Made by a program: the position numbers and the translations under genes. Source: Patescibacteria group bacterium (GTDB lineage: Bacteria; Patescibacteriota; Minisyncoccia; Phycocordibacterales; Phycocordibacteraceae). Taken from it: 64,000 nt of DNA. Shown here piece by piece: positions 1 through 64,000 of the stretch. The stretch spans positions 49,004 to 113,003 of the forward strand of contig JAGWWK010000001.1 in the NCBI GenBank assembly GCA_018970425.1. The letters run 5' to 3'. The notes below the pieces were generated by a model, which saw nothing but the letters and a program-made list of their open reading frames with translations, was not told the origin of the DNA and did not search any database. How positions within the stretch are numbered: position 1 is the first letter of the stretch; each line of letters starts with the position of its first letter.

Positions 1-1
1 C

Positions 2-697
2 GAGTTCCTCGGCTTTATTCTCGCAGAGGATGGGCGCAAAATGAGCAAGCGTTGGGCTAACGTTATAAATCCGAACGATGTGATAGACACGTTCGGTGCG
101 GATGCGTTTAGAACCTATGAGATGTTTATGGGTCCGTTTGAAAATACGATCGCTTGGTCGACCAATGGGCTCGTTGGTACGCGCAGGTTCATCGAGCGTC
201 TGTACCGCGCTCAGGAATACGTCGTGTCCGAGCATGTGCCTCAGCTTGATGTCGCGCTGAACGCCACTATCAAGAAGGTGGGTGATGACATTGCCGATTT
301 TAAATTCAACACAGCGGTGTCGCAGATGATGATTTTGCAAAACGAAATCGATACGATTAAGAAAATTGGAAAGGATCAGTACGCAACATATTTGAAGCTA
401 GTAGCACCATTTGCACCGCATGTTACTGAGGAGCTCTGGCACGAGCTCGGACACACAAGTTCGATACATCTCGAGCCTTGGCCTGAGTACGATGAGGCAA
501 AGCTGGTCTCAAATACGGTGACTATTGCAGTCCAGGTGGCAGGTAAGACACGCGGAACGGTGGCTCTCAGCCGTGGAGCAGGGGAGGAGGAGGTGCTTTC
601 AGCAATCTTCAGCGACCCGAAGCTCATGGTTCACGCTCCAGAAAAACCTACAAAAGTAGTCTTTGTCAAAGACCGAATCATCAACCTCATCCCATAG
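2..697 (+). CDS. leuS: Leucyl-tRNA synthetase, C-terminal part (5' end outside window)
   Basis: Frame is open from position 2. KMSKR (KMSKS-type) motif followed by GADAFRTYEMFMGP and the LeuRS C-terminal anticodon-binding region. Confidence 0.9.
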   Translation, partial: EFLGFILAEDGRKMSKRWANVINPNDVIDTFGADAFRTYEMFMGPFENTIAWSTNGLVGTRRFIERLYRAQEYVVSEHVPQLDVALNATIKKVGDDIADFKFNTAVSQMMILQNEIDTIKKIGKDQYATYLKLVAPFAPHVTEELWHELGHTSSIHLEPWPEYDEAKLVSNTVTIAVQVAGKTRGTVALSRGAGEEEVLSAIFSDPKLMVHAPEKPTKVVFVKDRIINLIP

Positions 698-728
698 TTG
701 CTCGGGGCTGTGGATAACTTTCAGGGTT

Positions 729-757
729 TTGACGGGGGAGTTGATTTGTGCTATAAA
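729..757 (+). promoter_or_regulatory. Sigma70-like promoter TTGACG-N17-TATAAA upstream of the 796 gene
   Basis: Hexamers with 17-nt spacing, read directly from the sequence. Confidence 0.35.
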
Positions 758-795
758 TATATGGTATAGTTTCATCGTTACTACACTAACTACTC

Positions 796-1836
796 ATGGC
801 CAAGCTTACATTCAAGCCAAAAGACGTCTCAAAGCGGCTCGTCGACATTCTCCCGGAGCGCTCTAAAGACGTCATCACTTCCCGCTATGGCCTATTGGGT
901 AAAAAGCAGTCTGAAACTCTCGACGCTATTGGCAAACGCTATGGTATTACACGCGAGCGCGTGCGACAGATCGAGAATCACGCCCTCAAACAGATTCAAG
1001 ACTCCCCTGTCCTAGTCAAAGAAACTGACTCTCTGACTCAACTTGAGGCAGCGATTCGCGAACTGGGTGCCGTGCTACCAGAACACACTATCCTCTCTGA
1101 GTTCGCAACAGACCCTGAAACCCAAAATCACCTCTATTTCCTTCTGGTTGTCGGCAAGCCGTTCGCTCATCGCAAGGAGGACGATCACTTCAAGCGACGC
1201 TGGTACGTCGACGAGTCAGTAGCAAAAGCCGTCGAGGATGCGCTGAAGACCGTCCATGGCAAGGTTAAGTCAACTGATGTCGTGACCGAGGATATGCTGG
1301 TCGACCATGTGCTCTCGTGCATGGAGCGCGTAAATATGAAGTATAAAAATGCGGAGACAGCGAAGCGCTGGCTGGAGCTCTCCTCATGCCTTATGCGTAA
1401 TCCTCTCGGCGAGTGGGGTCGCACTACTGCGCCTGGCATCAAGCTCAAGAATATCCGTGACCATGCGTACGTAGTCTTGAAGCGCCACGGCTCCCCTATG
1501 CACTTCCGTGAAGTCGCGAAGGCAATTGAAAAGACCTTTGGGAAAAAGGCTCATCAAGCTACGACGCACAACGAACTCATTAAGGATGCGGAGCGCTTTG
1601 TTCTTGTCGGGCGCGGGCTGTACGCCTTGAAGGAGTGGGGGTATCGCTCAGGACACGTCATCGACATCATCAAGGCAAATCTCGCGGAACATGGTCCAAT
1701 GACACAAGAGGCAATCATCAAGGCGGTAGGCAAGGAGCGACATGTAAAGCGTAACACCATACTTGTAAACCTTTTGAATAGTAAAGAGATACTCAAGCAG
1801 AAAGACGGAACGTACGCGCTCGCTACAAAACGCTAA
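796..1836 (+). CDS. DNA-binding protein with N-terminal sigma-70 region 4 HTH and C-terminal HARE-HTH winged helix
   Basis: N-terminal LGKKQSETLDAIGKRYGITRERVRQIENHALKQI is typical sigma region 4.2. C-terminal PMHFREVAKAIEKTFG...FVLVGRGLYALKEWGY matches the HARE-HTH of RpoE-delta. Confidence 0.7.
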   Translation: MAKLTFKPKDVSKRLVDILPERSKDVITSRYGLLGKKQSETLDAIGKRYGITRERVRQIENHALKQIQDSPVLVKETDSLTQLEAAIRELGAVLPEHTILSEFATDPETQNHLYFLLVVGKPFAHRKEDDHFKRRWYVDESVAKAVEDALKTVHGKVKSTDVVTEDMLVDHVLSCMERVNMKYKNAETAKRWLELSSCLMRNPLGEWGRTTAPGIKLKNIRDHAYVVLKRHGSPMHFREVAKAIEKTFGKKAHQATTHNELIKDAERFVLVGRGLYALKEWGYRSGHVIDIIKANLAEHGPMTQEAIIKAVGKERHVKRNTILVNLLNSKEILKQKDGTYALATKR

Positions 1837-1870
1837 GCCGACTCCCCTTGCGCTTTGGTATCATGCGCAT

Positions 1871-3109
1871 ATGCGATACCGAGCACTACTCCGCGCTCTG
1901 GCGTTGGGAATACCTACCGTCACACTTCTTCTCATTTACTTCGCGCCATACGTAGCGGCATTTCTCTACACGGTACTCGCCGCTCTCGCTCCGCTCTGGC
2001 TCCCAGTGCTCCTTTTGGTAGTGCTCTGGCCGCTGTGGTTGCGCACAGTGCGATCCCTCTACGTTTCGCGTATACGATATGTGACGCTCGAGCTTAAGCC
2101 CGGTGCGCAGACACCGCGATCTGCGCATCCGATGGAGCTCATTCTGTACTCGCTCTACTTCCGGACAGATGTGTCGCGGGCGAGCGCACTTTGGCGCGGC
2201 GTTGTCCGCGTGCCATGGTCGTTTGATGTGGTCGCAACGAACGGCTCAGTTCGTTTTTTTGTACATGTGCCGGAGAAGCATCGACCCGCTGTTGAGGGCC
2301 GTATCCGCGCAGAGTATCGCGACATAGATATTGACGAAGTGACTGACTATGCACGCGAAATACCATTTAGTCCGTTTGAATGGCGACTCGTGATGCGTGA
2401 GTACGCTCTTGAAAAAAGCGACGCGTATCCGATCCGCACATATGTTGCCGATGAGCATGGAAAAACTCGTAGAGACACATTCCTTGAGCTCGTTGAAGAG
2501 CTGTCGGGCCTCGGTCCTGAGGAACACATATGGATCTCGTACCTTATTCGGCCGCACCAAAGAGACTGGTCCCCGGGCTTTTGGGGCTTTCTTGAGGTTC
2601 CGCGGGATACGCTTCACGAGGATGCATCTCGGGCGATCGCTGCGATCATCGGTCCCTCCGGCGATATGCGCAAGCTTCCGCATTCACAGCAAGAGCTCAT
2701 TGAGCGCATTGAACATGCACTTTCTAAGCCATCGTTTGATACCGGCATTCGTGCAATGTACATCGCACGACGCAATGCGTTCGATGACCGGCGAGCAAGT
2801 ACACTTGATACCCTCTTTGATACGTTTGACGATCCGGTATTGAACGGTATTGCACCCTACGATCCGCGCGAGCGGGTCCCGTGGCCACTTTCTGATGTAT
2901 TTCGCGCTGTACCGATCCTAGATATGGAGTACTTTTTGTCACTGTATCGTCGTCGTGCGTTTTTCGCCCCGCCGTATTATGGTGCGCCGAGCATCTTTAA
3001 TACTGAAGAATTAGCGACTCTCTTCCATCTGCCGCGTGCTGGGAAAACAAGTTCTCTGTCACGAGCGGGCGGCTCTCTCCTTACGCCTCCTGACAATCTG
3101 CCGCTCTAG
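1871..3109 (+). CDS. Hypothetical membrane protein, 2-3 N-terminal TM helices plus a large soluble domain
   Basis: Long ORF with a hydrophobic N-terminus. Stop lies 1 nt before the mltG ATG. No recognised motif. Confidence 0.55.
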   Translation: MRYRALLRALALGIPTVTLLLIYFAPYVAAFLYTVLAALAPLWLPVLLLVVLWPLWLRTVRSLYVSRIRYVTLELKPGAQTPRSAHPMELILYSLYFRTDVSRASALWRGVVRVPWSFDVVATNGSVRFFVHVPEKHRPAVEGRIRAEYRDIDIDEVTDYAREIPFSPFEWRLVMREYALEKSDAYPIRTYVADEHGKTRRDTFLELVEELSGLGPEEHIWISYLIRPHQRDWSPGFWGFLEVPRDTLHEDASRAIAAIIGPSGDMRKLPHSQQELIERIEHALSKPSFDTGIRAMYIARRNAFDDRRASTLDTLFDTFDDPVLNGIAPYDPRERVPWPLSDVFRAVPILDMEYFLSLYRRRAFFAPPYYGAPSIFNTEELATLFHLPRAGKTSSLSRAGGSLLTPPDNLPL

Positions 3110-3110
3110 T

Positions 3111-4001
3111 ATGCGCGCGATTATTGGAACAGTAGTAATAGGAGTTGTCGCCTTCGGGTATCTTTTTGTGGTGAGCGCCCCGCTGCCGTATCCGGTCGGG
3201 GAGGTTCTCAAGGTCGAGCGCGGCCAGACTATTGCGTCAATTGAGCGCGAACTTATGGATCTGAGAGCGATTCGGACTCCCTATGTGTTTTCAGTATGTG
3301 CGCGATTTTTTGGCCCATCACGTGCGGGGTGGTACGCGCTTCATGCGCCAGAGGATGCGTGCATGCTCGCGTATCGCCTAGCGCGGGGAGATACACGACT
3401 CGCAGCACTCAGGATCACGATTCCTGAAGGCTACACTGCCCGTGAGATATCAGAACTCGTGGGTGGTCCCATCGATTCAAATCTTGAAGGATACCTGTTT
3501 CCAGATACGTATGTCATCATTCCCGGAACGCCAGTCGGGGAAATAGTCTCGCACCTGCGCGCGCGCTATGAAGAAGCAGTTGCTCCGCTCCGTCCTGAAA
3601 TACTCGCGAGCGGGCGTACGGAACAGGAAATTCTGACTATGGCATCGATTTTGGAAAAAGAAGCCCGGCTGCCGGAGACGCGACGCATTGTTGCAGGTAT
3701 CCTTTGGAAACGTCTTGATATGGGTATGCCACTTCAAGTTGATGCAGTCTTCGGATACATCCGCGGCATTGATACTTACAGCCCGTCCTTTGCAGACCTT
3801 GAAATTGACTCGCCATACAATACCTACAAAAATGCCGGACTACCACCTGGTCCTATTAATAATCCCGGTATCGATACTATCCGTGCTGCACTGGAGCCTG
3901 AGCCGTCACCATACCTCTACTACTTGACCGGTGCGGACGGGACCATGCACTATGCGCGAACGTTTACAGAACATGTCGCAAACCGTAAGTACTTACGCTA
4001 G
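3111..4001 (+). CDS. mltG: Endolytic murein transglycosylase MltG (YceG family)
   Basis: N-terminal TM, then C-terminal PYNTYKNAGLPPGPINNPG...YLYYL signature. Start chosen at the ATG at 3111 rather than the ORF-track start at 3036. Confidence 0.85.
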   Translation: MRAIIGTVVIGVVAFGYLFVVSAPLPYPVGEVLKVERGQTIASIERELMDLRAIRTPYVFSVCARFFGPSRAGWYALHAPEDACMLAYRLARGDTRLAALRITIPEGYTAREISELVGGPIDSNLEGYLFPDTYVIIPGTPVGEIVSHLRARYEEAVAPLRPEILASGRTEQEILTMASILEKEARLPETRRIVAGILWKRLDMGMPLQVDAVFGYIRGIDTYSPSFADLEIDSPYNTYKNAGLPPGPINNPGIDTIRAALEPEPSPYLYYLTGADGTMHYARTFTEHVANRKYLR

Positions 4002-4038
4002 TCGTTGTATTTTTTCCCGTGGAGCGTAGGATGCAGGC

Positions 4039-5040
4039 ATGGCACGGGTATTTGTAGGCCTATCCGGTGGCGTTGATAGCGCCGTCGCCGCACACCTTCT
4101 TATCGAGGAAGGACATGACGTTACTGGTGTGTTTATACGCGGGTGGGAGCCGGATTTTCTGGCGTGCAGTGGGGCTGCGGATCGCTTGAGCGCCATGCAG
4201 GTAGCCGCGCACCTAGGTATACCATTTCGAACCTATGACCTATCAGAGGAGTACAAAGCGTCAGTAGTCGATGCGTTTGTCGCTGAGTATCGCGCAGGAA
4301 GGACGCCGAATCCAGATGTCTTGTGTAATCGGTTCATAAAATTCGGCAGTGCATGGGAGCGTGCGCGCGCGGACGGAGCAGAGTATTTCGCGACAGGTCA
4401 TTACGCTGACACGAACGGTGCTGTGTTGCGCGCAGCGCGCGATGCAACAAAAAATCAAACGTACTTTCTTTGGACACTCACTCGAGCGGACCTTGAGCAC
4501 ACGCGTTTTCCGCTCGGGAAGATGTTGAAGACCGAAGTACGCGCGCTCGCTCGACGCGTGCGCCTGCCGAACGCCGCGCGTAAAGACTCGCAAGGTCTTT
4601 GTTTTCTCGGAGATGTCGACATGCACCGGTTTCTCAAGCGGTACTTGCCGAGTGAGCCGGGACCGATACTCTACAACGGAGCGACTATTGGCACACATGA
4701 CGGCTCTTGGTTTTACACTCTCGGCCAGCACGTTGCTGCCTCATCAAAAGAGCGCCTGTATGTGGTAGATAAGCGCGGCAATGAGCTGATCGTGAGCGAG
4801 ACGCCCGCTCCGCTCACGCAAGCGACCACGTGCACGCTTCTCAGCGAGAGCTATGTTTCAGGACAGCCTCCGCAGGGCATTGTTCGCGCCGAGTACCGGT
4901 ATCATGGGCCGCAGGTGCGGGCGACTGTAGATCAGTCGATCGTGACATTTGAAAAACCGGTTCTAGTAGCAAAAGGGCAGTCAGTCGTCTTTTACGATCA
5001 GCAGGGAGTGGTCTGCTACGGAGGCGGTATTGTTGCTTGA
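4039..5040 (+). CDS. mnmA: tRNA-specific 2-thiouridylase MnmA
   Basis: PP-loop SGGVDSAV, GHYA motif, KNQTYFLW. Confidence 0.9.
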   Translation: MARVFVGLSGGVDSAVAAHLLIEEGHDVTGVFIRGWEPDFLACSGAADRLSAMQVAAHLGIPFRTYDLSEEYKASVVDAFVAEYRAGRTPNPDVLCNRFIKFGSAWERARADGAEYFATGHYADTNGAVLRAARDATKNQTYFLWTLTRADLEHTRFPLGKMLKTEVRALARRVRLPNAARKDSQGLCFLGDVDMHRFLKRYLPSEPGPILYNGATIGTHDGSWFYTLGQHVAASSKERLYVVDKRGNELIVSETPAPLTQATTCTLLSESYVSGQPPQGIVRAEYRYHGPQVRATVDQSIVTFEKPVLVAKGQSVVFYDQQGVVCYGGGIVA

Positions 5041-5220
5041 CGCTCCGGCTCAGGGTGCTACTATCGACTCTTAACCTTAACAAGTGGTCACATGCTGCTG
5101 AGTAATCAGACCGAAGCGCCGAGCGCCTTCACGGAAAGTCCTTTCTGTTTTTTAACGCTTGCAGTCATAGCGGGTGCGCTCTTGTTTCTAAACCGCAACG
5201 GCGAATCGCCTCGCTAGTGA

Positions 5221-5226
5221 TATGAT
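5221..5226 (+). promoter_or_regulatory. -10 box TATGAT 6 nt upstream of the ATG at 5233 (leaderless architecture)
   Basis: TATGAT-ggcagt-ATG. Confidence 0.4.
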
Positions 5227-5232
5227 GGCAGT

Positions 5233-6054
5233 ATGCCAGAGATAGTTAAAGGCGACGGTTCTCGCGAGCTTTTTAACATCAACAAGCTCGCTGACTCGCT
5301 CATTCGATCAGGTGCTCCGCGCGACCTCGCCATCCGCGTTGCCGAGAACATCGGCTCGACGGTCATTGACGGGATGACGACGCAGGAGATTTACCGCGAC
5401 GCGTACCGCCTGCTCCACAAGGAAGAACGCACGGTAGCGGCCCGCTACTCGATGCGTCGAGCAATACTCGATCTCGGACCGTCCGGTTTCCCGTTTGAGG
5501 ATTACGTATCTGAGCTTATGCGCGCGCGAGGGTATGCCGTGCAAACGCGCGTTATGGTCCCGGGTAAGTGCGCTGATCACGAAGTGGATATCGTCATGCG
5601 CAAGGACAATCGTGTCATCGGTGCGGAGCTTAAGTTTCATAACGAGCCAGGGTACAAAACCGACATCAAGGTAGCGCTGTACGTGCGTGCGCGTTTTTCA
5701 GATATTGAAGCGCGAGGTGAGTCGAGCGGTGAGTCGCACATCCACGAGGGGTGGCTCATAACAAACACCAAGTTTACTGACAATGCTATTGCCTACGCCA
5801 AGTGCGCCGGCATCCATCTCCTTGGCTGGGACTACCCAGAGCGAGGAAATCTTGACGACATTGTGAAAGAAACAAGACTTTACCCCGTCACGGTACTGAC
5901 GTCGCTGACAAGCGCTGAAAAGACTCGCCTCCTCGCCGCGAACATGCCGCTGTGCCACACCGTGGTCGATCCAGAGGCGCTCCGCCGCGCCGGAATACCT
6001 GAGAAAAAGATTGCCGGAGTCATTGCGGAGAGTACGCGCATTTGCAGCATCTAA
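5233..6054 (+). CDS. ATP-cone domain fused to a Mrr-like (PD-(D/E)xK) restriction endonuclease domain
   Basis: N-terminal IVKGDGSRELFNINKL...AARYSMRRA matches the ATP-cone. Middle region has D-x-VDIV...AELKFHN (D/ExK) and a Mrr_cat-like TKFTDNAIAYAK tail. Confidence 0.7.
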   Translation: MPEIVKGDGSRELFNINKLADSLIRSGAPRDLAIRVAENIGSTVIDGMTTQEIYRDAYRLLHKEERTVAARYSMRRAILDLGPSGFPFEDYVSELMRARGYAVQTRVMVPGKCADHEVDIVMRKDNRVIGAELKFHNEPGYKTDIKVALYVRARFSDIEARGESSGESHIHEGWLITNTKFTDNAIAYAKCAGIHLLGWDYPERGNLDDIVKETRLYPVTVLTSLTSAEKTRLLAANMPLCHTVVDPEALRRAGIPEKKIAGVIAESTRICSI

Positions 6055-6057
6055 CGT

Positions 6058-6894
6058 ATGGCGTGGGCAAGCAAAACATTTGATCCGGGTGCGTCGGAGC
6101 CGTTCAAGTTAAGCCGGTCAAAACTGGACCTTTTTACCGACTGCCCACGCTGCGCGTACCTTGATTTGCGTCTCGGTGTGAAGCGCGTCTCCGGACCATC
6201 TTTCACGCTCAATAACGCGGTTGACGAGCTTCTAAAGCGTGAATTCGACGCGCATCGCGTGCGAGGGACCGTGCATCCGCTTGCTGCAGCTTATGGCGTC
6301 AATGCGCGCCCGTTCGATGATCCGCGTATGGAAGAGTGGCGCGATGCCCTGAGGCGAGGGATCGCTACGCATCATAAGCCATCCAACCTTATTCTGCGCG
6401 GCGGTGTGGATGATGTGTGGCAAACGGACGCAGGGGAGCTCATCATCGTAGACTATAAGGCCACATCTAAAAAAGAAGCGCCAAAAACTGCGGGCGATCT
6501 GTACGACTCATATAAAAAGCAGATTGAGATTTATCAGTGGCTATTTCGGCAAAACGGATTTTCCGTATCTCCGACTGCCTACTTTGTGTATGTTAACGGA
6601 CGATCCGATGCTGTGGCGTTCGACGCCAAGCTCGAATTTGATGTGAACTTGATCGCCTATACAGGTAACGACTCATGGGTCGATGATGCGCTCATGCGGC
6701 TGAAGGAAATGCTCATGAGTGAAGAGATTCCGAAAATGGGCACAGCATTCGGTGGGGGTCCATGCGACTTTTGTACCTATCGCGAGGCAGCTGGCAAAGC
6801 ACTTCTTGCGCAGCATGGCACGGTACGTGAGAGTAAGAAGAAAGAGGAAGAAAAACCGCGAAAGCCGGCTCTCGGGACCGGATCATTGTTCTAG
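6058..6894 (+). CDS. Cas4-like / RecB-family PD-(D/E)xK nuclease with four Cys (probable Fe-S cluster)
   Basis: N-terminal LFTDCPRCAYL, then IVDYK, QIEIYQWL (QxxxY), and C-terminal CDFC. Starts 3 nt after the upstream gene. Confidence 0.7.
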   Translation: MAWASKTFDPGASEPFKLSRSKLDLFTDCPRCAYLDLRLGVKRVSGPSFTLNNAVDELLKREFDAHRVRGTVHPLAAAYGVNARPFDDPRMEEWRDALRRGIATHHKPSNLILRGGVDDVWQTDAGELIIVDYKATSKKEAPKTAGDLYDSYKKQIEIYQWLFRQNGFSVSPTAYFVYVNGRSDAVAFDAKLEFDVNLIAYTGNDSWVDDALMRLKEMLMSEEIPKMGTAFGGGPCDFCTYREAAGKALLAQHGTVRESKKKEEEKPRKPALGTGSLF

Positions 6895-6926
6895 AGACGT
6901 AGAAACTGCAAGGAGCATGAGTCCTT

Positions 6927-7655
6927 CTACCGCCAGTCGATGGCGCCACGGCCGTGCGCTACTAAGTATTCATTAGCTCGCGCAAAGTGATTGTTACCGA
7001 AAAAGCCTCGATGCGCGGAGAGTGGTGACGGGTGCGCTGATTCAAGTATGAGGTGTTTAGTGCTATCGATGAGGTGAGCTTTTTTACGCGCGTACGACCC
7101 CCAGAGCAAAAAAACGACATGCTCCGCTGCGTCGGAAACTCCTTTGATCACGGCATCCGTAAACTGATGCCAGCCGTATTCTGCATGCGAGTTTGCTAAA
7201 CCGCTTTCGACCGAGAGTGATGCATTGAGAAGTAATACACCCTGTTCTGCGAAGCGAGTAAGATCCGGGTCATTGGCGGTAGCGAAGCCTTCTCGACGGA
7301 GCTCCTTAAAAATATTTGCGAGGGAGGGCGGGACGCGCGCGCCTGCGCGCGCCGAAAATGCGAGTCCGTCGGCGACGCCCGGGGTGTGGTACGGATCCTG
7401 ACCAAGGATCACTACGCGCACATCGGCAGGTGCAATCATGAACGCTCGCGCGAGATCTGCCCTATTGGGTAGTGCGGTACCGGCGCGGTACGCGCGCTCA
7501 ACTTTCTCTTGAAGTGCCAAGAAGTATGGCTTTTCAAATTCCGAGCTGAGGAGGCTCGTCCACTCCGGCCCAAGCGTCAGTGGTGCGGTACTCGGCCGAG
7601 AGGTGTCTGAGCTACCAGATGTGCGCACGTTTTTCCGGGGGGCGATAGAGAGCAT
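6927..7655 (-). CDS. ung: Uracil-DNA glycosylase (family 1)
   Basis: VVILGQDPYHTPGVADGLAFS and HPSPLSA motifs. Start is uncertain: the ORF overlaps the pepO 3' end by about 44 nt. Confidence 0.85.
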   Translation of the reverse strand: MLSIAPRKNVRTSGSSDTSRPSTAPLTLGPEWTSLLSSEFEKPYFLALQEKVERAYRAGTALPNRADLARAFMIAPADVRVVILGQDPYHTPGVADGLAFSARAGARVPPSLANIFKELRREGFATANDPDLTRFAEQGVLLLNASLSVESGLANSHAEYGWHQFTDAVIKGVSDAAEHVVFLLWGSYARKKAHLIDSTKHLILESAHPSPLSAHRGFFGNNHFARANEYLVAHGRGAIDWR

Positions 7656-9591
7656 CGCCTTCAGTCACGTTGTACGTGTCGTAAAAGCCCGGCACATGCG
7701 CGAGCGGTCCATTGATCCTAAACTCCGCGGGCGAGTGTGGGTCCGTGAGGATAGCCGTTTTCGCGAACTCAAGCCGTGACACTTCTTTTTCCTGCTGAGC
7801 GAAGCCAAGAAAGAAACGCTCTTCCGGCGTGAAGCCGCCTACGGTCGTGCGCCCGTGCTTGTCGAGCCACCGTTGGTATGCATCAAACGCGATGACTGCG
7901 CCGCCGAGGTCCGCAATATTTTCTCCAAGCGTCAGTTGGCCGTTCACCGGTACGCCATCGATCGAGAAACCACCGTACTGCTCGACAAGGAGGGCAGCCT
8001 TCGCTTCAAATCTGGCACGGTCCTCAGGAGTCCACCAGCTCTTCATGTTTCCTCGCTCATCAAATTTTGAGCCTTGGTCATCAAACGCGTGGGTAAGCTC
8101 GTGCCCGATCACTGAGCCGATGGCTCCAAAGTTCACACCCATATCGCCCTCGGGATCAAAAAACGGTGGCTGGAGAATTGCTGCAGGAAATACAATTTCA
8201 TTCAGGGAAAAGCTGCAGTATGCATTGACAGTCTGCGGCGTCATAAACCACTCGGTCCGGTCAACTTTTTTACCGAGCTTTTTAAGCTCGCGGCGATGCT
8301 CATATTCTGAGGAGCGTACGATATTGCCAAAGTAATCGTTAGGCGAGAGCTCAAGTCCTCGGTACGTGCGTCCTCGTTCTGGACTACCGATTTTTCGCTG
8401 CACTGCGCGCAGTTTGCGTACAGCGAATTTTTTTGTCTTTGGACTCATCCAGTCAAGCGTTCGCATCCGGCGCTCGTAAGCCTGAAACAAATCGTCTACG
8501 AGCTCATGCATGCGCGAGGCGGCGCGCTTTGTAAAGTGCGTGCGTACGTAGAGGCGCCCGAGCGCAAATCCTACGGTTCCGTTCACCGACGCGAGTGAGC
8601 GACGCCACAGCGGCTTCATTGACTTGAGTCCGTACAGAGTTTTGCCATAGAAGGCAAAGCTAGCACGAGCAATTCGTGGCGTAAGATATGGCGCCGCTTC
8701 GAGGAACAGGTGGAAGCGAACATAGGTCTTTATGTCATCTACCGGTACATCCGTAATGAGGCGAGCCGCTGCTTCAATAAAGTCGGGTTGCGCGACAATC
8801 GCGTAGTCGAGTGTTGTGACGCCGGCGTTACGCAGGTACGACTCGATAGGGAATGGTTTGCAGAGCGCAATAAGCTTTTTCAGCGTGAGCTTGTGATATG
8901 TTTTGTCAGCATCGCGCGCATCTTCTTTGCGCATACTTGCGCTTGCAAGAGCCGTTTCCACTTTAAGAACCGTGTCTCTCGCGCGCTCTGCGTCAGCCCG
9001 GGAGAGCCCCAGAAGCTGATGCATTGTTACAACGAAGTTTCGATACGCAGACCGAACGCGTTCAAACTCAGCACCTGACTCCAAGTAGTACTCACGATCT
9101 GGCATACCGAGACCTGACTGAAAGAAGTGGAGCGCATACCGTTCACTATTCCGCGCGTCCTGATCTATCGCAAACGCCCATGGTACGCCGATCCCAAAGC
9201 GTTCTAAGTCACCAAGCGTTCGAGCGAGTGAAGCGACATCGTGTATTGCGTCAATCTTCGCGAGATACGGGGCAAGTGGTCTAATGCCGAGCGCACGCCG
9301 TTTTGACTCATCCATACCGGAGCGATACATCGCCGCGACGAGCGCCTCGTCAGACCCCTTTTTAGGCCTAGAGCGAGCACATGCTTCAACTATCGCCCGA
9401 AGCTCATCATCAGTCCGGCGACGCAGAATGTTAAAGGACCCCCAGCGAGCCTCAGTGTGGGGGATTTTCGCGCTATCGACCCATGACCCTACAGCGTACC
9501 GATAAAAGTCGTCCTGCGGCCGTACTCCCCGGTTCATAGCTTTGAGGTCAAACCCCCACGATCGGTGCTTCATAGGGGCAGTGTAGCGCAT
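7612..9591 (-). CDS. pepO: M13 family zinc endopeptidase (PepO/neprilysin-like)
   Basis: VIGHELTHAFD (HExxH) and ENIADLGG motifs. Confidence 0.9.
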   Translation of the reverse strand: MRYTAPMKHRSWGFDLKAMNRGVRPQDDFYRYAVGSWVDSAKIPHTEARWGSFNILRRRTDDELRAIVEACARSRPKKGSDEALVAAMYRSGMDESKRRALGIRPLAPYLAKIDAIHDVASLARTLGDLERFGIGVPWAFAIDQDARNSERYALHFFQSGLGMPDREYYLESGAEFERVRSAYRNFVVTMHQLLGLSRADAERARDTVLKVETALASASMRKEDARDADKTYHKLTLKKLIALCKPFPIESYLRNAGVTTLDYAIVAQPDFIEAAARLITDVPVDDIKTYVRFHLFLEAAPYLTPRIARASFAFYGKTLYGLKSMKPLWRRSLASVNGTVGFALGRLYVRTHFTKRAASRMHELVDDLFQAYERRMRTLDWMSPKTKKFAVRKLRAVQRKIGSPERGRTYRGLELSPNDYFGNIVRSSEYEHRRELKKLGKKVDRTEWFMTPQTVNAYCSFSLNEIVFPAAILQPPFFDPEGDMGVNFGAIGSVIGHELTHAFDDQGSKFDERGNMKSWWTPEDRARFEAKAALLVEQYGGFSIDGVPVNGQLTLGENIADLGGAVIAFDAYQRWLDKHGRTTVGGFTPEERFFLGFAQQEKEVSRLEFAKTAILTDPHSPAEFRINGPLAHVPGFYDTYNVTEGDALYRPPEKRAHIW

Positions 9592-9624
9592 TCACATTCA
9601 AGAGAAAAATGGTACAGTATTTCT

Positions 9625-11406
9625 ATGACAGTGAGTGAAATTCGTCAAAAATATATTGATTTTTTCAAAGCGCGTGGCCATGCCGTTATTCCCGGTGTTC
9701 CGCTTGTTCCAGAAAATGATCCGACGACTCTGTTTGTCTCATCTGGTATGCAGCCACTCCTCCCGTACTTCCTTGGAGCGCCACATCCTAAGGGGACGCG
9801 TGTTGTAAATTCTCAACTATCATTCCGCGCGGGCGATATAGAGGAGATTGGTGACAACCGGCATACCACAACGTTCGAGATGCTTGGTAATTGGTCGTTC
9901 GGCGACTACTTTAAGCGCGAGCAAATCACCTGGCTACACGAGTTTCTTACCGCAGAGCTCAAGATCCCCTCCGATCGTTTGTGGGTCTCTTGCTTTGAGG
10001 GAGATGCGTCACTTGGTCTTGCGCGCGACACCGAATCCGCTGAAATTTGGAAATCCTTAGGGATCCGCGAGGCACACATAACATTCTACCCCGCTAAGAA
10101 AAACTGGTGGTCGCGCTCCGGTACGCCTGATCTTATGCCCGCGGGAGAGCCTGGAGGCACTGATACAGAAGTCTTCTATGACTTTGAGAGCGAGCATGAT
10201 TCGGCATTCGGTCCCGAGTGCCACCCGAACTGCGACTGCGGTCGCTTTATGGAGATAGGAAATTCCGTGTTTATGGAATTTCAGAAACAGGCGGATGGCA
10301 CGTTCGCGAGACTGCCATCCAGAAACGTAGATTTCGGTGGTGGGCTTGAGCGCCTCGCGGCGGCGACCCTGCATACGCCAGATGTCTTTCGAATTGATAC
10401 CCTCTGGCGCACGGTTGCGGCACTTCAGGCGCGAACTGGTGCAGCGTATGACAACGCACTTTTGACCCGTTCATTCCGTATCGTTGCAGACCATATCCGC
10501 GGCGCAGTATTTATGATCGGGGATGGTGTGATGCCGTCGAATACCGAGCAAGGGTATATTCTACGGCGCCTTATTCGTCGCGCAATAGAGCATGTTGACC
10601 GCATTTCTGCGCAAACAGTCTCGCTCATTGATCTTGTTGATACCGTTATAGAGCCGTACGCTGATGTCTACCCGCGCATTGCCGAGAAGCGTGACCAGAT
10701 ATGTACGACGGTTAAGGAAGAGGAAACTCGCTTTCGTAGAACACTCAAAGACGGTATGAAAGAATTTGAGAAGGGGACGGATCCATTCATCTTATTTACG
10801 ACGTACGGGTTTCCTATAGAGATGACTGAGGAGCTTGCGCTCGAGCGCGGGCGTTCCATAGACAAAGAAGCGTTCAAGCAGAAAATGGCGGAGCATCAGT
10901 CGCTCTCACGCAGGGGTGCGGAACAGAAGTTTAAAGGCGGCCTTGCCGACAGTGGAGAGGTTACCACTATGCTTCATACGGCGACACACCTGATGCTCGC
11001 GGGGCTGCGCACGTACCTGGGTGACCATGTGCACCAGGCCGGATCCAATATCACCGCAGAGCGATCACGGTTTGACTTTACGCATACGGAGAAGGTGCCG
11101 CGCGATATCCTCGACAAGGTCGAGGCCTACGTCAATGAGGCAATTCGTAAAGGGGCGGCAGTCCGCATTACGCAAATGCCGAAAGAGGAGGCCAAGGCGT
11201 CTGGAGTCGAAGGAAGTTTTTGGGAAAAGTATCCTGATGTCGTGAATGTCTATGAAATTCGCGCTGATGACGGAACAGTGTACAGCCGCGAACTCTGCGG
11301 CGGACCGCATGTGGAAACGACGACCGCGATACGCGGCACATTTCGCATAGAAAAAGAGGAAGCGTCGTCGGCAGGTGTGCGTCGCGTGCGCGCTGTGCTC
11401 TCCTGA
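9625..11406 (+). CDS. alaS: Alanyl-tRNA synthetase, short form lacking the C-terminal C-Ala domain
   Basis: N-terminal class II AlaRS catalytic core. Editing-domain HTATHLM...CGGPHV. Ends after SSAGVRRVRAV. Start placed at the ATG at 9625; TACAGT sits 6 nt upstream. Confidence 0.9.
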   Translation: MTVSEIRQKYIDFFKARGHAVIPGVPLVPENDPTTLFVSSGMQPLLPYFLGAPHPKGTRVVNSQLSFRAGDIEEIGDNRHTTTFEMLGNWSFGDYFKREQITWLHEFLTAELKIPSDRLWVSCFEGDASLGLARDTESAEIWKSLGIREAHITFYPAKKNWWSRSGTPDLMPAGEPGGTDTEVFYDFESEHDSAFGPECHPNCDCGRFMEIGNSVFMEFQKQADGTFARLPSRNVDFGGGLERLAAATLHTPDVFRIDTLWRTVAALQARTGAAYDNALLTRSFRIVADHIRGAVFMIGDGVMPSNTEQGYILRRLIRRAIEHVDRISAQTVSLIDLVDTVIEPYADVYPRIAEKRDQICTTVKEEETRFRRTLKDGMKEFEKGTDPFILFTTYGFPIEMTEELALERGRSIDKEAFKQKMAEHQSLSRRGAEQKFKGGLADSGEVTTMLHTATHLMLAGLRTYLGDHVHQAGSNITAERSRFDFTHTEKVPRDILDKVEAYVNEAIRKGAAVRITQMPKEEAKASGVEGSFWEKYPDVVNVYEIRADDGTVYSRELCGGPHVETTTAIRGTFRIEKEEASSAGVRRVRAVLS

Positions 11407-11423
11407 CGCGGTACAATACACGC

Positions 11424-12542
11424 GTGTCTACCCGTTGCGTAGTTGATCTTGATTCCGGCTCTGTTGGCGTGTGCTCTCTTGCACTCGAAGATACGCCACA
11501 TATCAGTGGTGTACTCCGTTTGCCATTCACGGCACAGCCGGGAGACCCGGGCGCGCTTGAAGTCGCACTCCTCGCGGCGCTCCGCACCGCGCTCGATTCT
11601 CTCAAAGACGTACCGGCGGATGCGCCGGTAGATGTTGTGGTGGCGTCGCCGTGGTTTGATGCATCTCTTATCGCGCTCGAAGGGCGACAGTCGGGCACTA
11701 TTTCTGAGTTGGAGCGCAGGCGGCTCATAGAAGAAGCAAGAGCTCAGTACCCGACAGCGCCTCACCTTGCATCGCTTGAAGAACTGTCAGTCGAAACGCG
11801 CGTTAACGGGCATGTAACTACACTTACCAATCCTGTTCATGGAGGCCAGCTATCTGTCCTTTTGTACCGAAGCGTGGCTGATGCATCGTTCATTACGCGC
11901 GTGCAGGATGTAATTCATGCGGCACGGCCGCATGCTCCGGTTTTTTGGCACACTACACCTACTGTGTACGCGGGAGCGCTTCGCGCTGTTCGGTCTGATG
12001 CATACACCATCATTGATGTGGGCAGTGAAGTGACTGATCTGGTACTCATGTCTCAAGGAGTGATCCGTGCGCTCAGATCTGTTCCAGCTGGCTATAGAAC
12101 CATCGCTCGCACTATCGCCCCGGACCGCCCCCTCGCAGACACGCTGTCCCGGCTGTCCATGCTTGCCCGAGCCGAACTCCGCGCCCCTGAAGCCGATGCG
12201 CTCCAAAGCCAACTCTCTCGCGCCGCACACGCGTTCGCCGATCCGCTTATCACTGCACTTAAAGATGCGGGAAATTCCGCTCCGTTCACACACCAAGTAC
12301 TGCTTATCGGTGACTCTGACGCGCTCGTATGGCTGCCGCAGGTTGTCGATTTAGTGCAGTTTGGTGGCCGTCCGCTTCAGAGTACGCTCGTCGACCACGA
12401 ACTCCTGCGAGGTCTTGCAACGTTCGGGGCGTCAGGTGTGTTTGATGCATCACTCGTAACCGCGTCGCTTTTTTTCCACACCACGAAGCATAAGTCCAGA
12501 AAAAAAAGTTGGATCGAGCGCGTGCTATACTCCACTCTATGA
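11424..12542 (+). CDS. Actin-fold (PilM/FtsA-like) ATPase, divergent
   Basis: N-terminal VVDLDSGSVGV. IIDVGSEVTDLVLMSQGVIRALRSVPAGYRTIARTIA resembles the phosphate-2/adenosine motifs of PilM/FtsA. Confidence 0.5.
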   Translation: MSTRCVVDLDSGSVGVCSLALEDTPHISGVLRLPFTAQPGDPGALEVALLAALRTALDSLKDVPADAPVDVVVASPWFDASLIALEGRQSGTISELERRRLIEEARAQYPTAPHLASLEELSVETRVNGHVTTLTNPVHGGQLSVLLYRSVADASFITRVQDVIHAARPHAPVFWHTTPTVYAGALRAVRSDAYTIIDVGSEVTDLVLMSQGVIRALRSVPAGYRTIARTIAPDRPLADTLSRLSMLARAELRAPEADALQSQLSRAAHAFADPLITALKDAGNSAPFTHQVLLIGDSDALVWLPQVVDLVQFGGRPLQSTLVDHELLRGLATFGASGVFDASLVTASLFFHTTKHKSRKKSWIERVLYSTL

Positions 12543-13783
12543 ACGGTCGCAGTATTCAAGACATTGTGCCACCGGCTCGTACAAAGCCCATACGGCCAGT
12601 CTCGAATCCGCCGCGCTTACCACCTGAATCACACATACCCATGGAACCACGCTCCGGCCTGCCATTCACTGCAATCGCGACTGCAGCAGTCGTTGTTGTA
12701 GGTATTGTTGTTTTTATCATGAGCACGGTATTTCATACGGCGCTCATCCGCGTACAGCTCTTCGAGCGGAGCATTGACGCGAGTCAGACCTATGAGGCAG
12801 GAGCTGAGAAGCTTATCGCATATGCACCCATCACTGTTTCTGCCGAGGCATCTCGAACTGTTCCTGCAACTGGTAGCGTAGAGGCAAAAGACCGAGCGAG
12901 CGGAACTATCGTAATCTCGAACACGCACAGTGCTCGGCCACAGCGTCTGATTACCAACACACGCTTTGCGACCGATGATGGGAAAGTCTATCGAATCCAT
13001 GCGCCAGTCACTGTCCCTGGCTATACAACGAGAAACGGAGAGCGTATTCCTGGCACCGCGGAGGCAATGGTGTATGCAGACGAGCCAGGTGAGGCATACA
13101 ACCGCGAGAGCGCGACTCTTAAACTCCCTGGCCTCAAGGGATCAGCGCAATACGATACGATTACCGCGACGACGAAGACTCCGCTAGCCGGCGGATTTTT
13201 GGGCATGCGCCCATCTGTTGAGAAGTCATTGCGCGACCAAACAGTTGCCGATTTAACAGCTGAGCTCGATCGCGTGCTGCGCGAAAAGCTCATTGCTGCG
13301 CTCCAACCGGAGTCAGTTGTCATTCCTGGCTCTATCGAGTTCACGTATACTGAAGGGCCGCTTAGCGCAGCTGACGATAAGGCGACGATTACGGTTACTG
13401 GTTCGGCAATTGCTCCCGCTCTGACAGCAGAGACTCTCGTACGGACCCTTGCGGCCAGTGCAAATGCACCCTCCGATATTCCGCTTGTATTAGGGAATCC
13501 GGAGTCTCTCGAGTTTGCAGCTATCGATATCGCAGGCCTCAAGGAGGGAAGGTCGATTAAGTTCTCCCTCTCGGGTACTGCAGAGCTCGAGGCTGCGTTT
13601 GACCCAAAGGCCTTTGCACTTGACCTTGCAGGCAAGGGGCGCGATGAAGCTGCGCAAGTACAGGCCTCGTACCGAGCGATTACCGGCCCTGTTACCATTA
13701 CAGTACGACCATTCTGGCGGTCATCCCTTCCTGCCAATCCGGAGCGTATAACGGTGGAGACCGTCCCACCCCTTGACCGATAG
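12539..13783 (+). CDS. Membrane-anchored hypothetical protein (N-terminal TM, large extracytoplasmic domain)
   Basis: ATGA start/stop overlap with the upstream gene. Hydrophobic helix AIATAAVVVVGIVVFIM. Confidence 0.5.
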   Translation: MNGRSIQDIVPPARTKPIRPVSNPPRLPPESHIPMEPRSGLPFTAIATAAVVVVGIVVFIMSTVFHTALIRVQLFERSIDASQTYEAGAEKLIAYAPITVSAEASRTVPATGSVEAKDRASGTIVISNTHSARPQRLITNTRFATDDGKVYRIHAPVTVPGYTTRNGERIPGTAEAMVYADEPGEAYNRESATLKLPGLKGSAQYDTITATTKTPLAGGFLGMRPSVEKSLRDQTVADLTAELDRVLREKLIAALQPESVVIPGSIEFTYTEGPLSAADDKATITVTGSAIAPALTAETLVRTLAASANAPSDIPLVLGNPESLEFAAIDIAGLKEGRSIKFSLSGTAELEAAFDPKAFALDLAGKGRDEAAQVQASYRAITGPVTITVRPFWRSSLPANPERITVETVPPLDR

Positions 13784-13828
13784 CGCACTCATACGCTATT
13801 ATCGATAGGCCCTCAACGGTCACACCGC

Positions 13829-14047
13829 ATGGGAAGCACGAACGGAGAAAGCAAGGAAGTAGCCGGTGCAGTCATCGAGGCGCTTCCTAATGCACTCTTT
13901 CGCGTACAGCTTGACGATGGAGCAGAGGTACTCTCATACCTCGCCGGTAAGATGCGCTTGCATCGAATCCGAGTGCTTGTCGGAGACAAGGTGACGCTAG
14001 TGCTCGATCCATACGGAGGCCGCGCACGTATCGTGCGTAGACACTAG
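13829..14047 (+). CDS. infA: Translation initiation factor IF-1
   Basis: [29 protein letters not shown]. Confidence 0.9.
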
Positions 14048-14057
14048 GGCACTATCC

Positions 14058-14174
14058 ATGAAAGTTCGCGCATCAGTCAAAAAGCAGCAAGCGGGGGACA
14101 TCATTGTTCGCCGCCGCGGACGCATCTATCGTATCAATAAAAAGAACCCCCGCCGGAAGGCACGCCAAGGATAA
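14058..14174 (+). CDS. rpmJ: Ribosomal protein L36, Cys-less (zinc-independent) variant
   Basis: MKVRASVKK...[23 protein letters not shown]. Sits at the expected position between infA and rpsM. All four canonical Zn ligands are replaced. Confidence 0.8.
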
Positions 14175-14176
14175 CT

Positions 14177-14557
14177 ATGCGTATTGCAGGAATAACACTA
14201 CCCGATTCAAAGCAGATTGCGTACGCGCTTACAGCGGTGTATGGCGTCGGCAGACCGCGTGCGCTCGCAATTCTCGCCGAGGCTGGCATTCCTGCGACGA
14301 AGAAGACTAAGGAAATTACTGCAGACGAGGAAACTAAGATCCGTTCGCTTGTCGAAAAGTTTACAATTGAAGGAGATCTGCGCCGCGAGGTTGCGAGCAA
14401 TGTCAAGCGATTGAAGGACATTAAGGCGTACCGCGGTATCCGCCACATGAAGGGTCTGCCAACGCGAGGTCAGCGCACCAAGACTAACTCTCGAACAGTC
14501 CGAGGTAACGTTCGTAAGACCATGGGCTCCGGTCGTCGTAAGCTAGAAAAGACCTAA
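14177..14557 (+). CDS. rpsM: Ribosomal protein S13
   Basis: MRIAGITLPDSKQIAYALTAVYGVG. Confidence 0.95.
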   Translation: MRIAGITLPDSKQIAYALTAVYGVGRPRALAILAEAGIPATKKTKEITADEETKIRSLVEKFTIEGDLRREVASNVKRLKDIKAYRGIRHMKGLPTRGQRTKTNSRTVRGNVRKTMGSGRRKLEKT

Positions 14558-14564
14558 ACACACT

Positions 14565-14999
14565 ATGGGTAAAAAGCGAGTAAATCGAATGCAGGGGAGC
14601 GGGGTTGACTCCGGAAAGCGCGACCGCGCATTGTCTAAGATTGCAAAGCGCAAACTTGAGTCTGCTGTCTTGTACATTGAGTCGACATTCAACAACACCA
14701 AGCTCACTCTCACCGATGAGACGGGTGCAACGGTCATGTGGTCCTCTGCAGGAGCGCTTGGCTTTACTGGCAACCGCAAAGCAACGCCGTTTGCAGCTGC
14801 CAAGGTTGGTGAAGTTGTTGGTGAGAAGGCAAGCGTTGTCGGTGTAAAGGAGGCAAAGGTTTTCATTAAGGGCGTTGGGGCAGGGCGTGAGTCAGCACTC
14901 CGAGCGTTTGCAGGTAAGGGTATTCAGGTTTCAGCAATTCACGATGTCACACCAGTCCCGCACAATGGTCCGAGACCGCCTAAGCCTCGCCGAGTCTAA
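14565..14999 (+). CDS. rpsK: Ribosomal protein S11
   Basis: Strong S11 similarity, including LESAVLYIESTFNNTKLTLTDETG. Confidence 0.95.
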   Translation: MGKKRVNRMQGSGVDSGKRDRALSKIAKRKLESAVLYIESTFNNTKLTLTDETGATVMWSSAGALGFTGNRKATPFAAAKVGEVVGEKASVVGVKEAKVFIKGVGAGRESALRAFAGKGIQVSAIHDVTPVPHNGPRPPKPRRV

Positions 15000-15017
15000 C
15001 CATTCTTATCTACTTCT

Positions 15018-15623
15018 ATGCGCATAGGACCAAAATATAAAATTTGTAAGCGTCTCGGTTCAAGCATTTTTGAAAAGTGCCAGACTAAGACGTTCGCTCT
15101 CCGTGCGCAAGCTGGGGATACAAAGAAGGGAGGCAAGCGCGCGGGCAGTGACTTCAAGCGCCAGCTTATTGAAAAGCAGAAGCTCCGCCTCATCTATTCA
15201 CTCACCGAGAAGCAGTTTTCTGGCTATGTTAAGGAGGCACTCGATTCAGGAGAGAATCCGTCACAGCACCTCTTCGCGCGTCTAGAGACTCGGCTCGACT
15301 CGTTCCTGTACCGAGCAGGTTTTGCGCAAACTCGCCGCGCTGCTCGCCAGATGGCCTCCCACGGCCACGCCACGGTTAATGGTCGCCGCGTCACTGTGCC
15401 GTCGTACCGTGTTTCCGTTGGGGATGTAGTCGCGCTACGCGCAGGCTCACAATCCGGTCCTCTGTTTGAAAAGCTTGCTGAAACTATGAAGGAAAAAAGT
15501 GTTCCATCATGGGTACAAGTCAATGCAGATGAGCGTTCCGCGACACTTTCAGCGCGCCCTGCCTGGGGCGAGCAGGACTCCATCGTTGATTTTGGCGCAG
15601 TGTTTGAATTCTACACGCGCTAA
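15018..15623 (+). CDS. rpsD: Ribosomal protein S4
   Basis: MRIGPKYKICKRLG, plus an S4 RNA-binding domain. Confidence 0.95.
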   Translation: MRIGPKYKICKRLGSSIFEKCQTKTFALRAQAGDTKKGGKRAGSDFKRQLIEKQKLRLIYSLTEKQFSGYVKEALDSGENPSQHLFARLETRLDSFLYRAGFAQTRRAARQMASHGHATVNGRRVTVPSYRVSVGDVVALRAGSQSGPLFEKLAETMKEKSVPSWVQVNADERSATLSARPAWGEQDSIVDFGAVFEFYTR

Positions 15624-15655
15624 AAAATTAATAACAAAGTAAATCTGATTGCGTT

Positions 15656-16600
15656 ATGGACTACTCAATAGTACTTCCCTCAAAGCCACGTGTCGTCTCT
15701 GAAGACGGTGCGTCCGGCGTATTCGAGATTGATGGGTTTTACCCGGGCTTTGGCCACACGATCGGCAATTCTCTACGCCGCATCATCCTTTCATCGATCC
15801 CGGGAGCGGCTATTACAGCCGTAAAGATCGATGGTGTACCGCACGAATTTTCTACTATCCCAGGCGTCAAAGAGGACGTTATCGCGATACTCCTCAACCT
15901 TAAGAAGGTGCGCATTCGCAGCATCGACGGCGAGTCGCACACGCTGACGCTCAAGAAGAAAGGTGTCGGTCCTGTGACTGCCGGCGACATCGAGGTACCT
16001 GGTCAGGTTGAGATTCTAAATCCGGGCCAGCACATCTGTGAAATTACTGAAAAAAGTGGCGTGGTCGAAATGGAGCTTACCGTCGACACTGGACTCGGAT
16101 ACGTTCCTAAGGAAATAATTCAGCGCGAGCGCGCGGAGATCGGAGCAATTGTGCTCGATGCTATCTTCACGCCCATTCGCCGTGCACACTACGAGGTTGA
16201 GAACATGCGAGTCGGCGACAAAACGAACTTCAATCGACTCCGCATCACGATTGAGACTGACGGTACACTCACAGCGCGCGAAGCACTCGAGCGTTCAATA
16301 ACGCTTATGATTCAGCAGCTTAAAGCGATCGTTGGCTTTAAGGAGGAGGAGGTCGCTGCAACGTCAGCAGAGCCGGAGCATGAAATGCATGAGGACAATA
16401 TGAAGACTCGGGTTGAGGATCTTGGAATCTCGACCCGAACTGCAAATGCCCTCACGGGAGCATCTATTCGCACCGTAGGCGGGCTAGTACGGAAAAGCGG
16501 TACCGACCTGATGTCTATTGAGGGAATAGGAGAGAAGGCAGTAGATGAAATTCGTGCCGCTCTTCGCACGCTCGGTCTGACTCTTAAAAAAGACGAATAA
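15656..16600 (+). CDS. rpoA: DNA-directed RNA polymerase alpha subunit
   Basis: N-terminal dimerisation domain GNSLRRIILSSIPGAAI and a C-terminal CTD. Confidence 0.95.
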   Translation: MDYSIVLPSKPRVVSEDGASGVFEIDGFYPGFGHTIGNSLRRIILSSIPGAAITAVKIDGVPHEFSTIPGVKEDVIAILLNLKKVRIRSIDGESHTLTLKKKGVGPVTAGDIEVPGQVEILNPGQHICEITEKSGVVEMELTVDTGLGYVPKEIIQRERAEIGAIVLDAIFTPIRRAHYEVENMRVGDKTNFNRLRITIETDGTLTAREALERSITLMIQQLKAIVGFKEEEVAATSAEPEHEMHEDNMKTRVEDLGISTRTANALTGASIRTVGGLVRKSGTDLMSIEGIGEKAVDEIRAALRTLGLTLKKDE

Positions 16601-16602
16601 GT

Positions 16603-16956
16603 ATGAGGCACCACGCTACAGGACGTACCTTCGGAAGAAAGCGCGGTGTTCGAGCGGCGCTCCTCTCGTCGCTTGCTGAAGCTCTTATTCTTAAGGAGCG
16701 CATTGTCACGACAGAGGCAAAAGCAAAAGAGCTTCGTACCGTAGTTGAGCCGCTTATTACTGCTGGTAAGAAAGAAACGCTTGCTGCTCGACGCCAAATC
16801 ATTTCGCGACTGCAGGGCCGCGAACGTGTCGCAAAGAAAGTGATGGATGTACTCGCACCAAGGTACAAAGACCGCGCCGGCGGGTACACGCGCATTACGA
16901 AGGTGTTTAAGCGCACCGCGGATGCACGTAAGCTCGCGCTTATTGAGTTTGTCTAA
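16603..16956 (+). CDS. rplQ: Ribosomal protein L17
   Basis: MRHHATGRTFGRKRGVRAALL. Confidence 0.95.
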   Translation: MRHHATGRTFGRKRGVRAALLSSLAEALILKERIVTTEAKAKELRTVVEPLITAGKKETLAARRQIISRLQGRERVAKKVMDVLAPRYKDRAGGYTRITKVFKRTADARKLALIEFV

Positions 16957-16965
16957 CGCAGTTCT

Positions 16966-17316
16966 ATGACGACCTACACCATTGACGCAACAGGAAAGAA
17001 GCTCGGACGCGTGGCAGCGCAGGCGGCAACGCTCCTCCGTGGAAAGAATTCGGCGCAGTATACCCCGCACCTCGCGCCGCAGGTTACGGTAAAAATTGAG
17101 AACGCGGCAAAGCTCTCGCTCACGGAGGCGAAAAAGACTGAGACTGTCTACAAGCGGTTTTCTGGTTACCAGGGCACAAAGCTCAAAATCGAGAACCTTG
17201 CGCACCTTGCGGCTCGAAAAGGATACCGAGAAGGTCTCCGTTATGCGATCCGCGGCATGCTTCCGAACAATAAGCTTCGTCCGCAACTATTAAAACGAGT
17301 AACAATTACGGACTAG
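16966..17316 (+). CDS. rplM: Ribosomal protein L13 (short form)
   Basis: ATGKKLGRVAAQAATLLRGK...YTPH...AIRGMLP. Confidence 0.9.
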   Translation: MTTYTIDATGKKLGRVAAQAATLLRGKNSAQYTPHLAPQVTVKIENAAKLSLTEAKKTETVYKRFSGYQGTKLKIENLAHLAARKGYREGLRYAIRGMLPNNKLRPQLLKRVTITD

Positions 17317-17317
17317 T

Positions 17318-17710
17318 ATGGCTACCGCACGATATACAGAAGCAGTTGGACGACGAAAAACCGCATCAGCACGCGTACGCCTTGTCCCGGCCGGCGCGCC
17401 GTCTGTTACGGTCAATGGCAAGAATGCGGATGTATACTTTCCGATCCCCGAGCATCAGGCACTCCTACGGGCACCACTCTCAGTAGCTACGGAGACCTAC
17501 GCAGTCACTGCGATTGTTCGAGGCGGCGGTATCGCTGCACAGGCTGAGGCAGTGCGTCACGGTATAGCGCGTGCGGTAGAGTCCCTACACGGCGGCGCGC
17601 GCGCGGATCTTAAGAAAGCGGGATACCTGAAGCGCGATCCGCGAGCAAAAGAGCGTAGAAAGCCAGGTCTTAAGAAGGCACGCAAGTCACCGCAGTGGTC
17701 GAAGCGCTAA
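17318..17710 (+). CDS. rpsI: Ribosomal protein S9
   Basis: GRRKTASARVRL...RDPRAKERRKPGLKKARKSPQWSKR. Confidence 0.95.
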   Translation: MATARYTEAVGRRKTASARVRLVPAGAPSVTVNGKNADVYFPIPEHQALLRAPLSVATETYAVTAIVRGGGIAAQAEAVRHGIARAVESLHGGARADLKKAGYLKRDPRAKERRKPGLKKARKSPQWSKR

Positions 17711-17714
17711 GCGC

Positions 17715-17969
17715 ATGAGCGGCAGGGAAGATTGGACTTCCTACGACACAGGGCTCGACATGTGCAAGACCAGCGGGCGCATGCGCAATACCGCGTGGCT
17801 TGCGACAGCAGCGTTCAGTTCGCTCTCCGTGCTGTTGTTTTTGCCGGACGAGCGGTGGCACATCTTCGGCTGGTCAGGTGTGTTGATAGGGTTAGTACTC
17901 GGTTGTGTCGCATTTCGCGATTTCCGCATTCTGCGTGGGTGGCGAGACGAGCTTTTAGAGAAATCCTAG
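17715..17969 (+). CDS. Small hypothetical membrane protein (2 TM)
   Basis: 84-aa ORF with two hydrophobic helices, immediately after rpsI. Confidence 0.4.
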   Translation: MSGREDWTSYDTGLDMCKTSGRMRNTAWLATAAFSSLSVLLFLPDERWHIFGWSGVLIGLVLGCVAFRDFRILRGWRDELLEKS

Positions 17970-17974
17970 GGTGT

Positions 17975-18223
17975 ATGAGCATTTTGATTCCTCACTGGCT
18001 AGAGCAGGCCGCGCGCTCGAATCGGCGACTTTCGGGGAGGACGGTCATGGCGCTTTCGCAGGCTGCGGTAGCATGCTTTTTGATTGCAGGAGCTGGAAAG
18101 CTCTGTAGTGATAACGTCGAGACTTTCAGAGAAGAGTTTTTTGTTTTCAGCGCGGGCAGTGCGGTTCTTGGTCTCATATTTCTCATATGGGCAATCCGCG
18201 AGCGGTCTCGTACGGCTAGATAG
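17975..18223 (+). CDS. Small hypothetical membrane protein (2 TM)
   Basis: ATG at 17975, inside the longer overlapping 17732 ORF. Two hydrophobic helices. Confidence 0.35.
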   Translation: MSILIPHWLEQAARSNRRLSGRTVMALSQAAVACFLIAGAGKLCSDNVETFREEFFVFSAGSAVLGLIFLIWAIRERSRTAR

Positions 18224-18246
18224 TTTTATTTTTTTCCGCGGCGATT

Positions 18247-18252
18247 TATACT
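18247..18252 (+). promoter_or_regulatory. -10 box TATACT 6 nt upstream of the grpE ATG
   Basis: TATACT-acgcgc-ATG. Confidence 0.4.
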
Positions 18253-18258
18253 ACGCGC

Positions 18259-18756
18259 ATGGATGACATCGACATAACACTCGAGACTGAGGATGGAGAG
18301 GGGTCGACTGGCACCCCCGAGCAAAAAATTAAAGCGCTCCGTGAAGCTCTGCGCAAAAGTAAAGCAGATGCGGCTGAGAACCTTGCCGGCTGGCAACGGT
18401 CAAAGGCTGACTACTTAAACCTGAGCCGTAGAGTGCGCGACGAGGAGTCTGGGCGCTCTGTGCAGCACATGGCGGCCGTAGTTGCGGAGCTCGCGCCAGT
18501 CTTTGATTCTATAGAGGCGAGCGGGCACGCGGCAATACTGAAGCAACTTGAGCAAACACTTGAGCGACTCGGAGTCTACCGCGTGCGCCCTGAGTCGGGC
18601 GAGCGCTTTGACCCCGCGCATCATGAAGCAGTGCAAGCTATTGCAACGGACGACGTTTCAAAGGATAATACAATTCACTCGGTCCTTCAGTCGGGATATC
18701 GATTGGAGGATCATCTTATCAGAGCAGCACGCGTAAGCGTCTATCATCAGGCATAA
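18259..18756 (+). CDS. grpE: Nucleotide exchange factor GrpE
   Basis: [14 protein letters not shown] and GrpE dimerisation/beta domains. Lies upstream of dnaK. Confidence 0.9.
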
Positions 18757-18758
18757 CT

Positions 18759-20591
18759 ATGGGAAAAATTCTTGGCATTGACCTTGGTACGACTAACTCC
18801 GCGATGGCTATTGTTGAGGCCGGTGAGCCGCGCATTGTTGAAAATGCGGAAGGTAACCGCACGACACCGTCGGTTATCGCGCTATCAAAAACCGGCGAGC
18901 GACTAGCAGGACTTATTGCGCGCAGACAAGCCGTAACAAATCCGAAAAACACCATTTACCAAATCAAGCGATTCATTGGACACACATTTGACGAGCCCGG
19001 TGTCGAGAAGGATCGAAAATCGGTACCGTTCGAACTGCGGAAAAGTGCTACAGGCGGTATTGAGGTTCTTATGGGTGAAAAGTGGTACACGCCTGAGGAG
19101 GCATCCGCGATGATCTTGTCAAAACTCAAGCGCGACGCTGAAGCGAAGCTTGGTGAGCCAATTACCGAGGCGGTTATCACGGTACCTGCGTACTTTAATG
19201 ACGCGCAGCGGCAGGCGACCAAAGACGCAGGCCGGATTGCTGGTCTCGACGTAAAGCGCATAATTCCAGAACCAACTGCGGCTGCTCTCGCATACGGATT
19301 CGACAAAAAGAAAGATGAAAAAATTGCCGTGTTCGACTTCGGAGGCGGAACCTTTGATATATCTATTTTGGAAGTGGGAGCGGATGTCATTGAAGTTAAA
19401 GCTGTTGATGGCGATGCGCACCTGGGCGGCAAGGATCTCGATCAAAAGATAATGGAGTGGCTCGCGTCGGAATTTAAAAAGGAGTCCGGTATAGACATTT
19501 TGACGGATCCACTCGCTCGGCAGCGTCTTGACGAAGCGGCAGAAAAAGCAAAGATTGAACTTTCAACTGCTGTTGACACAGAAGTCAACATTCCGTTCAT
19601 AACCTCAGATGCATCCGGTCCAAAACATCTCCTCATTAAGCTCTCGCGAGCGAAACTTGAGGAACTTGCTCGCGAGTACATTGACCGCGCGATGCTGATC
19701 ACTAAACGCGCGATGGAGGCGTCGCCGTTTAAAGTAGGAGACATTGACGAGGTTGTGCTCGTCGGAGGCCAGACGCGTATGCCGGCCTTGCAGCAGGCAG
19801 TGGAGCAATTTTTCGGAAAGAAGCCGCACATGGGTGTAAACCCAGATGAGGTAGTCGCAATCGGAGCCGCGATCCAGGGCGGGATCCTGCAGGGCGATGT
19901 TAAAGATGTACTTCTTCTTGATGTCATTCCGCTCTCCCTGGGAATTGAGACGATGGGCGGTGTGGCCACGAAGCTGATTGAACGCAACACCACCATACCG
20001 ACCTCACGCTCGCAGGCCTTTTCAACTGCGGCAGATAACCAGACTTCTGTTGAGATACATGTCATTCAGGGTGAGCGCGCGATGGCGAACGACAACAAGT
20101 CGCTCGGCCGCTTCCACCTTGATGGCATAGCACCCGCGCCGCGCGGCCTTCCGCAAATAGAGGTATCCTTTGACGTCGACGCCAACGGAATACTGAGCGT
20201 CAAGGCGAAAGACAAGGCAACCAATAAAGAACAATCGATACGCATTGAGGCACGGTCAGGACTCTCTGATGCGGATATTGAAAAGATGCGCGCTGATGCA
20301 GAAGCGCATGCTGACGCGGACCGAGCGGCTCGAGACTTAGCCGAAGCGCGAAACGCGGCAGATGCACTCCTCTACGCGGCGCAGAAGTCTCTTACTGATT
20401 CTGCAGACGCGGTACCGGCCGACATTCGGCAATCAGTCGAGAGCGCGATGAGCACGCTGCGCACCGCGCATGGCGGCACGGATAGCGAAGCAATACGCTC
20501 GGCGACCAACGCCCTGAACGCGGAGATGCAAAAGATCCCTAGGCGAGAAACCCCACCGGGAAGTGACGCAGCAAGTACGCCAGAGAAGTAA
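18759..20591 (+). CDS. dnaK: Chaperone DnaK (Hsp70)
   Basis: GIDLGTTNS and DLGGGTFD motifs. Confidence 0.97.
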
Positions 20592-21649
20592 TGGCACTCG
20601 ACTATTACCAAGTACTCGGCGTTGAGCGCTCCGCGTCGAAGGACGACATAAAGAAGGCGTTTAGAACGCTGGCGCATAAGTACCACCCAGATAAACCAGG
20701 CGGAGACGAGAAAAAATTCAAGGAGGTTAGTGAGGCATACGCGGTGCTGTCCGACGACAAGAAGCGTGCCGCGTATGACGCGTACGGTAGTGCGCACGGG
20801 GGTGGCGGATTTGATGGGTTCGACTTCTCTCAATTTTCCGGATTCCAGGGCGCACACGGGTTCAACGTCAACATCGACGATCTGTTTGGTGGATTTTCTG
20901 ATATGTTTGGCGGAAAGGGGAGGGAACGACGTGGTCGAGACATCTCGATCGACCTTCAGCTTTCATTTCGCGAGTCCGTGTTTGGTGCAGAGCGCACCGT
21001 CACTCTGACGCGAGATACGGCATGCGCGCGCTGCTCAGGCAATGGAGCAGAGCCGGGGTCAAAGCTCGTCACCTGCGCGACGTGCTCGGGGAAAGGTACA
21101 GTCATTGAGAGCCAGCGCTCGCCGTTCGGCGTATTCTCCCTGTCTCGTGCGTGCGGGAGTTGCTCAGGTCGCGGCACTATTCCTGAGAAGCCGTGTACTG
21201 CCTGTGCCGGCAGAGGGGTAACTCGAGGAAAGGGGGATGTGCATGTCAGGATTCCTGCCGGCATTGAAGACGGTCAGACCATTCGGATGAGTAAGTACGG
21301 AGAAGCGCTCCTCGGTGGTGCACCGGGCGACCTGTATGTAACAGTACATGTAGTCGCGGATCCTGCGTTTCGCCGCGAGGGATACCATCTCATAACAGAG
21401 CTCCCCATTAAAATTACTGACGCGCTTCTTGGGGGGACGCACACGGTTGCAACGCTAGACGGTCCCACAACTATTGACATCGAGCCGATGAAATCGACAG
21501 ATGAACTCGTGCGTATCAAAGGAAAAGGGGTCCCGCATGGTGCCGGACGTCGTGGCGACTTAGTCGTGCGTGTTCGAGTAGTACTACCCGAGAAGCGTTC
21601 CAAGGGCGCTATGGAACTGTTGAAAAAATTGCGTGATGAGGGAATGTAG
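20591..21649 (+). CDS. dnaJ: Chaperone DnaJ
   Basis: J domain with HPD, Gly-rich linker, and a CxxCxGxG zinc-finger repeat. Confidence 0.95.
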
Positions 21650-21670
21650 GGTATACTCCGCATAGTCCAC

Positions 21671-22168
21671 ATGGACACTGCAGTTTCACCAAACGTCAGT
21701 GCCGCTCTCAACCTAACAGCCGACTTTTTCCTTGCCTTCGGCTCCGATTTGTTTGTTTTCGGGACGCTGTGCGTCCTCGTGCTTCTATATGCGATGACCT
21801 ACGGGCGTGACCGCTTGGTTCCACTTGCGGCAGCACTCTACACGGGTCTCGTCGTCATGGCGTACTTCCCGTACGAGAGTATGTTCGGAGGGTCAGCCTA
21901 CATGGAGGCCGGCGCGTATATGGGTATTGTCTGTATTGGTACGGCGGCGTACTCGGGACTCTCAAGCTGGCTACCAAGCTCAGCGGGCAGCTTTGTGAAG
22001 ACCGCGCTTTTTTCTGGAGTGCTAGCGCTCTTTTTTGTAGCAATTGCAATCCACCTCTTTCCTGGCTTGTACTCATGGAGTCCAGCAACGCTCGCGCTTT
22101 TCAGTGAAGAACTGCTGTTTTGGTGGCTCCTCGCACCGCTTGCCGGCGCCCTTGCTTTCAGTAGATAA
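21671..22168 (+). CDS. Hypothetical polytopic membrane protein
   Basis: 165-aa ORF with 4-5 hydrophobic segments. Confidence 0.5.
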   Translation: MDTAVSPNVSAALNLTADFFLAFGSDLFVFGTLCVLVLLYAMTYGRDRLVPLAAALYTGLVVMAYFPYESMFGGSAYMEAGAYMGIVCIGTAAYSGLSSWLPSSAGSFVKTALFSGVLALFFVAIAIHLFPGLYSWSPATLALFSEELLFWWLLAPLAGALAFSR

Positions 22169-22229
22169 AGTCTATGCATAGCAGTTCACAACATCTTCCG
22201 GCCTGTCGTAGAACAGTCCTTGCGTTCTC

Positions 22230-22949
22230 ATGCGGATAAAGTACTACTCGATCCTCCCGTTCGTCTTTCAGTTTCTTTTTTGGCGCATGAGTATGCGCAT
22301 TTTTTTTAATTTTTTTGTGAGGCTAAGAGTCACAGGCATAGAACATCTTGCCGATGTCTCAGGTCCGGTGGTGTTTGCTCCTAATCACATGTCAGAAGTG
22401 GATGCACTTCTTCTCCCACTAGCGCTTCCCAAAATTTCTAAATTTTCACCAGTTTATTTTGTTGTGAAAGAACGGCGGTTTTACAACACTTCTACTTTTG
22501 GCTGGAGGCGTCACTTATATCAATCATGGATCTTTAGGATGCTCGGTGCATTTGCAGTACGGTCGGGATTACAGGACTATGAAACTGCTCTTAGTTCGCA
22601 TGTTGACCTTCTCAGACGCGGAGGCGCGGTTTGTATCTTTCCTGAGGGTCGAATGTCTAAGACTGGCACCCCGGGTCGAGCTCATGGCGGCATGGCGTAC
22701 CTAGCAGTGCGCTCGCCGGCTGCCGTTGTTCCTGTGCGGATTCATGGCACAGCGCATCTATCGCTCGTCCGCTTTTTTTTGCGTGCGCACTCTGTCTCAG
22801 TTGAATTTCTTCCGCCTCGCTCATTGGTCGTCCCAGCAGGCACCCCTGAAGACTACCGGCGCGCAGCACAAGGTGTACTTGACGAGGTATACCGGCCCGC
22901 GACCACTGAACTGACTGCATTTGCACACGTTCCTGCGCCTGCAGTATGA
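22230..22949 (+). CDS. plsC: Lysophospholipid (1-acyl-glycerol-3-phosphate) acyltransferase, PlsC family
   Basis: HxxxxD motif NHMSEVD, FPEGRMS motif. Confidence 0.8.
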   Translation: MRIKYYSILPFVFQFLFWRMSMRIFFNFFVRLRVTGIEHLADVSGPVVFAPNHMSEVDALLLPLALPKISKFSPVYFVVKERRFYNTSTFGWRRHLYQSWIFRMLGAFAVRSGLQDYETALSSHVDLLRRGGAVCIFPEGRMSKTGTPGRAHGGMAYLAVRSPAAVVPVRIHGTAHLSLVRFFLRAHSVSVEFLPPRSLVVPAGTPEDYRRAAQGVLDEVYRPATTELTAFAHVPAPAV

Positions 22950-24076
22950 AGACAGTCGGTCTTTTAATGGCCCTGTTTGGCGATCTTTTGATTCGGTTCT
23001 CCCCGCGGGCAGAACCTCTCACAGGATTTGCTTTTATCGTGCATCCGCGCTCACAATCTGACATACTTAAAAAGTATCCTTTCCTTAGGTATTTTCCGAA
23101 TTGGATTATTGACTCAATCATGCGCAGGCTCTGGCCTGTTACAGTGAGTCGCATAAGCGGACTGAAATCAATAGCTGGAGAAGAGGTATGTGGATTTGTG
23201 ATATCTATACCGCTTACTGCTCGCCAGATGCTGGAACACCGCTCTGCCGCGGTAGCAGCAGTACGCGCGGCTATAGATCTCGGCAAGGCTCGAGGGGTCA
23301 AAATGTTCGGGCTTGGCGGACTCACATCATCGGTTACCAAAGGAGGTATGGACCTACTAGATATACCAGAAATTGTTCTTACGACGGGTCACGCGTATAC
23401 CGGGGTGAATGTCACTCGTAACGTTTTTGAGATAATCAAAAGGCGACAGCAGGCAGTCGATCAGCAGACAATCGCGATTGTAGGGGCTGCAGGGTCTATA
23501 GGCTCAATATCTGCTCAAATCTTAGCTCGTGCAGGGGTACAACGGCTAATTCTTATAGATCTTGAGCGAAAAAAAGAGTTAGTAGAAGCATTAATTCCTG
23601 AACTTATGCGTCTGCAGCCGCTTCTCTGCATTGAGACAACTCACCATCTTTCAGACTTGAAAAAAGCGCACTATATCATAGCAGCTACAAATGCCCCAGA
23701 AGCTCTGATTCATGCAGATGATCTCTCGCCAGGAGCTGTTGTTGTAGATGATGCTCAGCCGTCAGATGTTGCAGACGATGTGCTAGAGCGAAGTGACGTG
23801 CTCGCTATTGAGGCGGGTGTCGTACATACGCCCGGAATTAGTGTAAATTTCGACATGGGGCTCAAGAATCGATATGACAATTTCTGTTGCTTGGCTGAAC
23901 TTTTGATTCTCGCATCCCGATCGTATTCAACGCACTACGTCATCAACCGACCATCACTCGCGCATGTCGATGAAATAGCTGCATGGGGTGATGCATTGGG
24001 TTTTAAGATTGCAAAGTTTCAAAATCGAAAAGCGATGCTGGAACGAGAGCACCTCCAGCGTTGTGGAGTACAATAA
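22946..24076 (+). CDS. Acyl-ACP reductase (AAR)-family NAD(P)-dependent oxidoreductase
   Basis: Blocks FAFIVHP, GLGGLTSS, TTGHAYTGVNVTRNV and IAIVGAAGSIGS align with cyanobacterial acyl-ACP reductase from memory. ATGA overlap with plsC. Confidence 0.65.
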   Translation: MKTVGLLMALFGDLLIRFSPRAEPLTGFAFIVHPRSQSDILKKYPFLRYFPNWIIDSIMRRLWPVTVSRISGLKSIAGEEVCGFVISIPLTARQMLEHRSAAVAAVRAAIDLGKARGVKMFGLGGLTSSVTKGGMDLLDIPEIVLTTGHAYTGVNVTRNVFEIIKRRQQAVDQQTIAIVGAAGSIGSISAQILARAGVQRLILIDLERKKELVEALIPELMRLQPLLCIETTHHLSDLKKAHYIIAATNAPEALIHADDLSPGAVVVDDAQPSDVADDVLERSDVLAIEAGVVHTPGISVNFDMGLKNRYDNFCCLAELLILASRSYSTHYVINRPSLAHVDEIAAWGDALGFKIAKFQNRKAMLEREHLQRCGVQ

Positions 24077-24093
24077 GGATATTCAAAACGACT

Positions 24094-25713
24094 ATGGAGA
24101 TAGATAGCATTAGCGTGCTTGTAGTTGCTGTAGCGGTTCTGAACATTTTGTATGGACTTGTCGTGTATGCACGCAATAGTCTTGATGGTACGAGTCGATC
24201 CTTTTTTATACTAACCATCTGCGTATCACTGTGGGGCGTCAGTATGGTCTCGCTCCGGGCATTTACTGACCCGATCATCGCTACTTGGAGCGCCAGGGCG
24301 CTGTATGCCAGTGCCGCAATGATACCGCTCGCGTCGCTTTACTTCGCGTACATGTTTCCTTCAGAGAGGCGACATATCCGACTTCTCTTGGGGGGATGTA
24401 TTGCGTTGCCTTTTCTGGCAGCATTTTTTATTTCTCTATGGGCCGATGGTTTGATTCAAGGGGTTACTATTGTGCACGGCGTTGAGCCCGTTATTCACTT
24501 CAACTTTGTATTGCATGCGGGGTACGTAGGCTACATTGTTTCTTACTTCCTAGCAGTATTTGTCGTACTGTTCTACAAATACGGAACGTCACGGGGGGTG
24601 CTGCGGGCTCAGATCGCCTATATTCTCGTCGGAACTCTCATAACAACAGGTACTGCTGTCGGTACAAATCTACTCTTGCCTTTTGCCGGAAACTATACAC
24701 TGAATTGGGTAGGTCAAGTTGGAACACTCGCGATGATCACGTCCATAATGTATGCGATCCTCAAGCATCACTTATTTAGTGTAAAAATCATCGGAACGGA
24801 AATTATCGTTTGCGCTCTTTGTCTCGTTCTATTCTCACAAATATTTGCGACCCCTAGCTTTGAAGACCGAGTTCTAGCGTCCCTTATTTTCGTCGCAGCA
24901 ATGATAATTGGGTACCTGCTCGTGAAAAGTGTAAGTCGGGAAGTAGGTCAACGTGAAGAAATAGAGCGACTGTACGAGAAGCTTGAGCGCACCAATGAGA
25001 GACTCACTGAGTTGGATCGGCTGAAATCGCAATTTCTGTCGATAGCGAGCCATGAGCTCCGTGCCCCTCTTACCATCGTGCGAAACTTTATGTCTATTAT
25101 GCTCGAGGGATCGTACGGCAAGATACCACCAGCCGCGGAGGAAGCTGGACGGCAGGTATTTGAGCGCGTGACCGATATGACGCGCGCGGTCGATACGTAC
25201 TTAAACGTATCTCGCATAGAGCAGGGGAAAATTACTTACGCCTTCGCTCCTGCCGATTTATCTGACCTCGTTACTCGAGCGGTAGCTGACATGCGGCCGC
25301 ACGCGGAGCGAAAAGGCCTCGAGCTCGAGTACCAGACCGCGCTACATGCAGACGCGATTCGCGCACGCGTCGATGCGCCTAAAATTACTGAAATTGTCAC
25401 GAATCTGATCGACAACGCTATTCGCTACACCCCGCGAGGATCAATCACGGTTTCGCTAGCAGTCCATGGCGGATCTGCGGTGCTTTCAGTGCAGGACACT
25501 GGCGTGGGTATGACACCACACACGCAGAAGCATCTATTCAAACTCTTTACGCCAGGGGAAAACGCTAAAACTATCAACCCGGCATCAACCGGCGTCGGAC
25601 TCTTTGTGTCGCGCGCGCATGCAGAGGCGCATCGCGGGACGCTTGTTGGTCGCTCGCGAGGGGTAGGGGAGGGATCCACATTTGTCCTCACGATACCGCT
25701 TGCCGGTAGGTAG
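24094..25713 (+). CDS. Sensor histidine kinase with a multi-TM N-terminal sensor domain
   Basis: H-box SHELRAPLT, N/G boxes (DNAIRYT, DTGVGM), 6-7 N-terminal TM helices. No response regulator nearby. Confidence 0.85.
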   Translation: MEIDSISVLVVAVAVLNILYGLVVYARNSLDGTSRSFFILTICVSLWGVSMVSLRAFTDPIIATWSARALYASAAMIPLASLYFAYMFPSERRHIRLLLGGCIALPFLAAFFISLWADGLIQGVTIVHGVEPVIHFNFVLHAGYVGYIVSYFLAVFVVLFYKYGTSRGVLRAQIAYILVGTLITTGTAVGTNLLLPFAGNYTLNWVGQVGTLAMITSIMYAILKHHLFSVKIIGTEIIVCALCLVLFSQIFATPSFEDRVLASLIFVAAMIIGYLLVKSVSREVGQREEIERLYEKLERTNERLTELDRLKSQFLSIASHELRAPLTIVRNFMSIMLEGSYGKIPPAAEEAGRQVFERVTDMTRAVDTYLNVSRIEQGKITYAFAPADLSDLVTRAVADMRPHAERKGLELEYQTALHADAIRARVDAPKITEIVTNLIDNAIRYTPRGSITVSLAVHGGSAVLSVQDTGVGMTPHTQKHLFKLFTPGENAKTINPASTGVGLFVSRAHAEAHRGTLVGRSRGVGEGSTFVLTIPLAGR

Positions 25714-25731
25714 TTGTGGTATAGTTCCCGC

Positions 25732-25812
25732 ATGATCACGCTCACAGCACTCGGAGGCCTTGCTCTCGGAACTGCGATTGGCGTATTTGTTACTGACGTT
25801 TGGATTCTTTAG
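25732..25812 (+). CDS. Hydrophobic micropeptide (26 aa)
   Basis: MITLTALGGLALGTAIGVFVTDVWIL. Confidence 0.25.
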   Translation: MITLTALGGLALGTAIGVFVTDVWIL

Positions 25813-25816
25813 AGAT

Positions 25817-25891
25817 ATGATTGGCTGGATCCTTTTGTGGATTCTAATCGGCGTGGGCATCGGCTACGCGGTGCGTAAATGGTTCTACTAG
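25817..25891 (+). CDS. Hydrophobic micropeptide (24 aa), YeaQ/YmgE-like
   Basis: MIGWILLWILIGVGIGYAVRKWFY. Confidence 0.3.
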   Translation: MIGWILLWILIGVGIGYAVRKWFY

Positions 25892-25913
25892 CCCCCTGTG
25901 CTACCATAGCGCT

Positions 25914-26855
25914 ATGTCAAAAAAGCGTCGCCTCACTGGACTTCAACCCTCCGGGAATCTCCACATTGGTAACTACTTTGGAGCACTGAAGCCATTTGTC
26001 GATGAGTACCGAAACTACGACAGTATTTTGATGGTCGTGGACTATCACGCGCTTACGTCACTTAAAGACGGCCCACAGCTCAGGGCACACATCCTCTCGG
26101 CAGTCCGCGACTATCTAGCAGTAGGCATAGATCCTAGCTCGCTCGTCCTCTTTAAGCAGTCAGATGTGCTTGAGCACACAGAGCTTGCGTGGATCCTTGA
26201 CTGCCTTGTCACGGTCCCGTTTCTTATGCAAGGGCACGCGTACAAAGATAAACTCGCGAAAGGACTTGAGGCAAATGCAGGACTTTTTACATATCCAATG
26301 CTCATGGCCGCCGACATTCTCCTGTATGACACAGAACTGGTACCCGTAGGCGAAGATCAGCGTCAACACGTCGAGTATGCGCGAGAAGCAGCAGCAAAGT
26401 TTAATTTGGCTTTCGGGCAGACGTTTCTTGAACCAAAGGAGCAAATTTCTGCGAATGTAGGAGTCGTCCCGGGTACAGACGGTCTAAAGATGAGTAAAAG
26501 CTACGGTAATACTATCCCACTTTTCGGCAACAGGGATGAGACCGCGCAGGCAGTAATGAGCATCGTGACAGATTCAGCTGGAGACGTCCCCGCTAACGTA
26601 TACGCCATACACAAACTCTACAAGACTGAAGCAGAGCTTGCGCCGCTCTATGAATCCAACAAGGGTAAGTACAAGGCACTAAAGGAGGCGCTGATAGAAG
26701 ATATAGAAGCGCATGTAGCACCTATGCGCGAGAAGCGTGCGTCGATCTCAGACGACGATGTGAAGCGCGTACTAGTCGAGGGTGCAGAAAAAGCGCGAGC
26801 GATTGCGAGCGCTAAGATGGCTGACGTTCGCCAAAAAATCGGCGTTGCGCTATAG
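25914..26855 (+). CDS. trpS: Tryptophanyl-tRNA synthetase
   Basis: GLQPSGNLHIGNYFG and KMSKS motifs. Confidence 0.95.
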   Translation: MSKKRRLTGLQPSGNLHIGNYFGALKPFVDEYRNYDSILMVVDYHALTSLKDGPQLRAHILSAVRDYLAVGIDPSSLVLFKQSDVLEHTELAWILDCLVTVPFLMQGHAYKDKLAKGLEANAGLFTYPMLMAADILLYDTELVPVGEDQRQHVEYAREAAAKFNLAFGQTFLEPKEQISANVGVVPGTDGLKMSKSYGNTIPLFGNRDETAQAVMSIVTDSAGDVPANVYAIHKLYKTEAELAPLYESNKGKYKALKEALIEDIEAHVAPMREKRASISDDDVKRVLVEGAEKARAIASAKMADVRQKIGVAL

Positions 26856-26862
26856 TAAAAAG

Positions 26863-28185
26863 ATGGCACGAACACTCATACGGGATCTCAAAAGCGCGGT
26901 AGGCAAAGAGGTAACGATCAAAGGCTGGGTCGATGTTCGGCGCGATCAGGGCAAACTAATCTTTTTCGACATTCGCGATCGCTCGGGGAAGGTACAAGCC
27001 GTTGTGCTCCCCAAGAGTCCTGCTCTGGACGTTGCAAAAGACGCAGGACTCGAGTATGCAGTTGAAGTCAAAGGCAAGGTAAATGCACGACCAGAAAAAA
27101 ACGTAAATGCAAAAGTTCTTAATGGAGATATTGAGCTTGAAGTCGCCGAAGTGACTGTGCTTGGAAAAGCCGAGCCGCTTCCGTTCGACATGTCAGCAGA
27201 TGGATTTAATCTTGACCTCACGACCGAGCTCGATCATCGTGCGCTCACTCTTCGTCATCCGCGTCTTCAGGCCATATTTAAAGTCAGCGCGGTCATTATT
27301 GACAGCTTCCGCGAGTTTATGAAGTCGCAGGACTTTTTTGAGTTCCAGGCTCCATCGATAGCCCCCGCGACCGCTGAAGGTGGAGCGGAAGTCTTCCAAG
27401 TTCAATATTTTGATAAAAAAGCGTATCTATCGCAGTCGCCGCAGCTCTACAAGCAAATTGTAATGACGGCGTTTGAGCGCGCATTCTCTGTAAACAAGGT
27501 CTTTCGTGCAGAGCCATCAGCTACGACTCGTCACCTCACTGAAATAGTCATGCTCGATGCTGAGATGGGCTTTATTGACTCGTGGACCGATGTTCGCGAC
27601 ATGGCTGAAGCTACAGTGCGCTACATCCTTACTCAAGTTGGCACAAAATGCAGTGCTGAACTCGAGTTTCTCGGGGCTACGCTACCGACAATGATCGATA
27701 AAACACCGACGTACTCGCTTAAGGAAGCGTTCGAAAAATTGGGCATACCTGAAGATAAGGATCTTAACCCTGAGCAAGAGCGTGCCTTGTGCGAAGTGGT
27801 AAAGAAGGAGACTGGCTCTGACTTCGTATTCGTTTGGGGCTATCCAACGAAAAAGAAGCCATTCTACGTGTATCCACACCCAGAAAATCCAGAAGTGAAC
27901 GAAGGTGTTGACCTGTTGTGTCGCGGCGTCGAGTGGCTCTCAGGTGGCCGACGTATAAATGACTACGAGCAGCTTATGAAGCATGTGAACGAGTGGCAGA
28001 TGGATCCAAAGAAGATAGAAATGTTCCTCGAGGCGTTCCGCTACGGTGTGCCACCTGAAGGCGGGTTTGCGTTCGGTGCAGAGCGCATGACCATGCAGAT
28101 ACTCGGACTTAAGAACATTCGCGAGGCAGCTATGTTCCCCCGCGACATGCACCGAATAGACCACCCGTTAAGTGCTCTGGACTAG
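26863..28185 (+). CDS. aspS: Aspartyl-tRNA synthetase, archaeal/eukaryotic type (class IIb); AsnRS not excluded
   Basis: N-terminal OB fold (VTIKGWVDVRRDQGKLIFFDIRDRSG) and a roughly 440-aa class II core. Confidence 0.8.
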   Translation: MARTLIRDLKSAVGKEVTIKGWVDVRRDQGKLIFFDIRDRSGKVQAVVLPKSPALDVAKDAGLEYAVEVKGKVNARPEKNVNAKVLNGDIELEVAEVTVLGKAEPLPFDMSADGFNLDLTTELDHRALTLRHPRLQAIFKVSAVIIDSFREFMKSQDFFEFQAPSIAPATAEGGAEVFQVQYFDKKAYLSQSPQLYKQIVMTAFERAFSVNKVFRAEPSATTRHLTEIVMLDAEMGFIDSWTDVRDMAEATVRYILTQVGTKCSAELEFLGATLPTMIDKTPTYSLKEAFEKLGIPEDKDLNPEQERALCEVVKKETGSDFVFVWGYPTKKKPFYVYPHPENPEVNEGVDLLCRGVEWLSGGRRINDYEQLMKHVNEWQMDPKKIEMFLEAFRYGVPPEGGFAFGAERMTMQILGLKNIREAAMFPRDMHRIDHPLSALD

Positions 28186-28216
28186 CACGCTACTTCTGCG
28201 CTCTTGCGTTCTGCGC

Positions 28217-30733
28217 TCATGCGGCGTACTCCTTGAGAAAACTGACCAGCTCCGGGCCATGATTTTTTCTCCAGGCAACGTGCATACGCACGGTCTCGAG
28301 GCATTGTGCTGCAGCCATTTTTGCGCCAGGAGCTTTGTGGGCAGATAGGAACTCTTTCACTTTTCGAGCGTCTTCAGTCGTGTTAAGCACATCAAGCGTA
28401 TGAATAAAGCGCGGCAGGTCATGCCCGCTTGTCCCGTATCGGTCAATAATGGTGGGCCAATGCTTCTCTAACACACCGAGCGCCTCGCGCGCCGCATGCA
28501 GGGTCCGTGATGCTCCGGCAAAAGCGACGCGTGTATCCTGTACGCGGACGGCCGTACTGAGCGCAAACTCAAGTACGCGAGCTGTGCCATGCGGCAAGCT
28601 ACTCAGCGCCGCGAGAATGCGATTTTTTTCCTCATGAAGCTCTACTTCCTTGTGGCGCGCCATCAGCGTTTCAAGACCGCCGGGTTCGCGACCAACCGCC
28701 GCGTACACTGCAAGTCGAAGATCAGGTGGCACGGTTTCGACATGTGGATAGAGAGACTGGAGGTCACTCGTGACTGTCGCGTCTCGGGCGTCCTGTAGCG
28801 CGAACGCGACCAATCCTCGTGTCAGTACATCTGTATACGATTCACCCTTCCGTGCGTGAAGCCCGACCCGTGCCAGTTGTGGGCCGAGCGTGTCTCGCAT
28901 GAATGCGTCGATGAGGCCCTCTTCGCGTTCAGCTTCTACAAATGGCTTGAGTTTTCTCACCGCAACGACGAACGTCCGGAGCACAGAAAAGTCTGTGTCA
29001 GCACGGATAAACGATGACAGTTGGAGTGCGTGAGCTATAGGGACGCGACCAGAAGCCGCAAGAGCAAATGCATCATCTACAAGACGCACGCGCTCGGCGG
29101 GAGTCAGAGTGCCCGCTCCTGCTGCAGCAGAAAGTTCGCTCATCAACCCCTCGTCGTAAGCTACTCGAAAGAATCCCGAGGCATCTGCGTTTAGATTTAT
29201 CACGCCTTTCTTGAGGGAGAGCGTGTCCGTACGTGCGCTCATAAGGTGCTCGCGAGCGTTCGTACCTCGCGTCGTGAGCGGTACGACCCACGGTCGCTCG
29301 TTCACTCGCTCGCCTGATGCGAGGAAACGCTCCTGGGAGAGACGGAGGTCGCCACGATGGCGCTCTGCAGTTATGACCGGATACCCTCCGCGCAGCGTGA
29401 AGTGGCGCATAAGCGTCGCAACGGGCTTACCACTCGAGGCGCTTAGGGCGGCCCACAAATCTTTAGTTTTCGCATTTCCGTACGCATGTGCTTTGAGGTA
29501 CGCGGTCAGCCCCCTGCGGAAGTCGCGCTCACCGAGATACGCAGTGAGCATGCGTATGACCGACGCGCCTTTTGCATAACTTACGGCATCGAAGATTTCA
29601 TTAATTTCAGACGGGTGCGCTACCTCTACCTGGATTGGATGGGTGGACTGAAGTGCATCAAGACGGAGCGCTTCTCCGGCATCGACTTCCACAAACTGCG
29701 TCCACATCTCCCACTCAGGGAATAGGTGGTTAAGTGCGACGTACTCGATATAGTTTGCAAATCCCTCATTCAGCCACAGGTCAGTCCACCACTCCATAGT
29801 CACTAGATTTCCAAACCATTGGTGCGCTAACTCGTGCGCAATCACGAGCGCGACGCGCTGCTTATTCTGGAGCGATGAATGCTGCGGGTCATAGAGAAGC
29901 GCTGTCTCTCTATAGGTGATTGCACCCCAGTTTTCCATTGCTCCTGCGGCAAAGTCCGGGATCGCTATATGGTCAACCTTTGTGAGCGGATAGGGGATGC
30001 GAAAATACTCCTCATAAAAATCAAGGCAACGCACCGCGGTGTCGAGCGCGAACGCGGCTTGCTGCTTCTTGCCTATGGGGGTGTACACGCGAGTGACTAC
30101 GCCGCGCTTTGAACGCCCTTCAAGATACTCAAGTTCTCCCACAACACAAGCGACGAGGTACGTAGACATCCGTGGAGTCGGCGCGAACGTTACAGTACGC
30201 GTACCCTCCGACACAGTTGACGACACTTCTTGCGTGTTAGAAATCGCGGAAAGGGATGCATCGACGACGAGCGTTATCTCGAACACTGCTTTCTTGTCCG
30301 GCTCGTCAAAGCAGGGAAACACCTGGCGCGCGAATGTTGACTCAAACTGAGTGACCGCGAGTACCTTCTCGACGCCATCTACGCGGTAGGTACTGCGGTA
30401 CAGTCCGCGCATCTTTTCCTGAATTGGCCCGGAAAAGACTATCTGAAGAGTGCCAGACCCCTTCGGCAGTGCCCGTGGGAAGGTGAGTGTCACCGTTTCT
30501 GACTTAGGGGAGAAGCGATGCGTACCCGCAAGCTCACCCACGGCACTGCGAACGCTCACACGGTCAATAGTGAGTCCCGAGGCATGCAGGACGAGTGTTT
30601 TAGATGCTTTAGTAAGTCGGTACGCAATGCGCACTGAGCCGCGAAAGGTATACGAGCGAAGGTCCGGCTCGAGCGTGAGCTCGTACCGTTCAGGAATACA
30701 GGTATTTGTAAGTCGAACAGAGTGTAAAGGCAT
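28217..30733 (-). CDS. pepN: Aminopeptidase N (M1 family)
   Basis: GAMEN motif and HELAHQWFGNLVTMEWWTDLWLNEGFA. Start set at the ATG at 30733; the ORF-track start at 30772 is a TTG. Confidence 0.9.
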   Translation of the reverse strand: MPLHSVRLTNTCIPERYELTLEPDLRSYTFRGSVRIAYRLTKASKTLVLHASGLTIDRVSVRSAVGELAGTHRFSPKSETVTLTFPRALPKGSGTLQIVFSGPIQEKMRGLYRSTYRVDGVEKVLAVTQFESTFARQVFPCFDEPDKKAVFEITLVVDASLSAISNTQEVSSTVSEGTRTVTFAPTPRMSTYLVACVVGELEYLEGRSKRGVVTRVYTPIGKKQQAAFALDTAVRCLDFYEEYFRIPYPLTKVDHIAIPDFAAGAMENWGAITYRETALLYDPQHSSLQNKQRVALVIAHELAHQWFGNLVTMEWWTDLWLNEGFANYIEYVALNHLFPEWEMWTQFVEVDAGEALRLDALQSTHPIQVEVAHPSEINEIFDAVSYAKGASVIRMLTAYLGERDFRRGLTAYLKAHAYGNAKTKDLWAALSASSGKPVATLMRHFTLRGGYPVITAERHRGDLRLSQERFLASGERVNERPWVVPLTTRGTNAREHLMSARTDTLSLKKGVINLNADASGFFRVAYDEGLMSELSAAAGAGTLTPAERVRLVDDAFALAASGRVPIAHALQLSSFIRADTDFSVLRTFVVAVRKLKPFVEAEREEGLIDAFMRDTLGPQLARVGLHARKGESYTDVLTRGLVAFALQDARDATVTSDLQSLYPHVETVPPDLRLAVYAAVGREPGGLETLMARHKEVELHEEKNRILAALSSLPHGTARVLEFALSTAVRVQDTRVAFAGASRTLHAAREALGVLEKHWPTIIDRYGTSGHDLPRFIHTLDVLNTTEDARKVKEFLSAHKAPGAKMAAAQCLETVRMHVAWRKNHGPELVSFLKEYAA

Positions 30734-30751
30734 ATACCAGTAAGCATACGG

Positions 30752-30757
30752 TATACT
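30752..30757 (+). promoter_or_regulatory. -10 box TATACT 6 nt upstream of the scpA ATG
   Basis: TATACT-tcgccc-ATG. Confidence 0.4.
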
Positions 30758-30763
30758 TCGCCC

Positions 30764-31486
30764 ATGAACCAAGGGTTTCTCGCAAAAACTGGCTCATTTG
30801 AGGGACCACTCGACCTACTTCTTTCACTCGTCGAGGAGCGCAAAATGCTCATTTCTGATGTATCACTCCGCGAGGTTGCGGACGACTTTATAGCATTTAT
30901 CTCGAGGCAAGATGCATACCCGGCGGAAGCGGCGGCACATTTTTTAGTTGTTGCCGCGACACTCTTACTTATTAAGTCGAAAGCGCTCCTCCCTGTACTC
31001 GAGCTCACTGACGAGGAGCAGGGAGACATTAAAGACCTCGAGCGGCGGCTTGCGATTCTCGCGGGCATTCGTGACGCTGCGCGAGGGCTGAGCTCGAGGG
31101 CGCGCTCTTATGTGGCTCCAGGACTTGTTATACGATCACCCTTGTTTATTCCCTCTGCGGACCTCAGCGTGGCTGCGCTCGTAGCGCACGCCGATGCAGT
31201 AGTTGCCGCGTTTCCGAAACCTGCCTCGCGGCCACTGGTCGCCGTTACTCCCGTGATGTCCCTCGATGAGATGATTCAGTCGATTTCGGCGCGGATTGAG
31301 CGCGCGATCAGGCTCTCATTTTCTGATGTAACAAGAGGAGCGCAGTCAGCGAAGGAGGTGGTAGTGAGCTTTCTCGCGCTCCTAGAGCTTGTTAAGCAGG
31401 GGAGGGCTCGTGCTGAACAAGGTGCGCATTTTGATGAAATTACGATAGAATATGCGGGTGACCTCAACGCTCCACGCTATGACTAA
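30764..31486 (+). CDS. scpA: Segregation and condensation protein A
   Basis: FEGPLDLLLSLVEERKMLISDVSL. Confidence 0.9.
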   Translation: MNQGFLAKTGSFEGPLDLLLSLVEERKMLISDVSLREVADDFIAFISRQDAYPAEAAAHFLVVAATLLLIKSKALLPVLELTDEEQGDIKDLERRLAILAGIRDAARGLSSRARSYVAPGLVIRSPLFIPSADLSVAALVAHADAVVAAFPKPASRPLVAVTPVMSLDEMIQSISARIERAIRLSFSDVTRGAQSAKEVVVSFLALLELVKQGRARAEQGAHFDEITIEYAGDLNAPRYD

Positions 31487-32015
31487 TGTACCCGTTTCAG
31501 TAGCTCTCGAAGCGATCCTTCTCTTCCGAGGTGGGGTAATGGATATCAAGGAACTCGCGAACGCGCTTGACCTCACCCCTGAGGACATTGAAGCGCATCT
31601 TACTGAACTAGGCGTATCTCTCACCGGTCGCGGCAGTGCGCTCATCAGGGAAGGACCACGAGTACTTCTCGGAACTGCTCCAGAGGCTCAGGAAGCTATC
31701 GACGCGCTACGAACGGCAGACCTTGAGGGACCCCTCGGAAAAGCCGGTCTCGAGACTCTTGCTATCGTACTGTACCTTGGACCGGTCTCGCGGTCGGACA
31801 TAGAGTATATTCGCGGTGTTCAGTCGTCATCTACTGTGCGGACACTTCTTATGCGCGGGCTTATAGAGCGCAATGAATCCGGCGGCAAAACTCGGTACCG
31901 TATAACGCCTGATGCTCTCGCGTATCTGGGCGCGCGCTCACTCAGCGACATTCCCGAATTTGCGAAGACGCAGGACTCACTTCGCGCTCTTATGCCACAA
32001 GAATCTGCCTCATGA
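31479..32015 (+). CDS. scpB: Segregation and condensation protein B
   Basis: LEAILLFRGGVMDIKELA, two winged helices. Overlaps the end of scpA. Confidence 0.85.
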   Translation: MTNVPVSVALEAILLFRGGVMDIKELANALDLTPEDIEAHLTELGVSLTGRGSALIREGPRVLLGTAPEAQEAIDALRTADLEGPLGKAGLETLAIVLYLGPVSRSDIEYIRGVQSSSTVRTLLMRGLIERNESGGKTRYRITPDALAYLGARSLSDIPEFAKTQDSLRALMPQESAS

Positions 32016-32914
32016 TATCGAAGAACGCCGGTGCATTGATTGTTGGTGCCGTAATCGGAACAGCAGGTCTTCTGCTTACGCTGCCAGAACCGAGCACGTA
32101 CGCTATGACACGTTCGCCTCAGTGTGCGGAAGCTCTGCAATCGCCGGAACTTCGTGCTCGAGCCGCGTATGTTGAGGATTTAACCACGGGCGCGGTACTG
32201 TACAAGCTGAATGATGAAACCCAGCTTCCTATCGCATCGCTCACTAAACTCCTCACGGTTCTCACTGCGCTACCATTGGTGCCGCAGTCAGTACCTATTG
32301 ATGCGCGAGCCCTTGCTGAGGACGGTGAGGACGGGCTGCGGGCAGGGGACCAATGGGTCGCAGTAGACCTGGCGCGTTTTGTACTCATTGAATCATCAAA
32401 CGACGGCGCAGCCGCGCTCGCGTTTGCGGCGGAACAGAATGGAAACGGTAAGGGAGCGTTTATCGCTGCGATGAACCGGCGCGCGCAGGCGCTCGAACTT
32501 CCGCAGACATTTGTGCTCAATGAAACCGGCCTCGACATGTCGAAAAGTATGGCAGGGGCGTATGGTTCCGCGCGTGACATGGCACACCTGATCGCTGCGG
32601 CAGTGCGGCTCGCGCCCGACGTGACTCAACGGTCTACCACTCGTGTCTGGGACGTGACCAGTGCAAGCGGTCGCGTGTATGCTGCACGCAATACCACGCC
32701 GCTCCCAAGCCAACTTTCCGGCGCTATCGCTTCTAAAACAGGCTATACGGACCTCGCAGGGGGCAATCTTGCGCTTGTGGTAGAGGTTTTACCAGGTCGC
32801 CCGGTGGCACTTGCGGTCCTCGGCTCTACGCGAGCAGGTCGCGAGACTGATGCACAGGCACTGATCGAGTACGCTACATTAGAACTTAAGCGGAGAGCCG
32901 CCTGCACACTATGA
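32012..32914 (+). CDS. dacA: D-alanyl-D-alanine carboxypeptidase (S11, PBP5/6-like)
   Basis: SLTK (SxxK), ESSND (SxN), KTGYT (KTG). Confidence 0.8.
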   Translation: MISKNAGALIVGAVIGTAGLLLTLPEPSTYAMTRSPQCAEALQSPELRARAAYVEDLTTGAVLYKLNDETQLPIASLTKLLTVLTALPLVPQSVPIDARALAEDGEDGLRAGDQWVAVDLARFVLIESSNDGAAALAFAAEQNGNGKGAFIAAMNRRAQALELPQTFVLNETGLDMSKSMAGAYGSARDMAHLIAAAVRLAPDVTQRSTTRVWDVTSASGRVYAARNTTPLPSQLSGAIASKTGYTDLAGGNLALVVEVLPGRPVALAVLGSTRAGRETDAQALIEYATLELKRRAACTL

Positions 32915-33972
32915 TTGACGTAATACGCATCTTACTCCCTGCGGTTGTCGCGTTCATCGTGGGCATTGCGCTCTCACCCGTGGTGACGCACTACCTCTAC
33001 AAGTACAAGGCATGGAAAAAGCATGGCGGAAAACGTGCACTCGATGGGACAGAGGCAACCGAATTTGCGCGACTGCATAAAGCTACTGAGACCAAAACAC
33101 CCCGAATGGGTGGGATTGTTATCTGGGGCTCGCTTGCGCTGACAGCGGCGGCGTTTTGGCTCGTGTCTATGCTTGCACCCAGTACAACAACCGAAAGTCT
33201 CAACTTCATCAATAGGAATCAGACTTGGATTCCACTCATGACACTTTTGGTAGGTGCCTTTGTTGGTCTCGTAAATGACATACTTGATGTTGTAGACAAA
33301 CCTCAGCCGCTTGGCCTGCCGCTCTCGGTACGACTCGCGATTATCACACTGCTCTCTCTTGGTATCGGCTGGTGGTTTTACACTAAGCTTGGCATCACCT
33401 CGATTGGTATTCCGTTTTTAGAGCCACTCCACCTCGGAGTATTCATAGTACCGCTCTTCATCGGCACCACACTCTTTGTATACGCTTCTGGCGTCATTGA
33501 TGGCATTGACGGGCTGTCAGGCGGTGTCTTTGCCTCGATATTTAGCGGATATGCATTCATTGCGTTTGCAAATGGCCAGTACGATCTCGCGGCATTCTGC
33601 GCCGCACTTGTTGGTGCACTACTCGCGTTTCTATGGTTTAACGTGCCTCCCGCTCGGTACTGGATGACTGAAACTGGCACGATGTCTCTCACACTGACTC
33701 TTGCCGCGATCGCGTTTCTTACTGATCTGAAGGGTGAGGGGAACGGGATCGCGGTACTCCCGGTCATTGGATTTCTCCTGGTAGCGACAGTGGCGTCAAA
33801 TGTGCTCCAGATCGGATGGAAACGTTTCTTTAAGCGAAAGCTCTTTCGCATCGCACCTCTCCACCACCACTTCGAGGCAATCGGCTGGTCGCAGCCAAAG
33901 GTGACGATGCGGTACTGGATCCTTTCTCTCATTTTGTGCATTTCCGGCGTCACACTCGCGCTCCTCGGTTAA
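32911..33972 (+). CDS. mraY: Phospho-N-acetylmuramoyl-pentapeptide transferase
   Basis: TPRMGGIVIW...APLHHHFE. Confidence 0.9.
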   Translation: MIDVIRILLPAVVAFIVGIALSPVVTHYLYKYKAWKKHGGKRALDGTEATEFARLHKATETKTPRMGGIVIWGSLALTAAAFWLVSMLAPSTTTESLNFINRNQTWIPLMTLLVGAFVGLVNDILDVVDKPQPLGLPLSVRLAIITLLSLGIGWWFYTKLGITSIGIPFLEPLHLGVFIVPLFIGTTLFVYASGVIDGIDGLSGGVFASIFSGYAFIAFANGQYDLAAFCAALVGALLAFLWFNVPPARYWMTETGTMSLTLTLAAIAFLTDLKGEGNGIAVLPVIGFLLVATVASNVLQIGWKRFFKRKLFRIAPLHHHFEAIGWSQPKVTMRYWILSLILCISGVTLALLG

Positions 33973-33973
33973 C

Positions 33974-35068
33974 ATGCGCGCCTCGATAGACAGAACACTT
34001 GTCGCGCTCATTGCAGTTATAGCCACTCTGGGTGTCATCGTCTTTTTTTCCGCTGCGCTCCCGCTTCTTGTTGAAGGTCCGCGAGCGTTCACCTCTGCGC
34101 TCATTTCACAGCTTGGCCTCGGACTGGTCGGCGGAAGCGTTGCCGCATATATGCTTGTTCGAGTTCCTCTGAGCGTGTACCGTACCTACGCCCCGCACAT
34201 TTTTGTAGCAGGAATTGTTCTAACCGCATTGGTATTTGCCCCGTACATTGGCGTATCCGCGAACGGGGCATCGCGCTGGATTGATCTCGGGTTCACCACA
34301 TTTCAGCCATCCGAGTTTTTAAAAATTGGCTACATTCTACTTGTCGCCGCGATCCTCGCTCGCGGGAAAGAACTCGGAGCAGATTATAGGCGGGGTGTTA
34401 TACCGGTTGCCGCAGTATCTATACTTGTTGCAGTCCTCTTACTCCTCCAGCCGGACACTGACACCCTTGTTCTCATGCTTGCGGCGAGCGGGGCGATGCT
34501 CTTCGCGTCTGGACTATCATATCGCGACATAGGGATCGGCATTGCGATCGTGGTCCTTGGAGTGGCGATCCTCGCCTCTCAACGCCCATACTTGCTCGAT
34601 CGATTTACCACCTACTGGAATCCATCTAATGACCCCCAGGGCGCCGGGTACCACGTTATCCAGTCCACGCTCGCTGTCGGGGCAGGTGAAGCGTTTGGGC
34701 GAGGATACGGCTTAAGCGTACAAAAGTTTACACACCTTCCCGAGGCAAGTTCCGATGCTATCTTCGCGGTCTACGCAGAAGAGTTCGGTTTTATTGGCTC
34801 GATTCTCCTTGTCGCGCTCATGAGCGGATTTATACTCCGCGGGTTATGGCTTGCGGCGCGAGCGCAAGAACTGTTTGGCGCTCTCACGGCGCTTGGCATT
34901 GTCACGCTCCTCGGGAGTCAAATGCTCCTCAACATAGCAGCAATGATAGGTCTCGTGCCGGTAGGAGGATTTCCGCTTCCGTTTGTCTCGCAGGGCGGTT
35001 CTGCCTTGTTTATGACTCTCGCGCTCTCAGGCATTCTTCTCGCTGTATCCAAAACCGTGCGGCGATAA
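33974..35068 (+). CDS. ftsW: SEDS-family peptidoglycan glycosyltransferase FtsW
   Basis: RWIDLGFTTFQPSEFLKIGYIL. Sits between mraY and murG. Confidence 0.85.
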   Translation: MRASIDRTLVALIAVIATLGVIVFFSAALPLLVEGPRAFTSALISQLGLGLVGGSVAAYMLVRVPLSVYRTYAPHIFVAGIVLTALVFAPYIGVSANGASRWIDLGFTTFQPSEFLKIGYILLVAAILARGKELGADYRRGVIPVAAVSILVAVLLLLQPDTDTLVLMLAASGAMLFASGLSYRDIGIGIAIVVLGVAILASQRPYLLDRFTTYWNPSNDPQGAGYHVIQSTLAVGAGEAFGRGYGLSVQKFTHLPEASSDAIFAVYAEEFGFIGSILLVALMSGFILRGLWLAARAQELFGALTALGIVTLLGSQMLLNIAAMIGLVPVGGFPLPFVSQGGSALFMTLALSGILLAVSKTVRR

Positions 35069-35077
35069 GCTTTTTGC

Positions 35078-35083
35078 TATACT
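35078..35083 (+). promoter_or_regulatory. -10 box TATACT 6 nt upstream of the murG ATG
   Basis: TATACT-acgggt-ATG. Confidence 0.4.
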
Positions 35084-35089
35084 ACGGGT

Positions 35090-36229
35090 ATGAAGATTGT
35101 CTTAACCGGGGGTGGTACAGGAGGACACTTCTATCCCATGCTCGCAGTCGCCGAGGCAATCCGCGACCTTGTTGCAGAGCGTAAGCTCCTCGAGCCGGAG
35201 CTCTATTTCTTCGGTCCAAATGTTCTTGATGAGCGTGCGCTGTTTGATCTCGACATTTCCTTCGTCAACACTCCCGCTGGAAAGGTACGCCGATACGCGT
35301 CGATACTCAATGTAACTGACGCACTTCAGACCGGCGTGGGTATTGTTTCCACCCTCATTCGCCTGTATCAACTCTACCCGGACGTAGTTTTTTCAAAGGG
35401 AGGATATGGTGCCGGCCCCACACTGATCGCGGCGCGGATCCTCGGTATACCGGTGGTCATACACGACTCTGACGCGGTTCCCGGACGCGCGACTCTGTTT
35501 GCCGCTCCGTTCGCGAGGCGCATTGCGCTCAGCTTTGACGGCGCGGCGGAACAGCTTCCTGTCCCTCTTCGCGGAAAGGTTGCGGTGACCGGTAACCCTA
35601 TCCGACGCGAACTACGCACACCGGCTCGCGAAGGAGCAAAGGAGTTTCTTGAGCTTACTGATCACGTGCCGACGCTTCTCATTCTTGGAGGTTCGCAGGG
35701 AGCGCAAGCTCTCAATAACGCAATCCTCGAGGCACTGCCGGAATTAGTCCAGCACTACAATGTCGTGCATCAAACCGGGGAGGGGAACCATGCTTCAGTC
35801 TTACAAACAGCGCAGGTAGTGCTCGATAAAAACGAGCGCCGATACCGCTACAAGGCGTTTCCATTTCTTTCGCCGCTTGCGCTTAAGATGGCTGCGGGTG
35901 CTGCTGATCTGGTCATCAGTCGCGCGGGGTCCGGAAGTATTTTTGAAATCGCTTCATGGAAGGCCGCATCTATTCTAGTTCCTCTACCGGGCTCCGCGCA
36001 GGACCACCAGCGCGCAAACGCATACGCGTACGCTCGAGCTGGAGCTTGTACCGTACTTGAGCAGGCAAATCTGACGCCGCACATTCTTGTAGCGGAAATA
36101 GAGCGGCTATTTACGAACCCTAAGGCGCGGTCTGATATGGGTGAGGCTGCGAGTCGCTTTGCGCGCCCAGACGCCTCTCGAGCGATCGCGGAAGCAGTCC
36201 TTGATGTTGCGCTCGAGCACGCCGCATAG
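35090..36229 (+). CDS. murG: UDP-GlcNAc:lipid I N-acetylglucosaminyltransferase MurG
   Basis: LTGGGTGGHFYPMLAV. Confidence 0.9.
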   Translation: MKIVLTGGGTGGHFYPMLAVAEAIRDLVAERKLLEPELYFFGPNVLDERALFDLDISFVNTPAGKVRRYASILNVTDALQTGVGIVSTLIRLYQLYPDVVFSKGGYGAGPTLIAARILGIPVVIHDSDAVPGRATLFAAPFARRIALSFDGAAEQLPVPLRGKVAVTGNPIRRELRTPAREGAKEFLELTDHVPTLLILGGSQGAQALNNAILEALPELVQHYNVVHQTGEGNHASVLQTAQVVLDKNERRYRYKAFPFLSPLALKMAAGAADLVISRAGSGSIFEIASWKAASILVPLPGSAQDHQRANAYAYARAGACTVLEQANLTPHILVAEIERLFTNPKARSDMGEAASRFARPDASRAIAEAVLDVALEHAA

Positions 36230-36256
36230 CCGATTGTTGCTCCTTTTCTCCCTTGC

Positions 36257-36262
36257 TATAGT
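36257..36262 (+). promoter_or_regulatory. -10 box TATAGT 6 nt upstream of the gltX ATG
   Basis: TATAGT-ggacct-ATG. Confidence 0.4.
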
Positions 36263-36268
36263 GGACCT

Positions 36269-37612
36269 ATGACCCCCGTCGTTACGCGTATAGCACCGAG
36301 CCCTACAGGGTTTCTCCACTTTGGTCTTGCGCGAACGGCTCTTTTTTCTTACCTGTTTGCCCGCAAGCACGGCGGGCGCTACATTCTGAGAATTGAAGAC
36401 ACCGACGTCGACCGAAGTAAGTCTGAATACCGCGAGGACATTGAGGCGCAGCTCACCTGGCTCGGTCTTGTGCCCGACGAGCGCTTTGTTCAGTCCGAGA
36501 ACCGGGAGCGACACACCGAATGCCTGAAAGCGCTACTCGCCTCGGGTCGTGCTTACGAAAGTGAGGAGCCTGCAAAAGACGATCCGAGCCGCACAGTTCG
36601 GGTTATTAGACTGAAAAATCCAGGCGAAACCGTAACATTCATAGACCTCATTCGGGGTGAAATTACCTTTGATACGACTGAGCTCGGTGATTTTGTCATC
36701 GCACGCTCAGTGACGGACCCTCTGTACCATCTCGCTGTTGTTGTCGATGATTTTGACGAAGGGGTGACGCATATTATTCGAGGCGACGACCATATTTCAA
36801 ACACTCCACGACACGTTCTGATTCAGCGCAGCCTCGGGTTTACGACACCGGCGTACGCGCACCTACCGCTCATTCTGATGCCTGATCGCACCAAGATGTC
36901 GAAGCGTAAGCATGAGACGGCTGTAAAGTCTTTCCGAGAGCGTGGATTTTTGCCCGGCGCGTTACTCAACTACCTTGCACTACTCGGCTGGAACCCGGGG
37001 ACACCGCAGGAATTCTTTTCTCTTCCTGAGCTGATTGAATCCTTCTCACTCGAGAAGTTGCATACCAGTGGAGCCGTGTTTGATGAGACAAAGCTCCTCT
37101 GGTTTAACCGCGAGTACATGCGGCAAATGTCTCCTGAGGCGTTCTGGGAGCACGCAGAGGAGTACCTGTCAGAGGAAACAGTTGCAATGCTCGACACTAC
37201 AAATATGTGGCGCGATGTCGTACCGCTTATGCGTGAACGCGCATCAACCTTCGGTGAAATTCGCGCAGCCGACGCGGCAGGGGAGTACCGATACTTCTAT
37301 ACTGCTCCAGTACTTGACCCTGCACTCCTTCCTTGGAAAGGCGCCGACCCGGCAGGCTGTGCCGCTCACCTTATGGCTGTGCTCGCGCTTCTTGAGGCGC
37401 ATATCGGGGATTGGACACACGACGCGATTAAAGCGATTCTCTGGGACTACGCAGATGAACACGGCAGGGGACAAGTGCTGTGGCCACTTCGCTACGCGCT
37501 CTCTGGCAAGGATAAGTCCCCTGACCCCTTCACTATCGCAGGTATTATAGGTAGAGATGAGACGCTTCGCCGCATTACTGGTGCTCTTGAGCTTGTGCGC
37601 GGTAAGCACTAG
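36269..37612 (+). CDS. gltX: Glutamyl-tRNA synthetase
   Basis: RIAPSPTGFLHFG and KMSKRK motifs. Confidence 0.9.
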   Translation: MTPVVTRIAPSPTGFLHFGLARTALFSYLFARKHGGRYILRIEDTDVDRSKSEYREDIEAQLTWLGLVPDERFVQSENRERHTECLKALLASGRAYESEEPAKDDPSRTVRVIRLKNPGETVTFIDLIRGEITFDTTELGDFVIARSVTDPLYHLAVVVDDFDEGVTHIIRGDDHISNTPRHVLIQRSLGFTTPAYAHLPLILMPDRTKMSKRKHETAVKSFRERGFLPGALLNYLALLGWNPGTPQEFFSLPELIESFSLEKLHTSGAVFDETKLLWFNREYMRQMSPEAFWEHAEEYLSEETVAMLDTTNMWRDVVPLMRERASTFGEIRAADAAGEYRYFYTAPVLDPALLPWKGADPAGCAAHLMAVLALLEAHIGDWTHDAIKAILWDYADEHGRGQVLWPLRYALSGKDKSPDPFTIAGIIGRDETLRRITGALELVRGKH

Positions 37613-38867
37613 CGCGTACGCGAACGAGGATATTCGCTCACGCATCGATGAGCAACAAAAAAAGATCCAAGCTCTCGAGCGTGAAATAGCACAGTACGAA
37701 GCGGCGCTCGCTGAAATAGGCAAAAGCAAGGCGACGCTTTCGAGCGAGGTTACGAGAATCGATACCTCGCGACGGAAGATAGCCGCGGACATTGCGCGAA
37801 CGCGTGAAACCATATCGGAGACATCACTCGAAATTGATCGTCTGACTTCGGAGATCGGTGATCGTACCACGCGAATTGCGCTTGGACGGCAAGGTATTGA
37901 ATCGACCCTCCGCGAGCTTGCCTATGCGCAAGACGCCACGCTCGTTGAACTCTATGCGTCTTCGGGCGGTCTCAGCGCATTCTGGGAGACAGTAGACTCC
38001 ATAGACGCGCTCCAGCGCGGCATTCGGGATGCCGCGACGACTCTCAAAAAAGAGCAGGAAGCCCTCGCTGAAGCGAGAAGCGGTGAATCTGCTCGAAAAG
38101 CGCGCCTCTCGTCTCTCGCTGAGGAGCTTTCAGGTCAAAAACAAGTTCTTGATGGTACGCGCAGTGAGCGGGCCGCTCTCCTTGCCTCAACGCGGCAAAG
38201 CGAAGCCGCTTTTGAGCGATTGCTAAAGGAAAAACAGGAGGCGCGACTCGCCTTTGAGCGAGAGCTCGAGTCATTTGAGGCACAGCTGAGCTACCAGGGA
38301 AATCTCAGCCTCCTGCCACCCGTCGGACGCGGAGTTTTGTCATGGCCCCTCGACCCCGCGTTTCTTGAACGCTGTGCCTCACGGTTTGCATCGCTTAAGA
38401 ATCGCTATTGTTTGACGCAGTACTTCGGTAATACTGAGTTTGCAAGAAGCGGTGCGTACCGCGGAGCCCCGCACAATGGCATAGACTTTGGTACACCAAC
38501 AGGCACTAAGGTGCTTGCCGCGGCAGCGGGCGAAGTTGTGGCCGTCGGTGACACAGACGCCTTCCGTGGTTGTTACAGCTACGGAAAGTGGATTTTGATA
38601 CGGCACCAGATCGGACTTACGACACTGTACGCACACCTCTCACACATTGGAGTACGCGCAGGCGATGTCGTCTCAAATAGCCAGTTCATTGGATACACCG
38701 GAAAAACCGGATACGCGACGGGACCGCACCTACATTTCACCGTGTTCGCTTCAGACGGCGTGCGAGTCGTCAGAATGGGCGAAATAAAAGAACGCACCAA
38801 GTGCGCTAATGCTACCGTTCCTGTAGCGCCGACTGGTGCATATCTCGACCCGATGACGTATCTCTAG
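37557..38867 (+). CDS. Coiled-coil M23 (LytM) murein endopeptidase, EnvC-like
   Basis: Signal peptide, long coiled coil, then C-terminal HNGIDFG...GPHLHF. Confidence 0.85.
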   Translation: MRRFAALLVLLSLCAVSTSAYANEDIRSRIDEQQKKIQALEREIAQYEAALAEIGKSKATLSSEVTRIDTSRRKIAADIARTRETISETSLEIDRLTSEIGDRTTRIALGRQGIESTLRELAYAQDATLVELYASSGGLSAFWETVDSIDALQRGIRDAATTLKKEQEALAEARSGESARKARLSSLAEELSGQKQVLDGTRSERAALLASTRQSEAAFERLLKEKQEARLAFERELESFEAQLSYQGNLSLLPPVGRGVLSWPLDPAFLERCASRFASLKNRYCLTQYFGNTEFARSGAYRGAPHNGIDFGTPTGTKVLAAAAGEVVAVGDTDAFRGCYSYGKWILIRHQIGLTTLYAHLSHIGVRAGDVVSNSQFIGYTGKTGYATGPHLHFTVFASDGVRVVRMGEIKERTKCANATVPVAPTGAYLDPMTYL

Positions 38868-38921
38868 ACTATACTTAGTGATAAAGGTCGAACATTAGAC
38901 GCATCTTTAAACGACTCACGC

Positions 38922-39125
38922 ATGAAATATTTACACTACGCAGCGCTTATCCTCGTCATTGTAGGAGGTCTTAATTGGGGCCTGTTCGCGTTCCAGTTGA
39001 ATCTGGTCAATATCCTCTTTGGAACTCTACCAGCCCTTGAGCAAGCGGTGTACCTCTTGGTAGCCCTTTCTGCTGTGTACCTTGCGTTCTCGCACTGGAA
39101 TGAGTGCAAGACGTGCTCCGTGTAA
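38922..39125 (+). CDS. DUF378-like small membrane protein
   Basis: ALILVIVGGLNWGLFAFQLNLV pattern. Confidence 0.6.
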   Translation: MKYLHYAALILVIVGGLNWGLFAFQLNLVNILFGTLPALEQAVYLLVALSAVYLAFSHWNECKTCSV

Positions 39126-39146
39126 AGCCGCACGAAGCCTGATTCA

Positions 39147-39172
39147 AAAACCCCGCGCTATGCGGGGTTTTT
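39147..39172 (+). terminator. Rho-independent terminator (CCCCGC-gctat-GCGGGG + TTTTT)
   Basis: GC stem-loop followed by a T-run, 20 nt after the stop of the 38922 gene. Confidence 0.6.
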
Positions 39173-39502
39173 GCTGTCACGTCATATGTTACAGAAAGAT
39201 CGACTCAGCGAGAAGTTTAAAAAGGGGAGTCAGACCAGTGCCGAGATCCGCTAGCGATGAATCCTCAGTGCGCCTCAAGGCGCGCACAGCCATACTTGCA
39301 ACAGATGCATGAATCCCGGTTTCATGTTCCTCGAGACTCTCAGCTACAGAATGCACTGGTGATTCTTTAGACATATAGGGCGCTCAACTGGCGGACACGC
39401 TACTACTAGTAGTACCTTGAGACTCTAAGTACAGTTACTTCGCAAAAGATATATTGTGCGAAGTATGCGTATACTACCCCCCCCTCGATCTGCACGACAA
39501 AG

Positions 39503-39523
39503 AAAAACCCCGCCGAAGCGGGG
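39503..39523 (-). terminator. Rho-independent terminator for the minus-strand gene 39536..39868
   Basis: On the minus strand CCCCGC-ttcg-GCGGGG is followed by TTTTT. Confidence 0.55.
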
Positions 39524-39535
39524 TTTCCTTGCTTA

Positions 39536-39868
39536 TCACCACTCGCCGTAGTAATAGTCGCGAACTGGGCGTGGACGAGCAAATAACGCAAGTAACACTG
39601 TGAGTACTGCTACGAGTTCGTATGCTATTACTACGCCGTTAGCATCATCGTATGTGTGCTGCAGTGCCTCAAGTGCTGTATGAGAAAGGTTAGGATCTGC
39701 CTGCCCTGCTACTAATGCGATTTTAGCGCCTTCTGCAACCTCTTGCGCATCAGTAAATTTGGGCCAAACGAATACGTACACAACACCACCAAGTACCCCC
39801 ATAAGCCCGAGCTTACCGAATTGCTCGGTTCGATTGTCACGTGCTTCGAAAACTTTATTGTCTGCCAT
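39536..39868 (-). CDS. Small hypothetical membrane protein (110 aa)
   Basis: ORF with one or two hydrophobic helices, flanked by an AT-rich upstream region and a terminator. Confidence 0.4.
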   Translation of the reverse strand: MADNKVFEARDNRTEQFGKLGLMGVLGGVVYVFVWPKFTDAQEVAEGAKIALVAGQADPNLSHTALEALQHTYDDANGVVIAYELVAVLTVLLALFARPRPVRDYYYGEW

Positions 39869-40159
39869 ATAAACTTTTTTTTATAAGACAACCGGCTAAA
39901 GTGCGGCTGTATATATAAATACTATCATATAAATACTCTTTGTCAAGACACTTGGTTACATACGTAAAAAACCCCGCCATATGTTACTCGGTAAGCAATG
40001 AGATCAGAACTGCCGCTCCGAGGCACCCCACACCCAAGGTTAGTAGATCGCCTACTACGGAAAGCCTACGCCCAGATAGCCCTCCGGGGCTTATATCACC
40101 ACGACCACTTAATATTTCCGGCACTTCATTATTTGACGACATAGTACGCTGGAACTCTG

Positions 40160-40528
40160 CTACGCGCCCAAGTCTCGGGCTTCTCTAGCACGTTGCCGAG
40201 ATGTGTTTGCTCGCTGACGATTCACGCTCGCTTCGCCTGAGTGAATTCGCGCCGCAGAGCTCGTCATTTGAGCGAGTACTAAAGCCGCAACCCCTCCCAC
40301 AAAGAATGCCCCGTCAAGGGTAAGAAAATTGTGAAGGTCTTCCAAATTTAAGGTGCCATCTCTTAAGCTCAGTTCGGCAACATTGTAGAGGCCGTACACT
40401 GCTGCGATCAAGCCAGCATAGCCGAAAACTCCAGCCATTGATCTCGCAGATGAAGCATTACCTTCATGTGCTGATGCCTCGGCTCTATACGAACGTGCAT
40501 CCTCCCGATACGACCCGCTCAAGCTCAT
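40160..40528 (-). CDS. Small hypothetical membrane protein (122 aa), possible paralog of the 39536 gene
   Basis: Similar layout; G-x-FG-x-xGL...VYG segment resembles its neighbour. Confidence 0.4.
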   Translation of the reverse strand: MSLSGSYREDARSYRAEASAHEGNASSARSMAGVFGYAGLIAAVYGLYNVAELSLRDGTLNLEDLHNFLTLDGAFFVGGVAALVLAQMTSSAARIHSGEASVNRQRANTSRQRAREARDLGA

Positions 40529-40618
40529 ATTTTTAGGAATTACTTTTAACTAATACTTACACTCTACGCTAAAAAAGAAAGCTTGTCAATATCTGCACGA
40601 GTTGCGAATCTCTTTGGA

Positions 40619-41074
40619 TTACTTGGCGGTCGCGTACTTACCCCAGCACGGGCGACTTGAGTTCCAGGGCTTGGTTCCCTCCCTCTCGTGCAGGTAGCGC
40701 GCGTACTCGAGGTTACCGTCAAGCGAGTACAAGTCGATACCGAGCTCGTCGGCAGCTTCCTCGTGGTAGTACGTATTAATCTGCATCACGCCGATGTCGC
40801 TCTTATTCACCTTTCCGCGAATAATGTCGCCATTAGGTGCAAGGTGGCGAAACCTTGACTCACACTTGGCAATCTCGGCCATGATGGGCTGGTCCGCGAA
40901 GTACTCGCGCACGTACGCACCCATAGTCTCCGGATTGCGAGAGAGTTCAAACTCGCTCGTAGAAGTAAGCGCGACCGGGGCGGTCATGGCAGCGCTCGCT
41001 AGTAGAATGATGACTGGTAGCATAGGCAATAAAAAAAGCCGCCACAAACGGCGACTTGATGTAGATGTTAGCAC
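40619..41074 (-). CDS. Secreted lysozyme-like / lytic transglycosylase-like protein
   Basis: Signal peptide, then IAKCESRF...IGVMQIN (E-S...GxMQ catalytic region of the GH23/Rpf-like fold). Confidence 0.5.
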   Translation of the reverse strand: MLTSTSSRRLWRLFLLPMLPVIILLASAAMTAPVALTSTSEFELSRNPETMGAYVREYFADQPIMAEIAKCESRFRHLAPNGDIIRGKVNKSDIGVMQINTYYHEEAADELGIDLYSLDGNLEYARYLHEREGTKPWNSSRPCWGKYATAK

Positions 41075-41142
41075 TTGACGGACCCCCTGTCAAGCCCGCA
41101 CAATGCTTTTATACCCTTTGTACGGCTCTACAGAGCCATAAA

Positions 41143-41865
41143 TTAGCATTTTACGCGTTTCAGTATTTCCTCGTATGCTTCGTCCACCGAGTCGACGATG
41201 ACCACCAGGTCTAGATCGCTCTCATCTATCGCCCGCTGGACTTTATAGAGCATATCTTCAACCAGAGAAAGAAGCGGGGCCCAGAAATCGCGCCCGTAGA
41301 GCACTATGGGGATACGCTTTATCTTCTTGGTTTGCACCAGCGTAATGATTTCAAAGAACTCATCCAAGGTACCGAACCCTCCTGGAAAGAAGATATACAC
41401 CTCCGAAGCGAAGGTCAGCATGACCCGTCGAGTGAAGAAGTAGTTGAACATCATTTCTTCCGTGAGGTAGGGGTTACTCAACTGCTCGAACGGTAGCTTG
41501 ATGTTAAGTCCTACCGACTCCCCTCCCGCGGTAAACGCCCCCTTAGATGCCGCCCCCATAATGCCGTGTGCCCCGCCCGTAATGATGGCAAAGTTAGAAA
41601 TGGCGAGGCGCCGAGCCAGCTCTTCGGCATCTTCGTACATGCGAGGATCTCTCAGGGTTGACCGTGCCGAGCCGAAGAACGATGCTGCGAGCTTATACTT
41701 TTTGAGGATCTCAAAGCCGCGGACTAGCTCGTCCATAATCTTTAAAATGCGCCAGCTCTCCATAGGGCGCGTATGATCAACCTTTAGAGGGTCGCACACC
41801 TTAAGCTCGCCCTCCATACGGTGGACGCGAGGGGTGAGTATGCTCCTATTGGGATCTGCTACCAC
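41143..41865 (-). CDS. LOG-family Rossmann-fold nucleotide-binding protein (TIGR00730-like)
   Basis: GGAHGIMGA and FPGGFGTLDEFFE motifs. Confidence 0.85.
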   Translation of the reverse strand: MVADPNRSILTPRVHRMEGELKVCDPLKVDHTRPMESWRILKIMDELVRGFEILKKYKLAASFFGSARSTLRDPRMYEDAEELARRLAISNFAIITGGAHGIMGAASKGAFTAGGESVGLNIKLPFEQLSNPYLTEEMMFNYFFTRRVMLTFASEVYIFFPGGFGTLDEFFEIITLVQTKKIKRIPIVLYGRDFWAPLLSLVEDMLYKVQRAIDESDLDLVVIVDSVDEAYEEILKRVKC

Positions 41866-41879
41866 AGGTCAATTGTACC

Positions 41880-42488
41880 CTACTGAATCTTGTGCACAGT
41901 CCACGGAACGGGAAAAACTGTGAAGTCGTCAAGCAGTCCCCGTCCGTAGAGTAGTCGATGTGCCACCTCAGCATGACAGAGTGCGCCGGTGAGCGCGTTG
42001 TGCGGCGCGGGCTCCTCGGGGATGCCGCAGTAGCGCAGTGCGCCGTCCATGTTGAGCGCAGAGCGCCTGCGGGCCGTGTCAAATGGCGGTGGTATCCCCC
42101 GCTCCGTCATATGCATAAACGCGAGCGAGTGAATGTCTATCGAACGGTGCGGTAGGGGGAAGTCGAGGTGGCCCCGTCGGCACGCCGCCTCAATGAAGCG
42201 CACATCAAACGAAGGGTTTTGCCCAACCGTTGTGAGGTCTCGTTGGTCATGCGTCCATGCAAGAAACGCGCGGACGAGCTCGGCTTCGCTTTGACGAGAC
42301 TCGTCGAGTACAGACTCTCGACTAAAACCGTTAACTTCAAGCGCGCGGTCCTCAATATGAGCCCCGGGAAACGCCCGGCACTCGCCATAAAACTGCTCGG
42401 TTGGTGAAAACAGCGACACAGCTCCGATTGAGAGTATGGAGTGCTTCTCAAAGTCAGTTCCCGTCGTTTCTACGTCAAGGGCGATCAT
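41880..42488 (-). CDS. DnaQ-like 3'-5' exonuclease (DEDD family)
   Basis: MIALDVETTG...ILSIGAV Exo I motif. Start taken at the ATG at 42488; the ORF-track ORF extends to 42575. Confidence 0.7.
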   Translation of the reverse strand: MIALDVETTGTDFEKHSILSIGAVSLFSPTEQFYGECRAFPGAHIEDRALEVNGFSRESVLDESRQSEAELVRAFLAWTHDQRDLTTVGQNPSFDVRFIEAACRRGHLDFPLPHRSIDIHSLAFMHMTERGIPPPFDTARRRSALNMDGALRYCGIPEEPAPHNALTGALCHAEVAHRLLYGRGLLDDFTVFPVPWTVHKIQ

Positions 42489-42656
42489 AGCGTGTAAATG
42501 AAAAGCCGGTCCCGCAGGCATCTGTAGCCGATAGCTGGCCCATAAAGTAGGCCGCAAAAAGGGCTGCCGAGACAAGCACTACCGTTCCGATATCGACAGA
42601 GTGCATCACGAAGAATGCCTTGATTTTGTCCCCCATACAGGGTAGTATAGCAAGGT

Positions 42657-42929
42657 ATGGCAACAAAAAAGGCCGCCGGCTCCGCGAAAAATATTTCGTA
42701 TAACAACCCGCAATACCTGGGTATCAAGCTCTATGCGGGCGAGGAGGCAAAAATCGGCAATATCATCGTCCGCCAGCGCGGTACGCGTTACATGGCAGGT
42801 AAAAACACTGCTGTCGCTAAGGACCACACAATTTTCGCGATGAAAGACGGTACGGTAGCCTACCGATCGGTCCGCAAGACCAAGTTCGACGGCTCAACTG
42901 TTCGGCGCCAGAAGGTAGACGTTCTTTAA
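42657..42929 (+). CDS. rpmA: Ribosomal protein L27
   Basis: IIVRQRGTRYMAGKNTAVAKDHTIFA. Confidence 0.95.
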   Translation: MATKKAAGSAKNISYNNPQYLGIKLYAGEEAKIGNIIVRQRGTRYMAGKNTAVAKDHTIFAMKDGTVAYRSVRKTKFDGSTVRRQKVDVL

Positions 42930-43363
42930 CCGATTTCTAGCACAAGACGCGCGCGCTTATCGCCCGCTACCACCGGCACTTCATGGGTGCCGGTGTGTTT
43001 TATTGGGCTCGGTAGTACAAGCGCTGTTTCCGCTAATTCGACGCCTAATTCTGTCTTGATCGCTGCCACTATGTCGCGCGCGGTCAGCGCCTTAAAGAGA
43101 GTCCCTGTCGGCCCAGACTTTACCGGAATTGTGATCGTTCTCTGATCTAGTGCAGCGAGGAGAGCTTCCGCCTCCGCGCGAGACGCGTCTGAGCGACGCT
43201 CGGTCGCCGCACGGCTGCGCTCGTGTTTCTTAAGATTTTCTGGCGTCGCGAGGATTGCTTTCTTTTGCGGGATGAGGACATTGAGGGCGTACCCATCCGC
43301 AACGGTAAGCACGCTCCCCCGCTGCCCCACTTTTTTAACGTCTGCTATAAGTATGACCTTCAT
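42926..43363 (-). CDS. rplI: Ribosomal protein L9
   Basis: MKVILIADVKKVGQRGSVLTVADGYALN. Confidence 0.9.
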   Translation of the reverse strand: MKVILIADVKKVGQRGSVLTVADGYALNVLIPQKKAILATPENLKKHERSRAATERRSDASRAEAEALLAALDQRTITIPVKSGPTGTLFKALTARDIVAAIKTELGVELAETALVLPSPIKHTGTHEVPVVAGDKRARLVLEIG

Positions 43364-44622
43364 TACGAACCAGTATTGAGGAACGTCAGTGCGCGGTCAA
43401 GCGTGGGGTCTTGCCCTTCTTTCAGATCTTCTGGAACTTTGACCTCGATGTCCGGCGTAAGACCCTGGTGCGAGATCGATACTCCTTTCGGCGTGAGCCA
43501 GCGGGCGATGGTGATCTTGACCTGCGTTTTGTCAGTCACATCGAATACTTGCTGTACAGACCCTTTGCCGAAAGACTGCTGGCCTATGATAGTTGCTCTG
43601 CCGTGGTCACGGAGCGCTCCCGCAAATATTTCAGATGCAGAAGCCGAGCCGCCATTCAGGAGTACTACTATGCGAGCGCCCGGGAACCCATCACCGGTCC
43701 CCGATGATCGGAACACCAAATCTTCAGACTGCCGTTTGGACGCCTGCGTTACCACTACGAGTCCAGACTTCAGAAAGTGACTTGCCATGTCAGTTGCGGC
43801 CTCCATATATCCGCCGGGGTTGTTGCGGAGGTCCACGACTAGCTTACTCGTTTGAGACCGGCGGAATGCCTGGAGCGCTTCCGCAAACTTGTCTGGTGCC
43901 TGCTTGTTAAACATATAGACGTGTATGACAAATGCGCCATCTTTAATAGTGTAGTCGACTGTCGGGAGCTCAATGGTGTCGCGCTGAATGGTGAGGTCAA
44001 ATGGCTGTGCTCCATCCTCATCTGGGCGCGCAAGCGTCAGTGTAATGCTGGTGCCCTTTGGGCCGCGGATCTTTTTAACCGCGGCCTCGACTGTCATAGC
44101 GTTCGTCGACTCTCCGTCAATTTTTACAATGATGTCACCCGCTCGCACACCGGCACGGTACGCAGGTGTATCCTTAATCGGCGCAATCACTTTCAGAATA
44201 CCGTCGCGCCGCCCGACCTCCATACCGACTCCTGTAAAGTCTCCAGCTACTTGCGTGTTGAAGATTTCTGCCTCTGCCGGTGGCATGAAGAGCGTGTAGT
44301 CATCTCCGTATGAAGCGGCAAGTCCAACCGCAGCGCCCCACACGCGCTCTTCCGAAGTCGTGGTTGCTTCTTTTTCTGGCACAAAGTGTTCTTCAAGCAG
44401 AGTCCATGTTTTAAAGAGCGGCGCGAGGTCAGCGTCTAGAGGTGCTCGCGGATCATATACCGGTGCTGAAGCGGCGAAAATGGGATGCCTATCGAACGCC
44501 CCTCCGGCAAAAAACGCCACTCCCGCAAGTACAAGAGCTGCAGCAAAAAGCTGTGGGACCGTGAGTGTAACGGCAGAGTGCGACCAGTGTCGCGTGAGTT
44601 TTAACATAAGTTGTTCGCGCAT
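43363..44622 (-). CDS. ctpA: Carboxy-terminal processing protease (S41)
   Basis: PDZ domain and DLRNNPGGY motif. Confidence 0.9.
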   Translation of the reverse strand: MREQLMLKLTRHWSHSAVTLTVPQLFAAALVLAGVAFFAGGAFDRHPIFAASAPVYDPRAPLDADLAPLFKTWTLLEEHFVPEKEATTTSEERVWGAAVGLAASYGDDYTLFMPPAEAEIFNTQVAGDFTGVGMEVGRRDGILKVIAPIKDTPAYRAGVRAGDIIVKIDGESTNAMTVEAAVKKIRGPKGTSITLTLARPDEDGAQPFDLTIQRDTIELPTVDYTIKDGAFVIHVYMFNKQAPDKFAEALQAFRRSQTSKLVVDLRNNPGGYMEAATDMASHFLKSGLVVVTQASKRQSEDLVFRSSGTGDGFPGARIVVLLNGGSASASEIFAGALRDHGRATIIGQQSFGKGSVQQVFDVTDKTQVKITIARWLTPKGVSISHQGLTPDIEVKVPEDLKEGQDPTLDRALTFLNTGS

Positions 44623-44639
44623 AGAGGTATAATAGCACT

Positions 44640-45554
44640 ATGCTTACTCGGTATGAACACAAAGGAACGGTCTGGATTGACTGCGAGCGTCCTACCGTTG
44701 AGGAGATCGAATCCCTTGTAGAAGAGTTTCAGCTAGGGGCATTTGTTGAACGCGAATTGCTCTCACCTTCTCCAAAGCCGCGTATCGACCTCTTCCCAAA
44801 CTTTATTTACACAGTACTCCACTTCCCAGCATCACGGGACACGCGCGGCACACTCCAGAGTCGCGAAGTAGATCTCATAATCCTGAAGAGCGCCGTCATT
44901 ACCGTGCACTACGAGTCCGTACCCGCCATCCACGACTTTGCACGATCATTCGAGTCCTCACTACTCATGAAGCGTGCCGTGAAAGAGCTCCATTCCGGCC
45001 ACATTGTGTTTGAGCTTTCGAGTCGCCTGTACCGCGCGGTTGAGGACGAGCTTGATGCGAGTGAAGATGCAGTCAATAAAATTGAGTCGGACATTTTTAG
45101 TCGCCGTGAGCGCGAGCTCGTCCGCCCAATATCTGAGCTCACGCGCGAGGTTTTGAACCACAAGCGGACTATCGCCGGACAAGACGACGTCCTGCGCGAG
45201 CTTGAAATCGCCGCTACAGCGCTGTTTGGCTCCGAGTACAAAGCATTTGTTGCGTCCATGTCAGCGCTTCAGTTCCGTGTGTCGACGCGAGCACAGCTCC
45301 TCCTTGATGTCTTGCGTGCACTCGCAGACACAAACAACGCACTACTCTCCACGCGCCAAAATGAAATCATGAAGAATCTCACCGTCATGGCGTCCATCAT
45401 GCTGCCGCTCTCCCTCGTATCGTCACTGTTCGGCATGAACACGGTCGATAACCCGATTGTCGGCTCGCCAAACGATTTTTGGATCATTCTTCTGATTCTT
45501 GCCGCGGTTGGCGTCGTGTGCGCGTGCTACTTCTGGATCAAGCGCTGGTTCTGA
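44640..45554 (+). CDS. corA: CorA-family Mg2+/Co2+ transporter
   Basis: C-terminal TM hairpin with a GMN motif (SLFGMNTVD). Confidence 0.85.
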   Translation: MLTRYEHKGTVWIDCERPTVEEIESLVEEFQLGAFVERELLSPSPKPRIDLFPNFIYTVLHFPASRDTRGTLQSREVDLIILKSAVITVHYESVPAIHDFARSFESSLLMKRAVKELHSGHIVFELSSRLYRAVEDELDASEDAVNKIESDIFSRRERELVRPISELTREVLNHKRTIAGQDDVLRELEIAATALFGSEYKAFVASMSALQFRVSTRAQLLLDVLRALADTNNALLSTRQNEIMKNLTVMASIMLPLSLVSSLFGMNTVDNPIVGSPNDFWIILLILAAVGVVCACYFWIKRWF

Positions 45555-45632
45555 CCAGCTCGTGTATAACCTGTAGAAAACGGAAGAAACGCCTTATGCA
45601 TGGCTCGTTTTTTCGAGTGCGCGCTGAGGCGG

Positions 45633-45638
45633 TACAAT
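45633..45638 (+). promoter_or_regulatory. -10 box TACAAT 6 nt upstream of the dnaB ATG
   Basis: TACAAT-aggtac-ATG. Confidence 0.4.
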
Positions 45639-45644
45639 AGGTAC

Positions 45645-47027
45645 ATGTCCGCAAGCGGCCGAGTGCCACCTCAGTCCTTAGATGCAGAGCGCGCGCTCCT
45701 TGGCGCGATTATGCTGAAGCCCGAGGGTATCCACGAGGTCACGGACCTCATATCCTCGGACTCGTTCTATGCTGAAAAACACCGCGCCATCTACCGCGCG
45801 ATGGTCGCGCTTGTTGCCGCAGGCTCGCCCATTGACCTCCTGTCAATCTCTAACTACCTCACCGAGCAGGGCGAGCTCGAGCGTGCAGGCGGTAACGCCT
45901 ACCTCGCAGACCTCGTAAATGCCGTCCCTACTACTGCAAATCTCAAGCACTACGCGCAAATCGTCCAAAAGAAGTCGGTGATGCGCGGTCTTATCGAGGC
46001 GGCCTCGGACATTGCCTCAATGGGTTATGACGAAAGCCAAGATGTTGAAACGGTAGTTGACCAAGCTGAAAAGCGTCTGGGTGAGGCAACCTCAAACCCG
46101 ACAATGCGCAAGTTTGTCGCGATTGGTGAAGAGCTCAAGGGTGCGTGGGAGCGCTTTGACCTGCTCTCAAAGGGCGACCAGGGGACGCGCGGGATACCAA
46201 CCGGCTTTGCGGGACTCGACAGCATGCTCGCGGGCTTTCAGCGCTCGGACCTTATCATTCTTGCCGCCCGCCCATCGATGGGTAAGACATCGCTCGCGCT
46301 CGACATCGCGCGCCAGTCCGCGGTCAAGTTTGGCACGCCGGTCGGCATTTTCTCTCTTGAAATGTCAGCACAGCAGCTTGTGGACCGCATGCTCGCCGCC
46401 GAGGCGCGCGTGAACGCATGGAAGTTGCGCACTGGAAAAATTGATACTGACGAAGAGTTTGAACAGATCAGAGACGCTATGGAGCGGCTATCAAAGGCAC
46501 CGATCTACATTGACGACCAGCCGGCTAACAACGCGCTCATCATGCGCTCTGTTGCCCGCCGACTAAAACGCGAGAATGGCATCGGGCTCATTATCGTGGA
46601 CTACCTCCAGCTTATGGCTCCTACCACCGCGCGCTCGTCTGACTCGCTTGTGCAGCAGGTTACTGAAATATCCCGCTCGCTAAAACAGCTCGCGCGAGAA
46701 ATAGATGTCCCCGTACTTGCGCTCTCACAGCTCTCTCGCGCGGTCGAGCAGCGCCGCGGCCGACCGCGCCTTTCAGACCTCCGCGACTCAGGATCAATTG
46801 AGCAAGACGCTGATGTTGTTATGTTCATTCACCGTGAGGACAGAATGAGCGAGTCAGCAGAGCGGAACAACATTGCGGAAATCTTGATTGAAAAGCACCG
46901 TAACGGCCCGGTGGGCAAGGTCGATCTCTACTTTGATGAAAAGCGTACCACCTTCCTGCCGATCGAGAGCTCCGACTTCGGCGCGGGCATTTCAGCGGCT
47001 GCGCCGGCGGTGCAGGACGATTTTTAA
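45645..47027 (+). CDS. dnaB: Replicative DNA helicase DnaB
   Basis: N-terminal SLDAERALLGAIM, Walker A ARPSMGKTS, RecA-like core. Confidence 0.9.
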   Translation: MSASGRVPPQSLDAERALLGAIMLKPEGIHEVTDLISSDSFYAEKHRAIYRAMVALVAAGSPIDLLSISNYLTEQGELERAGGNAYLADLVNAVPTTANLKHYAQIVQKKSVMRGLIEAASDIASMGYDESQDVETVVDQAEKRLGEATSNPTMRKFVAIGEELKGAWERFDLLSKGDQGTRGIPTGFAGLDSMLAGFQRSDLIILAARPSMGKTSLALDIARQSAVKFGTPVGIFSLEMSAQQLVDRMLAAEARVNAWKLRTGKIDTDEEFEQIRDAMERLSKAPIYIDDQPANNALIMRSVARRLKRENGIGLIIVDYLQLMAPTTARSSDSLVQQVTEISRSLKQLAREIDVPVLALSQLSRAVEQRRGRPRLSDLRDSGSIEQDADVVMFIHREDRMSESAERNNIAEILIEKHRNGPVGKVDLYFDEKRTTFLPIESSDFGAGISAAAPAVQDDF

Positions 47028-47032
47028 ACGGC

Positions 47033-47623
47033 ATGTCTCTTTCTGAGCTCACTGATGTACTCACCTCCCTGCCCGGTCTTGGCCCTCGCCAAGCACGCCG
47101 CGTAGTTGAGTACCTGTTACGGAAAGACTCTGCGTACCGTGAACGCCTCGCGGCGCTGATTGCGGGCGCACGGCTCGAGGTTTCCGAGTGTACGCGTTGC
47201 TTCAGGTTTGATGCACCCAGCGCATCGGGCCTCTGCCGCACATGCGCGGACGGCTCGCGAGACGCGTCGCTCCTTATGGTGGTTGAGCACGATGTCGACA
47301 TAGACGCCATCGAGGCAGCTCTCACCTATCGCGGCTACTACTTTGTGCTCGGAGGACTCCTTAACCTAGTCAAACAGCGCAAAGATAAAATACTCCGCAC
47401 CCGAGAGCTATTAGAGCGCATTACACCAGAGGTGCGTGAGGTGATATGTGCGCTCGCCGCTACACCAGAGGGTGACTACACAGCCAAGGAGCTCATGACC
47501 CAGATTCGCGCCGCGCGCCCCGGGGTCGCGGTGTCAGTCCTTGGACGCGGCCTCTCCGTAGGAGCGGAGCTTGAATATGCCGACCCGGAAACACTCCGGA
47601 GCGCACTCAAAAACCGCGGTTAG
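47033..47623 (+). CDS. recR: Recombination protein RecR
   Basis: HhH domain, C4 zinc finger CTRC...CRTC, Toprim domain. Confidence 0.9.
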   Translation: MSLSELTDVLTSLPGLGPRQARRVVEYLLRKDSAYRERLAALIAGARLEVSECTRCFRFDAPSASGLCRTCADGSRDASLLMVVEHDVDIDAIEAALTYRGYYFVLGGLLNLVKQRKDKILRTRELLERITPEVREVICALAATPEGDYTAKELMTQIRAARPGVAVSVLGRGLSVGAELEYADPETLRSALKNRG

Positions 47624-47658
47624 GCCGCGAGGTACTTAAGTCCTGTATACTTTCAGGT

Positions 47659-47904
47659 ATGGAGTGTGACGATGCGCCAGATCCAAATTGCATCAAAGAG
47701 TCGTATTCCAAGTATCGGGTACGCCGCGCCCTTGCGTGGGCACTTATTGCGGCAGGCTCGGTGTGGACGGCAGTCTCTCTCACTACGCTCAGCGTTTCAG
47801 CGGTTGTGAGTGCTGGGCTCGGCGTACTTGCGATTATCAGCGGACTGCTGTTCAAATCATACGCGTACTCTCAACTTGATACGCACCTGAAGGACGACGC
47901 ATAA
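47659..47904 (+). CDS. Small hypothetical membrane protein (81 aa)
   Basis: Two hydrophobic helices, followed by a terminator. Confidence 0.4.
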   Translation: MECDDAPDPNCIKESYSKYRVRRALAWALIAAGSVWTAVSLTTLSVSAVVSAGLGVLAIISGLLFKSYAYSQLDTHLKDDA

Positions 47905-47913
47905 AGGTTTACT

Positions 47914-47942
47914 AAAAACTGCCGCGTGAGCGGCAGTTTTTT
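47914..47942. terminator. Bidirectional Rho-independent terminator (ACTGCCGC-gtga-GCGGCAGT, flanked by an A-run and a T-run)
   Basis: Perfect 8-bp stem. TTTTT lies on the plus side and AAAAA on the other, giving TTTTT for minus-strand rplU. Confidence 0.6.
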
Positions 47943-47959
47943 ACTGTTCGTGAGTAGGA

Positions 47960-48268
47960 TTAGATCGAGTCGATCATCACCTTCATGTAGGGTTGGCGAT
48001 GACCCTTTTTCTTGAAGTAGCGGCTCTTCTGCTTGTAGCGGATCACCACTTTCTTGTCGTCCTTACCTGCTTCGAGCACAGTGCCCGTAACCGGTGTTCC
48101 GGTAGTCGGCATACCCACCTGAACGGATGAGCCAGTGTCTTTAAAAAGGACTTGGTCAAAGGTGACTTTCGCACCTACCTCCGCACCAGGGATTTTCTCT
48201 ACCTCTAAAAATCTGCCCTGCTCTACGAGGTACTGTTTCCCCCCGGTTTTGATTACTGCAAATGCCAT
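47960..48268 (-). CDS. rplU: Ribosomal protein L21
   Basis: MAFAVIKTGGKQY... TAGAGT -10 sits 6 nt upstream of the ATG. Confidence 0.95.
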   Translation of the reverse strand: MAFAVIKTGGKQYLVEQGRFLEVEKIPGAEVGAKVTFDQVLFKDTGSSVQVGMPTTGTPVTGTVLEAGKDDKKVVIRYKQKSRYFKKKGHRQPYMKVMIDSI

Positions 48269-48309
48269 GGCCCTACTCTACCGCGTCTTTATCAATTATT
48301 CAAGCCCTT

Positions 48310-48753
48310 CTATTGGCAGGGATGTCCGTATTTTTGCTTCAAGCTGGCTAGCTTTTTATACTCTGCATTTCTTTGTTTCACAAGCTCGTTGTATTTTTGT
48401 TCCCACCATGCTTCATTTTCGTCGCCGTAATTCCCTATTCTCCCTTCGTTAGCAATTCGTATACCTTTCTCAAGATCGTCAATTCGAGCTTGAACTCTGC
48501 CAATTTCAGCTCTTCCCCAAAGGATTTCTTGTACGTTGGGGTCACCTGGATTAATGTTGCAGTCAGCGGTCTGCGGCAGATTGTTACGGCCTCCAGCTAT
48601 GTCATCACTCGTACCTGACATTTGCAGGATATCGTCTATGATGCCTGCATTGTATGCGTACGCTAGAAGGACCAGAGTAAAAGTGCCTGCAAACAGTGCA
48701 ATGGGTGCTATTGCGCCCCCTTCGGCAGGGCCTTCTGCGGTGATTGCGCTCAT
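48310..48753 (-). CDS. Hypothetical membrane-anchored secreted protein (147 aa)
   Basis: N-terminal TM, then a polar domain ending in a coiled-coil-like tail. Confidence 0.45.
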   Translation of the reverse strand: MSAITAEGPAEGGAIAPIALFAGTFTLVLLAYAYNAGIIDDILQMSGTSDDIAGGRNNLPQTADCNINPGDPNVQEILWGRAEIGRVQARIDDLEKGIRIANEGRIGNYGDENEAWWEQKYNELVKQRNAEYKKLASLKQKYGHPCQ

Positions 48754-48810
48754 ATAGCGAGCAATTGTACTTGCTCAAGGAGATTTGTCAAGTATGTACT
48801 GAATCAGCTT

Positions 48811-49839
48811 TTACTCTCGAGTAGGAGCGTCTACCAGCGCCGTTTCTACCCCCATAGAGGCGCCCGCGATCTTCAGGACGTCCTTATCTATCTTTTTGAA
48901 CTCTTTTTCGGTCGCATTAAAGTGGTTCACCACCGTGCCAAGCGCATTGCCGAGCTTTGTCTGGTACTCGCGGTATGCCCCAAGATGCTTTGAAAGCTCA
49001 CCCACGTTCTTTACTACGTCTTGTATCTTTTCCTCTATTTGCAAAGACTTGAGTCCCTGGAGCACGGTCTGGAGGTACGCAAGGAACGATGTGGGTGAGA
49101 CAATAATCACCTTTTTACTGAACGCATACTCAATAAGGTCTCGCGTATTCGTCTTTACCGTGCCCACTTGGTTAATGAGGAGGTCGTAGTAAATACCTTC
49201 AGACGGGATAAACATAAAGGCAAAATCCACCGTCCCCTCCGCCGGACGCACATACTTACTGGTCTCGTCGATCCGGTTCTTTAGGTCTCGCTTAAACGCT
49301 TGCTCAAGCTGCGCGCGCTCAGTGGGCTCGCGACTTTCAAGAATGCGGTTGTAGTTTTCAAGACTAAACTTACTATCGATGGGAATGATCTTGTCTTTCA
49401 CAAAGACAACGGCGTCGACGATTTCTCCATTCGGAAAACCGTACTGCATCTCAAAGGAGCCCGGTGGCATCACATTTTGAAGCACAGTCTCCAGGTAATA
49501 CTCGCCTAAAATGCCTCGCTGCTTAGGGTTTTTCAGAATGTCTTGCAGGTTCTGAAGCTGGTCGGCAAACGACACCACTTGCCTGTTGGTCTCATCGAGC
49601 TTCGTGAGGCCTTCCGTCACGTCGCGCACCACGCGGAGCGTGTCAGAAAGTTGCCGCTGAACCGTGTCTTGCACGCGATTAGTAGACTCGCCCACCGCGC
49701 GCTGTAGCTCTGCTATTCGCTCGCTCATGAGATGGAGTCCCTCACCGCCGGCTTGGGGCTTTTGGTTGACAATTACGTACGCGACAAACCCGACGAGGCC
49801 AATGAGTATGATGAGGAGCAGTACGAGAAATAGTTCCAT
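48811..49839 (-). CDS. rmuC: DNA recombination protein RmuC
   Basis: N-terminal TM, coiled coil, C-terminal RmuC nuclease-like region (DSKFSLENY, FMFIPSEGIYY). TATAAT sits 6 nt upstream of the ATG at 49839. Confidence 0.8.
   Translation of the reverse strand: MELFLVLLLIILIGLVGFVAYVIVNQKPQAGGEGLHLMSERIAELQRAVGESTNRVQDTVQRQLSDTLRVVRDVTEGLTKLDETNRQVVSFADQLQNLQDILKNPKQRGILGEYYLETVLQNVMPPGSFEMQYGFPNGEIVDAVVFVKDKIIPIDSKFSLENYNRILESREPTERAQLEQAFKRDLKNRIDETSKYVRPAEGTVDFAFMFIPSEGIYYDLLINQVGTVKTNTRDLIEYAFSKKVIIVSPTSFLAYLQTVLQGLKSLQIEEKIQDVVKNVGELSKHLGAYREYQTKLGNALGTVVNHFNATEKEFKKIDKDVLKIAGASMGVETALVDAPTRE
49697..49754. repeat. 58-bp direct repeat copy 1, inside rmuC codons
   Basis: 56/58 identical to 50241..50298. 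Confidence 0.8.
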
Positions 49840-49845
49840 AGTGCA

Positions 49846-49851
49846 ATTATA
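49846..49851 (-). promoter_or_regulatory. -10 box TATAAT 6 nt upstream of the rmuC ATG
   Basis: Minus strand reads TATAAT-tgcact-ATG. Confidence 0.45.
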
Positions 49852-49869
49852 ACGTAGCAGTGTGGAGTA

Positions 49870-49898
49870 TTGACAAATTACTAATTGTAAATTATAAT
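49870..49898 (+). promoter_or_regulatory. Consensus sigma70 promoter TTGACA-N17-TATAAT, 6 nt upstream of the ATG at 49905
   Basis: Both hexamers perfect and spacer 17 nt, read directly. Confidence 0.6.
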
Positions 49899-49904
49899 GT
49901 TTGC

Positions 49905-50213
49905 ATGTATACAAATCCCGAAGCAAAAAAGAACGCTACTGAGCGCATTACAAATGCTGACTTTTTGAAACGAAGTGGGCTCACAGTCATTGCAGTCTCC
50001 GTGCTTACCGGTATCGGTGCACTCTCCGAAATTTTTGAAGCGACGGATTTGATTGATTTCACTGTAGCTCTTGGTCTCAAAACGAGTCCTATCGACCTAG
50101 AGTATATAGCTGGTGGTGCATCTGTTTTAGGCATTCTCATCGGTGGGCTTATAATGCGGTTCGCATCTAACGGCGCACGCAGATGGAAACAAGTGCGTGA
50201 CAGCTACAATTAG
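49905..50213 (+). CDS. Small hypothetical membrane protein (102 aa)
   Basis: Two hydrophobic helices. Consensus promoter immediately upstream. A hairpin GACGGAC...GTCCGTC follows the stop. Confidence 0.45.
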   Translation: MYTNPEAKKNATERITNADFLKRSGLTVIAVSVLTGIGALSEIFEATDLIDFTVALGLKTSPIDLEYIAGGASVLGILIGGLIMRFASNGARRWKQVRDSYN

Positions 50214-50240
50214 GACGGACGCGCATGTCGAGTCCGTCAT

Positions 50241-50298
50241 GCGCGCTGTAGCTCTGCTATTCGCTCGCTCATGAGCTGGAGTCCTTCACCGCCGGCTT
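50241..50298. repeat. 58-bp direct repeat copy 2, intergenic, preceded by a hairpin at 50214..50238
   Basis: gcgcgctgtagctctgctattcgctcgctcatgagCtggagtccTtcaccgccggctt. Confidence 0.8.
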
Positions 50299-50353
50299 AG
50301 TGATGAGGAGCACTAAAAGAGCGATATCCATAGATGCGATTGTAGCATCATGC

Positions 50354-50359
50354 TACACT
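50354..50359 (+). promoter_or_regulatory. -10 box TACACT 6 nt upstream of the ATG at 50366
   Basis: TACACT-tgctgc-ATG. Confidence 0.4.
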
Positions 50360-50365
50360 TGCTGC

Positions 50366-50818
50366 ATGTTGCAGGATCAAATAGGCGCCGACCTTGTCGC
50401 CGCAATGAAAGCAAAAGACGCGCTCCGCGTAGAAGTTTTTCGCGGCCTAAAGGCGGCGTTCGTAAATGAGCTCGTCGCTACAAAGCGCATGCCGACTGAT
50501 CCTCTACCTGACGAGGATGCTGTCACGGTACTTAAACGCGAGGTTAAAAAGCGCAAGGAGGCCGCTGACGCGTTTCGCGGCGGTAACCGAGCTGAACTTG
50601 CCGCTAAGGAAGACGCCGAACGAGTGATCCTAGAGGCCTACCTTCCGGAAACAATGCCGAAGGCCGAGATACTCAAGTTTGCACTGGCAAAGAAGCTCGA
50701 GCTCGGCCTCACTGATAAAAAAGAAATGGGTAAGTTTATGGGCCTTATCATGAAGGAGCTGGGCGGAAAAGCAGATGGTGCCGATGTCCGCGATGTCGTG
50801 GCAGGACTTTTTCTCTAG
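50366..50818 (+). CDS. GatB/YqeY domain protein
   Basis: KDALRVEVFRGLKAA...REVKKRKEAADAFRGGNRAELAAKEDAE...MGKFMGLIMKELGGKADG. Confidence 0.8.
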   Translation: MLQDQIGADLVAAMKAKDALRVEVFRGLKAAFVNELVATKRMPTDPLPDEDAVTVLKREVKKRKEAADAFRGGNRAELAAKEDAERVILEAYLPETMPKAEILKFALAKKLELGLTDKKEMGKFMGLIMKELGGKADGADVRDVVAGLFL

Positions 50819-50877
50819 TACAAGCATCTACTCTGTCGTTCCGTCGTTCGATTCCCTGCATAGTGCCAGTGGGTACT

Positions 50878-50900
50878 AAAAACCAGAGATGCTCTGGTTT
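50878..50900 (-). terminator. Rho-independent terminator downstream of tRNA-Glu
   Basis: Minus strand reads AAACCAGAG-cat-CTCTGGTTT, followed by TTTAG. Confidence 0.5.
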
Positions 50901-50910
50901 AGTGAATCCA

Positions 50911-50982
50911 TGACCCTACAGGGAATCGAACCCTGGTTTTAGCCTTGAGAAGGCCACGTCCTAGCCGCTAGACGATAGGGCC
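50911..50982 (-). tRNA. tRNA-Glu (anticodon CUC), CCA not encoded
   Basis: Folded by hand. Acceptor GGCCCTA/TAGGGTC, D-arm GTCT/GGAC, anticodon stem TGGCC/GGCTA with loop TTCTCAA, T-arm CAGGG-TTCGATT-CCCTG. Confidence 0.8.
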
Positions 50983-51078
50983 GCAGTTTTTTTATAGCAC
51001 AAACTGGGAGCTGTTGCCATAGGACTTGAAGAAAAGCCGAGGAATGTGAGTGTCTGTTTGTTAATGGCTACGAAGCCG

Positions 51079-52368
51079 CTACCGCACAAGCCACTCAGCG
51101 TCCTGGCGGCAGACGAGCTCTTTCGCACGCTCGGGCTCTGCCATCAGCGCCTTGACGACGCGTTCCATCCGCATGCCTTGCGAACCCTTCGCGAGCACAA
51201 TGTCCCCTGCCCCAACCATGCGCTCAAGGTGCTGCGCCGCGTCGAGTGCCGTATCAAATGAAAGCACGCTCTCTGGCGCCATACCTGAAGCGCGAGCGGC
51301 ATCCGCTATTTTCCGCGCGCGTACACCAACCGTGAGCACTATGTCAGCGGACCGCGCAGCGAGTGCGCCGGCTTTCTCATGTTCATCCGGGGAGTACGCG
51401 CCAAGTTCAAGCATGTCGGCAAGTACTGCAATGCGCCGTCCCGTGTGCGGAATTTCGGCAAGCGTTTCAAGCGCAGCAGTTACCGCCGCGGGCGAGGCGT
51501 TGTAAGTGTCGTCAATCAGCATACTGCCGTGCACGCCTTCAATGAGACGCATACGGCTCGGTGGCTCCTCGTACTCTGCTAGGCCACGCGCCGCGACCTC
51601 GAGTGGCACTTCAGCGGCAAGGGCTCCTGCTATGGCACCAAGGGCAGCGTACGCATGTCCGCGGCCAGTGACTCCCGGGAGTACGACATGCACCTTTTCC
51701 CCAAGAAATGAAACATCAAATGAAATACCGCGCGGAAGCCTGTCCTCCGTGAGTGTTTTAAACCGGGACGCACGCACATGCGCTTTGGGATGAAACCCGT
51801 AGGTCAGGCGATCGACGCCGTCCGCGAGGGGTACGGCTATAACAGATTCGTCATCAGCGTTAACGACTGCAACCCCTCCAGGGAGGAGCCATGAAAGCGG
51901 CGCCAACTCCTCGGCGCGTACCGCCTCGGGTGAATCATAGAACTCAACATGGACTGGTACCGCGGGAAAGCGAGTCGCCACTACGATGCGCGGTCGGAGC
52001 CACGCAAGCGATGTGGTGATGTCGCCTGGTCGGTCAGCGCCTACCTCGACAATCAGCCACTCTGGGTACGGCGCCCGGATAAGGACGAGGAGCGCGCCCT
52101 CAATCATATTGCGGATCCAGCGGAGCGGATTGCCCCACCCGTTCGGGACTCCGAGAACTGCGAGCGGTACCCCAATGTCTGAATTAAAGCTTTTCTGGCT
52201 CTTCCGCACGAAGAACTTTGGCTTCATAGTGGCGAAGAGCGCGTCCTTGGTGCTTGTTTTGCCCACCGAGCCAGTAACGAGTATGATGCGTGGCTGGTAC
52301 CTGCGCACAACCGCACGCGCAAGCATGGTCATAACTGTAACTACTGCGCGCCTGATTAGATCTTTCAT
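51079..52368 (-). CDS. murF: UDP-MurNAc-tripeptide:D-Ala-D-Ala ligase MurF
   Basis: Mur ligase P-loop GSVGKTSTKD and C-terminal IDDTYNASPAAV. Confidence 0.9.
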   Translation of the reverse strand: MKDLIRRAVVTVMTMLARAVVRRYQPRIILVTGSVGKTSTKDALFATMKPKFFVRKSQKSFNSDIGVPLAVLGVPNGWGNPLRWIRNMIEGALLVLIRAPYPEWLIVEVGADRPGDITTSLAWLRPRIVVATRFPAVPVHVEFYDSPEAVRAEELAPLSWLLPGGVAVVNADDESVIAVPLADGVDRLTYGFHPKAHVRASRFKTLTEDRLPRGISFDVSFLGEKVHVVLPGVTGRGHAYAALGAIAGALAAEVPLEVAARGLAEYEEPPSRMRLIEGVHGSMLIDDTYNASPAAVTAALETLAEIPHTGRRIAVLADMLELGAYSPDEHEKAGALAARSADIVLTVGVRARKIADAARASGMAPESVLSFDTALDAAQHLERMVGAGDIVLAKGSQGMRMERVVKALMAEPERAKELVCRQDAEWLVR

Positions 52369-54110
52369 AGTGTCGACACCGGCGTTGTGGTCGCGCGATC
52401 ATACGGAACGCCGTAGTAGGTCATAAGAAATGTTGTCAAATTAAAGAATGGGTCAGTCCATGTCTCTGAAGCGTACTTGGCTCCTTGTGGCTCAACAGAA
52501 TACAGAAAGACGAGGAACCGCGCATCGTATGCAGGAAAGTAGCCGAAGAACGAGTGCAAGTACCTGTCCGCATAGTACCCTCCGCGTTCAGGGTCAGCAA
52601 TCTGTGCTGTCCCCGTTTTTGCGGCAACCGAAAGCTCAGGAATTTTTTTTCCACCGCCGCGGAGCGCAGTGTCTACCACTTTAACCAGCATAGTAGTAAC
52701 CTCATGCGCGCTTTCTTGCCGGATGGCCTGCCGTGGCGGCGCCCACCCAAGAGGTTTTGAAATGCCGCCCGGATACTCAAGTGAAACCGCGACGTGCGGC
52801 TGTGGCACCTGGCCGCGATTAGCGAGGGTTGCGAGCGCGCGAGTCATCGCTATGGGACTAATGGCGACTCCCTGGCCGTACCCAGCCGTTATGTACTCCA
52901 CGATTCGCGGCGACTCAAGGTTACGGACGAGCGGCGTCGCTTCGCTCGGCAGATCAATACCTGTCTCCTCCGTGATGCCGAACCGCTGCAGGTAGTCGCG
53001 CATAGTAGTCGGCCCCATTTTCTCAACAATGTGCGCGATGCCGATGTTCAGCGATTGACTCAAGACTTCCTGCATAGGTACAACTCCTCGCGCTTTTCCG
53101 TCAAAGTTCCGAATGGTTTTCTTGTCTATCGTGAGGATTCCCGTGTCATTGTACGTTGTCTCCGGAGTCACGACGTTTGCGTCGAGCGCCGCTGCCATCG
53201 TTATTGGCTTCATCGTCGATCCGAACTCTAAAACGCTACTAACCAGCGGGTTAGTAAGCGCATTAGGATCTGCGTTCTTGATGTCATTAGGATCATAGGT
53301 CGGCAACGATGCCATCGCGAGAATTGCACCAGTCTGCGGATCCATAATGATGCCGCCCAGCGTCCGCGGCTGCCACGCCTCAGCATACGCTTTCAGCGTG
53401 TCCTCAAGGTAGCGCTGCACCGTTGGCTCTAGCGCAGTCACTACGTCCCCGCCCGCCTCGCGTCCAGCTGGCGTGAGTCGCTTAGACACATCAGACACGA
53501 GATCTGCCACGAAGCTTCGCGACTTTGCAGCGTCAGCGCGAGAAAGGACTGGGTCATAGGTGCGCTCTAGGCCGTAGCGTCCTTCAAATGTTCTTCCATC
53601 CTCCGCGTATCCGAGAAAGCCGATTTCATGCGCCGCAAGCGTGCCTGCGGGGTAAAAGCGCCACCGATCCCTGACAGGTAAAACTCCGCGTACCTCGAGC
53701 GCGCTTAACGCCTGACCGGCTTCTTCATCAACGCGGCGCGAGATCTCCTCATAGGTGTCGCGCGAGCGCGCAGCAGCGGCCAGGAACTGCTCGCGGTCGA
53801 TAGCCGGAAGCACAGACTGCACGCGAGTGTATGCCAGATTCGCGTCCTCAATGAATGCGGGCTGAATAGCGAGCGTGTAGCCACTCTGGAGCGTCGCGAC
53901 AGGAATGCGCGTACCGTCTTTCTGCGTAAAATAAATGGTACCGCGGTGGAGCGCAGAGCCCACTGGAGCTACATTTTGATCATCGACCTGAGTGCGGAGC
54001 TCACTCCCATGCAAAATCTGCAGCGTGTACAGCTTCGCGACGATGACGAGCGCGAGCGCCATCAGCGCGAGCGCGATAATCCTAATGCGAAATCGAAATT
54101 TAGCGCGCAT
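52365..54110 (-). CDS. ftsI: Division transpeptidase PBP3/FtsI
   Basis: N-terminal TM, GSTMKP (SxxK), SQSLN (SxN), KTGTA. Lies between ftsL and murF. Start set at the ATG at 54110; the ORF-track start is 54146. Confidence 0.88.
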   Translation of the reverse strand: MRAKFRFRIRIIALALMALALVIVAKLYTLQILHGSELRTQVDDQNVAPVGSALHRGTIYFTQKDGTRIPVATLQSGYTLAIQPAFIEDANLAYTRVQSVLPAIDREQFLAAAARSRDTYEEISRRVDEEAGQALSALEVRGVLPVRDRWRFYPAGTLAAHEIGFLGYAEDGRTFEGRYGLERTYDPVLSRADAAKSRSFVADLVSDVSKRLTPAGREAGGDVVTALEPTVQRYLEDTLKAYAEAWQPRTLGGIIMDPQTGAILAMASLPTYDPNDIKNADPNALTNPLVSSVLEFGSTMKPITMAAALDANVVTPETTYNDTGILTIDKKTIRNFDGKARGVVPMQEVLSQSLNIGIAHIVEKMGPTTMRDYLQRFGITEETGIDLPSEATPLVRNLESPRIVEYITAGYGQGVAISPIAMTRALATLANRGQVPQPHVAVSLEYPGGISKPLGWAPPRQAIRQESAHEVTTMLVKVVDTALRGGGKKIPELSVAAKTGTAQIADPERGGYYADRYLHSFFGYFPAYDARFLVFLYSVEPQGAKYASETWTDPFFNLTTFLMTYYGVPYDRATTTPVSTL

Positions 54111-54468
54111 GCTCCGCGTACGAGAGCGTCGCCGGAGCTTGTACAAAGACCCGATCCGTCACTGGCTGAAAGCCGAGCGAGCGCGCGTACTCTTCAGTTA
54201 TACCACTCCGAGCCGCGAGCACGCTGCCCTCAAGGGAGGCTCGCTCCGCGCTCAAGAGCTGTACCGAGCTCTGAGCCGATTCGCGAAAAGATCCCTCCGC
54301 GATAGATGAAACAATTGCATAGCCATAGAGGACGCACGACAAAAGTATGAACGCTCCGGCCGTACACACCGCGATTCGCTCGCGCTTTAAAGGGTCTGCA
54401 ATCGGCCGAGCGACTGCAGTGAACGGTAACTGCTTCTGAGCGAATGACACCTTGGTACGACTAGGCAT
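54100..54468 (-). CDS. ftsL: FtsL-like small bitopic division protein
   Basis: Single TM plus coiled coil. Sits between rsmH and ftsI. Confidence 0.6.
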   Translation of the reverse strand: MPSRTKVSFAQKQLPFTAVARPIADPLKRERIAVCTAGAFILLSCVLYGYAIVSSIAEGSFRESAQSSVQLLSAERASLEGSVLAARSGITEEYARSLGFQPVTDRVFVQAPATLSYAEHAR

Positions 54469-55354
54469 GTTTTTGAAATATTCTTAATTTTGCTGACCGT
54501 GCGCGCGGATTCTCGCGGGCTTCTCCGCGAGTCGGCACGATCGGCGACTTTGTAATAATCGAGCCTCGCCCCGCGAGCGCCGCCGCTTTGAAGGCGTGCT
54601 TCACGATACGATCCTCGTTCGAATGAAAGCTGATGATGGCAACGCGTCCTCCCGGCGCAAGCAGGTCAAGCGCGGCAGCAATACCATCCTGAAGCGCACC
54701 CAACTCATCATTGACCGCGACGCGGAGTGCTTGAAACACTTTAGTCGCGGGGTGTATCCGGCCCCGGCGCGCGAGCGCGGGTACAGCCGCCCACACGATC
54801 TCCGCTAGTTGCTTTGCGGTCTCTATCGCATGCACCTTTCGAGCTTCAACAATCGCGCGCGCAATGCGGCCGGGAAAGCGCTCGCCGTTCTCTTTAAAGA
54901 GCGCGGCAAGCTCCGCTTCTTTCATATCGCGGACGATGTCTCGCGCCGTCAGCTGGTATGCCTCGGGTGCAGCGTTCAGCGTCATGAGGAGCGGCGCATC
55001 TTCCTTGAAGGAAAGTCCGCGGCCTGAGTCGAGCTGTCCCGCATGCCATCCGAGGTCAAAAAGTATGCCGTCCGCACTGGTGATACCCGCGCGTTCAGCG
55101 TGTTCTTTGAGTGCGCGAAAGTTTCCGTTCACAAAAATGAGATGCGCCGGCGCTCCGGCGGTTGCCTCGCGAGCGCGCGTGATCGATGCCGGGTCAGCGT
55201 CGAGCGCGAGTACCGTTCCGCGCTCGCCTACGGCCTCGGCAAGTGCGCGAGTATGTCCACCCTGCCCCGCCGTTGCGTCGATGACAACCGCTTTCTGCTT
55301 GAGCTCGAGCCCCTTGATCGATTCCTGCATAAGAACGGTTGTGTGGCGCTCCAT
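54461..55354 (-). CDS. rsmH: 16S rRNA m4C1402 methyltransferase RsmH (MraW)
   Basis: HTTVLMQESI...DATAGQGGH. Confidence 0.95.
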   Translation of the reverse strand: MERHTTVLMQESIKGLELKQKAVVIDATAGQGGHTRALAEAVGERGTVLALDADPASITRAREATAGAPAHLIFVNGNFRALKEHAERAGITSADGILFDLGWHAGQLDSGRGLSFKEDAPLLMTLNAAPEAYQLTARDIVRDMKEAELAALFKENGERFPGRIARAIVEARKVHAIETAKQLAEIVWAAVPALARRGRIHPATKVFQALRVAVNDELGALQDGIAAALDLLAPGGRVAIISFHSNEDRIVKHAFKAAALAGRGSIITKSPIVPTRGEARENPRARSAKLRIFQKHA

Positions 55355-55358
55355 ACGG

Positions 55359-55793
55359 TTATAGCGCGCCTACCGCGCTCAGTCTCTCGGCCATCTGCTC
55401 ACCCTCGCCTTCAATACGCTTTGTGTACTTGGTCCAGGCCGCATGGTCCCACACCTCAACACGGTCACCGACACCTGCAAACACCACCTTGCTTGAAAGC
55501 TGGGCAAATTGCTTGAGATGCTCTGGGATCAGGACTCTGCCTGAAGCATCAGCCGCGAGCGGTGCCGCGCCTGAGAGAAGAAAACGAACAAATCCACGCG
55601 AGTCGCCTGCTCCCATTGATAGCGTGGCAGTTTTTGCAAGGATCGCCTTCCATGAAGCTGCGGAGTAGATGCACAAGCATTGATCAAGGCCGCGTGTAAT
55701 CACCGCACCTTTCCCAAGCTGTGTACGGAAGGACGCGGGGAGCGACAGTCTCTTTTTCTCGTCGAGCGTGTGCGTGTACTCGCCGATCAGCAT
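55359..55793 (-). CDS. mraZ: Transcriptional regulator MraZ
   Basis: MLIGEYTHTLDEKKRLSLPA, tandem MraZ domains. Confidence 0.9.
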   Translation of the reverse strand: MLIGEYTHTLDEKKRLSLPASFRTQLGKGAVITRGLDQCLCIYSAASWKAILAKTATLSMGAGDSRGFVRFLLSGAAPLAADASGRVLIPEHLKQFAQLSSKVVFAGVGDRVEVWDHAAWTKYTKRIEGEGEQMAERLSAVGAL

Positions 55794-55799
55794 GTTTCT

Positions 55800-55851
55800 A
55801 GTATATCCCACTTTATCCCACTTCGTGCCACGAACCGCCACTTATCCCCAG
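55800..55851 (-). promoter_or_regulatory. mraZ leaderless promoter with an MraZ-box array: five 10-bp-phased GTGGN repeats overlapping TATACT
   Basis: Minus strand reads GTGGCGGTTC GTGGCACGAA GTGGGATAAA GTGGGATATA CT-agaaac-ATG. Confidence 0.6.
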
Positions 55852-55933
55852 AAATATGCCACTCTTTCCCAATACAAAAACGCCTGTCTACCGCAGACCG
55901 CCTCGAAGCGCGATTCGCGCGCCAAATACTCAG

Positions 55934-57481
55934 CTAGATATTCAAAAGTTCTTTAACCCGCTGACGATCAACAGCCCAGAGGAACGTGCCAAGCCGCGGA
56001 CCAGTGTCTTGCCCTATGAGTAGCCTATATACGTCTTTAAAAAATGCCCGTTGCTCCTTTTTTAGGATTGCCTCATCTATGCCGGAGCGCTTCGGTATAT
56101 CGTAGACCAATACCTCAAGGTCACGGATAGACTCGCTGCCGGCATCACGAAGGGATTCGCGCAGTTTCAGAATTCTCGCTTTTTGCTCTTCTGACAGCGT
56201 GGTTGCATACGCGCTCTGCACTGACGCACAGAGCTCAACGCGCTCGTCGGGGTTGTACTTGGTGAGCCAGTTGCGTGCCAGTGAGAGGCGTCGCGAGACA
56301 CTCAGCACATCGTAGTTTAGATCCATTCCAGCAAGAAGATCCGCTAACTTAGTCGGCTGCCATTGCACAATCTGACCGAACCCCACTGCCTGGCGAAACG
56401 GGATCGGGTTTCCTGTATGGAGCGCGTCATACTCGTCGTACTGCCGGTAGATTTCGGTATCGAACGCAAGCTGAAACGCATGGTCGGGAGACCGCCTGAG
56501 GTAGAGCCAGGTAAGGAGTTCTGGCTCATAAATTTCAAGCAGCTCTAGTGGAGACACCGCATTTCCTTTTGAACCGGACATTTTAGCTCCGAGCCCCTGG
56601 AGACCGACAAACTTGTATTCAACAAATGTGGGAGCCGGGTACTTAAAAATGCGAGGTGCGATTGTAGACGCGACGTCGTAACTTCCGCCCGGAGATGCGT
56701 GATCATGCCCGCCAGGCTCAAATACAACTGATTCGTGCTTCCAACGCATCGGCCAATCCACCTTCCACGCAAGCTTTGCGATTCGCTCTTTAGAAAGGTC
56801 TACGGTGTCCGTCTTTCCAGTGTCGATACAGTAGTATGTGACGGTTGAAGCGCCGTCGTACGACTGAATCTTCGTGGTGTCTTTTCCCGTAAACCGCGAG
56901 TAGAGCGCGATCGGGTAGTACGTAGCGCGGAACTCACTCGGCTCGATACCCTTTTCTGACTTTCCTTTTTCAGTCATAAAAGAGAGGAGAATATCTGCGA
57001 TTACTTCCCGATTCTGTAGTGCGTGCGTAATTGCGGCATCATATGCTCCAGACTCGTACGCCTCTGTCTGATTGCGGTACTCTATGGGCATCGATAATTG
57101 CCGCATCGCCTCTTCAAATGGCGCCTCAAAATGCTGCGCGTATGAGGCGTGGCATCCAAACGGATCAGGAATCTTAGACAGCGGCTTGCCAATGTGCTCC
57201 GCAAACGACTCAGGCACGCCAGCTGGCACTTTTCTCAGCCGATCAAAGTTGTCCCAAGAAAATAGGAGTCGCGCTTTTTTTCCCTTCTCAGTTAACGCGC
57301 GGTACACCTCGTACGATGTACTGATGTCGCGAAAATTGCCGAAGTGTACTACCCCGGACGGACTGATCCCTGCGGCGCAGGTGTACTCTAACGCATCGGG
57401 ATGCGCGGTGATAATGACATCAGCAACGGCACTGCCCCAGTGAATTCCGTGAGGTACTTGGCTGAGATCAAATCGCGCCAT
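55934..57481 (-). CDS. lysK: Lysyl-tRNA synthetase, class I (archaeal type)
   Basis: GISPSGVVHFGNFRD (HIGH-type) and KMSGSKGN (KMSKS) motifs. Roughly 515-aa LysRS-I layout. Confidence 0.88.
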   Translation of the reverse strand: MARFDLSQVPHGIHWGSAVADVIITAHPDALEYTCAAGISPSGVVHFGNFRDISTSYEVYRALTEKGKKARLLFSWDNFDRLRKVPAGVPESFAEHIGKPLSKIPDPFGCHASYAQHFEAPFEEAMRQLSMPIEYRNQTEAYESGAYDAAITHALQNREVIADILLSFMTEKGKSEKGIEPSEFRATYYPIALYSRFTGKDTTKIQSYDGASTVTYYCIDTGKTDTVDLSKERIAKLAWKVDWPMRWKHESVVFEPGGHDHASPGGSYDVASTIAPRIFKYPAPTFVEYKFVGLQGLGAKMSGSKGNAVSPLELLEIYEPELLTWLYLRRSPDHAFQLAFDTEIYRQYDEYDALHTGNPIPFRQAVGFGQIVQWQPTKLADLLAGMDLNYDVLSVSRRLSLARNWLTKYNPDERVELCASVQSAYATTLSEEQKARILKLRESLRDAGSESIRDLEVLVYDIPKRSGIDEAILKKEQRAFFKDVYRLLIGQDTGPRLGTFLWAVDRQRVKELLNI

Positions 57482-57485
57482 GAGT

Positions 57486-57968
57486 TTAGGCGATATCGAC
57501 TATCGTGTACTCCTGCCTGCCGTTTGGTGTCGTAAAGGTAAACGTCTCCCCTTTTTTCTTATTCATGAGTGCCTCTCCCATGGGCGAGAGATGGCTTATT
57601 TTCTTTTCACGCATATCTGCCTCCTCACTCCCTACTATCGTGTAGGTATGGTCCGCCTTGTCACCCTTCTTGCGTATGGTCACCTTTGATCCGAAACCAA
57701 CAACGCCCTTCTTTTTTTCTGAAATGATGACCGCAGACTTTACTAGGCCCTCAAGGCGCCGAATGCGCTCCTCCGTAGCCGCCTGGAGCTCGCGCGCCGC
57801 ATGGTACTCGGCGTTCTCTGAGAGATCGCCGAGAGAGCGTGCGTATTCGAGAGACTCTGCAATTTCTTTTCGCGCCACCGTTATGAGCTCGTTGAGCTCG
57901 GTTTTGAGTTCATCAAATTTCTCCTGCGTCAGCATGTGATCAGACGCATCAGATTTTTTTTGTACCAT
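57486..57968 (-). CDS. greA: Transcription elongation factor GreA
   Basis: Coiled-coil N-terminal domain with the acidic tip GDLSENAEY, plus an FKBP-like C-terminal domain. Confidence 0.9.
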   Translation of the reverse strand: MVQKKSDASDHMLTQEKFDELKTELNELITVARKEIAESLEYARSLGDLSENAEYHAARELQAATEERIRRLEGLVKSAVIISEKKKGVVGFGSKVTIRKKGDKADHTYTIVGSEEADMREKKISHLSPMGEALMNKKKGETFTFTTPNGRQEYTIVDIA

Positions 57969-57998
57969 CGCGCTATTGTACCAAGTGTAGTATGCGGG

Positions 57999-59681
57999 TC
58001 AATCAGCGCGTAGCATCTGAGGACGGTGGACGGCAATCCACTCAAGGATGGCGCGCATCGCAGCCGGAGCGCCTTGCATAGTACCTGCCGGCGCGCGCTC
58101 GAGCACAACCGCAAACGCGAACTTAGGTGCATCAAACGGGAAAAAACCGATAATAAGGGAGTTTATAAATTCCTTTCGCACACCTGTTTCAGCTGTTCCT
58201 GTTTTGGCGGCTATCTCTGCACCTGAAATGATGAGAGCTTTCGCGGTGCCATCAGTTACCGCGTCGCGCATCCCCTCATTTACTACGCGAAGATACTCCG
58301 GGCGGAGTGAAATAGTTGTTGCTTCAGTAGGCGCATCTCGGAGAATGGTTGGCGTCAGGAGTGTACCGCCGTTCGCAAGAGCCGCGGTCGCGCGCAGGGA
58401 TTGTAGGAGCGTTACCTGCCAACCATACTGACCGATGGAAGTGTTGTACGTATCACCGACGCGCCATACATCTTCCCCAAACACATCTGCCTTCCACGCA
58501 GGCGTAGGGACAACGCCTGCGGGTTCATCCTCAAGTGGAAACCCTGTCTTCGAGCCGAAGCCAAACAGCGCCGCATATCGGTCGATGGCAGAAATACCGA
58601 GCCCACGATGCGATTCGAATCCACCACCGATGATATAAAAATAGACATCGGATGAAACGGCGATCGCGCGCCTCATATCAGTTGCGCCGTGAGCTCGCCA
58701 GTCTTTAAAAATTGTCGGCTTCGATGGATCGTAGGGATTAGGAATAACCAGCTTTCCCGTAGAGACATACGTAGTTTGCGGGGTAGCAACTCCCTCCTGA
58801 AGCGCCGCGAGCGCTAAGAACGGCTTTACGATTGATCCTGGGGTGTAGAGACCAGAAATAGCACGATCAACAAACGGGCCACGCGCATCTTGTAGATACG
58901 CGGCTATGATCTCGCGCGGCTCGCCGGCGGAGAGAACTTTTGGGTCGTACGATGGGTAGCTTGCGAGCGCGTACAGTTCACCAGTCTCGACATCCATAAT
59001 CGCCGCCGCTCCGCCCTTAAACGATGCGTCTACGCGATCTTTGATTGCGGAAAATACGGCGGATTGCAGTTCGGCGTCAATCGACAGGGCAAGGTCATCG
59101 CCTGGAATAGCAGGTCGAACGATTGCACCTGATGTGCTCTTTCCGGTCGCATCGAGTTCGTGAAGCATTGAACCGTTTTTCCCGCGTAATCGATCGTTGT
59201 ACAACGCTTCAACGCCACCGAGTCCGATCATCTCGTCTTGGAACCAAAAGCCCTTCGCATCCTTCTTAGGGTATGACACGTACCCTGTTACATGAGCCGC
59301 TGCCTCGCCTAGCACATACCTGCGCTCTACTTTCTCGCTTGAGGTTCCTACGTTCTCAACAAGCGGAGCACCGCTACGATCCGTTATAATTCCGCGATCC
59401 GCAAGAATCGTATGCGCCTCAAGGCGATTATCCAAGGCCCATGCTGCGTAGAAATCGTGACGCGCAACCGAAAGCATAAATGTCTGAATGAGGACAGCCG
59501 CAGCAAGCACAGTTGCTGCTGCGAGGACGGCCTTGTATACGCGTTTTGAGAGCGGTTTTTCAATGCGACCCTCAAGGTGCGCAGCATCAAACGCAGGCAG
59601 ATTAGCCGACTCAATGAGAATCTCGTCCGGCTCGACCGCTGAGTACTTTTTCGCCCTAAATGAAGGTAGGCCGCGACGCAT
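57999..59681 (-). CDS. mrdA: Elongasome transpeptidase PBP2 (MrdA)
   Basis: GSIVKPF (SxxK), SSD (SxN), KTGTA. Lies downstream of mreBCD. ATG at 59681 is 1 nt after the mreD stop. Confidence 0.85.
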   Translation of the reverse strand: MRRGLPSFRAKKYSAVEPDEILIESANLPAFDAAHLEGRIEKPLSKRVYKAVLAAATVLAAAVLIQTFMLSVARHDFYAAWALDNRLEAHTILADRGIITDRSGAPLVENVGTSSEKVERRYVLGEAAAHVTGYVSYPKKDAKGFWFQDEMIGLGGVEALYNDRLRGKNGSMLHELDATGKSTSGAIVRPAIPGDDLALSIDAELQSAVFSAIKDRVDASFKGGAAAIMDVETGELYALASYPSYDPKVLSAGEPREIIAAYLQDARGPFVDRAISGLYTPGSIVKPFLALAALQEGVATPQTTYVSTGKLVIPNPYDPSKPTIFKDWRAHGATDMRRAIAVSSDVYFYIIGGGFESHRGLGISAIDRYAALFGFGSKTGFPLEDEPAGVVPTPAWKADVFGEDVWRVGDTYNTSIGQYGWQVTLLQSLRATAALANGGTLLTPTILRDAPTEATTISLRPEYLRVVNEGMRDAVTDGTAKALIISGAEIAAKTGTAETGVRKEFINSLIIGFFPFDAPKFAFAVVLERAPAGTMQGAPAAMRAILEWIAVHRPQMLRAD

Positions 59682-59682
59682 G

Positions 59683-59931
59683 TCAGGTGAGAAGACGGGA
59701 CTGAATGGCCGCTGCGCCCACACTCATCGCGGTGCACAGCGCCGTGTAGACGATAGGGACCCCTCCCGCGGAAAATGGGGTGCCGAACGTCGCGTCGAGG
59801 AGTACCCCGCCGAGGATAGCAACGAGTGATCCGTACGGAAGACAAACGACATATACCGCAAGCAGCATACTTACCCAGGCGGGTACTACAAACACGGAAA
59901 CTATAAATGCCACGAACACGGCGTAGTTCAT
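59683..59931 (-). CDS. mreD: MreD-like small membrane protein (82 aa)
   Basis: Three hydrophobic helices. Position between mreC and pbp2. Confidence 0.5.
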   Translation of the reverse strand: MNYAVFVAFIVSVFVVPAWVSMLLAVYVVCLPYGSLVAILGGVLLDATFGTPFSAGGVPIVYTALCTAMSVGAAAIQSRLLT

Positions 59932-60668
59932 GGTGCTCGAACAAATGAAACAATACGGATTGCATTCGGCGCGATCGGGAGCGCGATGTACGCGACAGCT
60001 TCAGCATCGGTATCGCGACTCGCGACCAATGTCACAACGCCGAGCACCGCGTCAGTTCGCATATCGCGCACTATCGCACCCGCCTCTAGAACGAGGTCGC
60101 GCGGTACGCGCGCAGTGAACGATCCCCCACCGGTCCCCCGCGCGAGGATAATGCCCTGCTCCTCGCCAATGCGCACATCACGCTCAGAGCCGGGCGATGA
60201 AAAGAGCTGCACGAGAGCGGTCGAATCGCGTACTTCAGTTACCGTACCGAGGGCAAGCGTGTCAGCAAACACAGTGTCACCAATCATGACATCTCGCGCA
60301 TCAGATAGTGATACAAGTAACGTATCGTAGTGCGTGCGCGGCGGAGCCGCGATTACGCGTGCGGAGCCGGTAGCGTCCATGCGCCGGAGCCCGAGATCAC
60401 GCTGAAGACGCGAGTTTTCTACAAGTGCCGCCTCATAGAGCACGGTCTGATAGCGCGTGCGTAAAAGCTCGGTTTCGAGCGTATCGATCCGCTCAACAAG
60501 TGCGCTCCGAGGCATGAGCGCGTCGGCATTCGGTATCGCACCCATGAACCATCCCGCGACACTGCCAATGTCACTTCTAAAGAGTATGCCGAGCGCAATC
60601 ATACAAAACGCTACGCCGGCGAGAACCACCGGCGGGGGCAATTTAAAACGGCGTCGTGCTCTCATCAT
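59928..60668 (-). CDS. mreC: Rod shape-determining protein MreC
   Basis: N-terminal TM, coiled coil, beta-domain. Confidence 0.85.
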   Translation of the reverse strand: MMRARRRFKLPPPVVLAGVAFCMIALGILFRSDIGSVAGWFMGAIPNADALMPRSALVERIDTLETELLRTRYQTVLYEAALVENSRLQRDLGLRRMDATGSARVIAAPPRTHYDTLLVSLSDARDVMIGDTVFADTLALGTVTEVRDSTALVQLFSSPGSERDVRIGEEQGIILARGTGGGSFTARVPRDLVLEAGAIVRDMRTDAVLGVVTLVASRDTDAEAVAYIALPIAPNAIRIVSFVRAP

Positions 60669-61704
60669 CTTCTAGTAGCATACCGCGATGCTTCGCGAGA
60701 TCCTCAAGAACGATACCGGTGCCGCGTACCACGGTCGTGAGCGGATCATCAACAATATGTATCGGTACGCGAAGCTCTTCCGCCATCCGCTCAGGCAAGC
60801 CACGTAGGAGCGCTCCACCGCCCGTTACATACATGCCGAGACGCATTACATCGGCAACCACTTCAGGTGGCGCGGTCTCGAGCACCTCTTTGATCGCTTC
60901 AAGAATAGACTGGATTGACGCACCAATCGCCTCGCGCACATCGGTGTCAGTAACAACTATTTCACGCGGGAGACCAGTCACTAGATCGCGCCCGCGAATA
61001 GTGGCCTGGAGTGGTTGTGCGGGCTTTAGCGCGGTACCGACAGCAATCTTTACATCTTCTGCCGTTCGCTCGCCGATCAGGATTTTAAATTCACTGCGCA
61101 CATACCCGGCAATGTCTTGGTTCAGTGTATCGCCCGCGATGCGCAGATTCTTTGAGCGGACGATTCCTCCCATGGAGAGGAGCGCAATGTCTGTCGTCCC
61201 ACCACCGATGTCTACAATCATGGTACCGACCGGTTCACTAATCGGGAGCTTAGCGCCAAGAGCGGCGGCCATCGGCTCCTCAATAATGTGTACCTCCCGC
61301 GCGCCGGCATTGCGCGCAGCATCGCGCACCGCGCGTGTCTCAACGGTCGTCAGACCGCTTGGCACCCCAATAACCACACGCGGACCAAGTGGTGTTTTTT
61401 CGAGCTGCGCCTTCTGCATCAAGTACGCGAGCATTTCCTCAGTTACTTCAAAGTCTGATACTACACCCTCAACAAGGGGGCGAACCGCGGCAATGTGGCC
61501 AGGAGTTCGTCCGAGCATATCTTTCGCCTGCTGGCCGATTGCGACAACTTGTCCTGTTTTTTGATTCACCGCGACAACTGACGGCTCCGTTACCACTATG
61601 CCCTTTCCTTTTAGGTAGACAAGCGTGTTAGCCGTTCCGAGATCAATCCCAATATCGCGACTGAATCGTGCAGTGATTGATGACGGTAGAGTCAAAAGTG
61701 CCAT
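60643..61704 (-). CDS. mreB: Rod shape-determining protein MreB
   Basis: IGIDLGTANTLVY, DIGGGTTDIALL. Confidence 0.95.
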   Translation of the reverse strand: MALLTLPSSITARFSRDIGIDLGTANTLVYLKGKGIVVTEPSVVAVNQKTGQVVAIGQQAKDMLGRTPGHIAAVRPLVEGVVSDFEVTEEMLAYLMQKAQLEKTPLGPRVVIGVPSGLTTVETRAVRDAARNAGAREVHIIEEPMAAALGAKLPISEPVGTMIVDIGGGTTDIALLSMGGIVRSKNLRIAGDTLNQDIAGYVRSEFKILIGERTAEDVKIAVGTALKPAQPLQATIRGRDLVTGLPREIVVTDTDVREAIGASIQSILEAIKEVLETAPPEVVADVMRLGMYVTGGGALLRGLPERMAEELRVPIHIVDDPLTTVVRGTGIVLEDLAKHRGMLLEDDESTTPF

Positions 61705-62939
61705 GCACCTTTCAGTATCGCATCGCGCGAGACTTTCGTCACGGTACCGTCCTTGCGCCGTACGACTTCTATACTGTCGGGCGTTGACTGCTTGCCAATA
61801 ACAATGCGGAATGGAATTCCGATGAGATCTGAATCGGCAAACTTCTCACCCGCGCGGAGATCTCTGTCATCGTAGAGCACATCCGTACCCGCGCGCAGAA
61901 GGTCGCTGTAGAGCGCCTCTACAAACTCTTTCTTATCTGAATCGGATCCGGATAGATCTACGAGATGCACTGCAAACGGAGCAACGCTCTCTGGCCAGAC
62001 GATTCCGGCGGCATCCGCATGCTTTTCAACTATGACGCCCATCGTGCGCGTCGTTCCAAAACCAAAACATCCGACAATCGGGTACTGCGCCTCGCCGTGC
62101 GCGTCAGTAAAGGTAAAGTCGAACGCTTTCGGGTACTTCTGTCCAAGATCGAACACATTTCCAACTTCTGAGGCGCGTGCCTTCTTGAGCGTGCTCTGGC
62201 CGCATTTTGTACAAAGATCACCTTCAGCCTCAGATGAAACCTCGACATTGGCGCAGTGAGAGCAAGTATCGCAGTACACGATGTCGTCTTCTCCCGCGTC
62301 AGTAAGGACCATGAACTCATACGACAACTTTTCGCTAAAGCTGCCGCCAGACGCTTCCGTGGCCTTGGCGATGAGTCCGCACTCGCTAAAGGCGCGGAAG
62401 TACGCCTCTTGTACCACACGGTAGTATCGATCAAAGTCTTCCTGTGTTGCGTGAAAGCTGTATAAATCTTTCATCCCGAACTCGCGACCGCGCATAATGC
62501 CGCTTTTCGCGCGGAGCTCGTCACGGTACTTCTGGCCGATTTGATAAATCGCGAGTGGGAGGTCTTTGTACGAGAGCGCATACTCTTTTGCGATCGGCGT
62601 GGCTATCTCCTCTTCACTTTGTCCGAGCGCATACTCCTTTTCCGTACGGCTCATAATTTTAAATAGTACGTCTACCCCGTCCCACGCGCCGGTCTGCTTC
62701 CACGGCTCGGACGGGTGCAGTGTTGCGAAGCGATTTTCCTGGGCGCCGATCGCGTTCATTTCACGGCGGATTATGCCTTCAATCTTTGAAAGCACGCGTA
62801 CGCCGAGCGGGAGGTAGGAGTACACTCCCGCCATTTCCTTGTGGACGAATCCGGCGCGTATGAGGAGCTGAGCATTTTTAGACACCTCATCCGCGGGTGC
62901 TTCTTTTCTCGTTTTTGTGAATAGGTGTGATTGCCGCAT
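61692..62939 (-). CDS. proS: Prolyl-tRNA synthetase, short form without an INS editing domain
   Basis: MRQSHLFTKTRKEAPADEVSKNAQLLIRAGF... class II core. About 415 aa. Confidence 0.88.
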   Translation of the reverse strand: MRQSHLFTKTRKEAPADEVSKNAQLLIRAGFVHKEMAGVYSYLPLGVRVLSKIEGIIRREMNAIGAQENRFATLHPSEPWKQTGAWDGVDVLFKIMSRTEKEYALGQSEEEIATPIAKEYALSYKDLPLAIYQIGQKYRDELRAKSGIMRGREFGMKDLYSFHATQEDFDRYYRVVQEAYFRAFSECGLIAKATEASGGSFSEKLSYEFMVLTDAGEDDIVYCDTCSHCANVEVSSEAEGDLCTKCGQSTLKKARASEVGNVFDLGQKYPKAFDFTFTDAHGEAQYPIVGCFGFGTTRTMGVIVEKHADAAGIVWPESVAPFAVHLVDLSGSDSDKKEFVEALYSDLLRAGTDVLYDDRDLRAGEKFADSDLIGIPFRIVIGKQSTPDSIEVVRRKDGTVTKVSRDAILKGAWHF

Positions 62940-62983
62940 GTATCAAAGTATACGGTGAAACGCGGCCCCACGGAAGCAGGAGT

Positions 62984-64000
62984 TTACGAGCCGAGTACGC
63001 GAAGTATGTCGTTCCAGGTCACCACCACCATAAGAACGATGAGGATGCTGAACCCGAGCGCATTCAACAGCTGAGCAGTCTCTGTGCGCACCTCCCGGCC
63101 GCGCGCCGCCTCGTATCCGATCACCGCGAGTCGTCCTCCGTCGAGCGCAGGAAACGGTAGTAAATTGAGGATGCCGAGATTGAGCGATATGAGCGCCATA
63201 AACGCAAGCACCTGCCCAACGCCAAACTGAAGCGCTGTACCGGTCATCGACGCAATGCCAACGGGCCCGGCAACGCTCTCGAGCGATGCACTGCCGACAA
63301 ACGCTCCGTACACGAGAGAGCCGAAGCCCACAACTATCGCGCCCATGCTTGAGAGTGTTGCCTCCGCAGCGCGTACGAGTGCGGTGAGGGGGTCATACGC
63401 AACGAGCCCAAGACGCACGGTCATAACGCCGATAGCCGGTAGCTCTGGCTCATCTTGGACTATGCCGGTTTCTGGCGTTAGCGCATACGTATACGGCATC
63501 CCATCGCGCACTCCGGTAAGCTCAATTGGAGCACCGCGCATCACCGCGTCGGAAAGATCTGTCGGTCGCTCAAGGGGAACTGTAAAGCCGCCCTGCGTAA
63601 CCGACTGAAGCGTGTCACCCGCGCGCACACCCGCGAGCGCCGCAGGGCTTCCCGGAAGCACCGCGGTCACCACAATCGCAGGATTTGTAACTCCATGCGG
63701 CGGCGCTTCAGATTCCGGAGTCGGAATGCCGACCATAAACGCAATCCAAAACGCTATGAACGCGATGACAATGTTCGCGGCAGGGCCCGCGACAATCACA
63801 CCGGCCTGTGCGAGCTTTGACTTCTGTCGGAATGCGCTCGGATGCGTAGCATCACCGTCCTCGCCCTCAATACGCACGAATCCTCCGAACAAAAATGCGT
63901 TCACCGAGTACTCAGTTCGTCCGATGACCGTGCTCCAAAGTTTAGGAGGAAATCCTATTCCGAATTCCGGAACACTCATGCCGGCCCGCTTTGCCGCGAG
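62984..64000 (-). CDS. rseP: RseP-family site-2 zinc metalloprotease (N-terminus beyond window end)
   Basis: The reverse complement of the window end reads ...LAAKRAGM, the tail of the HExxH helix. PDZ region and C-terminal TM follow. Confidence 0.85.
   Translation of the reverse strand, partial: LAAKRAGMSVPEFGIGFPPKLWSTVIGRTEYSVNAFLFGGFVRIEGEDGDATHPSAFRQKSKLAQAGVIVAGPAANIVIAFIAFWIAFMVGIPTPESEAPPHGVTNPAIVVTAVLPGSPAALAGVRAGDTLQSVTQGGFTVPLERPTDLSDAVMRGAPIELTGVRDGMPYTYALTPETGIVQDEPELPAIGVMTVRLGLVAYDPLTALVRAAEATLSSMGAIVVGFGSLVYGAFVGSASLESVAGPVGIASMTGTALQFGVGQVLAFMALISLNLGILNLLPFPALDGGRLAVIGYEAARGREVRTETAQLLNALGFSILIVLMVVVTWNDILRVLGS

Follow-up and report, generated by a model that had tools for sequence, protein, structure and literature searches.

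A second copy of a 58-nt rmuC coding sequence, lying in the spacer next to yqeY, is probably a non-functional remnant of the rmuC 5′ end, left when recombination brought a 492-nt segment into the first codons of the gene. Judged by its sequence, this copy is the best-preserved part of a degenerate rmuC 5′ remnant of about 130 nt. A near-identical strain, L166, carries the same locus with the segment missing and with a single 58-mer. The segment is predicted to supply rmuC with a new promoter and start codon, and the gene thereby remains intact. The DNA comes from a Patescibacteria (CPR) bacterium, and the window referred to below is the whole 64-kb stretch that was analyzed. The features of the locus are as follows.

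48811 to 49839, minus strand: functional rmuC coding sequence, 342 aa, with an N-terminal TM helix and an RmuC domain (Pfam RmuC, E = 1.4e-54).
49697 to 49754, minus strand: copy 1 of the 58-mer, inside rmuC, covering codons ~29-48 and encoding …LHLMSERIAELQRA (also …AGGEGLHLMSERIAELQRA).
49809 to 49820, no strand: left copy of a 12-nt direct repeat, TGATGAGGAGCA, at the indel boundary; it is within this repeat that L166 changes over from remnant-side to copy-1-side sequence.
49821 to 49851, minus strand: putative replacement rmuC start, rmuC-like, with TATAAT at 49846-49851, 6 nt, an ATG at 49837-49839 and then 5 more codons.
49821 to 50312 (equivalently 49809-50300), no strand: the 492-nt segment present in the window and missing in L166, from blastn and a three-way alignment.
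49870 to 49898, plus strand: predicted sigma-70 consensus promoter TTGACA-N17-TATAAT (promoter scan, 12/12 match).
49905 to 50213, plus strand: ORFan small ORF, 102 aa, with two hydrophobic helices (hydropathy) and an atypical composition (GC3 0.42).
50214 to 50240, minus strand: region previously described as a hairpin, rmuC-like (…M-T-D-S-T…), prolonging the remnant past a 1-nt deletion.
50241 to 50298, minus strand: copy 2 of the 58-mer, within the remnant and out of frame with the remnant ATG.
50301 to 50331, minus strand: right copy of the 12-mer (50301-50312) and native rmuC start, with an ATG at 50329-50331 and codons for MDIALLVLLI, matching the L166 rmuC start.
50332 to 50365, no strand: ancestral rmuC-yqeY intergenic region, 34 nt, conserved in sequence, with two divergent extended -10-like boxes forming a palindrome.
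50366 to 50818, plus strand: yqeY (GatB/YqeY family; Pfam YqeY, E = 9e-37), the native neighbor of the remnant.

The direct repeat is present as the preliminary description had it: 49697-49754 and 50241-50298 agree at 56 of 58 positions in the same orientation, 544 nt apart from start to start. That account had overlooked a second block of homology, the rmuC-like character of the supposed hairpin and the 102-aa ORF between the copies. A 56/58 match has a chance expectation of ~4e-22 within the window, where the pair is the sole substantial direct repeat. The longest exact run common to both copies is 35 nt. A 35-nt core, at three mismatches or fewer, occurs twice in the 64 kb and in none of 100 shuffles. 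Copy 1 is ordinary rmuC coding sequence, alignable with all relatives and identical to the single 58-mer of L166. The two differences between the 58-mers include one on each copy, as expected of drift. Past the 58-mer, homology resumes after a 52-nt gap (50301-50333 against 49809-49841) in a block that has a -10 box and an rmuC-type ATG followed by about 10 codons. The two copies show a mosaic of identity, with 68/70 positions conserved in the core versus 19/36 in the flanks (Fisher p = 5e-8).

Taken together, these blocks give the remnant a recognizable order: a promoter box and an ATG at 50331, then 10 codons, a 52-nt deletion and the 58-mer, and, after a further deletion of 1 nt, ~18 rmuC-like bases. 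The stub is frameshifted and reads MDIALLVLLITKPAVKDSSS followed by a stop. A profile built from relatives only detects it in two pieces, at 50235-50299 (E = 9e-8) and 50303-50368 (E = 6e-5), and its start shows a single, synonymous difference from the L166 rmuC start in the alignment. The end of copy 2 and the yqeY ATG (50366) are 67 nt apart. The ATG-to-ATG spacing between remnant and yqeY is 34 nt, and the spacing between rmuC and yqeY is 34 nt in L166, 33 nt in L083 and L084 (gene calls), and 33-38 nt in the closest GTDB relatives (L001, L002, L003, L006 and L007). The inverted repeat GACGGAC-N11-GTCCGTC at 50214-50238, previously noted as a hairpin, does exist, but it does not hold up as a distinct element; it is rmuC-like coding sequence, with 14/18 in-register identity to rmuC of L082, L084, L001 and L004. 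A terminator or structured RNA at this site was considered and rejected, given the lack of a T-run, a fold z of -0.71 and the lack of an Rfam family. No similar remnant was found in a scan of 159 loci from other genomes, where the few matches were short palindromes in intergenic regions.

The empty-site allele of L166 allows the two states of the locus to be compared directly. By blastn, positions 1-597 of this Logan contig correspond to window positions 49224-49820 at 99.67% identity, and positions 586-1494 to 50301-51206 at 99.12%; the evidence for the empty site is this one 1.5-kb contig, found in two samples. In L166, rmuC runs uninterrupted from the remnant-type ATG, reading MDIALLVLLI+ILIGLVGF…, and the adjacent YqeY protein is identical to that of the window. 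The segment missing from L166 is bounded by the 12-nt direct repeat, whose two copies are identical at 12/12 positions, and contains copy 2, the 102-aa ORFan with its promoter, and the replacement rmuC promoter and start. The segment has no inverted repeat by which its ends would pair, and its 492 nt hold no integrase or recombinase, the single 102-aa ORFan being without a family match. The earlier suggestion that the repeat is a footprint of local duplication or recombination is supported by these data; the event can be followed base by base, and L166 shows the empty site with one 58-mer. The proposed tie to rmuC being itself a recombination gene looks coincidental.

The cargo of the segment is best explained, from its sequence, as an orphan gene for a small membrane protein, equipped with a strong promoter of its own. 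The ORF begins with an ATG 7 nt past the -10 box of the predicted consensus promoter, and its mRNA is probably leaderless. It has no Pfam or PHROG match, matches only itself in a word-index search of 5.8 billion proteins, and is absent from 165 related loci and IMG/VR. Exhaustive HMMER searches for remote homologs gave only weak matches, to units of tandem-repeat proteins (some of them T9SS-tailed) at 27-30% identity; we judged these matches spurious. About 400 nt between the repeat blocks is without a homolog in the collections searched, and none of these yielded a donor, either of the cargo or of the diverged rmuC-like ends. Overprinting was also considered, but a profile search found no minus-strand rmuC homology that extends into the small ORF. 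Among relatives, the rmuC|yqeY junction is repeatedly occupied by unrelated small membrane-protein ORFs; no homology was found between these (in L081, L004 and others) and the ORF described here.

On the other side of the cargo, the intact rmuC encodes a protein for which NCBI has a 100% identical counterpart, an RmuC of a Patescibacteria MAG (P0001). The segment-borne -10 box, ATG and 6 codons fuse in frame to rmuC at the 12-mer and keep the gene intact. The replacement start is identical to the native one at only 11/19 positions; its putative promoter was assigned by eye rather than by promoter scan. The most likely mechanism is that foreign DNA carrying a diverged rmuC 5′ fragment integrated here, either by a single (Campbell-type) crossover or by homology-facilitated illegitimate recombination (HFIR). 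The near-identical core from the 12-mer to the 58-mer would then be either the tract of crossover or heteroduplex formation or a patch made later by gene conversion. The original start would have stayed beside yqeY, joined to a truncated, frameshifted stub with the second 58-mer, and the 52-nt and 1-nt deletions would have arisen in this redundant copy. Against such a history, the sharp identity mosaic needs the additional assumption of heteroduplex repair or gene conversion, and a Campbell-type event would call for a donor that is small and circular or permuted, a hypothetical molecule here. We also considered a scheme, based on zone identities, in which an 'L081-like' donor replaced an allele in an 'L082-like' background, and set it aside as a firm conclusion. 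The five closest relatives are about equidistant, and the remnant start is simply the native start of the sister strain L166.

Insertion is modestly favored over deletion as the direction of change, and the opposite polarity, while possible, is the less probable history. It would take the window-type structure as the older one, in which HFIR brought in the small ORF, its promoter and a different rmuC allele that displaced the native allele and left a 5′ stub at yqeY. The core would have been homogenized later by gene conversion, and L166 would reflect a subsequent deletion between the 12-mers that restored an intact rmuC abutting yqeY. Several observations are in keeping with this order of events. 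The start zone of the stub is 80% identical to L082 versus 65% to copy 1, the zone past the 58-mer shows the 14/18 identity to L082, L084 and L001 noted above versus 8/17 to copy 1, and copy 2 has CAG (Gln) as in relatives, where copy 1 and L166 both have CAT (His). In addition, the loss of DNA between short direct repeats takes only a simple mechanism, and HFIR would need no circular intermediate. However, this polarity takes one event more than insertion, and that event would have to restore exactly the arrangement of most relatives. The labels 'native-like' and 'foreign-like' are also weak, since the five other relatives that come closest all lie at about the same distance in DNA (~70-85% in sliding DNA identity), and a search for YqeY relatives closer than L082, made to root the polarity, returned none besides L166. 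Under either order of events, the locus would be a recombination scar.

Known recombination products resemble this locus in several respects. In E. coli conjugation, single crossovers of circular molecules that miss part of the homology give partial duplications of the target gene (lacZ) of 109-950 bp (PMC3240628). As in those Campbell-type duplications, heterologous DNA lies here between two partial repeats of one gene, one copy complete and functional and the other truncated and decayed, and an empty-site allele with a single copy exists. The present case differs in having arisen naturally, in an uncultivated CPR bacterium, in its very short homology (~125 nt, now split by the 52-nt deletion), in the diverged alleles that flank the repeat and in the hypothetical status of the circular intermediate. 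A second comparison is with HFIR in naturally transformable bacteria; for T6SS effector-immunity arrays and Rhs/CDI orphan modules, displacement of this type, with remnants of genes left behind, has been proposed (PMC5361080 and references therein). The parallel with that model is that foreign DNA would enter at a homologous anchor and the incoming version take over, while a remnant of the resident gene stays alongside and shares short homology with the active copy. Unlike the T6SS and Rhs cases, the remnant is a 5′ stub rather than a 3′ tip, one ORFan makes up the cargo in place of a toxin-immunity pair, and the rmuC locus of this genome shows neither an array nor signs of repeated displacement.

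Some integrating elements supply a replacement end for the gene that they enter, as phage 21 and e14 do in icd and as islands do in tRNA and tmRNA genes, at the 3′ end. The segment shares with them a substitute end that leaves the gene intact and a displaced end that persists as a diverged partial duplicate with an identical core. It differs from them in that a 5′ end and promoter are replaced, in a segment without an integrase or recombinase or evidence of site-specific recombination. A more ambitious reading would make the 492-nt unit one example of a small, recombinase-free 'self-restoring' cassette that spreads among Patescibacteria by single crossover at the rmuC 5′ end, bringing its own start. 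The 12-nt and 58-nt repeats would permit reversible excision, or the read-through RNA might act as an antisense brake on rmuC. We consider this improbable; if true, it would explain the recurrence of small membrane-protein ORFs at the rmuC|yqeY junction of relatives.

The preliminary description had also raised the possibility that copy 2 is a trans-acting antisense regulator of rmuC. In such a case, transcription of the small ORF would read through into yqeY and yield 58 nt complementary to rmuC codons ~29-48, lowering RmuC. The geometry permits this. Complementarity is 56/58, the plus strand has a predicted promoter of perfect consensus upstream and no terminator-like site in 50213-50366, and the 58-mer is far better kept than its flanks. 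Long, near-perfect complementarity to an mRNA from a separate locus is likewise a property of trans-encoded antisense sRNAs derived from gene fragments. Unlike these, copy 2 shows no sign of a dedicated transcription unit, conservation or structure: in a scan, 50214-50300 was flanked by neither a promoter nor a terminator, and the only promoter upstream was that of the small ORF, ~340 nt away; the fold is no better than that of shuffled sequence; and no Rfam match has E below 0.05. The target lies ~85 nt into the coding region and not at the start, and recency or gene conversion would explain the high identity equally well. The earlier account had proposed looking for copy 2 in related genomes and had named its absence there among the results that would count against its proposal; copy 2 is absent from the 99%-identical L166 and from 159 other relatives. 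This non-conservation suggests that copy 2 lacks function, and we regard the regulatory reading, which the data do not support, as very unlikely.

An assembly artefact, whether strain variants mis-joined in the MAG or a collapsed repeat in L166, is less likely still. The insertion allele is recorded in one NCBI MAG only, and both alleles derive from metagenome assemblies. However, ~400 nt of the segment is unique sequence, and no more than 12 nt is common to its junctions, too short for a join in a de Bruijn graph. Collapse at the 35-nt longest exact run would yield a product unlike L166, which retains the variants of copy 1 and the 52 nt absent from the stub, and the stub bears deletions and substitutions of its own. 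Finally, assigning the 58-mer to a family of dispersed repeats or mobile elements (REP, MITE or IS end) has nothing in its favor beyond the existence of two copies and can be practically dismissed, as there are just two in 64 kb, a 25-nt core has 0 exact matches in JGI metagenomes or IMG/VR, the repeat is not in 165 related loci and lacks terminal inverted repeats, and copy 1 is plain rmuC sequence.

Our favored reading of copy 2, as a remnant of a displaced rmuC start, is of little importance by itself, the scar being of an ordinary recombination kind. Its modest value lies in a clean natural before/after pair in an uncultivated CPR bacterium, which gives a base-resolution view of how an ORFan with a consensus promoter was gained (or lost) in the 5′ end of a gene without inactivating it. 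It also carries a caution for annotation, in that near-perfect coding repeats in intergenic spacers can be the former start of a neighboring gene. For this group of bacteria, the divergent promoter region between rmuC and yqeY emerges as a recurrent site of small-gene turnover.

The 58-nt direct repeat of the preliminary description stands: copy 1 (49697-49754) and copy 2 (50241-50298) match at 56 of 58 positions in the same orientation with a spacing of 544 nt, and yqeY lies downstream of copy 2. A match of this quality has a chance expectation of about 4e-22 in the window, where the 35-nt core of the repeat (up to 3 mismatches) occurs at these two sites only (0 of 100 shuffles matched) and no other substantial direct repeat is present in the 64 kb. 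Copy 1 lies in the 5′ part of rmuC and encodes …LHLMSERIAELQRA; the RmuC protein is identical to one encoded on a 213-kb contig of an NCBI MAG, and the organism is a Patescibacteria (CPR) bacterium. Because the 58-mer matches no relative at more than 72%, the identity between the copies does not stem from general conservation.

Features of the rmuC-yqeY region. Stub denotes the degenerate rmuC 5′ sequence around copy 2.
48811-49839, minus strand: rmuC, 342 aa (Pfam RmuC, E = 1.4e-54)
49846-49851, minus strand: TATAAT, putative replacement -10 box of rmuC, followed six bases on by the present rmuC ATG and initial codons
49870-49898, plus strand: promoter TTGACA-N17-TATAAT, perfect sigma-70 consensus (12/12 in the promoter scan)
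49905-50213, plus strand: small ORF, 102 aa with two hydrophobic helices, ATG 7 nt past the -10 box
Between the copies: AT-rich region, about 60 nt
Stub part 1, minus strand: -10-like box TGcTACAAT
Stub part 2, minus strand: ATG at 50331
Stub part 3, minus strand: ten rmuC-like codons, MDIALLVLLI
Stub part 4, minus strand: 52-nt deletion, causing a frameshift that ends the ORF after 20 codons
Stub part 5, 50241-50298, minus strand: the 58-mer (copy 2)
Stub part 6, minus strand: 1-nt deletion
Stub part 7, minus strand: about 18 more bases, in register with the rmuC of relatives
50366-50818: yqeY (Pfam YqeY, E = 9e-37)

Relative to copy 1, homology between the copies breaks off for 52 nt and then picks up again (50301-50333 against 49809-49841), and an nhmmer profile built from the rmuC 5′ regions of relatives only finds the stub in two pieces, at 50303-50368 (E = 6e-5) and 50235-50299 (E = 9e-8), with about 58 model positions absent between them and no rmuC homology deeper into the spacer. 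This indicates that copy 2 is the best-preserved portion of a degenerate rmuC 5′ stub of about 130 nt. The last ~18 bases of the stub match the rmuC of L082, L084, L001 and L004, four related loci, at 14/18 positions versus 8/17 for copy 1. These bases bear on the hairpin described earlier at 50214-50238: the inverted repeat is present there, but its sequence is the rmuC-like end of the stub.

Identity between the two copies is mosaic, being 68/70 in the core (a 12-mer plus the 58-mer) versus 19/36 in the flanking rmuC-like zones (Fisher p = 5e-8). The 58-mers have changed once each: at the first difference copy 2 has CAG (Gln), as in relatives, whereas copy 1 and L166, a near-identical strain, have CAT (His), and at the second, GAA in copy 2 stands against the GAG shared by copy 1, L166 and most relatives.

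In most of the 165 related loci fetched for comparison, rmuC and yqeY adjoin divergently, with an ATG-to-ATG distance of 33-38 nt in the closest GTDB relatives and of 33 nt in the gene calls for L083 and L084. The stub ATG (50331) is 34 nt from that of yqeY (50366), and the functional rmuC start (49839) is 492 nt further away. This spacing indicates that the stub occupies the usual rmuC start site. The 34-nt intergenic region (50332-50365) carries two extended -10-like boxes, TGcTACAAT (minus) and TGcTACACT (plus), which together form the inverted repeat TGTAGCA-N3-TGCTACA, and is conserved in the closest relatives (L166, L082, L083 and L084). As each ATG is 6-7 nt past its own box, rmuC (from the stub start) and yqeY look leaderless and appear to share a single palindromic promoter core.

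The local duplication or recombination footprint that the preliminary description had also proposed is borne out by L166, a 1494-bp Logan contig from another sequencing run, recorded in two samples and found through its YqeY protein, which is identical to that of the window. L166 1-597 matches 49224-49820 at 99.67% and 586-1494 matches 50301-51206 at 99.12%; their overlap is the 12-mer TGATGAGGAGCA, present in the window at 49809-49820 and 50301-50312, so that exactly 492 nt of the window (49821-50312) are missing from L166. In L166, rmuC begins at the stub's ATG and passes directly into copy 1 sequence (MDIALLVLLI followed by ILIGLVGFVAY…AELQRAVGEST…), with one 58-mer, identical to copy 1, and a normal 34-nt spacing to yqeY. 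A collapsed repeat is ruled out for L166, since the shared junction is 12 nt only and the 52 nt missing from the stub are retained. An assembly-graph artefact in the window is likewise unlikely, because none of its junctions shares more than 12 nt and the structure holds about 400 nt of unique sequence. Just past yqeY lies a tRNA-Glu(CTC) gene (50911-50982, minus), conserved in L166 and unrelated to the repeat.

The small ORF within the 492-nt segment is atypical in composition (GC3 0.42 versus 0.62 for rmuC and 0.56 for yqeY) and is an ORFan. It belongs to no Pfam or PHROG family, matches only itself among 5.8 billion clustered proteins, and has no relative in IMG/VR and no tblastn match at E < 0.5 in the 165 related loci; blastn of the insert DNA against those loci and the rest of the window also found no match. 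Against 1.84 billion representatives, exhaustive HMMER searching yielded no more than weak matches to tandem-repeat protein units, considered spurious. It is unusual for an ORFan of a CPR genome to be preceded by a consensus promoter; this one stands back to back with the TATAAT now serving rmuC. The rmuC start supplied by the segment is rmuC-like, yet agrees with that of the stub at no more than 11/19 positions. A perfect 9-nt inverted repeat flanks the ORF, with CTAATTGTA in the promoter spacer (49881-49889) and TACAATTAG at the stop codon (50205-50213); it is probably meaningless, as chance alone would give about 0.5 such pairs over this stretch.

With two partial rmuC copies, one intact and one truncated, around heterologous DNA, and a sister strain in which the site is empty, the anatomy is that of a recombination scar. 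In experiments with E. coli, single-crossover integration of circles bearing a gene fragment left 109-950-bp partial lacZ duplications, often from circles already missing part of the homology (PMC3240628), and homology-facilitated illegitimate recombination (HFIR) has been put forward to explain the displaced remnants of genes at T6SS and Rhs loci (PMC5361080). The window structure works in the same way, and could have arisen by a Campbell-type single crossover of a circular molecule bearing an rmuC fragment or by HFIR. Under either route, the near-identical core would be the crossover or heteroduplex tract or a later conversion patch, and the 52-nt and 1-nt deletions would be decay of the redundant copy. 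Like integrating elements that carry a replacement gene end, the segment supplies a new rmuC end, but it does so without a recombinase and replaces the 5′ end and promoter. It is a new instance of an already known type of event.

As to polarity, we lean towards insertion of the segment in the window's lineage, which is favoured by the gene order in L166 and most relatives. A realistic possibility, if somewhat short of even, is that L166 arose from an ancestor resembling the window, through a deletion spanning from one 12-mer to the other; the product of such a loss would be precisely L166, and relatives are resembled slightly more by the diverged zones of the stub than by copy 1. At the DNA level the next five relatives show similar identities (~70-85%), which leaves no lineage to single out as the donor. 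Whichever the polarity, the two 58-mers are incidental products of the recombination event.

The trans-antisense regulation of rmuC suggested previously fares less well. Its geometry is real: plus-strand transcription from the consensus promoter would probably continue across copy 2 and into yqeY, since the scan found no terminator-like site on the way, and the RNA would be complementary to rmuC mRNA codons ~29-48. However, the evidence speaks against a function: copy 2 is missing from the 99%-identical L166 and from the 159 relatives that were scanned, its folding is no more stable than that of shuffled sequence (z = -0.71), it matches no Rfam family, and its high identity is accounted for by recency or gene conversion. 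Absence from close relatives is an outcome that the preliminary description had itself counted against its proposal. A functional antisense brake, or a recombinase-free self-restoring cassette, is highly improbable. A dispersed-repeat family is excluded by the presence of two copies only in 64 kb and none in the related loci, by 0 exact hits for a 25-nt core in JGI metagenomes and IMG/VR, and by the lack of terminal inverted repeats.

On the other side of rmuC, a 147-aa ORF (48310-48753, minus) without Pfam or PHROG match lies between rmuC and rplU behind a near-consensus promoter, TTGACA-N16-TACAAT (48791-48764); close relatives have different genes in this slot. One locus titled as a Nitrospira sp. 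MAG (L043, JBEBJM010000002.1) carries a Patescibacteria-type rmuC (63% identity) with rplU and is probably a binning contaminant.

Among relatives, the rmuC-yqeY gap ranges from 14 to ~2800 nt. Unrelated small TM ORFs occupy it in L081 (564-958), L004 (3003-3938), L047, L052 and L056, and a 230-aa multi-TM protein in L017 and L018, with no rmuC remnant in any of these loci. The variable gaps and unrelated ORFs suggest that the rmuC-yqeY junction is a hotspot of small-gene gain and loss. The interest of the locus is modest: at strain level, it offers a clean view of a CPR genome before and after ORFan gain or loss.

Follow-up and report, generated by a model that had tools for sequence, protein, structure and literature searches.

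Genes of a Paceibacteria-like bacterium carry a TAnnnT hexamer placed 6 nt upstream of the ATG, and these boxes are very probably the -10 elements of promoters for leaderless genes. In the 64-kb stretch of DNA that was analyzed (the window), the hexamer occupies exactly positions -12 to -7 at 20 of the 71 starts of the final gene set, while 1.2 cases are expected (binomial P = 1e-18). Shuffled controls of this set yielded 1.2 +/- 1.1 cases with a maximum of 6, and the mean over the other offsets was 1.3. At the 5′ ends of the genes, -12 was the sole enriched offset, by a factor of about 16. Ten further genes have the hexamer displaced by 1-3 nt, at -11 or at -13 to -15; four or five of these lie inside an upstream coding region or have a poor upstream context and could be due to chance. 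The strict geometry applies to 28% of the genes, and to 42% including the looser spacing. Six more genes of the same organism, located to the left of the window, show the same pattern. The individual sites are compiled in Table 1. All hexamers listed in a preliminary description of this DNA were read back with TAnnnT, a 6-nt spacer and an ATG at the coordinates given there, and its gene names (alaS, grpE, scpA, murG, gltX, dnaB, rmuC, mraZ, rplU) proved to be correct. It had mentioned the TAGAGT upstream of rplU without a coordinate; this hexamer was located at 48275-48280 on the minus strand. The count against a shuffled control that it had proposed has been run on the window and is the one reported above.

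The sequence around the hexamer resembles a promoter also at positions that were not used for the selection. A G is present at -14 in 17 of the 20 strict sites (P = 1e-7) and a T at -15 in 9 of 20, corresponding to the TGn of an extended -10 element. The consensus of the hexamer over the 20 sites is TA(T/C)A(A/C/G)T. Position -6 is a purine in 17 sites, and position -1 is a pyrimidine in 18 sites, which together with the A of the ATG forms the usual pyrimidine-purine start. The -35 region is weak: at least four of six matches were found in 7 of 20 sites, compared with 3 of 41 genes without the motif at the same offsets. A search for TGnTAnnnT within 60 nt 5′ of any gene start identified 15 sites, 11 of them at a distance of 12-13 nt. 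Sigma70 promoters of the extended -10 type are characterized by a TGn next to the hexamer and a dispensable -35, and both traits are seen in these sequences. In all likelihood, the sites are sigma70-type promoters with a weak -35 and often with an extended -10 (TGnTAnnnT).

With the hexamer at -12 to -7, the A of the ATG becomes +1 in the canonical promoter numbering. RNA polymerase would hence start at the A of the start codon, or 1-3 nt upstream of it where the spacer measures 7-9 nt. The resulting mRNA would begin with 5′-AUG and lack a 5′ UTR, and ribosomes would start at this terminal AUG directly, with no Shine-Dalgarno pairing involved. The preliminary description had assumed a transcription start at the A of the ATG or 1 nt before it. 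This is supported in a slightly wider form, at or 1-3 nt before the A, as we infer from the geometry of the sites: the canonical spacing, the G at -14, the pyrimidine at -1, the 18-bp spacing of a divergent pair and the conservation at orthologues.

Two intergenic regions of the window contain a pair of -10 boxes that physically overlap on opposite strands. The A's of the translation starts of corA (ATG at 44640) and of an S41-peptidase gene (ATG at 44622) are separated by exactly 18 bp, with one symmetric -10 box between them. For rpmA (ATG at 42657) and a 53-aa ORF (ATG at 42636), the predicted transcription starts are 42655 and 42637, again 18 bp apart, with predicted leaders of 2 nt and 1 nt, respectively. 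Both modules thereby show what defines a symmetric bidirectional promoter, overlapping -10 elements on opposite strands and predicted starts 18 bp apart. PMC10268837, in describing Warman et al. (2021), gives 18 bp as the distance most often found between the divergent starts of symmetric bacterial promoters; this distance lets -7T and -11A pair reciprocally, which accounts for its frequency. The two modules resemble the bidirectional promoters of that description in the overlap of the boxes and in the spacing of the predicted starts. The divergent transcript in E. coli is often non-coding or leadered, whereas the starts predicted here fall at, or 1-2 nt before, both start codons, so that an intergenic region of 17-20 bp would serve two genes. 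The 18-bp geometry is independent evidence for transcription starting at or beside the ATGs. In general, divergent pairs would be served by compact back-to-back -10 boxes, which overlap in these two cases.

Table 1. Putative promoter sites and related features of the window (positions in the window; lower-case letters precede the hexamer).
Feature	Position	Strand	Remarks
tggTATCAT + 6 nt + ATG of DUF8128 gene	1859..1873	+	
TAGGAT + 6 nt + ATG of mnmA	4027..4041	+	residue 3 = profile position 1
TATGAT + 6 nt + ATG of Mrr-like gene	5221..5235	+	
gcTACACT + 6 nt + alternative pepO start 9573	9571..9585	-	divergent from alaS; public call uses 9591
tggTACAGT + 6 nt + ATG of alaS	9613..9627	+	Met = profile position 1
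TACAAT + 6 nt + GTG of hypothetical 372-aa gene	11412..11426	+	sole GTG case
tgcTATACT + 7 nt + ATG of hypothetical 414-aa gene	12526..12541	+	
TATACT + 6 nt + ATG of grpE	18247..18261	+	
tgcTACCAT + 6 nt + ATG of trpS	25902..25916	+	residue 1 = profile position 1
TATAGT + 6 nt + ATG of aspS (non-discriminating type)	26851..26865	+	Met = profile position 3
TATGCT + 9 nt + ATG of pepN	30731..30748	-	divergent from scpA; predicted leader 2-3 nt
TATACT + 6 nt + ATG of scpA	30752..30766	+	
tgcTATACT + 6 nt + ATG of murG	35078..35092	+	promoter starts within ftsW 3′ end
tgcTATAGT + 6 nt + ATG of gltX	36257..36271	+	
rpmA / 53-aa ORF module	42634..42659	both	TAGTAT (+, 42643-42648) overlaps TATACT (-, 42644-42649)
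corA / S41-peptidase module	44620..44642	both	TATAAT (+, 44628-44633) overlaps TATTAT (-, 44629-44634)
TACAAT + 6 nt + ATG of dnaB	45633..45647	+	Met = profile position 1
TATACT + 7 nt + ATG of hypothetical 81-aa gene	47646..47661	+	
TAGAGT + 6 nt + ATG of rplU	48266..48280	-	residue 3 = profile position 1
TTGACA-N16-TACAAT (11/12 consensus), ending 10 nt 5′ of ATG 48753	48751..48791	-	predicted leader ~3 nt
rmuC 5′ coding end, partly duplicated at 50241-50333	49697..49841	-	
TATAAT + 6 nt + ATG (49839) of rmuC	49837..49851	-	hexamer 49846-49851; PF02646, E = 1e-54
-35 hexamer TTGACA	49870..49875	+	17 nt 5′ of TATAAT
TATAAT + 6 nt + ATG (49905) of 102-aa ORF	49893..49907	+	focal promoter; hexamer 49893-49898; ORF 49905-50213
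Decayed duplicate of rmuC 5′ end	50241..50333	-	58 nt at 97%, then 33 nt at 76%
tgcTACACT + 6 nt + ATG of yqeY	50354..50368	+	PF09424; profile position 2 = residue 4
TATACT + 6 nt + ATG of mraZ	55791..55805	-	Met = profile position 1
tggTACAAT + 6 nt + ATG of greA	57966..57980	-	-35 TTGACC, 16-nt spacer
TATACT + 7 nt + ATG of class II aminoacyl-tRNA synthetase (tRNA-synt_2b / HGTP_anticodon)	62937..62952	-	

The motif is distributed according to the position of a gene in its transcription unit. Genes were counted as translationally coupled when the stop of the preceding gene on the same strand overlaps their start or lies within 9 nt of it. Only one of 29 coupled genes has the motif, compared with 19 of the other 42 in strict geometry and 25 (~60%) with looser spacing (Fisher P = 1e-4). 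Among ten divergently transcribed genes, nine carry it, and the tenth, pepO, has it at an alternative ATG (9573). Presence at non-coupled and divergent genes and rarity at coupled ones fit a promoter and are the opposite of what a ribosome-binding element would show. Most of the 41 genes that lack the motif are operon-internal (among them rpsK to rpsI, dnaK, dnaJ, mraY, ftsW, rsmH, ftsI and murF), and 24 of 40 lie at a distance of -44 to +9 nt from the upstream gene. Some of them, for example infA and the genes at 21671, 24094 and 48753, have a good -10 element further upstream, which implies short predicted leaders without a Shine-Dalgarno sequence.

Leaderless expression would be the main mode for the first gene of a transcription unit in the source genome. 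The downstream genes start a few nucleotides from the preceding stop and have no Shine-Dalgarno sequence, hence their translation would most likely occur by stop-start coupling. The preliminary description had regarded leaderless translation as the default for housekeeping genes. This stands for the first genes of transcription units; extended to all genes it was too broad, as the strict and loose fractions (28% and 42%) and the ~60% among non-coupled genes indicate, and it fails for most ribosomal-protein, dnaK/dnaJ and mur/fts genes, which are operon-internal and without the motif.

Even with real promoters inside the gene clusters, many genes might be expressed mainly from longer read-through transcripts, leaving leaderless mRNA a minor species. 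Several sites follow a same-strand gene by 7-40 nt without an obvious terminator, and the short same-strand gaps at murG, aspS and the hypothetical 372-aa gene may allow read-through combined with translation from an internal AUG. The divergent genes (9-10 of 10 with the motif), however, are out of reach of read-through, and orthologues have kept the -10 box in its place beside the ATG. Such a mixed mode is considered unlikely, with some weight left to it.

Shine-Dalgarno sequences are not enriched in the window. The cores GGAG, GAGG or AGGA occur between -17 and -5 at 3 of 71 starts, versus 6.6 +/- 2.6 in random 13-mers, and two of the three cases fall inside promoter sequence. This agrees with the earlier remark that a 6-nt spacer offers no room for a Shine-Dalgarno sequence. 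When the regions 5′ of the 41 motif-less genes were screened for another type of ribosome-binding motif, only TAA-containing k-mers proved to be enriched, an effect of TAA being the stop codon of the preceding gene. The Rfam search for a 16S rRNA gene in the window identified one tRNA only, and an approximate-match search of every fetched locus for the 16S 3′ motif was negative. The rplA (uL1) region is likewise outside the window.

A genome free of Shine-Dalgarno sequences might be expected to use another initiation signal, and AT-rich non-SD "RBS motifs" appear now and then in the output of gene finders. TAnnnT could accordingly be a non-SD ribosome-binding or translation-enhancer element within a normal 5′ UTR, with transcription starting further upstream. 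An element of this kind should also occur at operon-internal genes, yet it is found at 1 of 29 coupled genes in comparison to 19 of 42 others. The unselected flanks match the contacts of RNA polymerase (G at -14, TGn, a weak -35 at 16-18 nt, pyrimidine-purine at -1/+1), and divergent ATGs arranged symmetrically at 18 bp make sense only for transcription. A translational role of the hexamer in a leadered mRNA is very improbable on these grounds.

The assignment of the start codons does not depend on the motif in the majority of cases. The strict set comprises 19 ATG and one GTG, and 69 of all 71 genes begin with ATG. In 12 of the 20 strict genes (alaS, dnaB, mraZ, aspS, yqeY, trpS, murG, rplU, mnmA, gltX, scpA, greA), the alignment to the family profile starts between residues 1 and 9 of the proposed protein. 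Orthologues in related genomes align from residue 1, and the public gene calls concur. For the remaining 8 of 20, an informative family profile for the start codon is missing, and their classification is partly motif-dependent because no profile confirms the start. A longest-ORF rule sets the start too far upstream in at least alaS, dnaB, mraZ, aspS, rmuC and yqeY. Start choice is error-prone in uncultured genomes, and with 8 of 20 cases outside profile support the starts might have been called wrongly, the true ones being located downstream behind ordinary leaders. The profiles in the other 12 genes, the alignment of orthologues and the agreement of the public calls speak against it, and no Shine-Dalgarno sequence precedes any of the downstream candidates; systematic mis-calling of the starts is scarcely credible.

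The positional peak has also been obtained independently of the choice of starts. In 64 ORFs selected by codon usage, 172 candidate starts were considered, i.e. all in-frame ATG, GTG or TTG within 120 nt of the 5′ end. The hexamer is located at exactly -12 in 24 of them, while each other offset from -40 to -6 yielded 0-7 cases, and candidates deep inside genes predict 0.6 at -12. Gene calls of a public collection, taken from Logan contigs of the same organism (71 genes), gave 18 cases at -12, 3 at -13, 5 at -14 and 0-3 elsewhere. When all 1988 ATGs of the window are counted, -12 stands out only modestly (32 versus a median of 18), because true starts represent only ~3% of all ATGs. A random origin of the pattern, or one that follows merely from AT-rich intergenic DNA, could be argued from the looseness of TAnnnT and from this modest all-ATG excess. 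It has a negligible probability and was rejected in view of the start-choice-free test, the lack of a peak in non-CPR control loci and the final-set statistics, with one offset enriched at gene 5′ ends and shuffles never exceeding 6.

Sequence comparisons place the source of the window in a Paceibacteria-like group of the CPR/Patescibacteria. The DnaB protein is closest (75%) to that of a Candidatus Paceibacterota genome, followed by Lloydbacteria, Kaiserbacteria and Nomurabacteria, and the gene content also fits the CPR. Pooling of the 21 closest loci revealed a hexamer peak at -12 and -13 (69 and 57 cases versus a background of ~25). Shine-Dalgarno cores were present at ~18% of the genes in these loci, about the chance level. 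The same pipeline detected Shine-Dalgarno sequences at 48% of genes in Saccharibacteria-like loci, and at 57% in 15 non-CPR loci, which showed no hexamer peak. The peak was present in two Gaiellaceae loci, the actinobacterial positive control. A -10 box adjoining the ATG is kept at 8 of 9 rmuC, 7 of 7 yqeY and 5 of 5 trpS orthologues. TTGC-N17-TAtAAT adjoins the ATG at 21 of 29 rplU orthologues, and tgcTAnAAT is located 5-8 nt 5′ of the dnaB ATG in most Paceibacteria-like genomes. The box adjoins the ATG at only 11 of 43 recR and 6 of 21 rplI orthologues.

The region between rmuC and yqeY contains the pair of divergent promoters on which the preliminary description had focused. The perfect TTGACA-N17-TATAAT reported there was confirmed; it matches the consensus at 12 of 12 positions, and the ATG of a 102-aa ORF comes 6 nt after it. 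Its distance from the rmuC hexamer on the minus strand, described as 40 bp, was measured as 41 bp. Read on the minus strand, the -35 hexamer of this promoter is TGTCAA and coincides with the expected place of the weak -35 of the rmuC promoter. Two membrane helices are predicted for the 102-aa ORF, and a family search gave no match. In relatives, rmuC and yqeY are direct divergent neighbors with overlapping -10 boxes. In the window, a 544-bp unit, consisting of an AT-rich promoter pair and the 102-aa ORF, separates the two genes and is flanked by a duplication of the rmuC 5′ end (49697-49754 versus 50241-50298 at 97% identity, and 49809-49841 versus 50301-50333 at 76%). The decayed copy retains a tgcTACAAT 7 nt 5′ of the remnant ATG (50331). 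The adjacency of rmuC and yqeY in relatives and the bounding duplication identify the focal divergent pair as a lineage-specific rearrangement, derived from an ancestral back-to-back pair of predicted leaderless promoters. Logan assemblies of the same population end at ~48.6 kb and ~50.3 kb, and the focal 49.8-50.3 kb rests on one assembly. A search of other records for the exact products of rmuC and the 102-aa ORF found none on record.

Leaderless genes with an adjacent -10 element have been described computationally for Actinobacteria and Deinococcus-Thermus (PMC3160421). Experimental demonstrations exist for Mycobacterium tuberculosis (PMC3898074), Deinococcus deserti (PMC4007540) and D. 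radiodurans and Thermus (PMC12340547). The sites of the window resemble those of Deinococcus-Thermus, where a TAnnnT ~6-7 nt before the start codon acts as -10 (PMC12340547, PMC4007540), ~30-60% of the genes are affected and the same spacing relative to the ORF is required. In Deinococcus, GGAG ribosome-binding sites represent the second main upstream motif, whereas Shine-Dalgarno cores are at or below chance level here. Unlike in Deinococcus-Thermus, many of the -10 elements here are of the extended type (G at -14 in 17 of 20), and the host is a CPR bacterium with a small genome of ~54% GC. Similar to the window, Actinobacteria show a TANNNT at a fixed distance from AUG or GUG at a quarter or more of the genes, and their restriction of leaderless initiation to the first gene of an operon is also predicted for the window (PMC3898074, PMC3160421). 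Leadered genes of Actinobacteria use Shine-Dalgarno sequences; here, a Shine-Dalgarno class is absent and ATG is near-exclusive (69 of 71).

Initiation independent of Shine-Dalgarno pairing is also a property of the Bacteroidota, in which the motif is unused genome-wide and mRNAs possess leaders with an A-rich upstream context. The first genes of the window, in comparison, are predicted to be leaderless, and a pyrimidine at -1, in most cases T, is the sole signal of sequence context.

Full-text searches for leaderless genes or Shine-Dalgarno sequences in Patescibacteria, CPR and Parcubacteria retrieved no description of such an architecture. The mechanism is already known in other phyla, and the new part is the lineage, for which no report was found. 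Besides its lineage, the window differs from the known cases in three traits: it has no Shine-Dalgarno class at all, its -10 elements are frequently extended, and nearly every gene starts with ATG. A related observation concerns the ribosome. When Tsurumaki et al. (2022) looked for the anti-SD motif in 16S rRNA genes of Parcubacteria, just 48% of the genes had it, a result for which they found no explanation (PMC9297842). Their study treats this rRNA feature only, and leaderless genes and promoters are unmentioned. Parcubacteria lacking the anti-SD have no CCTCCT at the 16S 3′ end, and uL1 is usually absent (PMC9297842). This subgroup belongs to the same broad lineage as the source of the window. 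Shine-Dalgarno signals are missing in the window and in the closest relatives. The published loss of the anti-SD fits the leaderless architecture proposed here.

A broader proposal can be formulated, which is about as likely as not. Shine-Dalgarno pairing may have been given up by an entire Paceibacteria-like clade of the CPR. Its first genes would then have leaderless mRNAs, transcribed from extended -10 promoters located 6 nt from the AUG, divergent pairs would often share a symmetric -10, and downstream genes would be translated solely by stop-start coupling, assisted by a U or C at -1. If true, the abandonment of Shine-Dalgarno pairing throughout the clade would explain the absence of the anti-SD in about half of the Parcubacteria 16S rRNA genes, and it would tie the small CPR ribosomes without an anti-SD motif to genes without a Shine-Dalgarno sequence. 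Gene callers and annotators of CPR genomes often apply SD-based start models; a -10 element 6 nt from the AUG would provide a precise rule for starts and promoters in this lineage. It would also suggest, in a form open to testing, how promoters are accommodated in the 17-40 bp between genes of such very small genomes.

The start-codon context at position -1 is strong in the window. T precedes the start codon in 40 of the 71 gene starts and C in 23 of 71, while A or G is found in 8 of 71; as a baseline, T stands before 22% of all ATGs. Operon-internal genes without the promoter motif, a TAnnnT -10 hexamer 6 nt before the start codon, carry T at -1 in 25 of 41 cases (P = 1.5e-7). The same bias occurs in the relatives, with T or C at -1 in 58 of 69 homology-anchored starts (loci L003 to L023). 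One possible cause of the bias is that U at -1 pairs with A37 in the initiator tRNA.

The gene for a 346-aa protein is preceded by the promoter tggTATAGT about 35 nt upstream and is therefore among the few genes of the window with a leader. Its combination of a sigma70 region 4 with a HARE-HTH domain is an unusual architecture. In the same organism, to the left of the window (locus L088, 2232-2660), one divergent pair consists of a TrpR-like and a DUF5671 gene. Their ATGs are only 10 bp apart, and thus each promoter must lie within the coding sequence of the other gene. Two long same-strand overlaps, gltX with an M23 peptidase gene and mreB with mreC, each contain a -10-like hexamer 14 nt upstream of the ATG of the second gene. 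These hexamers may represent internal promoters, or else the starts may have been mis-called.

The 5′ end of rmuC is duplicated, with 58 nt at 97% identity followed by 33 nt at 76%; the copy lacks 54 nt and has a frameshift. Both rmuC 5′ copies flank a 544-bp unit, which comprises an AT-rich promoter pair (33-45% GC) together with an orphan ORF of 102 aa that is predicted to form two membrane helices. The rmuC and yqeY genes adjoin directly in relatives and are divergent. Logan assemblies, which represent the same population, break on either side of the region. It looks like the result of an insertion or duplication event. Another part of the window, a run of six consecutive small ORFs (52-134 aa), may be a variable region. 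DUF378 was identified on the first ORF, while no family match is on record for the others. The leaderless motif is found at none of the six (0/6), and the run is AT-rich between genes.

The lysyl-, alanyl- and aspartyl-tRNA synthetases of the window are all three of unusual types.

Features of the window, with positions and strands
Feature	Position	Strand	Remarks
346-aa protein	796-1836	+	sigma70 region 4 domain (N-terminal), HARE-HTH domain
Alanyl-tRNA synthetase	9625-11406	+	short, 593 aa, PRK01584 type
Aspartyl-tRNA synthetase	26863-28185	+	best match: non-discriminating aspartate--tRNA(Asn) ligase models
gltX / M23 peptidase gene pair	36269-38867	same strand	56-nt overlap
Small-ORF run	38900-41100		
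rmuC 5′ end duplication	49697-50333		
Lysyl-tRNA synthetase	55934-57481	-	class I (PF01921)
mreB / mreC gene pair	60643-61704	same strand	26-nt overlap
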